Part shown: piece after piece, positions 1-64,000 of the stretch
Layout of the letters: each line of letters starts with the position of its first letter
Numbering within the stretch: the first letter of the stretch is position 1
Origin: Schmidtea nova
Taxonomy: Eukaryota
DNA length: 64,000 bases
Assembly (NCBI GenBank): GCA_044892505.1
Contig: CM097882.1
Location: 218,674,001-218,738,000, forward strand
Direction of reading: 5' to 3'
Made by a program: the position numbers and the translations under genes
The notes under the pieces: model-generated
The model's database searches: none
What the model saw: only the letters and a program-made list of their open reading frames with translations
Told to the model about the DNA's origin: nothing

Positions 1-303
1 TGAAGCTCCTCATTAAATTTCGATTTTATTGGTTGATATACAATCCTTTTCCAACTTTTGATGTTAATCACTGAAATATGTTCGTTCTCATTACTTTCGA
101 TGCAGTACAATTTTGTTTCGTCAGTTTTGATGTTATTCACAGTCATATTATGCATTTTAAATATTTTAATATTATTCATTGTCATATTACAAATTTTACC
201 TATTTTTATGTTATTCATCGTCATATCAACTATTTTATCTATTTTGATGTTAATCATTGTACTACTATTTATTTTACAGAATTTGCTGTTATTCACTGCA
301 ATC
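1..303 (-). other. Open reading frame remnant with 13-aa (39-bp) tandem repeats, running off the window edge
   Basis: Minus strand reads VNNSKFCKINSST-MINIKIDKIVDMT-MNNIKIGKICNMT-MNNIKIFKMHNMT-VNNIKT...KSWKRIVYQPIKSKFNEEL with no stop to position 1. The listed + strand ORFs (58-306, 78-320) are its antisense shadow. Confidence 0.5.
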
Positions 304-2993
304 TAACCATCCGTTTTTAGGTATAATTTAATGTCTGCTTGTTCTACCATTAATTCATTGTAACACGAATCATCCTACTAAATTCAACGACATTCATACC
401 ATACAGCTCTTAATATTTGTTTTGTACTGTAATTTACTGTTATTTTATTCAACTATCAATCTGAATGCTATTCATTATCCTTACAATGTTATTACTTGCC
501 TAGTCACTCCCCATCAACTATTGCTTCGCTTTCCTTAATATAATCACTTTCATCTCGCGGGAGAACGCACTCTTTTTCATTTTATTTTTATTTTTACCCA
601 TAAAAATCGCTATCAATTCCGGCTAATTATGCACGACAAAACTCTTTCTTTATGTTTGTTTTTCACTTTCCCCATAAAACTACTTTCATCCCGGCTGAGC
701 CCCCAAATTTATGCTGGGTTTATGGGTGGGTTTTAAATAATTAATAATAAATAAATAAATAATAATTAAACAAATAATCATAACTAAGTATACTAGGGAT
801 GCCTCACCCATAACCATACATAAAAAACAAATCGTCTCACTCGCACGCCCCTAACTATTCCCTATCTAGTTAGGTTGGAACTGCGCGCGGTGGTTGAAAA
901 ATGATGGGCAGGTGAGCTCCATCGCTGGAACTACTCCCCATTTATTTTCACGGGTTCCCGCTGCCGCTAGAAGGTCTTACGCGTTATTCTCTCAATGTCT
1001 ACGCTCAAATTCCTTAAAAAAATTAACAAACGTCTTTTTAAATAGAGATTTTATTTAGCTACAAACTCCTTACGCTATATAAAACCCAAAATAATGCGCT
1101 GCACCTTAAAATTATATTTATTTATAAAAACTCTCGAAAATTTCCTTTACTCAAAATCACCGCTATGTCGTTGCATTGTTATGCGTAACAAAATCTATTG
1201 ATCAAGTTCGTCTTGCTAACATTTTAATTCTGAAATTAAATCACTACATAAGATGTAAAATTCCTGTAAAGCTCCAAAATTATCGCTGAAAAATGCGCAA
1301 ACCTCAAAACCTATCGTTCAACACTCAAAAATCCTATCATTATATGAAACCCTCAAAATCTATCGCAATTTCCAAAACTATTCTCTATGTGCAACCATTC
1401 ATTATGTGCAAACTCAAAAATATCCGAAAAAATCCCAGATACATAAATTATAAAAAGGTACAACCGCCGTGTGAAGCGACGAGGCTCCACGATGACGACT
1501 ATGTCTCCCTCGCCGCGTTAGCAGCCTAGGAAGCATAACTATGTAAATATTTTATATAATAACTACAATAATACTCATCATCGAATATTTATTTTCGGAA
1601 AAATTAGCCTCAAAACTTTACTAGGACCACTACTTAACAAATTACCCAACACATCTCACACAAAAATATTCAAATAACACAAAAATACCCGTTCGAAACC
1701 GATCCACACGACTGGCGAAATCAAAACCAAAATTTTGCTCTCAGTAAATTAATGCCAAGTAAGTTTAGATTGTGATTTTTCAGCATCTATTTATACTAAT
1801 TTTACTGACGCTTACATATTTTGTTATATACATAATTTATTAACAATTTAAACTTACTTATTAGTTTTTATAAGTGAGCATTTATTTATCTTTCATAAAT
1901 TTAACTTTATAATTTGATTTATTTATTTCGAAAATATTTGTTTTTAATTCTATTAAATTAGGTGTGTATCTTGTTTTATTGTGCATTTATTGATTAAAAC
2001 AATTTAATTTAAAATCTATTTTCATTCCTATCTCTCTTAATTTTTGCGATATTTCAATAGGGATTTATTCTATAATTTTTAATAAATTATTTTCTTTATT
2101 CTGATACTGATTTTATTCTTTGATCATGCTTTTCATAATCACTTTACAAGCACTGATCTTCCCCATTCAATTCTCATGCGGTCCTTCGTGTGTAAATCTG
2201 ACCTGCACTCAAATTGTGTGCTCTCCTTTGAGATGCCTCTTTTTATCGCTTTAACCCTATCTCGACAGACTTATAAGATGCAGTTCGCATGACTACTATT
2301 GTACTTAACTGTTTTTATTTTCCCTTGCGTTATTTTACTGCTTAACGTCTTGTCGTTCGTTTCTTTTTGTTTCTCTTTGTATGTATTTATTTTTTAATAA
2401 ATTTTAATAAAATTTTATTTTTGATTTCACCAGCCCAACAGATTAAACAAGGTTTAGTTGGGTTCAGTTTTTGTCCAACAATATAAATAATATTTTTCTG
2501 TTTTTCCTAACAATAAGTTTTTTGCTAATTGCGTTTTTAAAAATTTAGAAATTTTTATTTTTCAAGATTCTATCCAAATTCCTTTTATGTTGATACTTAA
2601 TGGAAATATATTTGGTTTATTTTTTAAATTATGAATGACGAAAACAAGTCATTTATACATTTTTAAGTATTCAAAAATTACAAATTGTGATATATTCAAA
2701 TTCAAATTATTTATTTAAATTACTTATTTAAATATTAATTCATTTGTTTGAATCATTACTTTGTAAATTAGCGCAAATCAAATTTTAACAAATCTCATTA
2801 TTTCATTGGAGGTTTATATACTTTACTTAATTTGTTGCTGCTTTGATTACAAATTCAGTGTATCTTTTTGAAACTAATTTTTCAAGTTAGTTTAACATTT
2901 AATGTTTTAAATAACGTTAATAATATATTTTTTAAATTTCCGACATTTTATACAGTATTGTAGGTTATTTAATTTAGGCATTTTTATTCCCAA

Positions 2994-3974
2994 ATGGCTC
3001 TGGCATCTCAAGCAGCTCTTCTCGATGAACTGATGGGTATCAATAGAAATAGTAATAGTAAAAAAGATCCTCATTGGGATGATGAAAGTGTTTGCAAATA
3101 TTATCTCGCTGGCTTTTGTCCACATGAATTATTTGTCAACACAAAAATGTCGCTAGGTGCTTGTCCAAAACTCCATGATATAAATCTTTTGAATAAGTAT
3201 AAAAACAGTTCGTCTTACATGAAAGTCGGTTTTGAGAAGCTACTGAAGAAATTTCTTGGAGGTTTTATTAGAGATGTTCAGAGAAAAATCGAAGTAAATA
3301 AAAGTCGTTTAGAAAATGGATTGTTCTCAGGTACAGAAATAGCAATACAAAAAAGAATTACAATGAAAGAAAATGAGATCAATGAAACCGTTGAAACGAT
3401 AGAAAAACTAGGAAATGAGGGTAGGATTGAGGAATGTCAAATTTTAAACAATCAATTGGAAGAGAAACAAAAAGAACTAAAGTACGATAAAATTGAGTTA
3501 GAAAATCATAGGAAAAGTGCCAAAGAAAAACAGGAAGATGTTTGCAATATTTGTGGAGCTTATATAAGTAAAAATGATCCAAGAAATAGCATTGAAAATC
3601 ACGTCAGTGGCAGAATTCACTGTGGGTATGTTAGGATTAATGAGATTCTCGAGGAATTGGATAAAATAATTGATGATGAATCTTTGAAATCATCGAGTAT
3701 TAAAGAGGATAATAATAATCGAAGAGATGGGCGTGAAAGAAAACGAAGTAGGCGTCGTAGTGAAAAAGATAGCAGTCGTAGTAGACATAGAAGCAGATGT
3801 AGAACACGATCTAGGAGCCATGAAAGAAAGAAGAAATATAATGAATCCAAAACTGAAAGAAATTCTCGAAAATCTGAAAGAGAAAAAACTCGAAGTAAAA
3901 GTCGTACAAAAAAACATTCTTCTAGCAAAATTACTGACAAATGGAAAATCAGGGACTCTAGAATTGGGAGCTGA
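2994..3974 (+). CDS. LUC7L3: LUC7-like U1 snRNP-associated splicing factor (closest to LUC7L3/CROP type), intronless
   Basis: N-terminal LLDELMG, first zinc finger VCKYYLAGFCPHELFVNTKMSLGACPKLHD, coiled-coil middle, second zinc finger VCNICGAY...NHVSGRIHCGY, and an RS/RE-rich C-terminus. 326-aa uninterrupted ORF. Confidence 0.93.
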   Translation: MALASQAALLDELMGINRNSNSKKDPHWDDESVCKYYLAGFCPHELFVNTKMSLGACPKLHDINLLNKYKNSSSYMKVGFEKLLKKFLGGFIRDVQRKIEVNKSRLENGLFSGTEIAIQKRITMKENEINETVETIEKLGNEGRIEECQILNNQLEEKQKELKYDKIELENHRKSAKEKQEDVCNICGAYISKNDPRNSIENHVSGRIHCGYVRINEILEELDKIIDDESLKSSSIKEDNNNRRDGRERKRSRRRSEKDSSRSRHRSRCRTRSRSHERKKKYNESKTERNSRKSEREKTRSKSRTKKHSSSKITDKWKIRDSRIGS

Positions 3975-5764
3975 AATTGCCTGGAAAGTTTTCAATTAAA
4001 AACTCAGAGTCTTCATTTACTATTGCATATGTAGGTTTTTTTGTAAATAAATTTTAACGTTTTCCTATTTCTGTTAATATTTTATTAGCAATCGAATTAG
4101 AATAATTCGGCAACAATACTTAAAAGTGGATATTGAAAGGTTGTTTTACAAATTTTGACAACAGTAATTTTTAATAATCATTATATTCGATTGTTTAATC
4201 CATTCAGGTGATGTCATTTTGCTTTCTCATGATAATTTGGGGTTTTGCCACCCAAATACCTATTGAAGTTTTGATAATTGAAATTTGTGTATAGATTTTT
4301 AATTTACAGAAAAAAATATTTCAATAATAATATAATTTTTGATTAGTTTTGAGGCTTTTTAACACCTGGATAAACCGTCAATAACTTACTCGTTAGGATT
4401 TTTATAATATATAGCGTACCATAAAGTAATTGGCCGATTGGATTAAGCTTGAATTGAAAATTATTGAAATATGCAGAAAGCAAACATTTGCTTCCTAATA
4501 AATAATAAATTCAATTCATGGCAATATTCAAATTTTAAAAATCAATAAAAATTACAAATGGTAAATAATATAAAATAATGTTGGATAATTATTCGATTTT
4601 CAAATTACAAAGATAAAATTCAGTTTTTAACATTGGTAGATGTTATCAAAAAATCGAATGTCTATTAAATATATTTTTGTGAATTATAAATTGAAACAAT
4701 TTGTTTAAATATATCGATAACTAAGAAGGTTCCTGTAGTATTCAATTTAAATAAATAATAAAAATTATTAATTAATTAAATTCTATATTGTATGCATTTC
4801 TTTTCATGATAATTAATCATTCTTATTTTATTATCTGATTTAACTAATTGAACACTAATAAAATTATTTCAATATAGTTATTAAATCAGTCCCTATAAGT
4901 TAAAGAGAGTCATGTGGAAACAATAAAATCAAAATATATCTTCATTTGTTATACATGAGATTTGTAATAGATCATCAGTGCCATAGAAATGGATTTATAA
5001 TGGTATTGTGATAACATAAATTGAGGAATATAAAAGTATGAGTATTAGGCCACCAAAATTTAAAAGAACAAAATTTTTAAGATAAGTATATACAATGCAA
5101 ACATCAAATTTACTCAAACAAATTAGGATTTGTCCATCAAGAACTTCAGCTCTTTCACCCCCTCCTCCCTTGTGCTCATTTGATTAACCAACCATTTATG
5201 TAAATGATTATTAGTGTATAGCACAACTTTGTAGATTGCAGCTGGAGTATGCTTTCAGATGGGTGTGTATACTAGCAGGATTTGAATATTAATTCGTTTG
5301 AAAACGTCCTCTACCCTGTTTTGCGTCAGTGATAACTAAAACTTTTACATCTCTTACTCAAACTTCCTAATGAGAATTTCCTTAAAAAACAGGAATTAAT
5401 CTGGCAATGCCTTTCTATTTGCTTGTGAAGTTTTGAGAAATGATTACAGATGTTATTTCGTATTGGACACTTCAAATTGTTAATGCATTTTAGTAAATGT
5501 GTTGAATAACTAATGAGTAATAAACAATTAATTGATTGTCCAGGTGACTTTCGGTTATATTTAAAAATTCTAAAAATAATTTATAAATTCCATTTAGGAA
5601 ATTAAATAAAATGATAAGTTACTTCTATAGTATACAATATCGATTTTAACCGACTATTTAGATCTTATAAATTATTTTAATACGGTAAGCTTCTGTATGA
5701 AATTTAACAATTTGGTAAATAAAATTCAATATGTATTTTTCCGTTTTGATTTTAATACCGATTA

Positions 5765-6530
5765 GGGATCATTGCATAATTACGTCACGCTCGAGGGTGG
5801 GTGGGTTGGTTCCTTGAAAACGTGACGTGGGTGGGTGGGTGAGTTGAGCTGAACGTGACGTCACTTCTAGTTGTATTTTATAATGGACCGGTTAGACCAA
5901 AAGAGTTTTAATTGCAATAATCTTCCTCTGCTACGGTGATGCTGATATTTTGACTGGACAACTATGACTAACAAAGCTGCTACAGCAAGCTCCCTGCATG
6001 GCAAAAGACGAATACCACAATAATTGTTACTGATTTAGTCGAAGAAGAAGTAGCCGAAGTCGCAGACATTAGCGAGAGTTCAGATGAGCACGTCTGTTCA
6101 CCCGCTTGTATGAACTGTTTGGATCTTTTTTAGTTTTACCTTCGGAACAACGTGGTAATTCTCCATGGATTCCTGAATTCGAAGAATCAGTTAATTAAAT
6201 TAATATTACTTGATCCACTGCTACGATTTTTAAACATTTTAAAACTGATTTTGCCTAAACATTTTAAATGAAGTGCTCGAAATAATTTTAAAATCCATAA
6301 GTTAATTTTAGTTGTTGTTTGATTCATTAAATTTTTTTAAAACCTGTTTCAACTGTCCATAAGTTTCTATTTTGAATGGCTTATGGCACCACTAGGCTGC
6401 CCCCATTTCGTGAACAATAAAATGACGTCACGATTGGGGGTGGATGGGTCTAGGGAAATGTGACCAAGAGTAACAGGGTGGGTGGGTCAAAATGGTCATT
6501 TTTGGCGTGACGTAATTATGCAATGACCCC
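5765..6530. mobile_element. Non-autonomous DNA transposon (MITE), probably PIF/Harbinger type
   Basis: TIRs gggatcattgcataattacgtcacgc (5765) and gcgtgacgtaattatgcaatgacccc (ending 6530) match at 25/26 positions. GGG start, TTA on the left flank and TTT/TTA on the right. Subterminal gggtgggtgg and cgtgacgt motifs. Confidence 0.8.
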
Positions 6531-6956
6531 TTTAGTGATTTTACAGTAAAACTCACACGATATTCTATATTTTTAAGGTTTTTCATAAACGTTAAGTAAA
6601 CAAATGGTAAGAATAAAATTTCGTTAAATAAAAATAATAGAATTCCTTGACATAATTTAAGATTGACTTATTATCTATCGGAAAGTAAGGATTTTCGTTC
6701 ATAAGGGTGATTTCGAATACGGAAATTCCAAATTTAGAGAATATTTTTTATAATTCATTTGGAATCGCGATAAAGATTCTAGAATACGGTCAGATTACTT
6801 ACAATTACTGGAACCAAATATAAATTGTGATAAATTGTATTTATCCCTATAGATTTGAATTTCGCTGGGTAAATGTAAGATCATACTTATGTAATTCATA
6901 ATAGTTGGTTGTTGACCGTCAATATGAACTTGACGTTACTATGGCTCATGTTAGGT

Positions 6957-7743
6957 TTTTGGGTTGTTGGTGAAATTTAAAAGTTACCAATCAAATTTCT
7001 GACTCCAAATGCGTGCTTTATTAATCAATAGAATAACAATTACAACAAGAATTTTTTTGATATCACAACTGGTTTTACAATTACACTGGTACACTGAATC
7101 AATAATCTGAGACAATTATACAGTGCTTATTACGACTATTAAGAATATCACTCATGTATAATATCCGTCCAACAACCACTAGCTACTGATTTAGATTTAA
7201 CAATGGTAACCAGCTAATTGTTTCTTTGCTTTAACTTTAAATTCGACTCAACAATCTTTCCTCAAAAGATTTCTCAATAAATTTCTCTCGATACCTTTCT
7301 CAAAAACTTTTCAATAAGTTCTCTCGATAAATTTCTTAATAAGTTTTTGTATAAGTTTCTCTCACAAATTCTTTCCACAAAACTTCGCCACACAAATTTC
7401 TAGTCCCTCTCGAATTTTTTTCTAATTCAGCTGCGCTGACTTTTGCTTTTATAGCGTGTCAAATTTTGTGGTGCTGGAAAACAATTTTTCTTTCAATTTT
7501 TCTTTTTGCCTTATTCCACAGCTCTAGCCTTATCTGTGACAGCTGTCAAGATATGCCCTGATTTTCCTTTTTGCTGTTTCCGCTTTTCCCCTATCATTCC
7601 GATATCCCTGACAAGCTGTTAAAATATAATTTTCTACTTGATCTTGGTTTTTCGTTTTCAGAATTCTTTTTGCATTTTTGTACTTTTTAATTAGGAATAC
7701 TACTGTGGTGGATGATATTTTATTAGGGTGAACTCCACCAACA
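6957..7743 (-). mobile_element. Solo LTR-like element (TGTTGG...CCCAACA family)
   Basis: The minus strand starts TGTTGGTGG and ends ...CACCAACAACCCAA. Shares tatcttgacagctgtca, ctataaaagcaaaag and a ~90-bp terminal block with 17141-18033 in inverted orientation. Confidence 0.6.
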
Positions 7744-8617
7744 TAAAAACGTAGTTTCCCCAGCGATGGTGCCCATGAGATACCCTTAATTGTATCCCAT
7801 GTTGGTACTTCACCAATTGGTGTATGTTAAGAGGGCAGGTGAGCAATCGAGGTGATTACTATTCCCCTCTTTTACATACGAGTCCACTTGATCGATAAAA
7901 GACCTTTATCTGGCATACATTTGGTTCCTTTATATAATTTAAATTACATTATTTTATTAAACGAATCATTCTTATTCATACCTTAAAATTGAACACAAAA
8001 CTCAAATCTAAAAATATGCATTTATTTACATAAACACAGTGGAATTGATTAAGTCTATCAATCGGCTTTCCTTCAGCCCACTCAATAGATCCACTTGAAT
8101 ACTAAGCTTCTCGAGTAGGAGACAGTGTCAGGTCTGGATCCGTATGAGTTATCGCGCGTTTTTGGCGCCATTTTTAAAGTGTGTTTTGTTTAAATGTTTG
8201 GAATTTTTATTTTTTTTTTAATTAATTAATTAATTTTTTTTAATTTAAATTATATTTTTTTTATTAATTAATTTTTTTTAATTAGTTTTTTCTAAAAAAT
8301 ATTATTAATTTACTTTTGTTAGTATAATTTATTATTGATATTATAATTTTTGAAATACTTCAATGATAAACGTTCAATGAAAGCACTACTCAAAATATTA
8401 TGAGCATATAACAAAATGAGACAATTCTGCACAACATAAAATTACATGGTCAAATACGATAAATATTAAACTAATTATTTATTATTATTATTATTAATAT
8501 TACTATTATTTCTATGACGTAACCATAGTTTCTAAAAATTATTACCCAAATTATAAAAACAGACTGAAACTAATCTGTACAATATATAATTAATTAATTA
8601 AAAAAAAACAAAGTTCT

Positions 8618-11600
8618 TCAACAAATTTTATTTAATAAAACTGTTTCTTCTTCAGTTGGATCTTGAAATTTTTGATCTATATTGAATCGTGGATCGGTAT
8701 GTTGAAATATAACCAAGTCACCTCCCATATAATGGCCATATGCCAAGCTTTTATTTTTCGCTACCCATTTCCTTTTATCATCTGCGTTTGTCAGTGCAAT
8801 CTTTTCATTTTTAATGGTAAAAAGTTGGTGATTTTTACTTGTGATTCTGGTTTGGGGATCAGAAAATATTTGGTTATTATTAAAACAGTCCAGGTACGAC
8901 TGATGCTTTATGTCAGTACCCGCCAATGTTGCCCCCTTAGCTTTATTAGTTTCCTCGTCACCTAAAAGACTATAACATTTAGGTCTAAGAAACACCCACT
9001 CCTCGTATTTAAGCCTTTTATTCTCGTCTTTGAATTTGCCAATGACAGAATCAAGGTTCCTACTATATAATGGGTGATTCGGATCATAATTAGAAGTGTC
9101 AAGTAAGTTATCTCTTATCATGGCCGGTAAAAGAATATCAAGCTTACAATTTCTAATCTCAAGAAAAAATGAATCGGTGTCACCAGCTATAATGTTGATT
9201 TCGCAGTTGAATTCGTTACGATATTTTTGTAACTCTTCATACTGCAGCTGGTACATTCTAAGTTTAGATAGATCCAGTACAGTTTGACCAATGTAGCTAG
9301 GTCTATCCAAACACACCGAATCTTTATTCAATAAGACGGCAACAAAATCATCGTCAATTTCGAAAGTCCTTTTGAAAGTTGGCTTAGAAGTATATGTAAT
9401 CAGCCTAGAAGCCAAATTACATAATCTTAAATTTATGCGCTTTTTAAGATTCTCTACGGTTTTACCGTAGAGACTATTATTTAATAATTTATAATAATTT
9501 TTACCCAGAGCATTACTTGATTCTGCTCTAAGTCTGGTATTGGTATCGATGTAATCCTTAAAAATACATGCTTGTTTAAATTTAATTGTCCTATGGACAT
9601 GAGTTATTTTTATTCCAAGAGAAAGAAAAAGTTTGAGAAGTCTCCAATGAAGAACATAGTTCTTCTTGGGATAATGCGTGAGCATCAACTTCTCAACCTT
9701 TGTGCCAGGTGGACACATCTTTTCAGCGGCAACTGGCAAATCATCCAGCTTGTCGTGAATCGAATCAGGAATTTCTAAATCGACTTCTAATGTAAACTCA
9801 AATGTTAATACTTCTAAATCAGCAGATTCACAGTAATAAATTATTTTATTTAATTTTTTCCTATCAGTTACCCATTTAAATTCTTTATAAGGTAGTTTTT
9901 GGCTTAAGGCCCACCCATATAAATTATTTATATCTATATAAAGAAGCTCAGTGTCGTCGTCGGATACTACATCGATACCCCTTCGAAAAAATTATACATC
10001 TCCATATCTTGAAGCAATTCAATTGGAGATTTCAAAGTCATCAAAGCGGAATTCCATGACATGCCTGGAATTACCAAGAAATTAAGAGGCTCAAGTCGGT
10101 TATGTGCAATGGATTTTGCCCTAAATTGCCGAAAAAAGTCGGCAAGTAAGAAAACATCCAATTTCAGATATAGCATCATATAATCAAACAATGTTTCACA
10201 ATTAAATTCATCCCATATATGTTGAGCTTTTTCATACTCGTCGATAATAACTCCCTCCCAAATCGGTGGCAACTCGTATGTATTTTGTAAAACCTCTAAA
10301 GAAGTTGCAAAATTATATGGGAATATGCCTTTGGAAGTAATAATAGTCCCTATAAATTCGGATGAAGTAAAAGGAAAATCTGTTAAAGTCTTTATAGCAT
10401 CTTTTAAGCTACAGCTTACAAATTGGCAAGAATCGATAAATTTAATAGTTAAACTATCGACTCTTGCATATAAAGTCAAAAGCCTTTCACTTGTAGTAGG
10501 AATACAACTTATATCCCATTTAACGAATTTATTTAAACCATACTTGAGGATATGATGCAAATCATATCCGCGTAAATTATGAAATATGACTGGCATGATG
10601 AATCTTATTTGCCGAGAAAAATTGCATTTAGAGCAAGCCGCACCCAAGTATTTACCTGTATAATGGTCATGATCTTTAACCGGATTTCTCAAAGGTTTAT
10701 TACACAAATAACAAATTATAGAACGGGGGGCCATACCTATATCGTAATATCACTTTATACCTATATCGTGAATGATAGAAATAGATTAATATCGTAATAT
10801 CGTAAATAGATTAATATCGTAATATCGTAAATAGATTAATATCGTAAAATGGGGGGCCATACCTATATCGTAATATCACTTCATACCTATATCGTGAAGG
10901 GGGGCCATACTAAAAATGTATACTGGATTATCCGATTATTATATACTGGGTTATCCGAATTTTGTACTTTGGAGACACATGAGATACAAATGGTTTTTAT
11001 TTTCATCAAATTAATTCAGTAGCAGAACATTGCGAACAGAACCCTAGTAGCAGAACCTATTCTGTGATGGTTTTTCTGTGCAAAAGCTCATTAGTTAAAC
11101 ATTTATTACTGTTAAATTATAGCATGATGATATATGTAATCATATTTTGTATGATATTGCTTGTTACGATATAAAAGAATAACTTGAATTACGATATTAA
11201 TTAATATTGACTTTTACGATAAAGTATTTTTACGATATAGTTCCAATATTACCATAAATATTTTTACGATACAGGTACTGGCACCCTATAGAACTTCGAA
11301 ATGATCTTATTTGTGCAGTGGAAAGATATTCCATTTTCATTTTGGAATTATTTATAAAGTAAGGTAAAACTACTTTTTCTCCTATATCATTGATTTCGGT
11401 TAAAAACTCTTCTTCACAGGTAAGACCAATAAAGCTTTTATATGATTTTTCTCCAGTAAAGGTATTAATAAGCAACAAGCCAGCAGAAATAGGTAAGTGA
11501 CGTTGAAAATACTTATCGTCCTTGGGTAAAACAGCCTCAAAATCGGCATATACAACAAAAGGAGGGGTAACAATTTTTGACCAATCTTTAAATTCCAAGT

Positions 11601-12236
11601 TCTTATCTGAAGGCAAAGTGTACAAAGTTGTACCTAACTGATTTTTTGCGCATAAAGCCTGCTGTTTCTCGAAAGCTTCAGACAATCTAAAACCATTCAA
11701 GCAACGCTCGCACCAAGTGCATCTTATCCTAACATTTGTAACAGAAAGAGTTTCATAGTTCAAAAGTCTATTGAGATTGGTAACTGCTATATAATGAAAA
11801 AAGTCACTTTCTTCTAACAAAATCAAATTAATTGGAGTGCCACCTACAACCTTTGACCTATGAATAATATCTAAGAATGGATGTATCATGACTTCCTCCT
11901 CTTCATTAATATTATCTAGATCATACTCGTCATATGAAAGGACATTAATAGCCAGTCCAGGGTTTTTCGCTTCAAATTTGGGTATATTACATAATTTCAA
12001 TGGAAAATCAGAAGGATCAAAAACCAGGTCTGAAATATTATAATTATAAGACTTACTTCTATTAGATTTCACATCCTTGTATTTTAAAATTGCCAAAATA
12101 CTATATATAAAACACAATTTATCGGTATTCTTTACATTGACAGTGTTTAATGATGGTGGAGTTGAACAAGAACCTTTACCGCTCAATCTACTTATTTGCG
12201 AATATTTTGTAAGTTTAAAGCTTATTTCTTTAATGC
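8618..12236 (-). pseudogene. Protein-primed family B DNA polymerase (Polinton/adintovirus type) with endonuclease VII-like insert; disrupted
   Basis: Motifs in order: CFIYSILA; VYADFEA (ExoI); CYLCNKP...DHDHYTGKYLGAACSKCN (EndoVII-like); FHNLRGYD (ExoII); KGIFPY; YLKLDVFLLAD (ExoIII); YIDINNLYGWAL (motif A, 9890-9940, between listed ORFs); KLLNNSLYGK (motif B); GDTDS (motif C). Broken by a 562-bp insertion, a deletion after FFEG and frameshifts. Confidence 0.93.
10725..11286. mobile_element. MITE-like insertion in pPolB with 8-bp TSD
   Basis: TATAGAAC flanks both sides (10717-10724, 11287-11294). Imperfect TIRs GGGGGGCCATACCT / GGGTGCCAGTACCT. TATCGTA motif arrays on the left are mirrored by TACGATA on the right. 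Removing the insert restores SFRSSIICYLCNK in frame. Confidence 0.85.
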
Positions 12237-12664
12237 CCCAATACCCCCATATATATTACGTAATCACTCGGGGTTTGTATAGTACATATGGTTACGTAAT
12301 CATTATATAATCAAGTGTGCTTAATAAAACCCGATAATTACGTAATTCATATATAATTACATAATTACATATATTTGTTAAAATTGAGTGGATTTTTTGT
12401 TTAAATTAAGAGAAATTTTGTTTTAATTAAGCGAAATTTTGTTTTATTTAACTGGAATATTTGTGTTAATTAGATGACTTTTTTGTTTTTATTATTTAAA
12501 AATATGAAATTTTATTTAAAATTTAATAAAAAAGAATATGAGCTCACACATGGGGGGCGGCAGACCGCTCACTACCTCCTACTACAAAACTTCAAATGTC
12601 TTTTTTGAGTCGATAAACCGGCCCGATCGAGTTTTTAGTGAAACAATAGATAGACAGAATTTAA

Positions 12665-14400
12665 TATCTACAAAATGGCAGAATTCAAAATTCAAAATGT
12701 TGTGTATATTGTTGTGCACACGTGTTTTGTCATTGAATTTGTATATTTCACCTAAATAAAATAACTTTTTGAGTTTTCATTGTAATATTGTATAGATAAA
12801 ATTTAATTGTCTACAAAATGGCTTTATTAGAAATCTGAATGTTGTCGTATTTTGTTATGCACACGTGTTTTATTTTGAATTTTCAAATTTTCAACAATAT
12901 AGAGTAACTTTATGTATTTTTTATTGTAATAAAGTTCATGTAAAATTTAATTTCCTATAAAATGGCTTGATTAGAAAATTAGTTTGTTGGTGTGTTTGTA
13001 ATGCACACGTGTTTCGTAATTAATTTTGCATTTTTCGTGTATATAAAATAACTTTATTGAGTTTTCATTGTAATATTATATGTTTAACATTTAAATGTCT
13101 TCAAAATGGCTTGATGGAAATTTAGTGGGATGGTGTGTTTTCAATACCCACATGTTTTGTACTTGAATAATCATTTTTCATCATTATAAAATAACTTTAT
13201 TGAGTTTTCATTGTAATATTGTATGTATAACATTTAATGTCTTCAAAATGGCTTTATTAAAAATACAAAATGTTGTGTATATTGTTGTGCACACATGTTT
13301 TGCCATTAAATTTGTATATTGCACTTAAATAAAATAACTTTATTGAGTTTTCATTGTAATAAAGTATAAGTAAAATTTAATTTTCTATAAAATGGCTTTA
13401 TTAGAATTCCGAAGGTTGTCGTATTTTGTGATGCACCCGTGTTTTATTTTGAATTTTCAGAATTTTACCTAAATAAAGTAATTTTTTTTGAGTTTTCATT
13501 GTAATATTGTATAGATAAAATTTAATTGTCTACAAAATGGCTTTATTAGAAATTTGAAAGTTGTCGTAATTTGCAATGCACACTTGTTTTATTTTGAATT
13601 TTCAAATTTTCAACAATATAAAGTAACTTTAGTGAGTTTTCATTGTAATAAAGTATAAGTAAAATTTAATTTCCAATAAAATGGCTTGATTAGAAAATTA
13701 GTTTGTTGGTGTGTTTGTAATACACACGTGTTTTGTAATTAATTTTGCATTTTTCATGTATATAAAATTAATTTATTGAGTTTTCATTGTAATAAAGTAT
13801 AGATGAAATTTAAATTTCTATAAAATGGCTTGATTCAAAATTTAAAAGTTGTCGTTTTTCGTATTACACACGTGTTTTGTAATTAATTTTGTAAGTTTTA
13901 GTTATTTAAAATAACTTTAGTGAGTTTTAATTGTAATTAAATATAGATAGAATTTAATTTTCTATAGAATGGCTTGATTAAAAATTTGGTTTGATGGTGT
14001 GTTTTATTACACACACATGTTTTGTACTTAAATTTCCATATTTCGTCTATATAAAGTAACTTTAATAAGTTTTCATTGTAATATTGTAGAAATAAAATAT
14101 AATTTTCTACAAAATGGCTTGATTAGAAATATGAAAGTTGTCGTTTTTCGTGTTGCAAACGTGTTTTGTAATTAAGTTTTGCATTTTTAAACTATTTAAA
14201 GTCACTTTAGTGAGTTTTCATTGTGATAAAGTATAAGTAAAATTTAATTGTCTACAAAATGGCTTTATTAGAAATTAAGTATATCGATATGTTTGTAATA
14301 CACACGTGTTTTGTAATAAAATACTTGATTTTTTCTGCTATTTAGCATAGATTTATTGAATATTTATTGTAATCATGTGTAGATATAATTTAATTTTCTA
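12665..14400. repeat. Tandem array of ~143-bp units (about 12 copies) with apparent 5-unit (~718-bp) higher-order periodicity
   Basis: Recurrent anchors aaaatggc, cacacgtgtttt and gagttttcattgtaat. Unit variants at ~12840 and ~12960 recur most closely at ~13557 and ~13679. Confidence 0.88.
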
Positions 14401-14882
14401 TCATAGACTAATGAAAATTATAAAAGTTTTGTGTGTGTTATTGGCAATTCTAATGTATTTTATCAAAATTAATTAAAATAATTTTTATAACTGACGTAAT
14501 TATTGAAATGTAATATAATTTATTTGTAATTTACTGAACTATTTAGTCTAATATATTGTAATAATATGACATGCATGCAATTCATTGAAATTTTTTATAA
14601 CTTTGATGCATATTATAAGTTGTTGAAATAACTTTTAAAGTTTTTTAAAATATTGCAACGTAATATATATTTAGTCATAATTCTCTATCATTTTCTTGAA
14701 CTTGATTTGATGATAATAATATCTTTACTGCCTCTTACTCGATTCTGATTGGCTAATAAGAATAAATTTCCTACTCCTTACTCGATTTTTATTGGTCAAA
14801 GGTTATGTGTGTGTAATAACTTTGATATATAAACAATACCTTTTCATTCATTATTCACTTTAACAAATAATAAACATTTAAA

Positions 14883-17120
14883 ATGAACATTATAACAAGT
14901 TTTATAAACGAAAACCCAAGTGGAAAAGAAAATGGTAAATTTATTTTTAATTTATTATCATTTAGTATTAATTTAGGTAATATCAATAATTCAATTGGGA
15001 AATCGATGCTAGAAAATGCGGGAGAAAATGGTACTTAATCATTAACGTAGTATATTATTTAATTTTTATTTTAAGTGATGTAAATATGACTGAACAAACT
15101 ACCGTACAAGCTGAGAATGTTAATAATGAGAATATTATGAATAATGGAGTTATACCTGATGTGGTATTGAATGTTCAATGTAAGTATTGATTAATTTTAA
15201 TTAATTTAATTATATTTTAATCAATTTAGTAAATAACTTTAGTAAAATATTTGTAAATATATATTTTTGGTAATATTTTGTAATAATTCAAATAATCTTT
15301 ACTTTACGTAAACAGTTAATTTAAACAAATTCCTTTAATATTATTTTTAATAAGTTTTATATTAAATTTAAATTATTTTAGTAATTATTATATTTAAATC
15401 ATATTTATCTAAAATTTCATTTATATTTTCTAATAATTCATATTTTTATTAATTTATTTTAATGATTTTTTGATAAATTTAAAGATATTTCATATTAAGG
15501 TAAATTTTATGCGAATTATTGTAAGTCGTCAAATAATAACGACTGCCACAAGTTAATGGAGCGATACTATCGTCTTATAAGTAACCAATTCACCTTCTAT
15601 TTATGTCCCACATGTAAGAGCGCCCAATATATAAATTACATTGATTTTTATTTCCAACATTATCTCCATTTAAATCAATTCTCATGTACTAAGAAAAGTC
15701 TTTTCACATTAATTAATTAAAGTAAACGACGAAATGTTACTGTTTGTCCTAAACCATCTAAAATAATTGTAATATCCGATGATGAAGATGTCCATTCATC
15801 AAATGACGATGTTTTAGTTAATCCTAATTTACATGTTGTCCAATATGGTGGTTCTGTTGAACCTTTGGTTAAATATAATTTGAAAAAATCTCATGCGATT
15901 GTAAAAATGGATGTGAATTCTTTAAATTTAAATAAATTTATTATTCCTTCACCTTTATTAAATAAATTTAATTCAGTTATTTCCAAAATGGGGTATGTAA
16001 AAGTACAATTTTGCATTGATGTAGAATTTGAAAAAAATGACAAATTTCAATCTTTTATAATATCAAATTCTGCAAAACCAATGAGTGATACCTTTTTAGA
16101 TGAAGGCATTGCTATATTAAGTGAAAAAAATACTAAAGTCTGCGAAAATGGCAGCAACTGGTCAATTAATAAAATTAAAGAAATAAGCTTTACACTTACA
16201 AAATATTCGCAAATAAGTAGATTGAACGGTAAAGGTTCTTGTTCAACTCCACCATCATTAAATGCAAAACATTGCACTGTCAATGTAAAGAATACCGATA
16301 AATTGTGTTTTATATATAGTATTTTGGCAATTTTAAAATACAAGGATGTGAAATCTAATAGAAGTAAGTCTTATAATTATAATATTTCAGACCTGGTTTT
16401 TGATCCTTCTGATTTTCCATTGAAATTATGTAATATACCCAAATTTGAAGCGAAAAACCCTGGACTGGCTATTAATGTCCTTTCATATGACGAGTATGAT
16501 CTAGATAATATTAATGAAGAGGAGGAAGTCATGATACATCCATTCGTAGATATTATTCATAGGTCAAAGGTTGTAGGTGGCACTCCAATTAATTTGATTT
16601 TGTTAGAAGAAAGTGACTCTTTTCATTATATAGCAGTTACCAATCTCAATAGACTTTTGAACTATGAAACTCTTTCTGTTACAAATGTTAGGATAAGATG
16701 CACTTGGTGCGAGCGTTGCTTGAATGGTTTTAGATTGTCTGAAGCTTTCGAGAAACAGCAGGCTTTATGCACAAAAAATCAGTTAGGTACAACTTTGTAC
16801 TCTTTGCCTTCAGATAAGAACTTGGAATTTAAAGATTGGTCAAAAATTGTTACCCCTCCTTTTGTTGTATATGCCGATTTTGAGGCTGTTTTACCCAAGG
16901 ACGATAAGTATTTTCAACGTCACTTACCTATTTCTGCTGGCTTGTTGCTTATTAATACCTTTACTGGCGAAAAATCATATAAAAGCTTTTATGGTCTTAA
17001 CTGTGTAGAAGAGTTTTTGACCGAGATCAATGATATAGGAGAAAAAGTAGTTTTACCTTACTTTATAAATAATTCCAAAAAGAAAATGGAATATCTTTCC
17101 ACTGCACAAATAAGATCATT
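14883..17120 (+). pseudogene. 5' half of a second pPolB copy with putative spliced leader exons
   Basis: ORF 15865-17169 is nearly identical to 11290-12236 (inverted) and extends further N-terminally. The frame continues upstream to 15500 through one TAA (15718). Putative exons 14883-14934, 14977-15030, 15076-15179 have GT-AG introns of 42, 45 and 320 bp. Truncated at about 17120. Confidence 0.85.
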
Positions 17121-17140
17121 TATAATAGACAATATAAATA

Positions 17141-18033
17141 TGTTGGGGGAAAATCGATATTGTAATTGAGATAGCATTCTGGAGTTCGGAGAAGAAAAAC
17201 GAAAAGCAAAAAAGTGGGAAATGAGGAAGGAATAACAAAAGAAAAGAAACTCAACAACAAAGAGGAGAAAGGTCACTTATAATTAATAAGTGCAAGAAAA
17301 TAGAAAGAAATTCTGAAATTGGAAAACAAAAACAAAACACGAAGACAAACTGGTATCTTGACAGCTGTCAAAGATAACATGGGAGCTATAAAAAGTATAG
17401 GAAATGCTAAAAGCAGAAATGAAAAAAAAACAAATTATCCCGAATGCCGAACTGCCAGGGGCAACATGGGAGTTTAAAAAAGAAAATGGAAAAGGCCAGA
17501 GACAGAAGTGGGAAAGGCGAAGTGTCATGAGTGGCGAACTATAAAAGCAAAAGCCATCTTAACTAAATCAGAAATCAAGTGTGTTAAATTTGGATTGAGA
17601 AATTGCGCGATAATTGAAAAACGGTAGAAGATTTAAATTGTATTGTAGAGAACCGAGATCGAGATAAATTAATTGAACGGTGTAAAAAAATTTGGATTGA
17701 ATAAAAGAATAAGAGTATAGTTGATTAAGTCTAGTCAAAGTACAAGGGCAATCGAAGCAATTACCCAATTGTTGAGTCAATCAGCGGCGAGTGATTATTA
17801 AAGTACTTGGTTGTTATACACGTGGAGCTATTCCTGACGAAGTGTTGCAATAAACTCCGTATAATTGCCTACTTGAGTGTTGAATCAATCGTTTTGTTAT
17901 AATTCGTGTAATTAACTGTGATAATCAATAATGGTTTATATATTCTAAGAATTGTTATTTTGTGGATCAAATAAAGCACACTTTGGAGTCAGAGATTTGA
18001 TTGGTAACTTTTACATTTCACCAACAACCCAAT
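17141..18033 (+). mobile_element. Solo LTR-like element just downstream of the truncated pPolB copy
   Basis: Starts TGTTGGGGG, ends CACCAACAACCCAATA. Homologous to 6957-7743. Confidence 0.6.
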
Positions 18034-18199
18034 AATCCAACATTGTTCTATATTTTTTGACAATTAATTTATTTTCTACTTTTCAGGTATTTTCAACTAC
18101 CTCCATGCTCCTCGGTGATTTTTCGAGTAATTTACTATTAATAAATTTTATTTAAATTTGTTCTTATTAACTTTGTTTTATTTTTCAGGTTCTCTACTG

Positions 18200-21100
18200 A
18201 TTATTGGGGGGATATATTTTTATTTCTTATTTTTATAAATTTGTTATTTTTAATTTATTTATCTTTTAGGCTCCATTTAGTTGGCCTAACAGGAATGACC
18301 TTTCTTTGTTATTTATTCTATTTCATTTGTTTCGCTGCAATCTTCTCGTTTTTAAGTTTTGTTTTTCAAACTTCTTTTTTTCGTATTTCTAAACGTCACA
18401 TCATTTATCCTGTTCATTTTCCCAAATCATTTTATTTATTTGTACCAATATTTAATTTATTATTTAAGTATTCTCAACATATCTCCTCCCCTTTAAACAA
18501 ATTCGTCCTCGAATTAAGTATTTTAGTTATGTTCAGTCGATATTTACCAAATTTATTTTCCTAATAACTATTTTAAAATTATTATATGTAATTTAATAAT
18601 ATTGGTTATAATAATGATATGCTATAATAATAATAATTTATAAAATTGACAATAACTTTTGATCAATAACAATCCCAATATTAATACCAGCAATAATATG
18701 AAATACACACTTGATAAAGGCTGGGCCGAAATATTGTGCACATGTTTAAAAAAATTTGATCAATAGCCATACCATTATGAGAATTATTGATATTAATAAT
18801 AATATTAATGATAAATAATAATTATCATTAACGAAATAATAATAACGATATTTATGGCACTTATAATAATAATACTAATTGTAGTGCTTTAGATTATAAA
18901 TTTCTTTTTTTAAAATAATTAATTTGTTAAATAATTATCGAATGAGATTTTAAATGGCGTTGCTTTAATAAGCACTTTTATTCGAAATTTCAACATTTAT
19001 TTCTCTCTCAATCGAAAAGAAACCAGAAACAATAGTTTCTTTAACAGGATTCTCATTAGGTCAAACATCATCAACTATATACACCAGTGAATCAAAATTG
19101 GCTTTTCGAAATGCCGTTTCAACTAGTTCTACTGCGAAGATAATTTACTCCCACGTAAATACACCATCTACAAATACTGTTTCTGAAACATCGACAAAAC
19201 CGTTCATATCTGGAATCCCGTCAAACTCAACGACAGTCCTACCAACAACTGGATTGCATATTTCGTCGAGAGAATCATCAAGCAATTTGCTAATTAATTA
19301 ATATTATGAATTCGATTAATTAGTTTATTGTATGTTCCTACACTAATAATACTGCATGATAATTTATTAATTATTTTCTATCGCTCTATATTATAAGATT
19401 TAACTAACTTAAATATTCAGGAACATGTATATTTTCTAGCATTTCCCTTAAATATTAATCAATTTTACAAAGTTTACTTATTATTTTCAGAGAAATTTAA
19501 TACAAATTAGTAAGAAATATTGACAATATCTGTATTTATTAACCAATAATTTATTAATCAATGATTTTGGGTACTTCATGATAATAGAAAATGGGTTAAG
19601 TTATTGTAAAATAGGTTAAATGATTGAAAAATGATAAAACTAAGATCATTATTTGCCCTGTACATTCAATTATAGAAATCTTTACAAGTGCAAAAACCAT
19701 TAATTTACAATTGATTCAAAGAATTACTTAATGGCTTTGTTTAAAATGTCAAAATAGTTGTAGTTTAATAGAACTTTACATATTGAATCTTAGTTTTTTA
19801 GAGTCCATTTCTTTAATATGCAAAAACAAAGTGGGTTCTTATACCAAAAGTCATGCTATGGTTCTAAATAAAAATTTAAAATACCACGTAAAATATTCAT
19901 AAAGTACCATAACGTAATATTTTTCTTCGAATACATCAAATAAAAGGTTGTTTCACCCGTACTCTCTTTCACTGCATTTCTAAAAGCAGATAAATATGGT
20001 TTAATAAATAAATCCCAATCTTTTGTTTTCGATTTACATATGATGAAATAATGTTGATCAGTGTACCATTGATTCTTTCCACTAAACCATTCTTCTGAGG
20101 ATAGTATGGAGATGTATTCAGTTTATAAGTACCAAATGATTCTGTGATAGATTTAATTAAATCACTTTGAAAATTTGTCCCTTGGTCTGTTAATTATTTC
20201 TTTGGAACTCCTTATCTGAATATAATCTTTTTGACAAATATTTGTGCAATTTTTTCTCCCTTTTGATTTGGTATAGCATATGCTTCTGGCCATTTTGTGA
20301 CATAATGACAGAATACAACAATTACCATTTACTGTCTCGGGTAAAAACCTGATAATATATATAGCTGAAAATTCCATTGGCGTCGCTGGTATTGACATTG
20401 GATTAAAAGGAACCTTGATTTTCTTTCCAGTATTCCTTCGAGTTAAATATATTTTGCAAGTATTGCACCAGTGCTTTACATCTTGATCCATTGTATTCCA
20501 GAAATACTTTAATTCTAATCGTGACATTGTTTTTTGCTGACAAATGTCCTCCTAAAGCATCATCATGATACTGCAACAAAAGTATTTCGATGTTTAGTCG
20601 GAACCACTATTAGCAATTCATCATTTTTAATATACTTTAAAATACCTTTGTGAATTACATATTAATGCTTTTCCTCGATTAATTGTTTTAATTCACTGTT
20701 CGTTTTCATTATTACGGTATGATTATTATTATTTGTTTTAGCTCATCATCCATTTCTTGATCTCGTTGTAGCTCTGACATATTATTATACACTGCTTTAA
20801 CTATTGAAAATATTGTATTTCTCAAGTTTATTTCTTCTTGGCTCGTATTGCTTTCCTCATTTTAAATCCTTGACAAGGCATTTGCATTTGATTTTCCTTT
20901 TCGATATTTAATTTCAAAATCATATACTTGTAAGGGGTTCGATCACCTAATCAATTTACTTGCTGTATCTCAATGTTTAATCAACCCTTGTAACGGATTA
21001 CGGTTCATGTAAACAATAAATTTTCGACCCACTAAATATGGTCGAAATGTTGTTATTCTATACACCAAAGCTAGTTTCCTTTTCAATTGGTGAATAATTT

Positions 21101-21250
21101 TTCTCAAGCAGTTTTAATGATCGGCTGGCAGATGCGATTACATTATCTTTTTTCCTTCAATCATTTGTCCCAATACAGCTCCCAAAATAGGAAAAATTTA
21201 CATAGTTTTAGTTTTGAGTCACGGCCTTTAGAGGAAAGTGTAAAATAAAA
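18200..21250 (-). mobile_element. Degenerate Gypsy retroelement remnant (RNase H, integrase, PPT, start of 3' LTR)
   Basis: RNase H-like RPYLVGRKFIVY...YDFEIKYRKGKSNANALSR (~20850-21100). Integrase zinc finger KYFWNTMDQDVKHWCNTC (ORF 20162-20527). PPT aaaggggaggagata followed by TGTTG at 18479, and the same junction sequence occurs at 29811. Confidence 0.75.
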
Positions 21251-21899
21251 AGGAAAATCCGCAATTAAACGAATAATATTACCAGCTCTAATTTGGCGAA
21301 ATTTCTCTTTCCAATAATTAGGTACCCACACACGACTTCAAACTAAATAACAGAAATAAAATTGGATAATTTAAGTTGAAAAATTTTATACTTACTGAAA
21401 TGAAAATTGGCTGCAGCTTATTGTGGGGAATCTCTTTTCTAAAAATAATTATATAAATCAATATTCTATTATATAACAAATATTATCATGTTAAAATTTG
21501 ACCAATCAGATTTGGATACTGAAATTTATTAAACTCATACATAAAAATACTATATAGTATAATTAGACATAAATTCCTCATATTCCTAATATGATATTTA
21601 AAATTAAAATTTTGTATGTTTAAATAATAAGAAAAACTGGAGGGCATAAAACTTATAAGTTTTATATAATAGCCGTGGCCTGTAACTAAGGCCTCGACAA
21701 GAATTTAAAACCCGAAAATTTTCTTAAAATTAAATCTTCATATAAATTCAACTAAGATTGCACTTAAGATAATGAGTAAAATTTTTTTGGATAATTTTCA
21801 TTTAAAACCTATAAGCGCTTTAGTCGCATAACTGTTTTGATTCGATTTGAGGACAAAATCTGATAAAAATGGTATGACTGTCGAAAATATTTAAGTTTT

Positions 21900-22475
21900 A
21901 TGAATGTAAAATGGACGGAATGTATGGATAGGTGCGATTTAAATTTTTTTGCTGTTACAGAAAATAAAAGCCAAAATCGAAGAGATATTGAAGCGAACTA
22001 TGGAGAATGCGCGAAGCAATTGGCGGTTCGACGTCAGGCTCGCCGACATGGAAGAAAAGCAGAAAGTCGCAGGGATCGCCATGCACATATGACAATCCGC
22101 ATGGAGAAATTTCGGTCCCACTGTCGATCAGTGGAAGCGACCTGGACCAAAAGAGAAGGTATAGACAAACTAAAAAGACAAATCCAGATCCTACAACAGC
22201 AGTCTGCTGAAGACGCCAATCAACTACAGGTATTCAAAATGCTGGTGAAAGAAAATGACACAATAATAACAAAAATGCAGACGGAAAATGACATTATTTC
22301 AGCCGTACTGCCCAAAGAGACTCTTTCCGAATTCAAGTTGTTCTCCCTCCGAGCCGAAGACAAACTGCCTATCGTCCAAAATACTGAGAGGCCGAAACGA
22401 TGGAAGCCAAGTAAAGGCGTTCGAGCACGCCACAAAAGAAGACAAGAAGCCCCGCACACTGGGGCAAATATGTAA
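21900..22475 (+). CDS. Uncharacterised ORF, homologous to the repeated multi-ORF element at 24700-26380 and 52655-54800
   Basis: ATWTKREGIDKLK and MQTENDIISAVLP align with TTWFHPERVKDIQ / ETQTEEILTPI and RTWFSPERTKKIL / ETQTETMVSSV. Basic C-terminus. Confidence 0.5.
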   Translation: MNVKWTECMDRCDLNFFAVTENKSQNRRDIEANYGECAKQLAVRRQARRHGRKAESRRDRHAHMTIRMEKFRSHCRSVEATWTKREGIDKLKRQIQILQQQSAEDANQLQVFKMLVKENDTIITKMQTENDIISAVLPKETLSEFKLFSLRAEDKLPIVQNTERPKRWKPSKGVRARHKRRQEAPHTGANM

Positions 22476-22789
22476 GACGTGCATCGAATCGATCGATCTT
22501 AATGTACTCTGACTTAAAAATAACAATTTGTGATAAAATGGGGTGAATTTTTGTGTTTTCTATACATTATTCATTGTACTACTCGGTTTGCACCAAATGC
22601 ATTGTGAATTATAATTTCTCTGCATATAAATTGATTTTCTTTATTATTAATTATTGTAATAGAAGTAATTAACAGTAAATATATGAATTTTACTAAATTG
22701 GAGTCGTAGAACTCCAATAAAGATTTTCAACTAACTTTAATGGAAGAAAATAATATAATAAATTATATTAAGGGACTTAAAATGGGTGC

Positions 22790-23010
22790 TAAACCTTCTA
22801 TCGGTAGCCCTTGAACCCATTTTGATGTTCGGTCAATCAAAATTTTGAATTTTTGACGCTCACTGTTTGCGAAAATCCACCCTTTTGTTGCATTACCAAC
22901 GTTACATTGTGACGGGAAATAAGATGATTAAGCTTATGTTTTATGTGTTGAGTTGTTGATAGGAGCCACAGTAACGTCAATGTCATATTGAAGGTCAACA
23001 ACCCACCAAT
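22790..23010. repeat. Dispersed repeat; copies at 28262-28476 (direct) and 6900-6955 (inverted, partial)
   Basis: Shared aaccttctatcggt...gaacccattt.gatgttcggtca...atgttttatgtgtt.agttgttgat...gtcaacaacc. Confidence 0.75.
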
Positions 23011-23066
23011 TTTAATTTTGGAAGAATCGAAAATTTGTTCTGGAACAATTTGTTTAAATGCAATAA

Positions 23067-23215
23067 NNNNNNNNNNNNNNNNNNNNNNNNNNNNNNNNNN
23101 NNNNNNNNNNNNNNNNNNNNNNNNNNNNNNNNNNNNNNNNNNNNNNNNNNNNNNNNNNNNNNNNNNNNNNNNNNNNNNNNNNNNNNNNNNNNNNNNNNNN
23201 NNNNNNNNNNNNNNN
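23067..23215. other. Assembly gap (N run)
   Basis: Run of N. Confidence 1.
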
Positions 23216-23620
23216 AAAAGCAGAATTTGTGACTACCGACCGGGTACAACCTTTTACGACGAAACCCTCGAGAAAGATTTGTTTGAAAATCATTTTTTTA
23301 CCAATTCTCGAAGAACCAATATCCAAATTTTCAAACCAGCTTAAGAGCGGAATCAGTGACTTCAAAAACTCGACAGTCCAGTTAAATCACAAAACTCTTG
23401 TCAGGACTCGCAACCAAATCCGGTCTTACGAAATTTCGCGAAGGCCACCGTATCTGTCAAAGCCTTATCGATTAAGATAACGTAAACAATGTTTTCTAGT
23501 TCGGTATGGGACATTCAGGATCATGCCCCCATATTGTCCCATACCAGGTATCTTTATTCTTATATTTTATGTTTATTTATGATTCATTATTTTATTAATT
23601 TTGTCATTCCAGCAGTCGAA

Positions 23621-23715
23621 AGTACTTTAACAAATGCTGATGATAAAAGAAATTGAATTGAAAAGAATAAAAGCCATGGATATGAGTACTATGGTGACGA
23701 AAGAAAAATGGAATA
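23621..23715 (+). pseudogene. C-terminal fragment of a third, diverged pPolB
   Basis: STLTNADDKRN*IEKNKSHGYEYYG aligns with IALTNADDKRKWVAKNKSLAYGHYMG at the end of ORF 8618-9739. Confidence 0.7.
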
Positions 23716-23876
23716 AATTTACGAAGATAAATTATGTTAAAATTTGTTTTGTTTAATAAATTTTATCATAAATGTTTTAGTCATTTATAATGTTTTAATG
23801 AAATTTTATATTATGTTTAGTAATCGAATACTCAAGATTATTGTCAATAACTATTTTGTGTTTGTTTACTTATTAG

Positions 23877-24420
23877 TGTTGGGCTAGCCAAATTGCGGAA
23901 AAACCCTGAATAAGAACAAACAAAAATAAAAACATCACAAAAATAATAATAAAATTACCAATAACTCAACGGTATTCAGCAATCCGAATCATTGAGATCT
24001 GAACAATTATAATAACAATAGATGAATAATAAATCACCAGAAAACCTACCCAAGCAAGACGCATGAATCAAAGCGAGTTATCACAAAATGACAGTGCGTA
24101 GGTGTGACGCTTGTCCAATACGAGAAAAATCTAAAATAAATAAATCAAAATGAATCCAATCACAAAACATTAAAAGAAAATACCTGCATAAACAAGCAGA
24201 AAAACAACGCGGTTAAAATAAACACCAAGCGTTTAGGAGATGATAGGACGATTCTGATTGGTTGATGACCAACCAAAAACTACTATATAAGTAGTGACCA
24301 GTTTCTGATCGATATATGTCATTTTTACTAGTGAACTGTCATATTACTAGTGAATTGTAAATCAGAACATTTTGTATTGGTGAAATTGAACAGGAATAAA
24401 AGGTATTTAATCGTGTAGTT
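23877..24420 (+). mobile_element. Possible solo LTR (TGTTGGG start)
   Basis: Starts TGTTGGGCT like the other LTRs. Internal ctgattggttg (CCAAT-like), ctactatataag (TATA-like) and aataaa. The right boundary is uncertain. Confidence 0.35.
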
Positions 24421-24699
24421 TGTTTTATTTTAAACCCCCATGATTATAAAATGAATAAGATGTCCCGAAGGTTGTTAGATCTGCTGGGATTTTGGGCCTC
24501 TCAGTGCAACACCTTCGGGTGAGGGCTGATGCAGCGAGTAGATTAGATAAATAAATACCGGAAGGGTGCACATGAAGGACGAGACGAAATAAAATATGTG
24601 ATGAAAGTGCCAACAGTAAAGGGTTACATGGGACACCACAGTAAATGGTACAACAGCTAGTTATAAAAATAGAGACATTTACGAATCATAGAGGAGAAG

Positions 24700-26380
24700 G
24701 AGTGACATACCAAAAAATCGAGCAGTTCCGAGACAAATTCAAGCCACAGCGGAGCGCCACATGAGGGTATGGAGGCGAGGCCATCTAAATCTGGCTACAA
24801 TATCAGACGCTATTCAATACCATTTCCGAGTGAGATGGGAGTTTAACCTTCATAGGCGTATAATGGTTGAGATATGAATGATAATTTAAATTTAATTAAA
24901 CTTCTAGTATTAATCGATTTATTTTTTTTATTGTGTGATTAGATATCACTACATTTCTTTTTTTATACATTTAAACTTTTAACCTTCCTGGCCCAGATCA
25001 AGCTCAATTAGAACATCAGCAAACCCAAAGTGGTTTATTCAGCTGGAGGACGGAAATGCCATACCCCGATGGTTGTTAACGTTCATGGCGATACCGAATC
25101 AAGTATTACGACAATTGGGTTATATTCTGCTGGAGCAACCCAGATGCATCCGCACCGGAGAACTACGACCTAATGTAAATAGCCCCGGAAACCGAGATAT
25201 GAATCAGGGTCAATGGGCACCAGAAACCAAGTTATGGAAAATATTCATCCATGACGATAAATTGTGCTGGATTCCGTGCGCGGACTATTTCAACTCAAAT
25301 GGCACCCGGAAGGTAGATCGAGAATGTAATCAGGAATGGATCGAATTATGATGGACAAATATGCAAATATGTGTTATAAAATTGTGGCAGTGGAAGAAAT
25401 AAATAAATTGAGTTGTAAATTTCACGAGTTTCTTCGTTTGAATGATGAAATCTGCATGAAAGTTTGGTTGACTAGAATAGAAATGAGGTCCGAATAATTA
25501 AATATAGCCGAGGTTGAACTGAAGGGGTATGGACGGGTCGTCGAACATGACTAATAACTAATCGACCCTATAATTCTAGATGGATACGAATGAAAATGCC
25601 CCAAATACCGACGAAAGACGGCTATTATAGAAAAGAGTGAAAGTATTGGAGAGCCACGTGAAACGACAGGAGTCCGAGATAAACATGTTAAAAACCACCT
25701 GGTTCCATCCCGAAAGGGTGAAAGATATTCAACAACGTCGATATAGAGCAGAGAGAGCTCTGGAAGAGCAAGCTAGGGAGACAACCTCTGTCCGGTTGGA
25801 ACTAAACAATTACCTGTGAGTATCAACGCTCGAATTCGTCGAGCAACAACTACGGCCCTTGATACGAGCTAGCACCTTTAACCGTTGGGTGACGTTAACA
25901 AGCATAAATAGCGAGACCCAAACGGAGGAAATCCTTACTCCTATTGCGGAAATATTAAACGTAAACCCTAAGCCAGAAAGGTCAGCACGCACAAAACGGA
26001 TGAATCGCTTAGGCACGAAACGACCCCGAGAAAGGAGGGCGTATGCAGAGAGACTTGGGATCGAGATCGATCTACTGAGTGGACTAACCGAAAAGCAACT
26101 CCTTAATGTTATCAATACGGATGTTTTATTAAAATAAATAAATGTTTCGGTATTAAAAGTGTTGTCTTGTTATTGAATGAGGGATGTAAAACAATTGGGT
26201 GAATTATGGAATATATAAGTATGCACAATTCATTTGAGGGAGACCGGGAACCGAATGATAATTAACAAACCCTAGACGTAACTAAACTCGTATTAATAAA
26301 TTGGGACCGGAATAAAACCACACAGGTTTTCTATCAGTAGTGGTGGACCCGTGGATAAATGAGGGAATAGTAGCCGCAAT
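24700..26380 (+). mobile_element. Unrecognised multi-ORF dispersed element, copy 1 (degenerate)
   Basis: Collinear short frames homologous to 52655-54800 on the minus strand: AERHMRVW...FRVRW, TWFHPER, RERRAYAERLGIEIDLLSGLTEKQLLNVINT, and a conserved downstream non-coding block. Confidence 0.65.
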
Positions 26381-28476
26381 CATTCCACAACGTTGATACA
26401 TTTCCAACATGATGAGTAATTAGGGACACATCATGGGTATCAGCGGGAAAGCGTGTTTATGTTGGTGAGATTACCCTAATATTAACATCATATGAAATCT
26501 CAGTTGTAACATATATACCAACAGACCAGCATTAGTGATTTAAAAATGACTTTTTAGTATCAATTAAACAAAAGACTTTATTGAATTATTGTTAATGTAA
26601 GACTAATAATTACTTAAAGCAATGTGCCAAATTTTAATTAAATATATTTTAAGATTTAACCATACTTTATTTTCCAAAATCTCTACCAATCAATTGAAAA
26701 TAAAAGTTATTTTGAAATTCCCTCTAAATTTTATTTTAAAAAAATATTTAAAAACCAGTTTGTTTAAACACGCTAAATTTTCATCAAAATTTTATTATGC
26801 ACACTTTAAAATCAATCTAATGTTCGTTTACACACGCTATATTCCCGCGAAAGTTCATGTGCACACACTTAATTTCCACCAAAGTTCATGTACGCTACCT
26901 AATTTCTGTCAAAAGTTGGTTTACACACATCGAATTCCCTCTAAATCTAGTTTACACACACTGTAATCATTTTATCATAAATCTTAGGGGGAGGGGGATA
27001 AGAGCGCTAGATGTGACACATCAGCCAGCTCTGTTCTACGTTAAATGCGGGACACATTAAAGGTAATCTAATTAGATGTTTTCCTTCTTTCATAAAACAC
27101 TCAGCTAAATCACTAGGAGAAATAACCAACACACTGGTTATCAATGATTTACAACTATATTAACTTTAAATCCACCGAAGAAGCAAATCATTATAATATT
27201 TTTTTGATCATCCAAATTACAACATCGATTGGATAAAATTCCACAAAAGAAAATTTCCATCGATCTGACAGATAATGGGAAAAGGTGCACGTTTTCCATT
27301 GGTGAACGATAATTCGTATATAATAAATTCCCTAAATTCCCATTCACGGTTTTGTACTTGGTCGATACGTATTTATAAGAAAACGATGGAATTGAGAGAT
27401 CTGGTGGTTGTTTTGAGAATACCGAGACTCGTGAAATAATCTGGAAACAAATACGAATCCCTAACAATAAATGTGAAATAAATTTCGAGAATCAATAGAA
27501 ACAACTTACCATGAAAATTACGATAGAAACAACAGAACATAATTTACAAAGATAGTCACCTAAAATCAATAATATATATTATAAGTAAATATTTATTTAT
27601 TAGCATGTTTGGGGGGGAACTATATAGATTTTAAAACTCTTTTCCTTTTACTGCCTCAACAATTTAACGTAAGAAATTAAATACATAATAAAATCCCAAA
27701 TTATCTATATAATTCTTTATCTTAAAGATAGACTGAGCGGCAGAAAAAAGTTTTAGGATCTAGGCAGCTGCCTGTTACTGAGGCCTCGGTAAAAATTTAA
27801 AAAATATTTTTTTTGTAAATTTTATGGTTATTTAATTGGAGTATAATTTTGAATAATAACGCCAATCGATTACCTTAGTTGACGCTACTGAAACTCAAAT
27901 AGACTACCAATTAAATTTAATACACTCTAAAACCAAATACTATGGATAGACGATGCTGATCGATTAAACTAACACCCGATCCGATCGGGCTGGATGAAAT
28001 AAAAACAGAGACAAATCTTTAAAATTCCGAATAATTTCAACACTTTTGGAACAAATGATTTTGATAATTTTGTTTTGTCTATTTTTTGTGCTGTGTATTT
28101 GGAAGTAATTCTCGAGAAAATCAAGAATTATCGATGTTTGATCGTTTGATTTGATATTAATAAATTTTTATTGATGTAATTATTTATTTTGGTTTTCTGA
28201 TTTATAGCCTTACTGAATAGTTATAGATTATTTAACTAGTATTGGGACAAAATAGGCAAAGAACCTTCTATCGGTCGCATTTGAACCCATTTCGATGTTC
28301 GGTCATTCATAGTTTCGATTTTTCGACTATCACTGTTTTCGGGCATTCACCCATTTGTTGAATTAACAGCGTTACTTTTTAGCGAGCAACAAGATGGTTA
28401 GTTAATGTTTTATGTGTTAAGTTGTTGATGATGAGCCATAGCAACTTTAAAGTCATTTTGACTGTCAACAACCCAC

Positions 28477-28960
28477 TAATTGGATAAATAAAGGATGCCC
28501 CGGGAAAAGCCGCAAACCAGATTTCGACAAAATTAAATTAGGCAGCGGCAAAGACAATTAATTATTTTGTTTGGACAGATCAAATAAAGGCGACAGGATA
28601 AAAGGGAAAAGGTACTATATAAACTGAGAGCAATTTGCCGATATTGCCAGTTTGGTCGAAGCAAAATCTATAATTTGATGTGATAAACCGAAACGACGAA
28701 AAGGAAGCTTGAACGAGAACTGAAGGTTAGAGGGCTGATTTATCTATTTTTCCTGCGTACCAGAAAGGGAGATTTCCCATTGGATTGCCTACTCTAATAC
28801 AAGGAGAGTGCAGAGAACATTCGTGTAACTTTGTGTAATTGAAATTGTATTTAATCAATTTGAAAATAAAGATTATTTTGTTGGGTTTAATTCATTATTG
28901 CCAAAGAAAGAACACATGAGTCAGATACCAACCGACTATTCATTAATAATCCAAAATTAA
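28477..28960 (+). repeat. Diverged partial LTR copy, tail-to-tail with the 28983-29811 LTR
   Basis: Matches the reverse complement of 28983-29460 (tgccccggg...agccgcaaa, gggagat.tcccattgg, gaacac..gagtcagata...ccgacta). Confidence 0.7.
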
Positions 28961-29841
28961 GAAAATGACCTGCTGATAATAGTGTTGGGTTGTTAACGAG
29001 TAGTCGGTAATATCTGACTCCTGTGTTCTCTTTCAATCACGAAAATAAGTGAAACCCAACACAATAACTTTTTATTATTTTTCAAATGAACAACGACACT
29101 TTTAATCACAGAAAGCTACTAATGCTCTGCAATCTCCGGCGTGAGGGTAGAACACCCAATGGGATATCTCCCTCTCTGGCACGCAAGAAGATTAAATTCA
29201 AATTCTACCTTTAGTCTTCTCTACACGCTTCCTCCAAATCGCTTTTAGTTGTTTGAAAAATTCTGTTTATCTTCGACCACTTTGGCTCGAGAAATTAGCT
29301 TTTACCAACTGGCAAGTACTGCAATTTTGACTTGCCTTTTATAGTGTTTTATTGATTGTTCCTGTCACACCCTAATGGATCTGTCAATTATAAAATTAAT
29401 TTGGGAGTTTCCGCTAAATGGTTTTGCGGCTTCGTTCCCCGGGGCACCCTTCAATTTTCCCATTAGTTTTAATTAATCGATTTGCTGATGCCTCGAGTTT
29501 CCCATATCGCTCGGGTTTCCTAATGGCTCGGGTTTCCCATTAGCTCGGGTTTCCCATAGAGTAATTAATTATTTTAATTAATTTGTATTTTCTAAATATT
29601 TCTTTCTGGGGACCCCTTTTTATTTTTATATACCCATATTCAAATTCTTCTCATCATTTGGCATCCTCCCATACCAGTTTCCCCCGCTCAAACTTTATTT
29701 TAATTTTTTATAAATTTTTAATTAACGTTTTCACATTAATTATTATTTTTGTATTTTTATTGATTTGTGCTATTTAATATTTATTTTCTGTAAATTTTAA
29801 CAACCCCAACATATCTCCCCTCTTTTTTAAGATTCGTCCTC

Positions 29842-29925
<84 letters not shown>

Positions 29926-29995
29926 CGATCATAAATCCTGCCAATGATTATATAATAGTAATAGTGGTGATAACATCACCAATAATTGTAATAAT

Positions 29996-30248
29996 NNNNN
30001 NNNNNNNNNNNNNNNNNNNNNNNNNNNNNNNNNNNNNNNNNNNNNNNNNNNNNNNNNNNNNNNNNNNNNNNNNNNNNNNNNNNNNNNNNNNNNNNNNNNN
30101 NNNNNNNNNNNNNNNNNNNNNNNNNNNNNNNNNNNNNNNNNNNNNNNNNNNNNNNNNNNNNNNNNNNNNNNNNNNNNNNNNNNNNNNNNNNNNNNNNNNN
30201 NNNNNNNNNNNNNNNNNNNNNNNNNNNNNNNNNNNNNNNNNNNNNNNN
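29996..30248. other. Assembly gap (N run) next to (TA)n and AAT-rich microsatellites
   Basis: Run of N; (TA)n at about 29843-29920. Confidence 1.
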
Positions 30249-30354
30249 TAGAATTAATCATGATAATAATAATAATAACAATAATTATTATTATTAATAT
30301 CACAATAGCCACAACAATAATTAACAATTATTACAATAATTGCAATAATAATAA

Positions 30355-32072
30355 TTATAAATAATAATCGACATGTGGGATATCCTTCCCTCTTAGGTAT
30401 AAAATTGAATAATCATACTGCATCAATAATAATGCCCATTTCGTCACTCTTACTGATGTAGTACTGGGAATAGCACTTTTGTTGCCAAGCAGATATTGCA
30501 GTGGTTTGTGATCGGTTTTGATGTCAAATTTTCTTCCCAAGAGAAACTGCTTCAGACGAATCATTGACCATACAATCGCTAATGCTTTGCGCTCTATGTT
30601 GGAATAGTTCCTTTCTGCCGGAGATAATGTCCTCGATACATGTATTACTGGTGAGCCCTCTTGTGTAAGTATGGCAGCTATAAAGGTTTTGGATGCATCT
30701 GTAGTTAATGTTACTTCTTTTTCTAGGTCGTACGGTTTACCTATTGGTGACTTCGATATCTCCTTTTTTAATTCCTCAAACGCCGACTGGCATGCCTTGG
30801 TCCATTGGAAGGCACCACACTTTGATTTCCTTAACTCGTTTATTGGACGTATTTTCATTGCAAATTGTGGAATATCTGCCGAAATAATTGATTATTTCCG
30901 ACAAAGCTTTCCACTTCTTTTCTGTTTCCCGGTGTCTGTATCTCACGTATTTTTGATACAAGTCTGTCATCTGGTTCGATTCCCTTTTCGGATATTTTGA
31001 AGCCTAAAAACGTAATCACTTTTGAATGTATGATAGACTTACTTTCATTCACTGTGACTTTTCTTTCTTTTAGCCTTGATATGACCGCATTCAATCTTTT
31101 TCTAAGCGCTTCGTTGTTTTCTGCAAAGATTAAGATGTCGTCTTGGTAAATTAACAATCCTTTAATGTCTGCTAGGATGTTTTAAATTGTTCTCTGGAAG
31201 ATTGTTGATGCATTCTTCATTTCCATCTGCAGTCTGTTTACTTCGTACAGGCCTTTGCTCGTGTTTATGACTGATAATTTCTTTGCTTGTTCGTCTAGCT
31301 CGATTTGCCAGAAAGCTGAAGTTAAATCTAACTTTGCAAATACCTTGGCATTCTTTAATTTGGCGAAGATGGTCTCAATATTCGGGAGAGGGTAGGCATC
31401 CATTTTAATTCTCTCATTTACATGCACCTTGAAGTCTACACACATTCTTAACTCATCATTTCTCTTCTTTATCCAAATCACCGGCGAGGCATTCGTAACC
31501 GGGCTTGTGCATGGACTGATTATTCCTATCTTCTCTAATCGGGTTAGTTCATCGTTCACCTTGCTTTCTAATGCTAAGGGTATCGGGCGTGCTCGAGAAA
31601 ATACGTCTTTCAAGTTCTCGATTAGTGTCATTGATGCTTTTATTCCCTTTATCGACGGGAGAATTTCGGATGGGTGTTTTTCTTTTGAGATTTGATTTAT
31701 TGATAATTCCATTTCATTTAAGATCGAAAGAATGTCCTGGCCCAACAGGCCAAATTCTTTCGTAGATTGTACTACTATTAACTCGATCGGATATATCTTT
31801 GATTTCGTTTCGATGGTAGTGTTGAACTTACCGGTTGATTTCAGTACATGACAGTCATATACTTCTAGAGTCTTCGTTGTTTTCTTTAGTTTGGGTTTGC
31901 CTAAGTACTCCCATATTGTTGTCGATATTATGGATACAGTGGCTCCTGTATCCAATTGCATTTTTACCCGTACTGACTTGATTGTGTACGTCTCTATATT
32001 ATCTTCAACTTGATTTACAGTCTCGATATGATTTATGCCACACTCCTCCTCGTTATCAGATATATAATTCAT
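30355..32072 (-). pseudogene. Gypsy pol: aspartic protease, reverse transcriptase, RNase H (frameshifted)
   Basis: LDTGATVSII (protease); LRMCVDFK, YPLPNIE, LDLTSAFWQI, YQDDILI (RT); TDAS...ERNYSNIERKALAIVW...TDHKPL (RNase H). Confidence 0.95.
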
Positions 32073-32099
32073 TACCTTAGTTTCTTTTGAGAGCTGGGT

Positions 32100-32660
32100 C
32101 GATCGGCAGACTTTTGCCAGATGGTTTCTTTTCCCACATAGTTTGCATTCTTTATTGAATGCTGGACATTGTCTTTTCTTGTGATTCGATCCTCAAAATT
32201 TGCAGTTTGTAACAGTTTCATGGGTTGACTTTTGCTTTGAAAAGTTTATCTCGAATTCTTTATCTCCTACATTTTCTGTGATGTTTTCTTCGCCTTTGAT
32301 GAATAATTGTATTTGTTCTATGTTCTGAATAATGTTCTGGATCTCGTGAATTGATTTGCAATTGTCCTGACATTGTATGAGAACCTTCTCTTGTGTTGCT
32401 TTGTCCCGAATTCCTGTCAATATGGATTTCTTGATGGATTTCATCAATCCCACATTCTCTTCAATTTCCTCCAAATACGTCTCAGTTGCCACTTTCAACT
32501 TTTGATTCCTCATTTCTGTCCTCCTATCGCTCTCCTCCACTTCCATGCATGTCTCATCTGCTATTATTACTGTCCTTTCTGAGCTGGGAATTTCGGATGT
32601 CAATTCTATATAGTGCATGGCTTGATATTCTTGTAAGGAATATTTTTTTGACGGTCCTAT
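32100..32660 (-). pseudogene. C-terminal part of gag with CCHC zinc knuckles
   Basis: ILTGIRDKATQEKVL, then CKF*GSNH...CPAFNKECKLCGKRNHLAKVCRS. Confidence 0.85.
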
Positions 32661-32669
32661 TTTGGGCAT

Positions 32670-33229
32670 TGATATATCGTCGATCCAAATACTTTCGAGC
32701 CCCAGATATATCTTCCGAATACTTTTAACGTCCTCCAAAGCTAAGTGTATACCCATTTGCATCTCCACTCCATATAGTTCCTTCATTATGATTTTGAGCT
32801 TATACTATTCCCCTCTTCTTGTTACTCCTTTCAATTGCAAAGCTTGGGCTGTAGCTAGATCCCGGATGCCGTAAAGATGGTTAACCCATATCCTTAAGAA
32901 TTGTAACTCTGCAGGTCGTGTCATACTAGTATTTTCCCGATAGCCAGTTTTTGAATTTCTTTCATTTCTTCATACTGGTCCTTTTGGTTTCGGCTCGCCA
33001 CCTCCGTTATTCCATGGATGTTTGAATTGAAATGTTTGAGTCTTCCTCTGGGAGTTAAGAACACATTTTTCACAATTTTTCCATGATAATTCATAATGGC
33101 CACCGCCAAAGGAACCACCTTTCCCGTCTCGCTGCTTCCATATTTGGCATAAACGAACAATATTCTATTGCGAATTTCCTCTATATCCATTTTTTGCTCT
33201 CGAATAAACGATAATTTCCTCTTCAACAT
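32670..33229 (-). pseudogene. DEDDh 3'-5' exonuclease domain (REXO4/ISG20-like) inside the Gypsy element
   Basis: LAVAIMNYHGKIVKNVFLTP...SNIHGIT...GKILV*HDL...IRDLA...LKII...MQMGIHLALEDVKSIRKIY follows the REX4 family pattern. One frame with two stops, continuing into ORF 32193-32786. Confidence 0.82.
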
Positions 33230-33408
33230 TATGTTTTCACATTAATTATTATTTTTCCAATTTTTCCAATTTTTGTATTTTTATTGATTTGTGCTATTTA
33301 ATATTTATTTTCTGTAAATTTTAACAACCCCAACAATAGGAAAAATGTAGCTCCATGTAAGACTTTAAAGCCCAAAAAAATTTGATATAATAATATTAAT
33401 AAAATAAT

Positions 33409-33532
33409 AATATTAATATCAATAATTCCCATAATGGGTGACTATAGATCAAAACTTCTTTAAATAAGTACACTTATTTAAAGAAATTTTGATCTATAGT
33501 CATCCATTATGGGAATTATTGATATTAATATT
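33409..33532. repeat. Near-perfect palindrome (~60-bp arms) made of TIR-family sequence
   Basis: atattaatatcaataattcccataatgggtgactatagatcaaaa...aagt-ac-actt...ttttgatctatagtcatccattatgggaattattgatattaatat. Confidence 0.9.
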
Positions 33533-33559
33533 AAAAAAGATCAAAAGTGAAACAAAAAG

Positions 33560-33980
33560 ATAATTATGATAAAATAATAAAAAATTATCAAAAATGCAAT
33601 ATAAATGAAATACAAGTGCATAACTAACACGCATTTACACCCACATCAATTTTATCTAATAATAGTTAGAAAATAATAACAAAAATGTAATACAAATGCA
33701 ATACATGTGTATGACAAACAAAGACATATACACATAATTTCATATAATAATATTAATAAAATAATAATAAAATATCAAAAATGCAATACAAATGCAACAC
33801 ATGTACAATACAAGTGTATGACTAAGACACCCATACACCCTAAATTAAATTCAAATAATAATATTTATAAAATAATAAATTATCAAAAATGTAATATAAA
33901 TACAATACAAGTGCAATCCAAGTGCAGTACATGTGTATAACTAAAACACATAACATATCATATAATAATATTAATAAAAT
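33560..33980. repeat. Degenerate AT-rich tandem repeats
   Basis: Recurring ataata...atcaaaaatg.aata.aaat...tacaagtg..ta.ctaa units. Confidence 0.65.
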
Positions 33981-34282
33981 AATTTCATATAAATAAGTCT
34001 TTGTTTAAACTTATTAAAATTTATATGGCGCCAAAACAAACAAAGTGGCCATTGAAAACATATTCTAAAAAGTTTTGGAATTTTATCCTGATTCCAAAAC
34101 AATAAAGATTATTTTTCATACTACTTTTTGTTCTAGCTGTACGGGGGTCACCAAAAAAATTTTAAAAATGATGAGTGATCATGCGGTCACATATTTTTAG
34201 TCTGTTTTAGTCTTGACTAAAAAAATTTTCGATAATGAGATACACGCATTATTTAATTGAACTAAAAATAAATATTTAAAAA

Positions 34283-35893
34283 AGTGATGTTCAATAATTA
34301 ATGTATATTAAAACTTTGTTTTAATATTACAAAATTCAGCACTTTTTTATAAAAATATATTTTGGTTATTATTATGAATTATGAAGAGATTATAACTGGC
34401 TACCACGCAGAGAAAATCGAGCCGATTCACTTGGTGACAAGAAATCAACATGGAAAGATGATTATGGAATCTTTGCCTAAACAGACAAAAGACATTTTGA
34501 ATTTTAATGTCCGAAGATTCAAAGGCCGAAGCACAATAGAAACAGAGAAATGGCTCAAGGATGCCAAAGAGGCAAAATGTAGAACTTGGTACATCAATAG
34601 TATACAAGGAAGCTCAAGTATTATGAAAATTTGAAAAATTATTAAATAGAAGCCAAGCAAAGACAAAATTATTTCAGAAATCCTTTCACATCTTAATGGA
34701 AATGAGGCTTATATATCTTATGAAACAATAAGTAGCAGTATTTTCAAGTATTTAAAAATAATTCAGATACAAGATGACGTATTGATGATTAATTCAGATG
34801 GAAAGCTTGCAGTTGTAGTACCTGATACGTACATAAAAACATTGGTAAATTATTTTCATATTGAACTGTGTAATCTGAGTATCAAGAAAACCTTATTTTA
34901 TTTAAAAATACTTTTTCTTTTGGTCATCCATGAATCAGAGTATTACGAAATGTATTAATTAAATGCAACATTTGTGCTAGTAGAAAGATTGATCAAGGAA
35001 GAACAAAGGGAATTTTATTGCCAAGAACAGGAGAACGGTTTTTAGAGCAGATAGTAGTGGATATTGCATATATGGAGACAAAAGCAAGTAAGAAATATAT
35101 GATAGTGATAATAGATCGTTTTAGTAAATTGGCCAGTTTATCAGCAACAAGTACGCAGGATGAATAAACAATTTTGAATGTCATTTTAAATAATTGGATA
35201 TATCGTTTTGGTAGACCAGAAAGCATTCTTACAGATAGATGAAGAATTTTTGAAGGATCAATGTTTCATGATTGGATGGAGAAATTTGGTATAAAACAAG
35301 AATTTAGTTCACCATATCAACATCAATCAAATGGTTTAGCAAAACAAATCATAAGAACAGTTCGGGACATATTGGCAACATCATTAACAGAGATTAAAAC
35401 AGAGAATCATTGGTGCAGATTATTACCAAAGATTGAATTTAGTTTGTATGCTACAAAACAAAACTCAAGAAATTTCTCACCTTTTAAAATTATATATGAC
35501 CGGAAGATTAATTTATATTCTATATAAGGAAATATACAAAAACAAAGAAGAAATTGTGGATAAAACAAAATCTTATCTAGAGAAAACAGCTACAACAATT
35601 CAAAATATAGATTTAGAACACTGGGGTACTTGAGTATTCACCGTGGGAAAGAAAGTATTAGTTCGCTTGGAACCACATAGAAGAAAGAAGGAGGGAATCC
35701 AATATGAAGGACCTTACAAAATTTTTAAATTCTTACGTATCACCAAGACAAGTTGAATTACAATTTCCAAACTCAATCAAATCAAGAATTGAATGGTTGA
35801 AGAGATGCAAAGAAAATGAAGAGGAGGAGAGTGATGTTCAATAATTAATGTATTTTAAAACTTTGTTTTAATATTACAAAATTCGGCAATTTT

Positions 35894-35962
<69 letters not shown>

Positions 35963-36227
35963 TAATTATCTTTTTTCACCTTTGATCTTTTTTTATTATT
36001 ATTATCAATAATTCCCAGAATGATGACTGTAGATCAAAATTTTTTTTATAAACAATAACACAATATTTCGGCACAGCCTTTATCAAGTGTGTATTGATAA
36101 AGGCTGTGCCGAAATATTGTGTTATTTTTATAAAAAAAATTTTGATCTATAGTCATCATTATGGAAATTATTGATAATAATAATATATATTTTAGTTATT
36201 ATTATGAATTATGAAGAGATTATAACT
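34283..36227 (+). mobile_element. Small Gypsy-type element with ~115-bp AGT...ACT LTRs, gag start and integrase only
   Basis: LTR 34283-34397 is repeated at 35830-36227, where it is interrupted by (TA)n and a palindrome. PBS-like (t)ggctaccacgcag; PPT gaagaggaggag. Integrase motifs CNICARRK, VVDIAY, IVIIDRFSK, FGRPESILTD, SPYQHQSNGLA. No RT or RNase H. Confidence 0.85.
35960..36185. repeat. Near-perfect palindrome (~90-bp arms) of two TIR ends back to back
   Basis: ...cacaatatttcggcacagcctttatcaa-gtgtgta-ttgataaaggctgtgccgaaatattgtg... Confidence 0.9.
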
Positions 36228-37554
36228 AGAAAATAAATAAAATTAATTATACAATTAAAATTACGGAGAATAAATAAATAATCATTTATTAAAATAAATT
36301 AGTTAAACATTAAGGTAAATATATAAATTAAATTATTAATATTCTTATTTAACGAACAGAATACGTAGGCAACATTTAGAATTAGAATAAATAGATGCTG
36401 AAAATTCATAACTATAACCATAATTTTGTGGATAGACAGTTTACACAAATTTAACTTTTTTTCTAACTTGCTCTCACGGTCGGATAAGTTTAATTCTACC
36501 AGCCATCACCAGTTTATTGTATTTTATTACTAAACCGGAACGAGTGCAACACTATTAGTAACACTATTGGTAATAAAAAGTGAATTTTCTTTTTTATTTT
36601 AATTTTATTATTATAAGTATTGGTTAAACCCAGATGAGAATTTTCCCCGAAAAATATAACGAATAGTGGATAAGCCTTAGTGGTGTAACGCCACTAGGCT
36701 GAATGTGAACCATAATCACTCTCAGAGTTATGTGTTGCCACGAGGAGAACCATAACTATTAAATTTACTATCAAAATGAGACGGGAGGAAATCATAAGTT
36801 GCATGTTTGAATTATGATTTTGATTTTCATGTTCTGTTCTTTTTCATTTTCCATAACATAAACTAATTATTGATTGGGATACCGTATGTGGTAGATAATT
36901 AAAATGGTAAATTTGAATTTATTCAAGAGTGGATTTAAGTAGTCTGGGAAATATAGGCAGGGCGATTATTTGGATGATTTTTGGATTAAAGGATCATAGA
37001 AACAAGATAAGATAAAAAGATAGAAAGCTAGGAATTAAAAATGCGAACGGACCAAACATAGATATGTGCGTAAGTCTTAATATCGGCAGCAGGAACCCGA
37101 AAGAGAAAATATAGTGAGTAGTTTTTGCAAAGAAGCTCACCTGCTCATTAGATTCTTGTTACCATGAACAGAATCAACATCGTTTACCAAGGAGTAAATA
37201 TGGATACACGAAGTAGTTAACATTTTATGATGGGGTGTGGGTGGTAGTCATCCCTAGAAACCAGTAAAAAATTCATAATAACCTCTAATACCAACACTCA
37301 CAACGTATTTTAGTCTGTCTTTAAAAAAATCGTCAAAATTTCCCTAGTTTTAATGGCCTTGATCTATATTTTGACATATACAATGAGTCATAGTCTTTGC
37401 TTACATGACCTAAATTATGACTTATCAAACCTTAATCGGATAACGCGACTGAAAATTTTTAAAGAAAAACGACGAGTCATTGTGCGCTCACTTCTACCTA
37501 CTTTTGATAATTGTTTAGTTCTGTCAGTCCTAATTTATTTCGCTATTTGTAAGC

Positions 37555-37950
37555 TACGTGGTGCGGTCAAAAAGTTTCCGACATACCCTACTTAACAAAT
37601 TGATTTTTTAATGTAAATAGGTTTATTTTATTGGATATTTATTGACAATTTCATGTTGAAAATCTTATTGACCTAATCCATTTACTTTATCTGTTGCAGA
37701 TGGAAATGTCGTTGCAAGTGCATTCGCTGGAAAAAATTGAGTATCGCAGTGCTATTCGCTTTTGTGTTCAAGCGATAAAAACCAAACATTGAATATAAAA
37801 ACATCTCTCGATCATCCGCGATTATGAAGGAACTGAAAATTCTTACTGTAACATCCCTGCATGATTCCATCTCGATAAAATCTGGCTACATGCCAGGTGA
37901 ATACTATCGAGAGATGATTGAACTTTGAAAAATAAATTATTTTATAAGTG
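37555..37950 (+). mobile_element. Mariner-like remnant
   Basis: TA-cgtggtgcggtcaaaaagtttccgac resembles a mariner TIR, followed by EKIEYRSAIRFCV, which resembles the mariner N-terminal HTH start. Confidence 0.55.
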
Positions 37951-38386
37951 CAAATTTATTATTATGATATATAATAGAGTTAAATTTAATTCAGTTTCTG
38001 GTTGTTAACTGTGGTAATATTAAAAAATTTTGTGATTCACATGTCAACTTTATTATGCAATTTTCTAAAGTCACATAAAATAATCATAAATGAAAGAAAA
38101 TTGTTTGTAAAGCAAAAATAATTCACGCAATCAAATTGTTTTTCAATTGAAAGCCAACATTTTTAAAAGAATTTCCAACATAAGCATAATAATTGATTTA
38201 ACTGAAAAATCACTAATTTTGTTTTAGAATTCAAATATTGATTGATAGTTTGAAAAGAAATTATAGAAAGTCAATAAGTTTCTAAATTTATTTTTGTTTA
38301 ATTCATTGAATTAATAAATAAAAGTAATTCAAAAAGCTATTTATTTATGACCTGAAATCCAGTTGGAATAAAAAATCAATAAAGTT

Positions 38387-41300
38387 TTATTTTTTAAAAG
38401 CCAAAGTAACTCCATCACCCATTCTTATCATCGAAACGTCACATCTGTCATCTTCTTTTAATTTTTCATTTAATTCTCTAATAGCCAGCGTATCTTCATC
38501 CTTATAATTTAAATCTAAAACTTTTCCACTCCACAGAACCTAAATCCAATTGTTAGTTATTTTATATCGAAAATATTTTACATTGTCAATAGCAATTAAC
38601 CCATTTGGTCGTATCAATTTTAAGCAAGCTTCATAATAATCTACATAACCAGTTTTATCAGCATCAATGAATGCAAAGTCAAATGTTCCTGAATGCCCGT
38701 CAGCAATGAGTTTATCTAATTAATAATAACAATATGAAAAAATATAAAAATTTTATTTTATTTGAAATATTGTAAACGCTAGTTTAAAGGATTAAAAAAA
38801 TTAAATTGTTTGATAATTATTTTTAGAACAGTCAGCAAGAAAGGCAAAAAGTAAAGATTCAACGAGAAAGGTCAGATAAATTGTGTGGCTTAGTTAACAT
38901 GAAATATTTAGGTCGATATCTAATAGGAAACTAGTTTTGAGTTAATTTGGTCCTCGTTGGTATATACGTAAGAAACTCCATCCCATCCAGGATCGAGTCT
39001 ATTGAATTTGCAATCAAATCACCTCACAATCAGGCCATAATAAATATTAAAACTTTTGTACAACTATATTCAAATTTATGAAGATTTCATACAAATTATC
39101 CGTGTGAAATTCATCATCCTCGTGTCATCAAAAATTGGTGTGAAAAAACAATTTCATTTGCAAAGCATTTTTAAAATTTTTTTCCATTCATTTATTGCTT
39201 AATTTTGCATACGCCTCGGGATTAAACTAATGACATGGTCAGATGAAATGATAACTAAAATTATCAATTTACAGAGAAGCGCTAAAATGCTAATAAAATG
39301 TACCAAAAACAATTATGTAAATAACAAATGTCAGTCAAGATAGACATACAATATTATTTGACTGCCATACAAACGATGACGTAATTGAAATATCAAAATG
39401 CACAACAGAAGTGCGTGACTAAACAAATACATTACAATATTCATTCGTTTGGTCATGCACTTGTGTTGTGCATTTCTATATTTGAATTACGTCATCAATT
39501 TTAAGAACACATTTATGAAATAGTAGCATTTCGAAACCAATTCCAAATTTTAAAACATTGAAAATTACAATTGAAATGAAAATTACAATATATTTTAAAT
39601 TAAAATATTTCAAAACTAATTCTTACTTAATCCGTCAATAGCTGGCCCTAAGTTAAAGGATATTTTATGACGCACCCCTCCGTTATTCCAAGCCGGTTCA
39701 CAAAATTCCTTCATGTATTCATCTGTAATGTCAAAAGCATAAACCTTTCCATTTTCTGGAAGAGTCGATGCAATAGTCAATGCACTATATCCAGTGAAAA
39801 CACCTGTTAAAAATTTATATAAATAAAAAAATTTAGTAAATCGAATTATTCATTATTAATTTCAGACAAATTTTTCATTTTGAGATTAATATCACCATTG
39901 ACGAATTTTTGATTTCAGTAATAAGAAACTGAACTTTGCTTATGATAATGAGGATTTATTTTCTTGTTAAGAAATTTAGTAAAAATCATACATTTATTTT
40001 TGTAAAGATTTTGCGAATATAAATAGCTGTTTTATAGGACGCGAAATGAATGTTCATATGTGTGAATATGGGCGTAAAAAGGTTATATATATATATGTGT
40101 GTGTGTAATTATTGAAATAAAATTTAAGTCGTAACAAAAAAAGTATTTTTTGCTTCTTAAATTTGTTAGGCTAGGATTTATTTACACCAAATAAACCGAC
40201 ACATTTCCCAACTGATGGGAAGATCGGCACTTGATAAAACTTTCCTTGATGACCAAAGTAGAATAGAAAGAGTAATGGGAATAAAAATCACATCAAATAA
40301 GTTTATAAAGAAAAGTAAGTCTTATTTAATTTTTATACTTGTAAGAGTGGCAGTAATAGTGGTTGTTGAAGACGCTTTATATTTGGTGGAATTTACTTTG
40401 ACATTCAAAGGTGGATTTAGAAAATTCAAGTGATTTATTTACTCCTTATTGATGGTATTGCACGCAAAATTTATCTTTCAACTCATCTATATTTTTATTT
40501 GAAACATAAACAAATTGGGATATACATTTAACTATAATAACAGAAATGTCAGAATAAAGCGATGCATCTGTCATTATCTACAATTACTTCTTTCCTGGAA
40601 AGCTTTGATGATGATATAAAATAGGATTTGAGCAAGAATGACCCCAGTGGAAAAGTACCCTTTAATTGCTGAAGAATCAATATATACTAATGGAAAGATG
40701 ATAATTAGAATTTTTGTTCACTATATTTCTAATCGAAAAGTCGTGGAACAATCTATTAGTTGTTGGAATTTCGCTTCCATAAAAGCTATCGATATCCATG
40801 GAATAATCGTCAACAAATTGGAAAAATTTGGATTACCCACAGATTGCATGGAAGCAGTAAAATGAACGGAGATAAGAGCAAATAAGATGCATGCGGAAAA
40901 TTTCTTTCTCGTAAAAAGTTCTTTCAATCTTTTATAATTTTAATATCTTATGACTCGATATATTAAGTATATTCGGGAATTCTCGTTTTTCGAAAAAACT
41001 TATTTTTATCTTGAGAATTATTAATATAAACATTTTAACTTCAAATTTGAGGCACCTTGTTTATGCAGTAATAATATTAAATAATTATTATTCATAATAA
41101 TTTCTTAAATTTTGATTTATAATATAATTAAGGAAAGGTCTCATTAGAGCGCATCCCATTTGGCCTTATCTCACTAAAGCGCAACAAATATTTTTATCCC
41201 ATTAGAGCGCAGCTTACTAATGCGCATCCCGTTAAAGCGCAATGAAAAAGTATCATTATAGCACAACCAATAACCTAGGACCATACATATTCTATATATT

Positions 41301-42897
41301 TTACCATTAATTTTATTTAAGTTTGTGACGCAATAACTGTTGGTTCATTTACAAATATATGTAATACCAAAAAATTTACATACAAATGTGACTACAATTA
41401 AATTGTTTTGAATAATAGTTTTTTTATTTTATGCGTCCTAGTGCGTATGCGTTCTACCGGAAAATTTTCGCTCCCAAATGGGATCAGCCTTAATGAGACA
41501 ATAACAGTTTCAGCAACTCTTTGATCTGCGCTCTAGAGGGTGTAAATAATAATTAATTCTTAAATTTTGTCGCTTGATAAATTATTTGATGTTGCATTCC
41601 TTGAATTTGAATGTGAGTAGTATTATACATTTATATTTTCATAAAATTTTTAGTAAATACTGATTTATAATATTTTGAAGTAAACAAATTGAGCAGTAGT
41701 ACAAACGACAAACAATAAGAGAATGCCTGGAAGCTATTTGTAAGAAGTAGCTACATTGCACCATGCAACAATGAATTTTTTTAGTAAAGGATAGCACCAG
41801 AAGTTTATTTTATTGCACTTTAAACATAATTTAGTGCAATAATGACAATTCAGCCTGCGTCATATATATATGATTTACATGCTAGAACATGATTTTGATC
41901 TCTCTTGCTTAAACATACTTACAACCTCTGCGGAAATGATTAGATCACCTTTTAAAATTCTTGTACAAAACCCTGTTTGTCATATTATTAAAAATTTTGC
42001 AAGTACTTCGTTTAGTAAAATAATGAATTCTTCCAATTAATTATAATTTAGTATCAACTAAGTTTAATTTTCAAAAAAATTATTTTACTAAATAACATTT
42101 GATAAAAAAGATTATCGCAAAATTTGATTACGATATTCTAAATAAAATAACTTTTAAATGTATACTTGTTAAAAACATGCACAAATTAGATCTAAGTCAT
42201 TGAAACACAATGTACTTAGTAACAGTTATAACATTTAACCCTTTAAGCTCCGTAAGTGTGTTAACTCGCTCAGTATTTCCGTAAACGTCACGCCATCCAT
42301 AGAAAATGAGCAATAATTATTATTATATTATGATTTATTAGATATAGATATACTTTCAATAAAATTTCAAAAAATGGCTTAATTCTGTTTTATTTTTGCT
42401 TGAAAATACCAGCCGGTAGTACATGGCAGTACTAATAAATTACAGCGTTTAAAATGTTAATATATAAAAATAATTCTAATATGTACTTTGAAATATTAGT
42501 GAAAGTTCACGAGTGAATTTATATAAATTATAACGAATAAATAAACAAGTAAGCAAGCATATGAAGAAGTAACTAAATAGAAAATAAAAATTAATCTCCA
42601 ATAAATTATTGATTTACATTAATTTAATAATAATCAAATTGAAACTTACCGATATCTAGTGTTTTCTTTGCTCCGATTATTCTGCAAATATTTGACAAAA
42701 ATTGTAGCTCTTCGCCTGATCCAAGCATTCCACTCTGTTTCAAAGTCATTGTTTTCTAAAAACTAAGGATTAGTTTTTACAAAATAAATTCTTGTTACTT
42801 CAATTAACCACTTTTGTGTTTCAGAAAATCTGACTGAATGATCAGTGATATAATCTACAATTTTATCTAATCCCTTTCTATATGTTTTAGTAGTCAT
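38387..42897 (-). CDS. SAM-dependent O-methyltransferase, family 3 (COMTD1 / caffeoyl-CoA OMT-like), 5 exons, ~222 aa
   Basis: Exons 42799-42897, 42650-42755, 39627-39803, 38582-38715, 38387-38539 join in frame with GT-AG introns (43, 2846, 911, 42 bp). Motifs [54 protein letters not shown]. Confidence 0.93.
40480..40870 (+). pseudogene. hAT-family transposase fragment in OMT intron 2
   Basis: [24 protein letters not shown]...[14 protein letters not shown] resembles the hAT FSIIADESTD...VRY...L..LGL segment. Confidence 0.55.
41138..41499. mobile_element. MITE in OMT intron 2
   Basis: Imperfect TIRs gtctcattagagcgcatcccatttgg / ccaaatgggatcagccttaatgagac; internal repeated t(a/g)agcgca motifs. 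Confidence 0.6.
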
Positions 42898-43448
42898 TTA
42901 ATTGAAAATTTGAAGTCTAACAGTAAAAATTCCAATTTATACTCCGTAAGCTGAAATGCTAAGCTAAAAAATAGCACGAGAATATAGTTTTATTTTCAAG
43001 AAATAGTTGATTATCATTTAATTTAGAAATCTTATATGACATTTTACAAAACAAATAAATGAAAATAAATATATATATATTTACCTATGAAATCGAAATT
43101 TGAAATGAAAATGACTCATGTGCAAAGAAATTTTCAAAAATATTGGTATATTTATGTAATGTTGGCATAACTGTCAATGTGGTTTTGTTTAAATGTGTCG
43201 AAAAAGTACACACATGCAACCGCACCAATTTTAATCAAAATACATGATAATATATAAACCAATACATAGTAATAATAAAAAATTAAGGTTAAATATTGAA
43301 CGTATCATGATATAATGAACGTGTAATGATATAATGCAAAATATTTCCAGTACCCACATTATGATAATTTCGTACGTAACGCATCCGTAAAACTGTCGCC
43401 TCGAAAGTGAGAAAATAAAATACTGACGATAAAAGATTAAAGTAATTA

Positions 43449-43915
43449 TTGATTGTAAAGGATTGTACACGCCCGACATTTTGCACTGTATCAGGGTTTA
43501 TTAAGAAACACAGTTATTGGTTGCGCAGAGTGAGTGCTGGTGAAAACGTTAAAGTAGTTGGGAAAAATAAAACTAATGTGACGCACTTAGAAGTTGATCA
43601 GTCGGAGAATGAGAAACAAAAGCAGTGGATAACCAAACGCACAGTGCCGATAATATTAAAGCAGAGTAAAGGTCAACGCCTTATTAGATGATTCTAGCAC
43701 CGTTAGTTACGTAAGTAATCGGGTGGCAAATGAATTAGGGTTAGTAGGAAAATGCAAAATAATATCAATTAAAGTTATAAATGGACAAACGGAAGAAATA
43801 TCGAAGCGAAAGAGGTGTCAATGAAGCTTTTTAGTATAGATGGCCAAACATAGAGTGAGTTCAATGCACTAGCCTTGAATACAGTAGCGAGAGAGATGAG
43901 AGTAGTTGATAAAGC
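43449..43915 (+). pseudogene. BEL/Pao retrotransposon gag-end and aspartic protease fragment
   Basis: RTVPIILK, then after a frameshift KVNALLDDSSTVSYVSNRVANELGL, which matches the BEL/Pao protease pattern. Cys/His-rich segment upstream. Confidence 0.72.
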
Positions 43916-44694
43916 GTGTGACGAAATATTGTGTACTTGTTTAAAGAAATTTTGATCTAGTCTTACCCTTATGGGAATTATTGATATTAATATTAAAACA
44001 AGATCAAAGGTGAAACAAAAAGATAATTATGATATTTATTTATAATATATTTGTTAGAAGATGGATGAACCATAAATATTTTGAAATTAAAACATTACAC
44101 CATTTGACTAAATTTTATTGTTGTGATATAATTTTAATAAGTATTTTGAGTGTTGGATTAATTTTATAATTAAAACTTTATTGATGTTTTAATAAAATTA
44201 TTGGTTAATTTTATTTTTAACTATTTTGAGTGTTGAATTAAATAGTTAATGAATATCAATTAATTTAGTTTTTAATATTGGTATTACTTTTTAACTAAAA
44301 TTAATAAACATATAATGTGTTTTAAGAGTTGGATACATTTTAAATAGAAATTGTTGATTGGAATATATTTTCAATAACTACTTATTATGAGTGTTGAATT
44401 AAATTGTTAATGAATTGGAATTAATTTTTATTGAATCGCATTTTTTTGTTACAACCGCTTTAAAATCGGTTAATTATAAGAAATTAATAATTTAATTAAA
44501 TTAATTTATTGGTGAAAGATCAAATTTAATTAGTGGAACTTATAATTTATTTATAATTTATTATCATAATTATCTTTTTTCACCTTTGATCTTTTTTTAT
44601 TATTATTATCAATAATTCTCATAATGACTATAGATCAAATTTTTTTTTATAAACAATAACACAATATTTCGGCACAGCCTTTATCAAGTGTGTA
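43915..44694. mobile_element. MITE with ~120-130-bp TIRs ending ...tcaagtgtg-TA (same family as 18704-18810, 33409-33570, 35960-36185)
   Basis: 43915-44035 and 44560-44694 are inverted copies; interior has tgagtgttg(g/a)attaa repeats. Confidence 0.72.
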
Positions 44695-46324
44695 TATTAA
44701 AAAATAATTTGTCTATTTTTATAATAATTTAAATCACTAATAATTTTAAAAGCTTATTTTAATCAAAATGTTCTCTTAAATTTATCAACTAATAACTTTC
44801 TATATTTATAACCTCACTCTATCTTATTTAAAATCTAAACCTATTTATCCCTAATGTTGGATGATCAAGGGAAGCCCATCCAAGCATTTGTCCTAAATAA
44901 ATATTATAGGACAGGGCCTAACAGCTATAGGATCAACATTTACGCGGAATCCCAATACACAGAACCTTGCCACACAATAATGATTGCAACTCCCATCACA
45001 GAAATCAAGAAAATTAATATGATTGTGACATTTTATTATTGTGACATTTCTCAACAAACAATTGTTTTCTTTTAGTGTATCTTGATGTGTATTTTATGAT
45101 TTGCATGTACATATAAAATAGGTGTATCTTGATGTGTATTTTATTCCTTTTATTATTTTATTTTTTGAGTTGTATATACATATAAAACAAACAGATTAAT
45201 AAATAAAATAATTTAATTCATTTATTTAAAAATAATTAAATCTAAATAATATTTTAATATCACAGAATACGAAATAATTTGGAAATTTTAATATCGTGAT
45301 AAGACCGGAAATTAAAATATAATTATATCGCAGAGTATAGAATAATTTGAAAATTTTAATATCGCGACAAGAACGGAAATTGAAATATAATTATTTTAAT
45401 ATCATCGCAGAGTATGAAATAATTTGAAAATTAAATCTAATAATATTTTAATATCAGACCGGAAATTAAATTATTTAAAATAATCCATACCAAATTTTAC
45501 TATATAAACTGATGTAAAAATCAGTAAAGACCACCCAAAAAATTCCTAGCTTTAAAATCTAGTGTAAAATCAAGATTTAAAATTAGCGCAAATCGAGTTT
45601 TCAAGGCAATCTTGAAAAACTTATTAAAACCCGGATCAGGAATATTGGATCCACAATAAATTATTTAGCACGCACTATATAGCAATCACCCAATAGGCTC
45701 AATTACAAGAATTGATTTAAAACAATTTGTTAAATTTGTAAAATAAAGAATTGGAACTATCTCCAGTTAATTGTAAAGGAAATAAAAAGTAATTTTGTTG
45801 TATTAATAAAATTTTGAAAACAAGTTTAGCCTTTTGATATTTATATAAGAACCACCCAAATAACAAGTTGAGATTGCAAATAACAAATATTTGGAACCTC
45901 AACACTAAAAAAATCTAAAGAATGCCCATCAATTTCCTTTTCCTCTGCCATTCTATATAATATAATAAGCTTTAGTCTGAATACTCGACCCGACTATTCT
46001 GTTCAAGACCTCTAACCGATCATGAACTCGGGGCCTGTGAGCCAACAGAGCCCCTCTCAAATTAGTTTAATGGATATTCATTTAAGAAAGCATAACAAAC
46101 AAAATTTATAATCGATTATTTATTATTGATTATAAGAACAACTTAATAATTACCAAAAAATACATCATGTATTAAAAACAAAACATAAAAACATACGTGT
46201 TTGGTTCGTTCCACTTGATTGAATAAATTCAATTGACACGGGTGCTGGCTGGTAGAATTAAAATTTAAAACTGTTCTATCCAGGAAAACTACGTCAACAT
46301 TGTATGTTTTCTGTTTTCTACCGT

Positions 46325-49300
46325 CATAGAAACAAAAACAATTGACACTGATTAACCCACGATAAAGAAAACTGACGAAATAACAACACTTATTTATGTT
46401 ATGAATACCCTTTATAAAAGTTGTCTAGAGTGTTAATTTATTTAGTTATTTGTTTAGTGAGATTAGTTGAATGATGATGTATTTATTGGTATGTCGTTGA
46501 TGTTTGTTGTGGAAGATTGAAAAGCCCAACAGTCTCCAGTAAAACTTGTGTTGGGACTGTTTGGGTGAATGCAATGTATTTTTGTGTGAATGCGTGCTTG
46601 TGTATATTATGAATGTATCAACTAATTAAATAACAAGTGATTGGAATAACCAAAAACAACTTTAAAAAAACAATTTTTATTTTACCAAATATAAGAACAA
46701 GTAATCCTTACTCACTGTGAATAAATCAAATAATAAATAAATCTTCTTATTTTCTGTTTAATTTTCTTTTGTAATTTTTCTTTTTCCTTGTTAGAAATTT
46801 TTTTAAATCTTCAATTTCATTTTTTAAATCTTATTTATTATCATTTCCTTATCTCTTTGTCAATTAATATAGTTATGCTTTACTATAGGAATTGAATATT
46901 TTGATTTGAACTTTTTTTAATTATACTTTTTTATTAGTTTTCCACCATAACAATAATTTTTTTTGGAAAACAATAAGAAAACATAGCAAAGGAGAACATT
47001 AAATGGGGGGGTTTAAAACCAAAAATCAAAAATAACGCAAGTACACGAAATTATCATAATTGATAAAAAATAATAAGTGGTTCCGATCAAGCACACTTTT
47101 TTTACACAATTTACTTTTTATGTTACTTGTTTTTTTGTTTTTTTGTGATTTTGGCAGTTTTTGCAAGTTTTGACGTAGTTTTTAATTTCCGTCATCATGT
47201 TTGGCCAGATGTGTCTGTTGTGGATCATGTCGAAAGTTGCTCTATTTCCAGGATGACTGATGTTTTGTACTTTTGATATGCAGATATTCCTGAATTCTCT
47301 TGGTAGTAAAAGTCTTGGCTAACTTTCATTACTGAAATCGTACTAGACTTCGTTGATCTTTTTGATTTTCGGGCTATGCTTTGGTTATAGTTCCTTGAGG
47401 GCTTCTTCTTGTTTATTTTTAATCTGCTCCGATTCGATTAATTCGCCGAATTCGAGTGAGTTGATGTTTGCTTCTATCCTTGATAGCGTGTCTGCTGCTA
47501 TATTTGCTGTTCTTGCGATGTAAACGATTGTGCAATTGAACTGTGAGATGAAGTTCAATTGCCTTATTTGTCTTGGGGATGGGCTTTTAATATGTATTGC
47601 ATTAATTAGTGGTTTGTGGTCTGCAAGTGTTGGAAGTGTTTTATGGCATCATAGATTGCGAGCAGTTCTCGGTCGAAGGTTGAGTACCTTATTTGGTGTC
47701 TTTTTAGTTTTCTTTAAAAAGAACCCAATCGGCTGTTTGCCGCGTTCGTTTTTTTGATATAAAGTCGATCCCATTGCGAATCCTGAGCAGTTTGTAGCCA
47801 AATTGTAGTTTAGTTATGGGTTTGGGTATCCCAGTAGTGTTGCTTGGGATAAACTATTTTTAGCTTTCTCGAAGTTTTTCTTTGATTTTTCGGTCCAGAC
47901 GACTTTTACAATTATTTTTGTTTTGATAAGGTCATTTAGAGGGACCAATAGTTTGCTGCAGTTATGAATGTATGAGTGGTAAAAGTTTACCATTCCCAGA
48001 AATTGTCTGAGTTCTCTGTTTGTGTTAGGTAGTTTGAACAGTTGGACTGTGTTTATTTTCTTTTCTATTGGCTTTGTGCCTTTTTCGTTTAAGGTGTGTC
48101 CTAGGAAATTTATTAATATTTTTTGAAATTCACATTTTTGAATGTTTATTTTGAAGTTTGCGAAGTCTAGAGTCTGAAATACCTTGTCGATATCGTTTAA
48201 ATGTGTTTCTTTGTTCGGACTTGTTATTAGAATGTCGTCCAGGTATGCGATTGTGTTTTGGTTGTCTTTCCGTGTTTGATCCATGAATCGTTGGAGCGTC
48301 GCAGCTGCATTTCGTAAACCGTATGGCATTCTGTTGTATTCAAACATACTGATTAATGTTACGATTGCGGTCTTTTTAATGTCTTTTTTCCTGATTGGGA
48401 TTTGATGGTAAGTTTTTTGAAGGTCTATTTTGGAGAACTTTGCTCTTTTAAATCTATTGATTATATCTCTTATTATTGGCAGGAGGTAGTTGTTTGGCTC
48501 TGTGATCTTGTTTAACATTCTGTAATCATCACAAGTTCTCCATTCACCGTTTGCCTTTTATTTGAGCATTATCGCAGATGACTAATCCGAGTTTGAATAG
48601 GTTACTATATTGTTGTCGATTAGTTCTTTGAAGATCTCTTTCGTTATCTTTGTTTTTTCTGGGTCCAGTTGTCTGACTTTAGAGTGTACTGGATTCTCGT
48701 TTGTAATGATTGAGTGTTCGGCTGGATGTTTTGATTCTTCGTCGAATTTTGCTGGTTCGATGAGTTTGTCGTATTTCTTGAATAAAGCGGTTATCTCAGG
48801 ACCGTGATTTGTTGTTTTGCTTGATTGGTTGTTTTTTACGCCAACCTGTATTACGCCGATATCTACCTTTGACTTAGACAGAGTTATGATGTTTTGATGT
48901 TGGTGCAGTTGGCTGCTGTTACCGATTTGTCTCTGTTTTGGGGGTTTCTTTTCGAGTGGCGGGGTAATATTGAGACTACAGAACCAGTGTCGATTAGGAA
49001 TTATGTATTGCTTGTGTGCACCGCGAAAGTTTTGTTTATGTTATGAAATGTTGGTGCAATCAGTGGTGACTTTTTTTCCTGCTTTGTTTTGTTGTAGCCA
49101 CAAGGGGCGTTGCATTTGTGTGTTTTTTCGTCAAATCTGTTGTGGAAATAACAGTAGTTTTCCTTTGTGGAACTGCTCGTTGTTGGTCTCTTTGGACTTT
49201 TATTTCCAGTTCAGTCCTTCGAGTTTGTTCTGTTTCTGAATAAAATGTTGTTTCTGTAGTTGTTTTGGTTGTCATTATATCGGTTTTGCTTTTCTCTTAG

Positions 49301-52038
49301 GTCGGCAAGTTCTCTTTTGATTAAATTGTTTTCGATAACGATTTTATCTAATTTTCCGATTACTGTTTGTTATTTTGTTTTTTCATCCTTTATTTCGTTT
49401 TCGTAAGTTGTTTTGTTTTTGTTATTGTTTGAGGCACTGTAAATTGTTGGGTATGTCTCTTCATTTATTTTGTCTGCTATTTCGGCGAGTGTCTCGACGT
49501 CGGAGCTGTTGCTAACTGCCAGAATGCGCCTGATTTCGGTAGACATTGCTATAAAAACTCTTTTACCAAATTGTTCGATCCTTGGTTGGTAAGTTTGGGC
49601 TGTTAGTATTCGAGGTTTTTTGAGCTGCCTTAAAAAGTTGCTGGGTTTGATATCACCTAGCTGTGTGTTGTTTAAACACGATTCTAGCCTTTGTCTGTTG
49701 TTTATTTTGTTTTTGCTCAATAGTATGTCGTAAAGTTTATTGTAGGAATCTTCTTCTTTTGATATTTTATCTATGTGACCTGCTATTTCACTTGATTTAT
49801 TGTAGGGTAGTGCGGCTAGTATGTGGGAATATAATGTGTTTGGTGATTTGATTCCCATTAAGGCTAAAGTTAATTTTGAATAAGTCTAGCCATTTTTGTG
49901 AGGTTCCGTTTTCATCAATGAAATATGTAAGTAAGCAGCCTTTTGGGTCTGTTATTGAGTTGACTGTATGTGTGTTGCCTGGGTTGTGGTTGAATGAGTC
50001 CTCGTTTGGCATGTTAAGGTAGTTTGGGTTTAGTGTTGTTTTTTTAGTTGCTGGAAGGGCTTAATAGCCATTTGTTTGTTTAATTAATTGTTTGTTTTTA
50101 TTGTTTGTGATGTGAAAAAATTTAGGGTGTTTGAAGGTTATAGCCTACTGTGTTTGGCTAACACAGAACCAAACAAAGAATACAAATACCTTCTAACAAT
50201 AATAGAAAGGAAAACAAACTGGTTCGAGATAATTCCGTTAAAAGAAATATCAGCAGAAAACATTTGTATCAACATCAAGTTCAATTGGATAGCCCGCTAC
50301 AGTCAATCCAAAATACTGATAACGGATCAAGGGAAAAAATCCGAATCAGAACTATTCGGTACTCTGTGTACAAAATACAATATAAAACGAAACTGAACAA
50401 CCACTTACAACCTACAAGCAAACGGAAAAATCGAAAGACTGCAGAGAACATTAAAAGAAAGTATCAGAACAAAAGCAGACGACAAAAATTGGTTAACTCA
50501 ACTCCCAAGAATCTTACTAGGACTAAGAAACACACCGAGCTCAACTGAAAACGAAAGTTCAGCATACAAACCTACCTTCCCTTAAAACAAACATAAAAGA
50601 CAACGGAGAAACAAACAAACAAATAATAACAAAAAACATTGAAAACATAGAAAACAAACCAAAAGGAATATTAAATAACTAGACCAAATTCAGAGTATGA
50701 CGGCAAGATAACACTAACCACCGGTTATTTACTTATAAAAAACCATATACAAAAGGTTTCGAAGTAAAATACGAAGGCCTATTAAAATTACTCGAAATTA
50801 ACATAAACGTGGCCACAGTAAATAAAAACAACAACAAAATAAGAATAAATCTACGAAGGACAAAACCAACTCACCACAGCCCAAAACTCCAAGGCAACCC
50901 CTTACACAACGAAACCTTAACAAAGAAAAAGCACATAACATTCAACAGCAAAAACGCAATAAAAGAATTTGACAAAAACGGCATTATCACCCCATACAAA
51001 AAGCTATACAGCGAATGCCTCAAGCAATACAACACTACATAACATAGAAAACAAAAAATCTCAATGTAAAATTTTATATTTTTTTTATTGTTATGATGTA
51101 GTACATAACTATACACCAAACAAAATACATAAAAAATACATACATAAAAATTGTGTATTGTAAATATTTTATCATTGTAAATACTTTATTCCTAATGTAA
51201 AAATTGTAAAATTCACATTTGGATTTATTATGTTAACCCCCGGTTTTAACCGGGGAAGTTGTGTATTATGCTTGATCGGAACCACTTTTTATTTTTTTAT
51301 CAATTATGATAATCTCGTGTACTTGCGTTATTTTTGATTTTTGGTTTTAAACCCCCCATGTAATGTTCCCCTTTGCTATGTTTTTTATTGTTTTCCAATA
51401 AAAATTATTGTTATGGTGGAAAACTAATAAAAAAGTATAATTAAAAAAAGTTCAAATCAAAATATTCAATTTCTATAGTAAAGCATAACTATATTAATTG
51501 ACAAAGAGATAAGGAAATGATAATAAATAAGATTTAAAAAATGAAATTGAAGATTTTAAAAAATTTCTAACAAGGAAAAAGAAAAATTACAAAAGAAAAT
51601 TAAACAGAAAATAAGAAGATTTATTTATTATTTGATTTATTCACAGTGAGTAAGGATTACTTGTTCTTATATTTGGTAAAATAAAAATTGTTTTTTTAAA
51701 GTTGTTTTTGGTTATTCCAATCACTTGTTATTTAATTAGTTGATACATTCATAATATACACAAGCACGCATTCACACAAAAATACATTGCATTCACCCAA
51801 ACAGTCCCAACACAAGTTTTACTGGAGACTCTGTTGGGCTTTTCAATCTTCCACAACAAACATCAACGACATACCAATAAATTCATCATCATTCAACTAA
51901 TCTCACTAAACAAATAACTAAATAAATTAACGCTCTCGACAACTATTACAAAGGGTATTCATAACATAAATAAGTGTTGTTATTTCGTCAGTTTTCTTTA
52001 TCGTGGGTTAATCAGTGTTAATTGTTTGTGTTTCTATG
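46325..52038. mobile_element. Rearranged Gypsy element: gag-RT-RNaseH-integrase N-terminus on minus, integrase core on plus, bounded by ~780-bp inverted repeats
   Basis: Repeats 46325-47108 and 51260-52038 are near-identical reverse complements. Minus: gag (49370-50012), RT (YLDDIL, 47814-48518), RNase H (YSTFDRELLAIY, DHKPL), integrase zinc finger (SHPG...IWPNM...CKNCQ, 47110-47280). Plus: YKYLLTIIERKTNW, TDQG, QANGKIERLQRTLK (50160-50560). Confidence 0.9.
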
Positions 52039-52654
52039 TACTCAAATAATGTTTCGTTGCCGTGGTTACATTTAATAGCTAGTTTATTTGAACTTTTGAT
52101 ATTCAATTTGATTGATCGATATTTCTATAATTCACATTCATTGATGCCTTGGTTCTGACATAATTTTCGAAGTTCTATGAAATATTTAAGCTCTTTGTAT
52201 TCTATCCTCATTCTTTCACTGATTTCATTGTAGTGTTAAGATTAATTAATTATCCGTTAAATATAGTAATGTTCCAGATAAGCTAGTCAATATGACGTGT
52301 AGTTAGATGTTTTCAGGGGAAATTTTGGATCTTCTTTCAGTTGTTTTTTAAGAAATCTGATTAGCTGTTGTCGTGTTGAAAAAATTTTCTTCTGTATTGT
52401 TTATGGGTAGGGTGTTCATTTAGAGACATAAGAAACTTATCTTGACTAGTTATTTCTTGTTGATGTTGACGCCTGTAATGAAATGATATATCGTATTACA
52501 GGATATAGTTGTCATTGTTCATCATTATCAATTTTTATACTTTTTATATTATTTTTCTAATACCATATTTCTATGTACAATATTTACACGGTACTCATAC
52601 TACTTTTATTACAGTATCAACCTTACGGTGATCAATTACGGTGATCAACCTTGG

Positions 52655-54800
52655 TGGTTACTATTGCCCTATTAACCCTACGGGTCCACCACTGTTGATA
52701 GAAGACTTGTGTGGCCTTCTTTCGGTTCCCTTTTCGTCTCTAATTAGACTTATTCATTTATTTACACACCATGCTATTCCATCATACATTCCATACATAC
52801 AAGAGAACAAATCAATATAACTCCATACATATATTCATCCGATAAAAACACTCGTGTTGATGACCTTCACCAATTGACTTTCCGTAAGGCCACTTAGCGG
52901 GTCCATCTTGATGCCCAGCTGACTGGCGAAGGCTCTACGTTCCCGCCTCCTCTTTGCACTTAGTCGGTTTCGTTTCTTCAATTGGTTCCCTGTTAGATCC
53001 TTTATCGGAGTAACCCCGCCATCGGCTTTTGCTACCGACGATACCATCGTTTCTGTTTGGGTTTCAATACTCGCGCACCTCGATTGCGCCCATTTTTCGA
53101 AGGTGTCCGACGTATCTGACCCCTTAAGTGAGTTTCTATAACTCCCTAGTGGCGGCTCTCAAACATCTATTTAGTTTCAACTTTGTGGCTGCTAGCTCTC
53201 TCGTTTGTTCGTCACTGAATGCACAGCTCGATCCTTAGATTTTAGTATCTTTTTAGTGCGTTCCGGACTAAACCACGTCCTTTTGATCTCCTCTTGTTCC
53301 CGCGCCTGCCGAGAAACAGGACCTCCGAGTAATTGGACTTGTCTCCTCAACTGTTTCTCGTCATCCATGTAGGCCTTCTTGCTGGAATTTTTCATCATTA
53401 GTCGACCTTATATATAATACGTAATAGTGCCCTATTGATATTTATCTATCAATTTACCCGCCCGGTCTAATTTTATCCTAATGGTTCAATCATGCTCTCC
53501 AGCTAACCCACAACAAACTCAATAACAAAGCGCCGTTATATCATACATGTATTGAAATCTATCACACCAACAAGATCATGCTGTCAATTTTTTTAATTTT
53601 CTCTATCACGTTGGCGTCTGCGTCTTCTGTCCAATCTTGAAAGAACTCACTGTCCTTCCGAGGCGCTCCATTGGCGTGTTAGAAAGACGGGTTGGGTTGC
53701 CAAAATAACTTTCTGTCATACAAGAAAATCTCCTGAAATCGAATTGAGGCTGCCCATGGGTATCGTGAACTCCACTCTTCTCTGAACCACCATGGCAGGT
53801 TCGGATATTGGATTGCATTCCCGGTGTGGATATTGCGAGGTTTATCCATCAAAATATATCCCAGTCTCTGTAGTTGTAGGGTCAGGATTTGTCGAAAATG
53901 CAGGAGCTATCTCGGAATTCCTTCTTCTTCCTAGAGCTCCATGAACCAATGTCGGTTCTTGCGATAGAATTGAATTCTGGGAGTAGGTCATGACGGATCT
54001 CCTTTCCATCGAATGCAAAATTGATTACGTCCCCATTGATTACCATCTTTGGGTTGTTCAAATAAATGCCACCAGTGGTGCATGTGCCTAGCCGCTTCCA
54101 TCCGAACGTCAATTGGCGTTGGTTCGAAAGATTTCGGTAATCCGGTAATTAACTCCATCCTCTGCTTCGACCTCAACATCGTTCTTATTAAGATAACTAG
54201 ACCTACAGATAATATAGCGATTAAATTTTACCATCAGTAATACAGGGTTAGATGGTATTCCCCCAACCCTCATCATAGCTTCATTCACCATCCTGCAATC
54301 ATCGTCACTTGCTTCATACATACCATTTCACGCATTCATATTTCGAACTTTGGTTTAGACATTCATACGTCAACTTTTCGGAATGCAACCTTCCACGCAT
54401 CTTCTACAATCACTGCGGATCAACAACTGTTCATTCACGTTCCACCCGATCACTATAATAAAAAATTCATTTACTTCCATTATCAGCGCATTGTTAACTT
54501 TCGCCCTGAACATTTAAACAGGTGGCTCTAACCATACTCTTACTCGTGAGCAACCAACCAATTCCGTGAATAATTCGTCGTTATATTCGTTTATTGTAAT
54601 TGCTCTGTCGATGTGGGATGTTAGCATCGCAATTTATTTGTGACAGCTGTTAATCAAAGATTTACCATTTCCGGCCACCGGATTACTCGTTGTGGCTTCC
54701 TCAGTTATTCCCAATCATTGGTCATCAAAAATCCAACCAGCATCTCACCTCAACATCTCACGAAAACAACCTGATTCGTTTCGTCATGCATCCGACATTC
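52655..54800 (-). mobile_element. Unrecognised multi-ORF dispersed element, copy 2 (degenerate)
   Basis: ORFs 53988-54179, 53192-53398 and 52835-53047 align with frames in 24700-26140; shared downstream non-coding block at 52655-52730. Confidence 0.65.
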
Positions 54801-54918
54801 ATTTCATATCCATCTACACCAGGTTTCACTGGATATGGCTACCTATAATAATCAAATAGCTTATATTATAGAAAAATACACACCTACCTGTACCTAATTC
54901 ATTGCTGTTTTACTGAAA

Positions 54919-55850
54919 ATGGCGATTTATTATGTCGTAGACAAAGAGTAAGAAAAAAAAATAATTACACACAAACACAAAACATAGAAAAAAACAGATG
55001 GTAACTTTCATGGGTGTGTTTTGTTTTATTCAATATGGCTACCATATATAATTTTTATCAGCAGAAAAATTGAAAATAAATATGGAAAATAAAATTTCGA
55101 TAATTGGATCTGATGAATCTACATTGAGTTTCCGCGAAAATGATGAAATATCATCGTAAGTGTTATAATTTAAGTATTGAAAAATTTATATTTTCCCAGT
55201 TTTTCAGACAATTCACTGGAAACAATACCATTTCGTGAAAAAGATGAAATATCATCGTAAGTAATGTAAATTAAGTCATAAAATATTTATACTTTCCCAG
55301 AATTTCAGAAAATTCACTGGTAACAATGGCATTTCGTGAAGATGAATTAGGAAAATGGTATCACCTTTTTTATTTATTAAAATATTTATTATGGTCTTAG
55401 CCTTTCAGATATTCCAGGTACATCGTACAACTGCATTTCATTCGATATCCGAAAAAATGTTCGCAAATTGTAAGATGAAATAATAAATATTTAAAAAGTT
55501 ATTTGATTTTAAGAGGATTTCAGATATCGACAAAGCCAGAATCATAAACGCAAAGGAAAATAAACAAGATTACTTCCATTTGGGAAGCTTACTTGGCCTA
55601 TCAAAAAATTCTATAAGAAAAATAATTTAGCAAAATCAAATGCAGTTTAAGGAAGACAATATCAAGATCAAATGGCTTCTCCACAATGTCTTTCCAAGAC
55701 CGATTTTGTTTGGTGAAAATAGCTCTTGAAGACGAATTAAATAAAGATGAATATAAAGATTTGGAAAACTTTTTCTTACATGTTCGCCGATTTTTTTCTA
55801 AATGTTTACGAAAAATTGAAATATTTGGAGATTAATGTATTTATCAAATA
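54919..55850 (+). pseudogene. Small multi-exon gene with duplicated acidic exons and an HTH-like last exon; last exon disrupted
   Basis: Phase-2 GT-AG introns of 44, 44, 43 and 46 bp separate exons ending 55155, 55200-55256, 55301-55357, 55401-55469 and starting 55516. Spliced product FRENDEISS-FSDNSLETIPFREKDEISS-ISENSLVTMAFREDELGKC...ISDIDKARIINAKENKQDYFHLGSLLGLSKNSIRKII*. Confidence 0.65.
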
Positions 55851-55894
55851 AATATTAGTTAGAATTGAATTTTTACTAACCTTTGATGTTAATA

Positions 55895-56560
55895 ATTCCA
55901 TAATATCCTATTCAAAAGATCGACCCAAAATACTCTATTCAAAATAACCAGACTAAAAATCCTATACAAAAAATCCAGACCAAAATTCCATGTACAAAAG
56001 TACCAGACTAAAAATCCTATTTAAAAATACCAGACCAAAAATCCCTGTTCAAAATCCCTATACAAAATTTTAGAGTCTCTTTTTGCCCGAAAAAAATCTG
56101 GGAGTAGAAAATCCTATTCAAAAGATCGACAAAAATTTCCTATACAAAAGATCGACCCAAAATTCTATATTCAAAATAACCAGACTAAAAATCCTATACA
56201 AAAAATCCAGACCAAAATTCTATGTACAAAAATACCAGACTAAAAATCCTATTTAAAATTACCAGACCAAAAATCCCTGTTCAAAATCCCTGTACAAAAT
56301 TCCAGAGTCCCTTTTTGGCCGAGAAAAAATGTCGGAGTAGAAAATCCTATTCAAAAGATCGACAAAAATTTTCCTATACAAAAGATCGACCAAAAAACAT
56401 AGTGGCTCCCCAACTCTTGTACAAAAGACCGACAAAAATTTTCATATACAAAAGATCGACCAAAAAACAGTGGCTCCTCAACTCACCTGTACAAAAGACC
56501 GACAAAAATTTTCCTATACAAAAGATCGACGAAAAAATATAGTGGCTCCCCAACTCACTT
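55895..56560. repeat. Tandem array of ~27-28-bp subunits in larger duplicated blocks
   Basis: Recurring cctat(a/t)caaaagatcgac and accagac(t/c)aaaaat; a block of about 240 bp is duplicated; three agtggctcc.caactc copies near the right end. Confidence 0.9.
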
Positions 56561-56608
56561 TTTTTCTAGGGGGGGTGGGGTGAGTTGGGGAGCCACTAAC
56601 TATCTACT
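56541..56608. other. Perfect 18-bp stem hairpin followed by a Polinton-like terminus
   Basis: agtggctccccaactcac (56541-56558) pairs with gtgagttggggagccact (56580-56597). Then aactatctact, which reads AGTAGATAGTTAGTGG on the minus strand. Confidence 0.6.
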
Positions 56609-58082
56609 TATACCGTTTCTATCGCTGGGAAAAACAAACTATTTATTATCGATATTTTTACAAAATATTTTATTACCAAAATATGAGGCACATGTTTTAG
56701 AGTCTAATGATATGCCTCATCTTGTAATTGGTAAAGTAGTTTACTCGAAACTTTGAGTTTAATGGAGATCGATAATCGACTCGTAAACACATTTCCGTAA
56801 AAGAATTTTATGGTAATTTGTTAGTTGAAAATAAATCTTGAAAAAATTAAATTTTTCAGAATAAACATGTCACAAGGATAATCGGGTACACTTCCTCCAT
56901 AAGTTGATGCAACAAAAATCCCCAAAAAAATTGAGTAACCTTATGAAAAACTATGATTTCTGCAAAAAAAGTAACATTTTGCACATTTTAACACTTAAAA
57001 ATCAATAGTTGCACTTTAAAATAATGTGCAGAACTTTAAAAACATTGGCACTTGAAAATATTCAGTAGCACCCTTTAACAAAAAGTTATACTTTTCTCTT
57101 AACTTTATTATTTTTCCTTCTGTGGTAATTTAAACAAAATATTTTGAAAAAATCAATAATCAAAAATTAAAACAAAAAAATATATGCCCCGGGGGTATTT
57201 GTTTGTTTAGATCAGCATGTGCGCGATAACTTCCAATACAAAAGTAGATCACATCCTCCTACTGAGGATAGAAATCTAACGTTTCAAGTCAAAATTTCAT
57301 CATTTACTGAAACAATGAACCCAATACAAACTTTATTCATATTTAATCAACAATGAATCAGACTCAATCGACGTCAACTCCGATAATCTGTCAACAGACA
57401 ATAACACAAAAGCTAAAGTGGTAAACTCAATGTGAAATATTAAGCAGAATGCTGAATCAAGCCCATGCACAATGGAGAAATGAAAAAGCGTTATTAACAG
57501 ATAGCGTAAACAGAAATTTATTATATATTGTGAAAATCGAATAACAACAACAATTGATAATTCTGAAAGATCAGAGATACGAATGGTTAACGAGACATCT
57601 AGTCTGGCAAACAAACGAAATTGGAAGATTAAACGAAGCAAGAGAGGAAGTTAGAGCATAGTATAATTGTTAAGAAAATTTTCCAGAACCGTTCCAAGAA
57701 CCCGACTCAACGGAGAGAGGATAAGCTGTTATAAAAAGCTAAAACCAGTGTAAATAAAAATGTGAATATGCATAAAACTTTGCATACAGAAAAAAACAAA
57801 CAATTGTAAAAATTATATTAGAATGCAAAATGAAAATCAACAAAAACAAGAAGAGTTGACCGAACTATACCAGATACTTCAGATACAACGAATAAAACAG
57901 ACAGAATTCGATGATAGATTTAAATGTAAATTGTGTAGAAACTTATTTATAGAACCCAGACAAACCGAATATCGATGTCAAATATGTACAAAGTTTGTAA
58001 TAAAGTAATTCAAACAAAACAAAACTATGTCCTGAATGTAGTAAAACAATAATAGACTAACTCGAACAAACGAAACTAGATA

Positions 58083-59546
58083 CATCTAATTCTGTTTTTA
58101 CGCGATAGATACGTTCCTCGAAAATTCGCTTAAAAAAAGATATAGTATCAATATAAAAGTATGGGATTGGTTCCGAATTTTCAAAATCAACCAAAATAAT
58201 GTTATTAAAATATACAAATTTATATTTTTAGGTGTTTTACAAATTTTATATTTTATATAATATTAAAGAACAAACGAAAAAAATGATAAAAAATACTAAT
58301 TTAACGAAAAAAATTCATTATTTAACAAAATATCACAAAAAATTCATTTTAATAAAATAAAAAATGTCAAAATATATTATAAAATATATTTTTTAATTGC
58401 TGTCACTTCCTGATGATATACGCATTCGTTTATGTGAGACTTGAACGTCACTGTCATCACTAGAAATATTTGCAACTTCATTTTCATGTTCAAGTGGTGT
58501 TGATGTTTCAGCTGTTTTGAGTTTAGTAACAAATTCAGTTATCAATCGTTGTGTTCATTGACCGTGGTTTCAGTGCTCGATTTACAAGTAAAGGTTTCAG
58601 CATTCGATCTCCTGAAGCGTTAGAACATAATAAAAAGGTCACGCGATCCTTGGCTACTTTAAACACACTTGCAATTTTTCGAGATTTGGCTACGTATGTT
58701 CTGCTCGGCATTCTTTTCCAGAAAAGGCCTGTTTCATCTGCATTACATACCTGATCCGGAGTGTAGCCATGTTCTTCAATTATCTTAGCCAATTTTTGGG
58801 GAAATGCTTTAGCTGCATCCTCATCAGCAGATGAAATTTCACCCCTAATTTTTATATTATGAAGCACGTGCCTTTGGCCTGATGTTTGTGGTTCCATTTC
58901 TTTCATCTGCTTATAAATTCGTAATGCCATCTTCTTTATGCCATTTCCGTCAACAGGTATCCGTTTTTGTGAGCAATCCTCCATCCATATTACAAGAGCC
59001 TTCTCCATTTTCTCTTTTACAGTGTCTCTTGTGTAAAATGTTGTATGAGCACTCATATTTGTTCCAGCAATCACAGATTTTCTGATAGCTTCTTCATTTC
59101 TTTTTATAGTTCTTATGGTTGATTCTTTTAAATTAAAATATTTCCCTACAGAAGTGGCACCTTCTCCAGTGGCTAGTCTATCCAAAATTTTGATTTTAAT
59201 TTCCAAAGAAATAGCTTTTCTATTCTTTTGTTTTTTTAGCTGACATTAATGTAAATAATTAAAGATTTGTTGATAAATTATATTTAAATAAAAACTGCTT
59301 CGGTAATAATTTGTCTTTAAAATGGCGAATTAATCAATTAAATAATAACGACAACTATAAATTAGTTAATTAAATATCCCTAACAATTATTAATTGTAAT
59401 GAGGTTCCTATAAAAAAAAATTATTTGCATGTAATAAATGAATGGACTTAAAATTATAAATTTTTTGCATCGCGTTAAATCAAATCAAATCGTGTAAAAA
59501 CAGAACGAAATAATTTTGTTGAATCGCGTAAAAACAGAATTAGGTG
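58083..59546 (-). mobile_element. pogo/Tigger-type DNA transposon, internally deleted
   Basis: TIRs catctaattctgtttttacgcga / tcgcgtaaaaacagaattaggtg with TA duplication. ORF 58535-59206 has HTH-psq, a CENP-B-like helix and DDE_1 start (QVCNADETGLFWKRMPSRTY, KDRVTFLLCSNASG). Confidence 0.95.
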
Positions 59547-60326
59547 TATTGCAATGAATATGGAGATGATGAACGCAGCAACAACCTGTTCAAATAAGCC
59601 ATGTGTACGGAATGGCCGACAAAGTGGATCACAAAACACCTGTATAAATGTGATGATACGAAAGCCAAATCTAAGTGGTGTGAAGAGGAGATATGGAAAA
59701 GATGCAAAGACAATCATGAAAAATCGTGCGAAAAGAGACAAGAAACTTGTGAATTTTTTAATGAAACAGACGTTTGGATAGTACTAAAAATGAGCATTGG
59801 AATGCAGAAGAAGGTCAAATATATGAAGAAAAATGTAGTCAATGTGGAACGCTAGAAAAAGTGAAGTTGAAAGAACATTGGGAAATATGCAAAAGGGAAC
59901 CACTGGCCTGTCCTTTAAAACTATTCAATTACAAATGAGACTGTCCAAAGAGAAAATGCATAAGTATGTGAATTAAAACAGTGTAAATACTTTGAGAACA
60001 GTTGTTGAAGCTACTAGAGCAACCGCGTTGGTGATTGGAAAAACAAACACGGAAATAAAATCACAAAAAATCCTGATAAAAGAAATGTTAGATACAAGAG
60101 GAAGTTTCGAGAAAATAAAAGAGCAAATGATCCAAAAAAATTTGTTATTATACCAGAAAGTAGCAGAAATACTAACAATCTAACAAAGATTCGAAAGTAT
60201 CCTCCCAACAATGGAAGAGTTACCAGTCACACCATATTATTGGAAAATTACAGAATTCACAGAGAAATCGAGAATAGCAAGAGAAGGAGGTTAATGCGTG
60301 TGGAAAAGTCCACCTTGCCATAGTTG

Positions 60327-61365
60327 CAGAGCCGGCTCAAGGTACCGGCAAGCCGGGCGGTTGCCCGGGGCGCAATCTTGCTTGGGGCGCCATCAAGATT
60401 CTTCTAAATAAAATTTTGATGTGAGCAACGAAATAGAAAGTTTTTTTAAACTGCTAAATTAAAATTGTGAAATACAGTGATTGATTTATTTGTGAATTGT
60501 GAATGATTAATTGCGGATTATTGTTTGTGATTTTCTTATTTTTTATGAATAGATAAAAGTCTTTTAAATATAAATTGGTGAATTAAAATTGCAAAATACA
60601 GTGTTATTTTTTGTGAATTATTTTTTGTAATTGCGAATTAATGTTAGTTATATAAATCACTTTAAAAATAATTATTTTTCAAAGGTAATAATTTAAACTT
60701 TTTGAATTATTTTTAAATCAAACGAAACATCAAAGTGATATTTTTTTCACTTTTTGTAATCAAAAAATTGTAGAGTTTTACTTTCTGGTTATTACTTAAT
60801 TATTTGATTAATATATTTATAAAGACTAATTTTAAAAATTCATCTAAATTTGTTTATAAGATGCAATAAGTTTGCTATAAACCTGTTGTAGATACGACAA
60901 ATCAAGAATTATATGAAACCATAATAGATTCTCTGAAAGAATTTGACCTAAATTTGGATAATTGTAGAGGGCAGGGCTATAATGATGGCTTGAACATGAA
61001 AGGGAAAAACAAAGATGTACAGGCGCGCATAATCAAAAAAAATCCTAGAGCCTTTTTTATACAATGTGGATGTCATAGCTTGAATTTAGTGGTTGGTGAT
61101 AGTGCAACAAGTTGCCTGGAACCAACTTCTTTTATTGGTACTATCTTTTCTTTGATTTTATCGCGAAAACCAAAATAATAAAAAAATACATGAAATAAAA
61201 TTTAATTTGTTGCTAAATATTTAGCCGGGACACAAACAAACTGTAAGCGTTTTTTAGCCAAGACACAAACCAACATTAAAAAACTTTCGCCTGCGACGCT
61301 TTTTCACTACATAGGGCGCTTTAAATTTCTTGCCCTGGGCGCTGAAAACCATAGGGCTGGCCCTG
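60327..61365 (+). mobile_element. Internally deleted hAT transposon
   Basis: Termini cagagccggc / gctggccctg. 8-bp TSD CATAGTTG / CATGGTTG. Transposase fragment CRGQGYNDGLNMKG...NPRAFFIQCGCHSLNLVV. Confidence 0.93.
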
Positions 61366-61879
61366 CATGGTTGGAGAAATGGTTACAAACTTAGACTTAA
61401 AGTATATCTAAAAGGAGACGGAGCAGGAGCCAGAACTCACTTATCAGTATATTGCCAAATATGCAAAGGAGATTATGATGATTGGTTTAAATCGGCTATG
61501 AGTACGACACAGCCGTAAGAGTTGGATTGAAGGAGTGCAGAATTTGTGGGGTATTCAGACCAAGCTTAAAATACTCGAACGCGGCTCACAAAAAAACGAT
61601 TGGAAACGACATTGTAGATATAAAAGATCCACGTTTTGTTGCAATAGATTTATTAACTGTAGAACAACCACTTTATTTAATAAACAACACCCCGTATCTG
61701 AGTATAGAAACGAAAAAACCTTAGTGAAGGTGAAAAATTGTAAATATGTTTGTATTAAAATGTAGTAAAATAAAAAGTTTTAAAAAGCATAAAAAAGCAT
61801 AAAACCAAAAAAACACAAAAATAAGAAAAACAAAAATTTGTAAATATAGAAAACAAAAATTGTGAAAATTTTAATGGAG

Positions 61880-63010
61880 AAAATATTGTAGATATGACGG
61901 AAACAATGATCGGAAGGAAAATCATAAGGAAACGAGATGATAACAGATAATTCAAATGTTTTGTGTGAATTAATAAAAACAGATAGAAGATAAACATGGA
62001 ATCCAATTACCTCAGAGATCATTTATTATAGATTTTCACGAGTAATACCAAATGTACCCAAGAAAATAAATCATGGAGAATTGAAAATTATTGATGAAAC
62101 CTTGAGAAGCGAAAGTCGAAGATATATAACCTTTTGGAAACAAGATTATCAGTACAGAAAGTTCGACAAAGATGGCTTATATTTTGCGGGAACAATTGAG
62201 AAACCTGATAAAGTAATTTGTAGATTTTGCAGAATGGAAAACTTTCACCAACATGCCCTTTTGTATTAAAGATATGCGATAACCCAAAAGAAACATCAAC
62301 CATAAAAAATGAAAAGGAAGGAAAAATCAATATAACAACGGTAAAATCAACAGGCCCAGGAGAAATACGATTCATAGCATTTGATCCGAGAGAAACAATT
62401 AATGGAAGAGTCAATACCTTTGAAGACAAAAAGATGGGTATCAGATTAGCGATAGAAGAATTCGATGCAATAAACGAATCAATCACTGAATGTTCAGAGT
62501 GTGGAATCCAATTACAGTTACCAAAAGAGGAAGGAGAATACTTGAAATACAATGAACATTGTAAATTTGGAGAAGAATTATATGAAGACGAGGAACCGAT
62601 CAACTACAAAATCCCAGAGATGATTTTCAGTGAGACATTAGTAGAAAAGATATTGGATTAACTACGAACTCAAAAAGCAATGCAACGTAAGGGTAAGATG
62701 AAATATTTATGAGAGAGGTAATTAGAGAAAGATTGAGAAGGAATGAAGACATTTGAATCAACTTTGGAATTATTTAAAGTAATTATACAATTTAGAATAA
62801 AATCCAAACTCTTCAACCCATAATCATGTATCAAGAAAGTCATATTAAATAAACATCCATGTTCAGTCTGTTCGATAAAGAAAGTGGAAGTAATCCACTT
62901 ACCATGTGAACATCTATTAGCATGTGAAAATTGTAGCAATGAACTGACATTGTGATCAATGTGTAGAAAAGCAGTCGACAAACGGGTCAAAGGATTCCGT
63001 TATGCCGATC
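61880..63010 (+). pseudogene. Intronless inhibitor-of-apoptosis-like gene (BIR, degenerate BIR, C-terminal RING)
   Basis: LRSESRRYITFW...GLYFAG...DKVICRFC...(frameshift)...SPTCPFV (BIR). GRVNTF...LA...ECSECG...EHCKF (degenerate BIR). CSVCSIKKVEVIHLPCEHLLACENC...MCRKAV (IAP-type RING, 62855-62990). Confidence 0.85.
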
Positions 63011-63167
63011 AATAATGTCATCCAACAAAACAACTTTGGAAATTTATTGTAAAGATTTTAATTTTCAAATCGATGTATACAAGTATTAATTTATTAGCAT
63101 GGAAACCAAAACGAAAACGAAAAGAAATTATGAATGTTATTATTATTCTAGAATGGACATGTAACAA

Positions 63168-63960
63168 TTGATTTACGTCTTGGATGAGGAAATAACCAAA
63201 AGACAAGAACAAGTAAAGTGGATGGAAAAGAATGAAGAGCAAATGGAAGAGCAAATGGAAGAGATCCAAGGAAACATCAAACTAGTCGAACAGAGAACCC
63301 AAGATTTCAGAAAGTTAAAAGAGGAAAATGAGGAATTACAAAAGATAATCAATGAAAAGGCACGAACCTAAATAGAACTCGAAAATCTAAAACTGGAATA
63401 TGGCGAAATGTAGGAAAAGCTCGAATATGAACTACGAAAAATAGTACCGCCGAAAAATAGATCATGGTTAAGAAAAGATGAGCTTGAAACGTATAAATGA
63501 TATATTGAAAGGAGAAATGAAAGTACGATATAATTTTATTAGCAAGAAATCGAAAACGAAAGGAGATGATATAAAGCCACAAAGAAGAAATGGGAAAAGT
63601 GTCAAGATGCAGAAAAGAGTTATGAGAAATTAAAATTATAGAAACATGAAATTATTGAAACAGAGATCAGAACCAGAGCAACCGACAATATTAAAGGAGA
63701 AATTTAAAAGATGTAAAAGAGAAACTGAACAGTATTATTAAGATATATTATTAAAGTATATTACACATGGAACAAGAATCTGAGACGATGGAAATAATTA
63801 AACGAGAAAACTACTTATTCCGTCAACAAAATTGTCTAACACAAAGATATTGCGACAAACAGAAACAAGAGATTGATAAACTCAAAAGAGAAATAAGCAG
63901 TGAGCAGAATACTGATAATAAAAGAAGAATTTAAATCGAATCGTTACAGCGATCACTGAA
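63168..63960 (+). pseudogene. Degenerate coiled-coil ORF remnants
   Basis: Glu/Lys-rich heptad-like frames (MEEQMEEIQGNIKLVEQ...LKEENEELQKII) broken by stops. Confidence 0.4.
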
Positions 63961-64000
63961 AGGTAAACAGAAAAAGATCATATATATATATATATATATA

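Follow-up and report, generated by a model that had tools for sequence, protein, structure and literature searches.

A dead Polinton copy in a planarian genome most likely reveals a spliced 5' part of the polymerase gene

The window, a stretch of 64,000 nucleotides of genomic DNA, contains a dead, locally rearranged copy of a very abundant Polinton/Maverick (adintovirus-like) family. We call the copy dead and rearranged because it carries an in-frame stop, is truncated at 17121 and has the polymerase half of its gene inverted upstream; it cannot make a polymerase. The locus itself is a fossil that most likely reveals the spliced 5' part of the gene for the protein-primed family B polymerase (pPolB) in a planarian Polinton family, and we consider it probable that the pPolB of this family is genuinely spliced at its 5' end. 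The evidence consists of splice signals, steps in base composition, a split cysteine codon, the abundance of family copies and like introns in relatives, all of them observed at the sequence level. The first-pass annotation had described a Polinton polymerase with a spliced 5' leader; the codon split by intron 3 and the introns of 9 of 14 relatives bear this out, whereas exon 3 is out of frame in the window copy. The same two observations support an adaptation of the element to the spliceosome of its host.

The host is a Schmidtea planarian, since the LUC7 gene at 2973–3974 shows 98% identity to Schmidtea mediterranea Luc7-like 3. The coding region of this gene (2994–3974) is intronless. An O-methyltransferase (OMT) gene at 38390–42900 on the minus strand contains phase-0 introns of 42 nt (38540–38581) and 43 nt (42756–42798) plus longer ones.

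Table 1. Positions of the Polinton features and neighbouring repeats in the window
Feature	Position	Strand	Remarks
Endonuclease VII, exonuclease and polymerase half of pPolB	8618–10724	-	PF03175, PF02945
MITE-like insertion, 562 bp	10725–11286		8-bp target duplication; interrupts minus-strand pPolB
Inverted duplicate of 16174–17121	11299–12234	-	14 mismatches and 12 gap columns in 948
144-bp tandem array, 11.5 copies	12658–14315		upstream of leader; contig depth high like the element in 4/4 runs
Exon 1, 52 nt	14883–14934	+	begins ATG, phase 1 end; GC 0.27, purine 0.67
Intron 1 (likely), 42 nt, GT-AG	14935–14976	+	stop-free if retained
Exon 2, 54 nt	14977–15030	+	symmetric phase 1-1; resembles exon 1
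Intron 2 (likely), 45 nt, GT-AG	15031–15075	+	junction out of frame in window copy
Exon 3, 104 nt	15076–15179	+	open in exon-4 frame; in-frame ATGs 15086, 15137
Intron 3, 320 nt, GTAAGT donor	15180–15499	+	GC 0.10; splits codon of first conserved Cys
Exon 4 start, Cys/His zinc-binding-like domain	15500–15680	+	C-x6-C..C..CPxC..HxxH
In-frame TAA, copy defect	15718–15720	+	at start of disordered linker
Terminal-protein-like (residues 123–235) and vOTU-like (245–390) domains	15865–16668	+
Second Cys/His motif and start of exonuclease domain	16669–17121	+
End of exon 4 homology and truncation	17121	+	homology stops
TG..CA-bounded, LTR-like repeat, unrelated	17141–18042	+	after truncation; read by eye

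The two polymerase halves and the family

A Polinton-type polymerase had been named at this locus. This holds for the N-terminal half of pPolB, which is encoded by the plus-strand frame 15500–17121 and shows 44% identity over 96% of its length (34 matches) to homologs whose full-length proteins comprise 1242–1256 residues. The polymerase domain is absent from this plus-strand ORF, for which no Pfam match was obtained. PF03175 was found in the minus-strand half with E values of 1e-8 and 2e-15. That half is broken by a deletion with a frameshift near 9967–9991; reading the break as an intron was rejected, since sequence is missing there rather than added. In other copies 17121 is joined directly to 10724 (8, 3, 2 and 4 contigs per run), and this junction, the PF03175 matches and the similarity of the plus-strand half identify a protein-primed family B polymerase as expected for a Polinton.

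Family copies were followed in four runs of contigs from one study, which behave as genomic contigs. Each run gave 15,742–40,067 contigs, and all 30 bins of 8400–17600 were covered, including the leader and the 144-bp array. Since the leader was covered as deeply as the polymerase in all four runs, it belongs to the family as a whole. The inverted repeat was found in the self-comparison of the window and is internal to the truncated, rearranged copy. At four sites both window copies show the same departure from the bulk of the family (16535/11885, 16958/11462, 16545/11875 and 16420/12000), which indicates a local inverted duplication. The in-frame TAA at 15718–15720, already reported by the earlier annotation, was confirmed. 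Its site is absent from the variants listed across the family contigs (40 of 919 substitutions and 12 of 56 indels), a list that is blind at such a level. No joint skipping an intron occurs among the 15 joints listed of 1011; the contigs behave as genomic ones and give no evidence on expression.

The 144-bp array is probably part of the terminal or promoter region of the element. Tandem repeats also lie upstream of pPolB in the relatives L006, L009 and L013. A contig joint skipping 570 nt was seen in family contigs at the 562-bp insertion, whose deep coverage suggests that it represents an abundant family of its own. It has imperfect GGG-GCCA-TACC ends and internal 25-bp repeats. For the LTR-like repeat no target duplication was seen by eye. 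Further repeats in the window comprise inverted repeats of about 770 bp (97.5%) around reverse-transcriptase and integrase fragments (46325–52038), a family of short palindromic MITE-like repeats (18702–18806, 33408–33533, 35994–36185 and 43906–44695) and a Pogo/Tigger-like transposase fragment with CENP-B and DDE_1 on the minus strand (58535–59245).

The protein model predicted for the plus-strand half shows a small confident domain at residues 13–60, disorder at 64–117 and folded regions at 123–235 and 245–390. This order resembles the TP-vOTU-EXO-PALM architecture described for pPolB (PMC11161782), and Cys270 and His376 of the vOTU-like domain are invariant in 35 rows. Foldseek searches of the PDB returned no match at E≤0.001 and no OTU match, the only matches being weak ones to Y-family polymerases (E 0.02–0.07), a likeness that agrees with the one described for the terminal protein (TP) in PMC11161782. 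Clear structural matches were obtained to adintovirus and bidnavirus-type pPolB models, the best being a protein of Drosophila-associated adintovirus 2 (E 6e-26).

Intron 3, the Cys/His domain and the leader

Three GT-AG introns of 42, 45 and 320 nt, proposed to join an ATG at 14883 to the frame at 15500, were re-located in the sequence. They show GT-AG ends, a T-rich body of low GC and a host-typical size, which are features of U2 spliceosomal introns. GC content steps from 0.27–0.33 in exons 1–3 to 0.10–0.16 in the introns, over half of which is T. Judged only by their motifs, the short introns do not stand out: our motif filter yields 0.48 intron-like matches per kb per strand in the window, and between 14801 and 17121 it found 4 candidates, two of them not real, where about 1.1 would be expected. 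A candidate at 16348–16390 was rejected because it lies inside an open conserved frame. The support comes from homology and not from motifs.

This homology bears most directly on intron 3. In the N-domain alignment 13 of 14 rows have Cys in the first column; the genomic frame of the window has Gly there, immediately behind a stop codon and lacking an upstream ATG. Joining 15179 to 15500 yields Q-C-KFYANYC, comparable to CKFYSCC, CKIYPNYC, CQFYKNYC and LNMQC in homologs, and the donor at 15180 is the sole perfect GTAAGT in 14880–15499. Intron 3 is well supported because the window supplies the first Cys only across the 15179/15500 junction, and this apparently split Cys codon is the strongest evidence at the locus. 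The spliced frame of the first-pass annotation was thus upheld in part: removal of intron 3 restores the conserved Cys, and removal of intron 2 leaves the frame broken.

If there were no splicing, residue 20, a Met within exon 4, would be the start of the protein, and the GT-AG pairs would have arisen by chance in AT-rich duplicated sequence. The gene calls of five homologs, including the nearest ones, indeed begin at this Met (P0003 and P0004, the nearest, as well as P0074, P0077 and P0080), and both the background rate of the motif filter and the loss of one His of the first zinc knuckle in the window copy would fit. These starts, however, agree equally with an unspliced start and a hidden intron, because a bacterial-type caller would choose the same Met in a window-like gene. 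The 19 codons in front of the Met match the first knuckle of homologs, the only GTAAGT donor provides precisely the first Cys that the window frame lacks there, and the introns of relatives are unambiguous. We therefore regard a lack of splicing as quite improbable.

In homologs the N-terminal domain follows the pattern C-x5/6-C..H..C..M..YY..CPxC..HxxH. The His lost from the first zinc knuckle of the window copy is nearly invariant in them. Residues 13–60 are modelled with a pLDDT of about 90, and the motif suggests that the domain may bind metal. Searches with the domain alignment gave nothing above cut-off in Pfam or in PDB sequences, and the ESM Atlas no usable match. A search of 1.84 billion representatives with residues 1–140 returned 20 matches, none above 45% identity, which implies that these representatives include no transcript-derived planarian member. 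Several homologs (P0066, P0067, P0078, P0079, P0013 and P0014) contain the domain in two or three tandem copies; in P0074 and P0075 it fronts a more distant pPolB type.

The first-pass annotation had considered exon capture for the CPTC...HYLH extension; on such a view a host gene would have supplied the leader and the Cys/His domain. Capture was not borne out: the motif sits in exon 4 of the viral ORF, and the domain forms the N-terminus of this pPolB clade including its intron-free members, so that capture is not needed. The introns are host-sized, and nematode Mavericks bear intron-containing host cargo (10.1101/2022.07.12.499685), yet searches assigned the domain neither a Pfam family above cut-off nor a solved relative, and exons 1 and 2 look like duplicates of each other. 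Capture from a host gene appears very improbable to us.

Introns 1 and 2 are likely real, but less secure than intron 3, exons 1–2 and introns 1–2 having no homolog for comparison. Their case is made by composition, host size (42/45 nt against 42/43 nt in the OMT gene, a correspondence noticed before), phase 1, an exon 2 of 3n length and a common length variant of intron 1. As previously reported, exons 1 and 2 are both phase 1 and have the same ending, GAAAATG/GT. The similarity between the two exons was reached by 32 of 5000 shuffles and that between the whole exon+intron units by 84 of 5000; this is the stricter form of the test, as the looser form (0 of 2000) is inflated by composition. 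Exons 1 and 2 are likely tandem duplicates. Introns 1 and 3 as well as exons 2 and 4 (14935, 15180, 14977 and 15500) each open with GTAA; introns that originate by duplication of an AG/GT site would show this pattern.

In intron 1 a T is inserted behind 14943 in 23, 10, 12 and 14 contigs of the four runs, corresponding to 34–75% of summed contig depth, which is a measure of depth and no copy count. If the stop-free 42-mer were coding, this variant would break the frame; it favours an intron and fits an untranslated region too. Length variants of 1 nt were present in introns 1 and 3 and in none of the exons, among the 12 of 56 indels listed.

Exon 3 breaks the frame, as had been claimed: with 104 nt it is not a multiple of three, and a reading continued from exons 1–2 passes two codons of it before meeting a stop. 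All 34 codons that it has in the frame of exon 4 are open; the exon has no Pfam match. Splicing could be real with exons 1–2 serving as 5' UTR or as a short uORF and translation starting at one of the ATGs of exon 3, 15086 or 15137, in which case the offset at intron 2 would be normal and no defect. As they stand, exons 1–3 form a 38-codon ORF ending three bases before ATG 15086, relatives begin 2–8 residues ahead of the first Cys, and in L001 and L044 an intron sits at the start codon or immediately ahead of it. Exons 1–2, however, are stop-free, purine-rich and phase 1 with a 3n exon 2, like the coding mini-exons of relatives, and in exon 3 the frame of exon 4 is free of stops from the first codon onwards, already ahead of the two ATGs. 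This arrangement seems rather unlikely to us; it overlaps with our preferred explanation, since both accept splicing. A weak in-frame AAG acceptor at 15110 and the two ATGs of exon 3 leave other routes of expression possible.

Introns in relatives of the element

A scan of metagenomes yielded 80 loci, 19 of them close, and the 5' region was examined in 14 close loci; L011, L014, L015, L016 and L018 have no 5' region and were left out of the intron count. In nine of the 14 the 5' part of pPolB contains AT-rich GT-AG introns of 42–62 nt, 32 in total. All but one are in phase 1 (31/32), the lone exception following a start codon. Of the internal exons 22 of 23 are 3n in length, whereas 23 of the 32 introns are not, and removing the introns leaves no stop between the first and the last intron in any of the nine loci. 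One donor and one acceptor per intron were chosen by eye among candidates, before the frame was checked. The motif filter, which was set after the loci had been inspected, gave 38 intron-like matches in sense and 4 in antisense orientation in the 14 close loci, compared with 2 and 7 for the 61 distant loci. Some of the nine loci are near-copies of one another (L003 equals L004; L005, L013 and L017 belong together, as do L002 and L012), so that the set represents perhaps a dozen independent positions. In a collection of viral contigs that was also scanned, no relative was confirmed.

Removing introns restores conserved coding sequence at intron 3 of the window and at the core introns of L002, L012 and L044. 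L002 and L012 carry an exact 14-residue insertion with two stops at a conserved G/SSY site, where L044 has a 44-nt intron. Splicing connects the zinc domain to the core in L003, L006 and L044. Tandem units were seen as 66-nt exons in L005, L013 and L017 and as 39-nt exons in L002 and L012. L004 and L005 combine introns with an unbroken frame of 1140 codons behind them. An uninterrupted ORF is present in 5 of the 14 close loci (L001, L007, L008, L009 and L010), L001 having a GC-AG intron candidate before its ATG.

The 11.7-kb L004 encodes pPolB, an rve integrase and an A32 ATPase. Its capsid-like ORFs and protease are of fitting size and look and were named by eye from motifs; they have no Pfam match. 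The adenain-like protease starts with a 5-nt first exon followed by a 37-nt phase-2 intron (4419–4460, minus strand), which suggests that introns in L004 are not limited to pPolB. A weaker 43-nt intron candidate lies at 11152–11194, and a TBP-like ORF (10324–10779, minus strand; PF00352, E 3e-17) is found upstream of the ATPase and the integrase. Comparison of the L004 ORFs with the window detected no rve integrase, ATPase, capsid proteins or adenain protease in the window fragment; one of the ten ORFs matches the window, weakly and 33 kb away.

In a quick tree, for which every third distant locus was kept and rows with fewer than 200 aligned residues as well as P0012 (identical to L007) were dropped, the window copy falls into a 28-row group (support 95) holding all close loci discussed. 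It is nearest to P0003–P0009 (support 86), known here as proteins, and apart from the nine intron loci (98), inside whose group the intron-free L007–L009 are placed. The introns lie behind the zinc domain in most relatives, in front of it in the window and on both sides in L044. The window and its relatives thus share a tendency to short introns; common ancestry of the three window introns is not established.

The introns might have been gained only after integration, by introner insertion or exonisation in a decaying element, and never have existed in a working one. The locus is dead and intron positions differ between the window and its relatives, and introners of dinoflagellate Polinton-like elements are described as mostly gained after integration (PMC12166617). 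Against this, the equal depth of leader and polymerase in all four runs points to a family-wide leader, L004 and L005 carry their introns ahead of a 1140-codon unbroken frame, and intron sequences differ from each other outside tandem units. By eye, those of the relatives are alike only in tandem or orthologous units, and the window self-comparison gave no dispersed match to its three introns. Introner-type introns were rejected, as no near-identical copies were present at unrelated sites within the window or among the relatives. We give late gain little credence and retain splicing of pPolB in the family itself as the preferred explanation.

Known systems and meaning for the family

With genuine splicing of the family's pPolB, host Pol II would transcribe the element from just downstream of the 144-bp array, and the host spliceosome would excise the three introns. 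Exon 1 or one of the ATGs of exon 3 would provide the start of translation, and the protein would comprise, from its N-terminus onwards, a short leader rich in Asn and Glu, the zinc-binding domain and a disordered linker, followed by TP, vOTU, exonuclease and polymerase. In the window copy, the frame break of exon 3 and the TAA would be defects. Introns may accumulate in the N-terminal region, where there is little constraint, and become more numerous as exon+intron units are duplicated in tandem; the phase would be uniform because the frame survives both the gain and the skipping of symmetric phase-1 units. A vOTU cleavage behind TP has been proposed (PMC11161782), and if it takes place here, the leader and the zinc domain would remain on the protein bound to the DNA end.

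The pPolB resembles that of known Polintons/Mavericks (eupolintoviruses, adintoviruses) in its PF03175 polymerase with an endonuclease VII insert and apparently also in its TP- and vOTU-like domains with a Cys/His pair. Polinton core genes have been described as intronless in vertebrates (PMC8097293) and in nematodes (10.1101/2022.07.12.499685); this is a described property and not a definition, and here pPolB appears to contain spliceosomal introns. The extra N-terminal Cys/His domain of the planarian pPolB goes unmentioned in PMC11161782, where the words "zinc" and "intron" do not occur. A literature search, with subscription papers, supplements and Repbase outside its scope, found no paper on spliceosomal introns in pPolB of animal Polintons. 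Repbase holds planarian Polinton entries, which may annotate exons.

Adenoviruses descend from Polintons. In these related nuclear viruses the replication genes of E2B also obtain their 5' end from small upstream exons: the mRNAs of pTP and Ad-pol have three 5' exons in common (PMC11304566), and the first coding exon of pTP comprises 9 nt (PMC2397415). The E2B introns extend over kilobases occupied by other genes and allow alternative genes to be chosen; the introns considered here are host-sized (42–62 nt) and lie between tandem mini-exons of one gene, in which TP is fused to the polymerase. The dinoflagellate elements likewise contain spliceosomal introns, but these are described as copies of intron-generating transposons gained mostly after integration (PMC12166617), whereas the present introns are unrelated in sequence, nearly all in phase 1, clustered at the 5' end and common to many copies. 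Nematode Mavericks show that these elements can carry spliced genes; their introns lie in captured host cargo genes (wasp, krma; 10.1101/2022.07.12.499685), in contrast to the replicative core gene of the planarian element.

Surveys of endogenous Polinton-like viruses assume the absence of introns and call genes as plain ORFs (PMC10120064, PMC9356565), and elements with interrupted ORFs are scored as decayed (PMC8097293). A pPolB clade with real introns would be truncated or misjudged by such ORF-only surveys. A bolder reading, unlikely in our view, is a replication-competent Polinton clade of small invertebrates whose pPolB N-terminus is built of phase-1 mini-exons around a clade-specific zinc-binding domain, the mini-exons duplicating, being skippable and tuned by splicing. 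If it were true, splicing by the host would determine how long the segment left on the terminal protein is, or whether it is there at all, and might do so in a cell-type-specific way, with neoblasts or the germ line differing from the soma; ORF-only surveys would miss or shorten the clade.

In summary, a spliced pPolB would give Polintons a counterpart to the E2B genes of adenoviruses, which are spliced as well. Host-sized introns tie such elements to nuclear Pol II transcription and to long residence in one type of host. The uniformity of phase 1 would offer a compact example of introns multiplying through tandem duplication, one that lends itself to tests in a laboratory planarian.

Follow-up and report, generated by a model that had tools for sequence, protein, structure and literature searches.

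The DNA analysed here (the window, 64,000 nucleotides of the Schmidtea nova genome) carries a dead, broken, 5'-truncated copy of a multi-copy LTR retroelement family. Its TRAF and IAP genes form a cassette that is dispersed retroelement cargo in about a thousand copies. Very probably, the family lacks reverse transcriptase (RT), keeps its cargo under selection and relies for its copying in trans on a Burro-type element whose LTRs it shares. The original prediction, that the two genes travel together as mobile cargo, is supported; the proposed carrier, a large DNA element such as a Polinton or Helitron, is not, as it is a Burro-type LTR retroelement without RT or integrase.

The copy in the window

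All genes of the copy lie on the + strand. The first is a remnant of ORF215 (57264..57731, from about codon 54 on), a 215-aa accessory ORF with no family assigned and no match in a Pfam search; it shows 62-71% tblastn identity to the sibling ORF and a dN/dS of 0.20. It is followed by a broken TRAF gene (57823..61724) with RING, TRAF zinc fingers, coiled coil and MATH, and about 170 bp separate its stop (~61724) from the ATG (~61894) of a broken IAP gene with a BIR, a degenerate BIR-like motif, a UBA-like stretch and a RING (61894..63015). Next come the remnants of a 527-aa and a 192-aa coiled-coil ORF, joined by a deletion of ~1.3 kb (63153..64000). In the window itself Pfam recognised MATH (E 1.6e-8) and the C-terminal RING (E 4e-6); the 527-aa ORF had no family in the Pfam search, and none in the ESM Atlas, where recognition was low. 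The coding strand has 62-64% purines, versus 50% for the whole window. Frameshifts and in-frame stops (4, 4 and 6 among aligned codons) disrupt three decayed genes. The TRAF gene has 4 stops with a dN/dS of 0.21 against an open sibling, and the IAP gene has 4 with a dN/dS of 0.24; a 46-nt deletion removed the histidine of its BIR1.

The order of the two genes, their strand, purine-richness and decay were thus read correctly from the sequence, but the TRAF frame is not intact, since two DNA transposons split it into three pieces (57823-58082, 59547-60326 and 61366-61724). One is a pogo/Tigger-type element on the - strand (58083..59546) with terminal inverted repeats, a TA duplication and the Pfam domains CENP-B_N, HTH_Tnp_Tc5 and DDE_1. 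The other, with no strand assigned, is a hAT-type remnant (60327..61365) with an 8-bp target duplication containing one mismatch and a weak DUF4371 match below the cut-off. Both are secondary insertions, absent from all siblings spanning the respective sites (26/26 for pogo/Tigger, 28/28 for hAT).

The element continues beyond the window with two membrane-protein ORFs and a 3' LTR starting about 4 kb past the end, and the start of this LTR is all that remains of the LTRs of this copy. No attributable remnant of the RING160 leader or of ORF1053, both found in the 5' half of siblings, was detected in the window, in 40 kb to its right or in 10 kb to its left. As its own 5' half is missing, the RT-less state of this copy is deduced from its relatives.

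On the left the copy is bordered by two Polinton-type ends. Terminal repeat A (55902..56608, - strand) is an unrelated neighbour at whose end matches stop genome-wide; in one sibling two inverted copies lie about 16.6 kb from each other, flanked by a 6-bp duplication, and no pPolB was found inside. Terminal segment B (56609..57263, - strand), whose outer end abuts and truncates the cassette, occurs elsewhere as inverted pairs, one of which encloses a 1,425-aa pPolB frame. A Polinton-like terminus had been predicted here, and there are in fact two, at 56608 and 57263, but the interior of both lies on the left, away from the cassette. That the cassette travelled in a Polinton, or in some other large virus-like DNA element, is suggested by these two ends within 0.7 kb, by the Polinton that lies about 7-19 kb past the window end and by Polintons inside or near several siblings. 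However, end B cuts ORF215 mid-gene, and Polintons inside siblings interrupt the element. In complete siblings the boundaries are direct LTRs, a tRNA primer site is present, and no Polinton genes lie between the LTRs (no pPolB, integrase, ATPase or capsid genes). Together with the orientation of the ends, this led us to reject a Polinton origin of the family as very improbable.

Structure and copy number of the family

A genome-wide search for further TRAF-IAP pairs with shared boundaries, as had been proposed, gave about a thousand copies, the complete ones bounded by LTRs. Exact 28-mers matched 1,130 times for TRAF and 844 times for IAP, with no match for the reversed-pattern controls, and TRAF lies directly upstream of IAP in 28 out of 29 siblings. 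Complete siblings are LTR elements of 24-28 kb with direct LTRs of 3.8-5.4 kb and TG...CA ends. The order is LTR, a primer site complementary to the 3' end of the genome's own tRNA-Pro(TGG), RING160, ORF1053 (SUMO-like, protease and ankyrin parts), ORF215, TRAF, IAP, two coiled-coil ORFs, two membrane ORFs and LTR, so that the interior of 13-17 kb holds up to nine ORFs. No RT, RNase H, integrase or Env was found in complete short siblings, and no Gag in young copies. The two LTRs are 99.7-100% identical in all five complete short copies; clear 4-bp target duplications are present in 2 of these 5 and in both long copies, the remaining 3 of the 7 complete copies sitting in AT-rich or microsatellite flanks. 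Because of the near-identical LTRs and the 4-bp duplications, we conclude that RT-less copies were inserted recently by reverse transcription and integration.

The genome contains 2,097 exact LTR-primer junctions, of which the first 40 on contig 1 served as an unbiased sample. ORF1053 was found at 30 of them, TRAF within 10 kb at 16 and Gag at 6, and the RT-less short form outnumbers the long form by about 5 to 1. Splice-acceptor patterns precede the ORFs more often than background ATGs, both with a strict pattern set in advance (4/8 ORFs versus 26/376) and with a looser one picked after the data had been seen (8/10 versus 89/376); both are weak evidence.

A conventional host TRAF/IAP locus, or processed pseudogenes of one, would be compatible with the observation that low-copy host-type TRAFs of the same genome are also single open frames, several of them clustered. 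Lack of introns, correctly noted in the original prediction, is for this reason no sign of mobile origin; intronless, clustered host paralogs were among the findings that the prediction itself had named as speaking against it. On the other hand the cassette is not single-copy, with about a thousand dispersed copies inside LTRs, and in the proposed phylogeny the element TRAFs group by themselves, separate from 7 host-type TRAFs (100/99, with a long-branch caveat). At 9 host-type loci, about 5 kb around each contained neither ORF215 nor IAP nor the coiled-coil ORFs. A host locus was rejected on copy number and LTR context, and we give it practically no chance.

Relation to the long Burro-type element

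The short element is a non-autonomous derivative rather than an autonomous Burro. Over the first 640 nt of the LTR it is 95-98% identical to a long type of element, with which it also has the leader in common; the shared leader ORF is a BIR-less IAP remnant, 28% identical to the C-terminal part of the IAP. Polyprotein frames of 4,992-5,006 aa were found in all three extended long copies. In the one searched with Pfam they comprise Gag, MATH, Env, protease, RT, RNase H, integrase and ankyrin, and BCL2 and dUTPase-like parts were not detected. The Burro-type assignment is by architecture; no named Burro was among the protein-search matches. ORF1053 consists of four collinear pieces of the long polyprotein (33-61% identity), with the protease joined directly to the region after the integrase, and this fusion occurs in every short-family copy that keeps the region. 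Among the older copies closest to the window's ORF215, 4 of 7 show the protease-ankyrin join without RT, the other 3 being uninformative.

One may ask whether an autonomous Burro lineage owns the cassette, the RT-less copies being deletion products with a selection signal inherited from the parent. A second, diverged TRAF-bearing family has RT-bearing members with a downstream TRAF (3/20) beside RT-less ones (12/20), and since it includes such members, an autonomous carrier of the exact TRAF-IAP pair may exist. The 5' side of the window copy is missing, and the sample covers 40 of 2,097 junctions. Against this, all 8 examined TRAF-IAP copies that retain the upstream part (9 were fetched) show protease fused to ankyrin and lack a Burro-like RT, the junction is common to old and young copies, and BIR and the TRAF N-terminus are absent from the three long copies checked. 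Moreover, ORF1053 occurs in the deleted form alone and is itself under selection (pN/pS 0.30 over 30 copies of the unbiased sample). We therefore consider an autonomous owner unlikely and retain the RT-less family copied in trans.

The cargo proteins and their conservation

In a sibling TRAF Pfam recognised MATH (E 8e-22), while RING (E 2e-4) and zf-TRAF (E 3e-4) remained below the cut-offs. The best full-length database matches are fish TRAF3/5 (21-33%), but unlike vertebrate TRAF2/3 this TRAF is borne by a retroelement. A sibling IAP matches BIR (E 3e-16) and RING (E 9e-11); BIR1 (Cx2Cx16Hx6C) is intact in 25 of 27 siblings and the C-terminal RING in 26 of 27. The IAP thus has one canonical BIR, a degenerate BIR-like motif, a weak UBA-like stretch and a RING. 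Of the predicted BIR-BIR-RING arrangement, one BIR and the RING are confirmed, but the second BIR is degenerate, with no match in Pfam or the PDB. The best PDB match is cIAP1 (3t6p), across the BIR, UBA-like and RING regions; in contrast to vertebrate cIAP1/2 the protein has no CARD, its second BIR is degenerate and it is carried by a retroelement. Database searches for IAP homologues gave one unnamed match among 1,919 candidates, and none among 5 for the BIR region.

The TRAF and IAP cargo, and most ORFs of the element, are under purifying selection. In frame, pN/pS is 0.33 for TRAF and 0.32 for IAP, versus 0.93-1.11 in wrong-frame controls. It is 0.15 for shared variants and 0.50 for singletons; as the latter is below 1, either part of the singletons represent lineage changes or in-frame values come out too low with this method. 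In the unbiased sample TRAF gives 0.08 when 15 copies are pooled, and five ORFs range from 0.08 to 0.43. A 297-aa cargo ORF weighs against this, with 0.36-1.0 among young copies.

Comparison with known systems

It is instructive to compare the short element with other defective elements. Acute transforming retroviruses are replication-defective and helper-dependent, host-derived signalling genes having replaced replicative ones. The same kind of exchange and a probable need for a helper apply here, by analogy only: the short element is endogenous, long-lived, Gypsy-type and multi-gene, with about a thousand germ-line copies and no sign of transformation or infection. TR-GAG and Dasheng types are non-autonomous LTR derivatives that have no RT or integrase and are moved in trans. 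The interiors of LARD-type elements are not known to hold protein-coding genes under selection; that of the short element does, as shown by the pN/pS values of the five ORFs. The short element resembles LARDs in its two LTRs and a primer site common with the autonomous partner, in the absence of RT and integrase and in its probable movement in trans. It differs in its 13-17 kb interior, where there are as many as nine ORFs and purifying selection acts on most of them; LARD interiors rarely exceed 10 kb according to the consulted part of PMC6431247.

The closest known elements are the planarian Burro/GYPSM1 retrotransposons, which are giant Gypsy-like LTR elements (Jurka 2007 and Grohme 2018, via PMC6431247). 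As far as the consulted part of that source describes them, the likeness includes multi-kb LTRs, very high copy number, accessory ORFs beside the polyprotein, cargo with MATH/TRAF, BIR and ankyrin, and the Gag-MATH-SUMO-Env-PR-RT-RH-IN-ankyrin polyprotein of about 5,000 aa in the long partner. Unlike them, the short form lacks RT, RNase H, integrase and Env, its young copies have no Gag, and it has a full TRAF beside a BIR-UBA-RING IAP, the local long form being BIR-less. Burro1 B-IAP, a BIR and RING protein, reportedly keeps stem cells from undergoing caspase-mediated apoptosis (Lee et al. 2026, in the part quoted via PMC13465017). Our IAP is likewise an element-borne BIR and RING protein; the differences from that report, as far as quoted, are that here the BIR-bearing IAP belongs to an RT-less form, downstream of TRAF, and that short and long forms have in common a leader ORF that is a remnant without BIR. 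A non-autonomous Burro is not described in the consulted part of PMC6431247. Our literature searches found no RT-less, selected, cargo-swapping majority form; non-autonomous forms may nevertheless have been described before, in Grohme 2018 and Lee 2026. To call the cassette a novel system was an overstatement, because MATH/TRAF and BIR cargo in Burro has been published (PMC6431247, consulted in part). With that cargo already known, the RT-less, selected and cargo-swapping majority form is what appears to be new, as far as our searches go.

Possible function and implications

We can envisage the following mechanism. The long element would provide the Gag-Pol-Env that packages and copies RNA of the short element, and the cargo ORFs would be expressed from spliced or trans-spliced RNAs. 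From what is known of the protein families, the IAP may inhibit or ubiquitinate caspases and the TRAF may rewire TNF/NF-kB-type signalling, so that cells with active elements would survive better. By this analogy the cargo likely promotes cell survival; direct binding between TRAF and IAP is conceivable, if somewhat doubtful.

The usual view of non-autonomous elements is that they are passive parasites whose interiors decay or do not code for proteins. In this family most copies are of the RT-less form, which has kept signalling genes under purifying selection over recent and old divergence. This raises the question of how selection acts on a trans-acting survival gene in a thousand copies: via host benefit, few source copies or cis preference? 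More speculatively, and with the odds rather against it, the two forms could be a two-genome retroelement in which each partner depends on the other. The rare long partner, its BIR lost, may give Gag, Env, RT and integrase, and the far commoner RT-less partner may give the survival proteins, a full TRAF and an IAP, encoded in a cargo slot whose content can be swapped. Such a pair may be the source of a RING-type IAP in stem cells of this animal; proteins of this class are reported to be nearly absent from flatworm genomes (PMC13159474, consulted in part). The copy in the window is no more than a fossil of this family. The finding extends the reported mutualism of Burro1 and its IAP, and the short element may account for part of the planarian TRAF/MATH expansion reported in the consulted part of PMC6109357.

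The TRAF-IAP cassette of the window

Translation places the TRAF gene (RING, TRAF-type zinc fingers, coiled coil, MATH) at 57823-61724 (+) and the IAP gene at 61894-63015 (+), with coiled-coil frames after the IAP, also on the + strand, up to the window end. The original prediction that these frames are co-oriented and decayed is borne out by translation, by Pfam, which detected the MATH domain and the final RING directly in the window DNA, by in-frame stops (4 in TRAF, 4 in IAP and 6 in the coiled coil, in aligned codons) and by several frameshifts across the cassette genes; the BIR histidine was also lost from the IAP via a 46-nt deletion. The window TRAF, IAP and coiled-coil genes are dead. 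What had been overlooked is that TRAF is interrupted by DNA transposons at 58083-59546 and 60327-61365, both insertions having a target duplication. The first is missing in 26 of 26 siblings (other genomic copies of the element) spanning the site and the second in 28 of 28, and a third DNA transposon is located just past the window end. From 57264 onward the window follows the layout of the complete siblings, and the match continues beyond the window end for about 4 kb, to where the 3' LTR begins. What is left of a 484-aa ORF for a single-pass membrane protein lies at 51954-52449 (-); the ORF has Laminin-G/EGF, neurexin-like features (a very high Atlas score). In siblings this ORF lies directly upstream of ORF215, another ORF of the element, or in place of TRAF-IAP, and the remnant may belong to this element copy and have been displaced.

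The Polinton-like terminus noticed beside the cassette is real, as two Polinton-type repeats abut at 56608/56609. Repeat A ends at 56608; a sibling of it occurs as an inverted pair showing a 6-bp duplication, in which pPolB was not found. Repeat B runs up to 57263, the very point at which homology to ORF215 starts (at about codon 54), and a sibling inverted pair of this repeat encloses pPolB. The cassette is not Polinton cargo, however: the interiors of both repeats lie to the left and repeat B ends at the ORF215 break, which means that Polinton sequence cut into the retroelement, and we therefore reject a Polinton as the carrier. Elsewhere in the window, Polinton pPolB fragments are arranged inversely around a 144-bp tandem array (8618-17169), and a small Gypsy-type gag-pol remnant lies within a 770-bp inverted repeat of 97.5% identity (46325-52038). 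Two stretches with short ORFs, 52700-54000 (-) and 24980-26350 (+), are diverged copies of a single repeat (32-62% identity by tblastx), and Pfam gave no match above its cut-off for them.

An RT-less LTR element as the carrier

The idea of mobile cargo was right in that the carrier is mobile and multi-copy, but its type was misjudged: TRAF-IAP is carried by an LTR element without RT, not by a large DNA element or DNA virus. Five young siblings were extended 20-30 kb on each side, and the three complete ones are 24.4-27.7 kb long, with LTRs of 3.8-5.4 kb, TG...CA ends and LTR pairs that are 99.7-100% identical; a 4-bp duplication is clear in one, the other two lying in microsatellites. By sequence complementarity, the primer site fits the 3' end of the tRNA-Pro(TGG) of this genome, the primer tRNA for both Burro-type families (Burro being a planarian giant LTR retrotransposon). 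One tandem array of tRNA-Pro(TGG) genes has a 308-bp period, and the 3'-end pattern has 899 matches genome-wide. The interior contains, in order, RING160, a tandem repeat, ORF1053 (SUMO-like, aspartic protease, ankyrin), ORF215, TRAF, IAP, coiled-coil ORFs of 527 and 192 aa and two membrane ORFs with one membrane segment apiece. No RT, RNase H, integrase or Env was found in the complete copies of this short type, which has integrated recently without enzymes of its own. The 10 regions compared hold 11 TRAF- or IAP-bearing copies, 3 of them truncated upstream; all 8 that keep the upstream region have a fused protease-ankyrin junction, and none of the 8 has a Burro-like RT. LTR-end fragments from the same Burro-type family also occur in the window at 21867-23021 and 28158-28476 (+), the former containing an ORF that resembles one within sibling LTRs.

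The 7 best matches to the window ORF215 region, from 39 non-self scored, are 81-85% identical to the window and are for this reason older relatives rather than proven sisters. Protease is joined to ankyrin without RT in 4 of the 7 (3 are uninformative), Gag remnants persist in 2 of those 4, and the 484-aa ORF lies upstream of ORF215 in 4 of the 7. Another Burro-type family, with 57 junctions, has different LTRs and a TRAF of 37% identity. It lost RT separately, with RT-RH-IN missing at a different junction (RT absent in 12 of 20 sampled, kept in 3). Its identity to the first family, 90% in RT versus 52% in protease and 27% in ankyrin, suggests module swapping.

Copy number and selection on the cargo

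A genome search for further copies of the pair had been suggested, and the 1.25 Gb genome holds a high-copy family. Window IAP DNA returned 1,309 first-look candidates; 39 of the 40 scored were non-self, at 77-82% identity, and TRAF lies directly upstream of IAP in 28 of 29 siblings fetched. Exact matches to 28-mers of young copies number 1,130 (TRAF) and 844 (IAP) genome-wide, and reversed controls gave none. Of the best 103 protein matches 98 are stop-free, a figure biased by their top rank. At 82-85% identity to every relative tested, against 97-99% among young copies, the window copy is old.

Selection acts on the cargo. In pairwise comparison with a single open copy, TRAF gave dN/dS of 0.09-0.23 and IAP 0.10-0.62 (window copy 0.21 and 0.24). 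With every variant counted once in 26 siblings, in-frame pN/pS was 0.33 for TRAF and 0.32 for IAP versus 0.93-1.11 in the wrong frames, and 0.15 for variants in at least 3 copies versus 0.50 for singletons. Pooling over the unbiased sample of junctions gave 0.08 for TRAF (n=15, partial gene), 0.14 for ORF215 (n=18), 0.10 for the coiled coil (n=6), 0.30 for ORF1053 (n=30) and 0.43 for RING160 (n=38); these comparisons share one reference and are non-independent. The 297-aa ORF ranges from 0.36 to 1.0 among young copies, so the method is able to yield values near 1.

Host TRAF genes

Intronlessness had been taken as a sign of mobile or viral origin. Among 30 loci fetched with fish TRAF3 as query, 11 are non-element TRAF loci, and these too are single open frames, mostly clustered, so the absence of introns proves nothing. 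The low-copy host-type frames measure 417-509 aa, in three clusters plus one singleton. None of 9 host-type loci fetched with about 5-kb flanks carries the element's other cargo; LTR fragments lie near several. A full-length tree (midpoint root, long branches, two host loci without usable frame omitted) groups the TRAFs of both element families in one clade (100/99), separate from the 7 host-type and 5 vertebrate-type TRAFs. An intronless LUC7-family gene at 2973-3974 (+) of the window (E 9e-62) is probably a host gene.

The long type as a likely helper

The junction of LTR and primer site occurs 2,097 times genome-wide. The first 40 on contig 1, sampled at 10 kb apiece, comprise 30 with ORF1053, 6 with Gag and 4 uninformative. 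The place taken by TRAF-IAP is a slot for swappable cargo; of the 30 ORF1053 copies, 16 have TRAF within 10 kb, 5 have the 484-aa membrane ORF instead, 6 continue directly into the coiled-coil ORF, and in 3 the slot was beyond reach. Extension of three among the six Gag copies revealed a single frame of 4,992-5,006 aa in each; Pfam, run on one of these frames, identified Gag, CCHC, MATH, viral fusion glycoprotein, protease, RT, RNase H, integrase, ankyrin and fn3. BIR and the TRAF N-terminus are absent from these three long copies. An RT 28-mer occurs 213 times. ORF1053 corresponds to four collinear pieces of the long-type polyprotein (33-61% identity), and the first 640 nt of the LTR are 95-98% identical between the types, as close as short copies are to one another. 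Such old coding divergence with shared current LTRs would be expected from co-packaging with recombination, and the long type is the likely helper of the short type.

For the short type, the structure, copy number, recent integration and cargo selection are direct observations. The long element would package and copy its RNA, and the cargo ORFs would be expressed through splicing, since an acceptor-like YAG sits just before most start codons (strict pattern 4/8 ORFs vs 26/376 background ATGs; loose post hoc pattern 8/10 vs 89/376). The best PDB match of the IAP (BIR-UBA-RING) is cIAP1; from family knowledge such a protein may restrain caspases, and the TRAF may act on TNF/NF-kB-type signalling.

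Comparison with known Burro elements

PMC6431247 describes planarian Burro elements that number thousands of copies and contain MATH/TRAF, BIR, ankyrin, SUMO-like, BCL2 and env parts; in one species an accessory ORF encodes MATH. The short type shares this cargo theme, which was thus already known. The element by itself points to a planarian host. According to other sources, a Burro1 BIR-RING protein protects stem cells (PMC13465017, citing Lee 2026), Burro is under piRNA control (PMC8532177), TRAFs are expanded in planarians (PMC6109357) and RING-type IAPs are nearly absent among the flatworms sampled (PMC13159474); PMC11410931 mentions Burro just briefly. No description of an RT-less Burro form was found in the literature searched, which excluded Grohme 2018 and Lee 2026. 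The following appears to be new: the most numerous form has no RT, it retains a complete TRAF-IAP pair, under selection, in a slot with swappable cargo, and the long type, likely its helper, lacks BIR.
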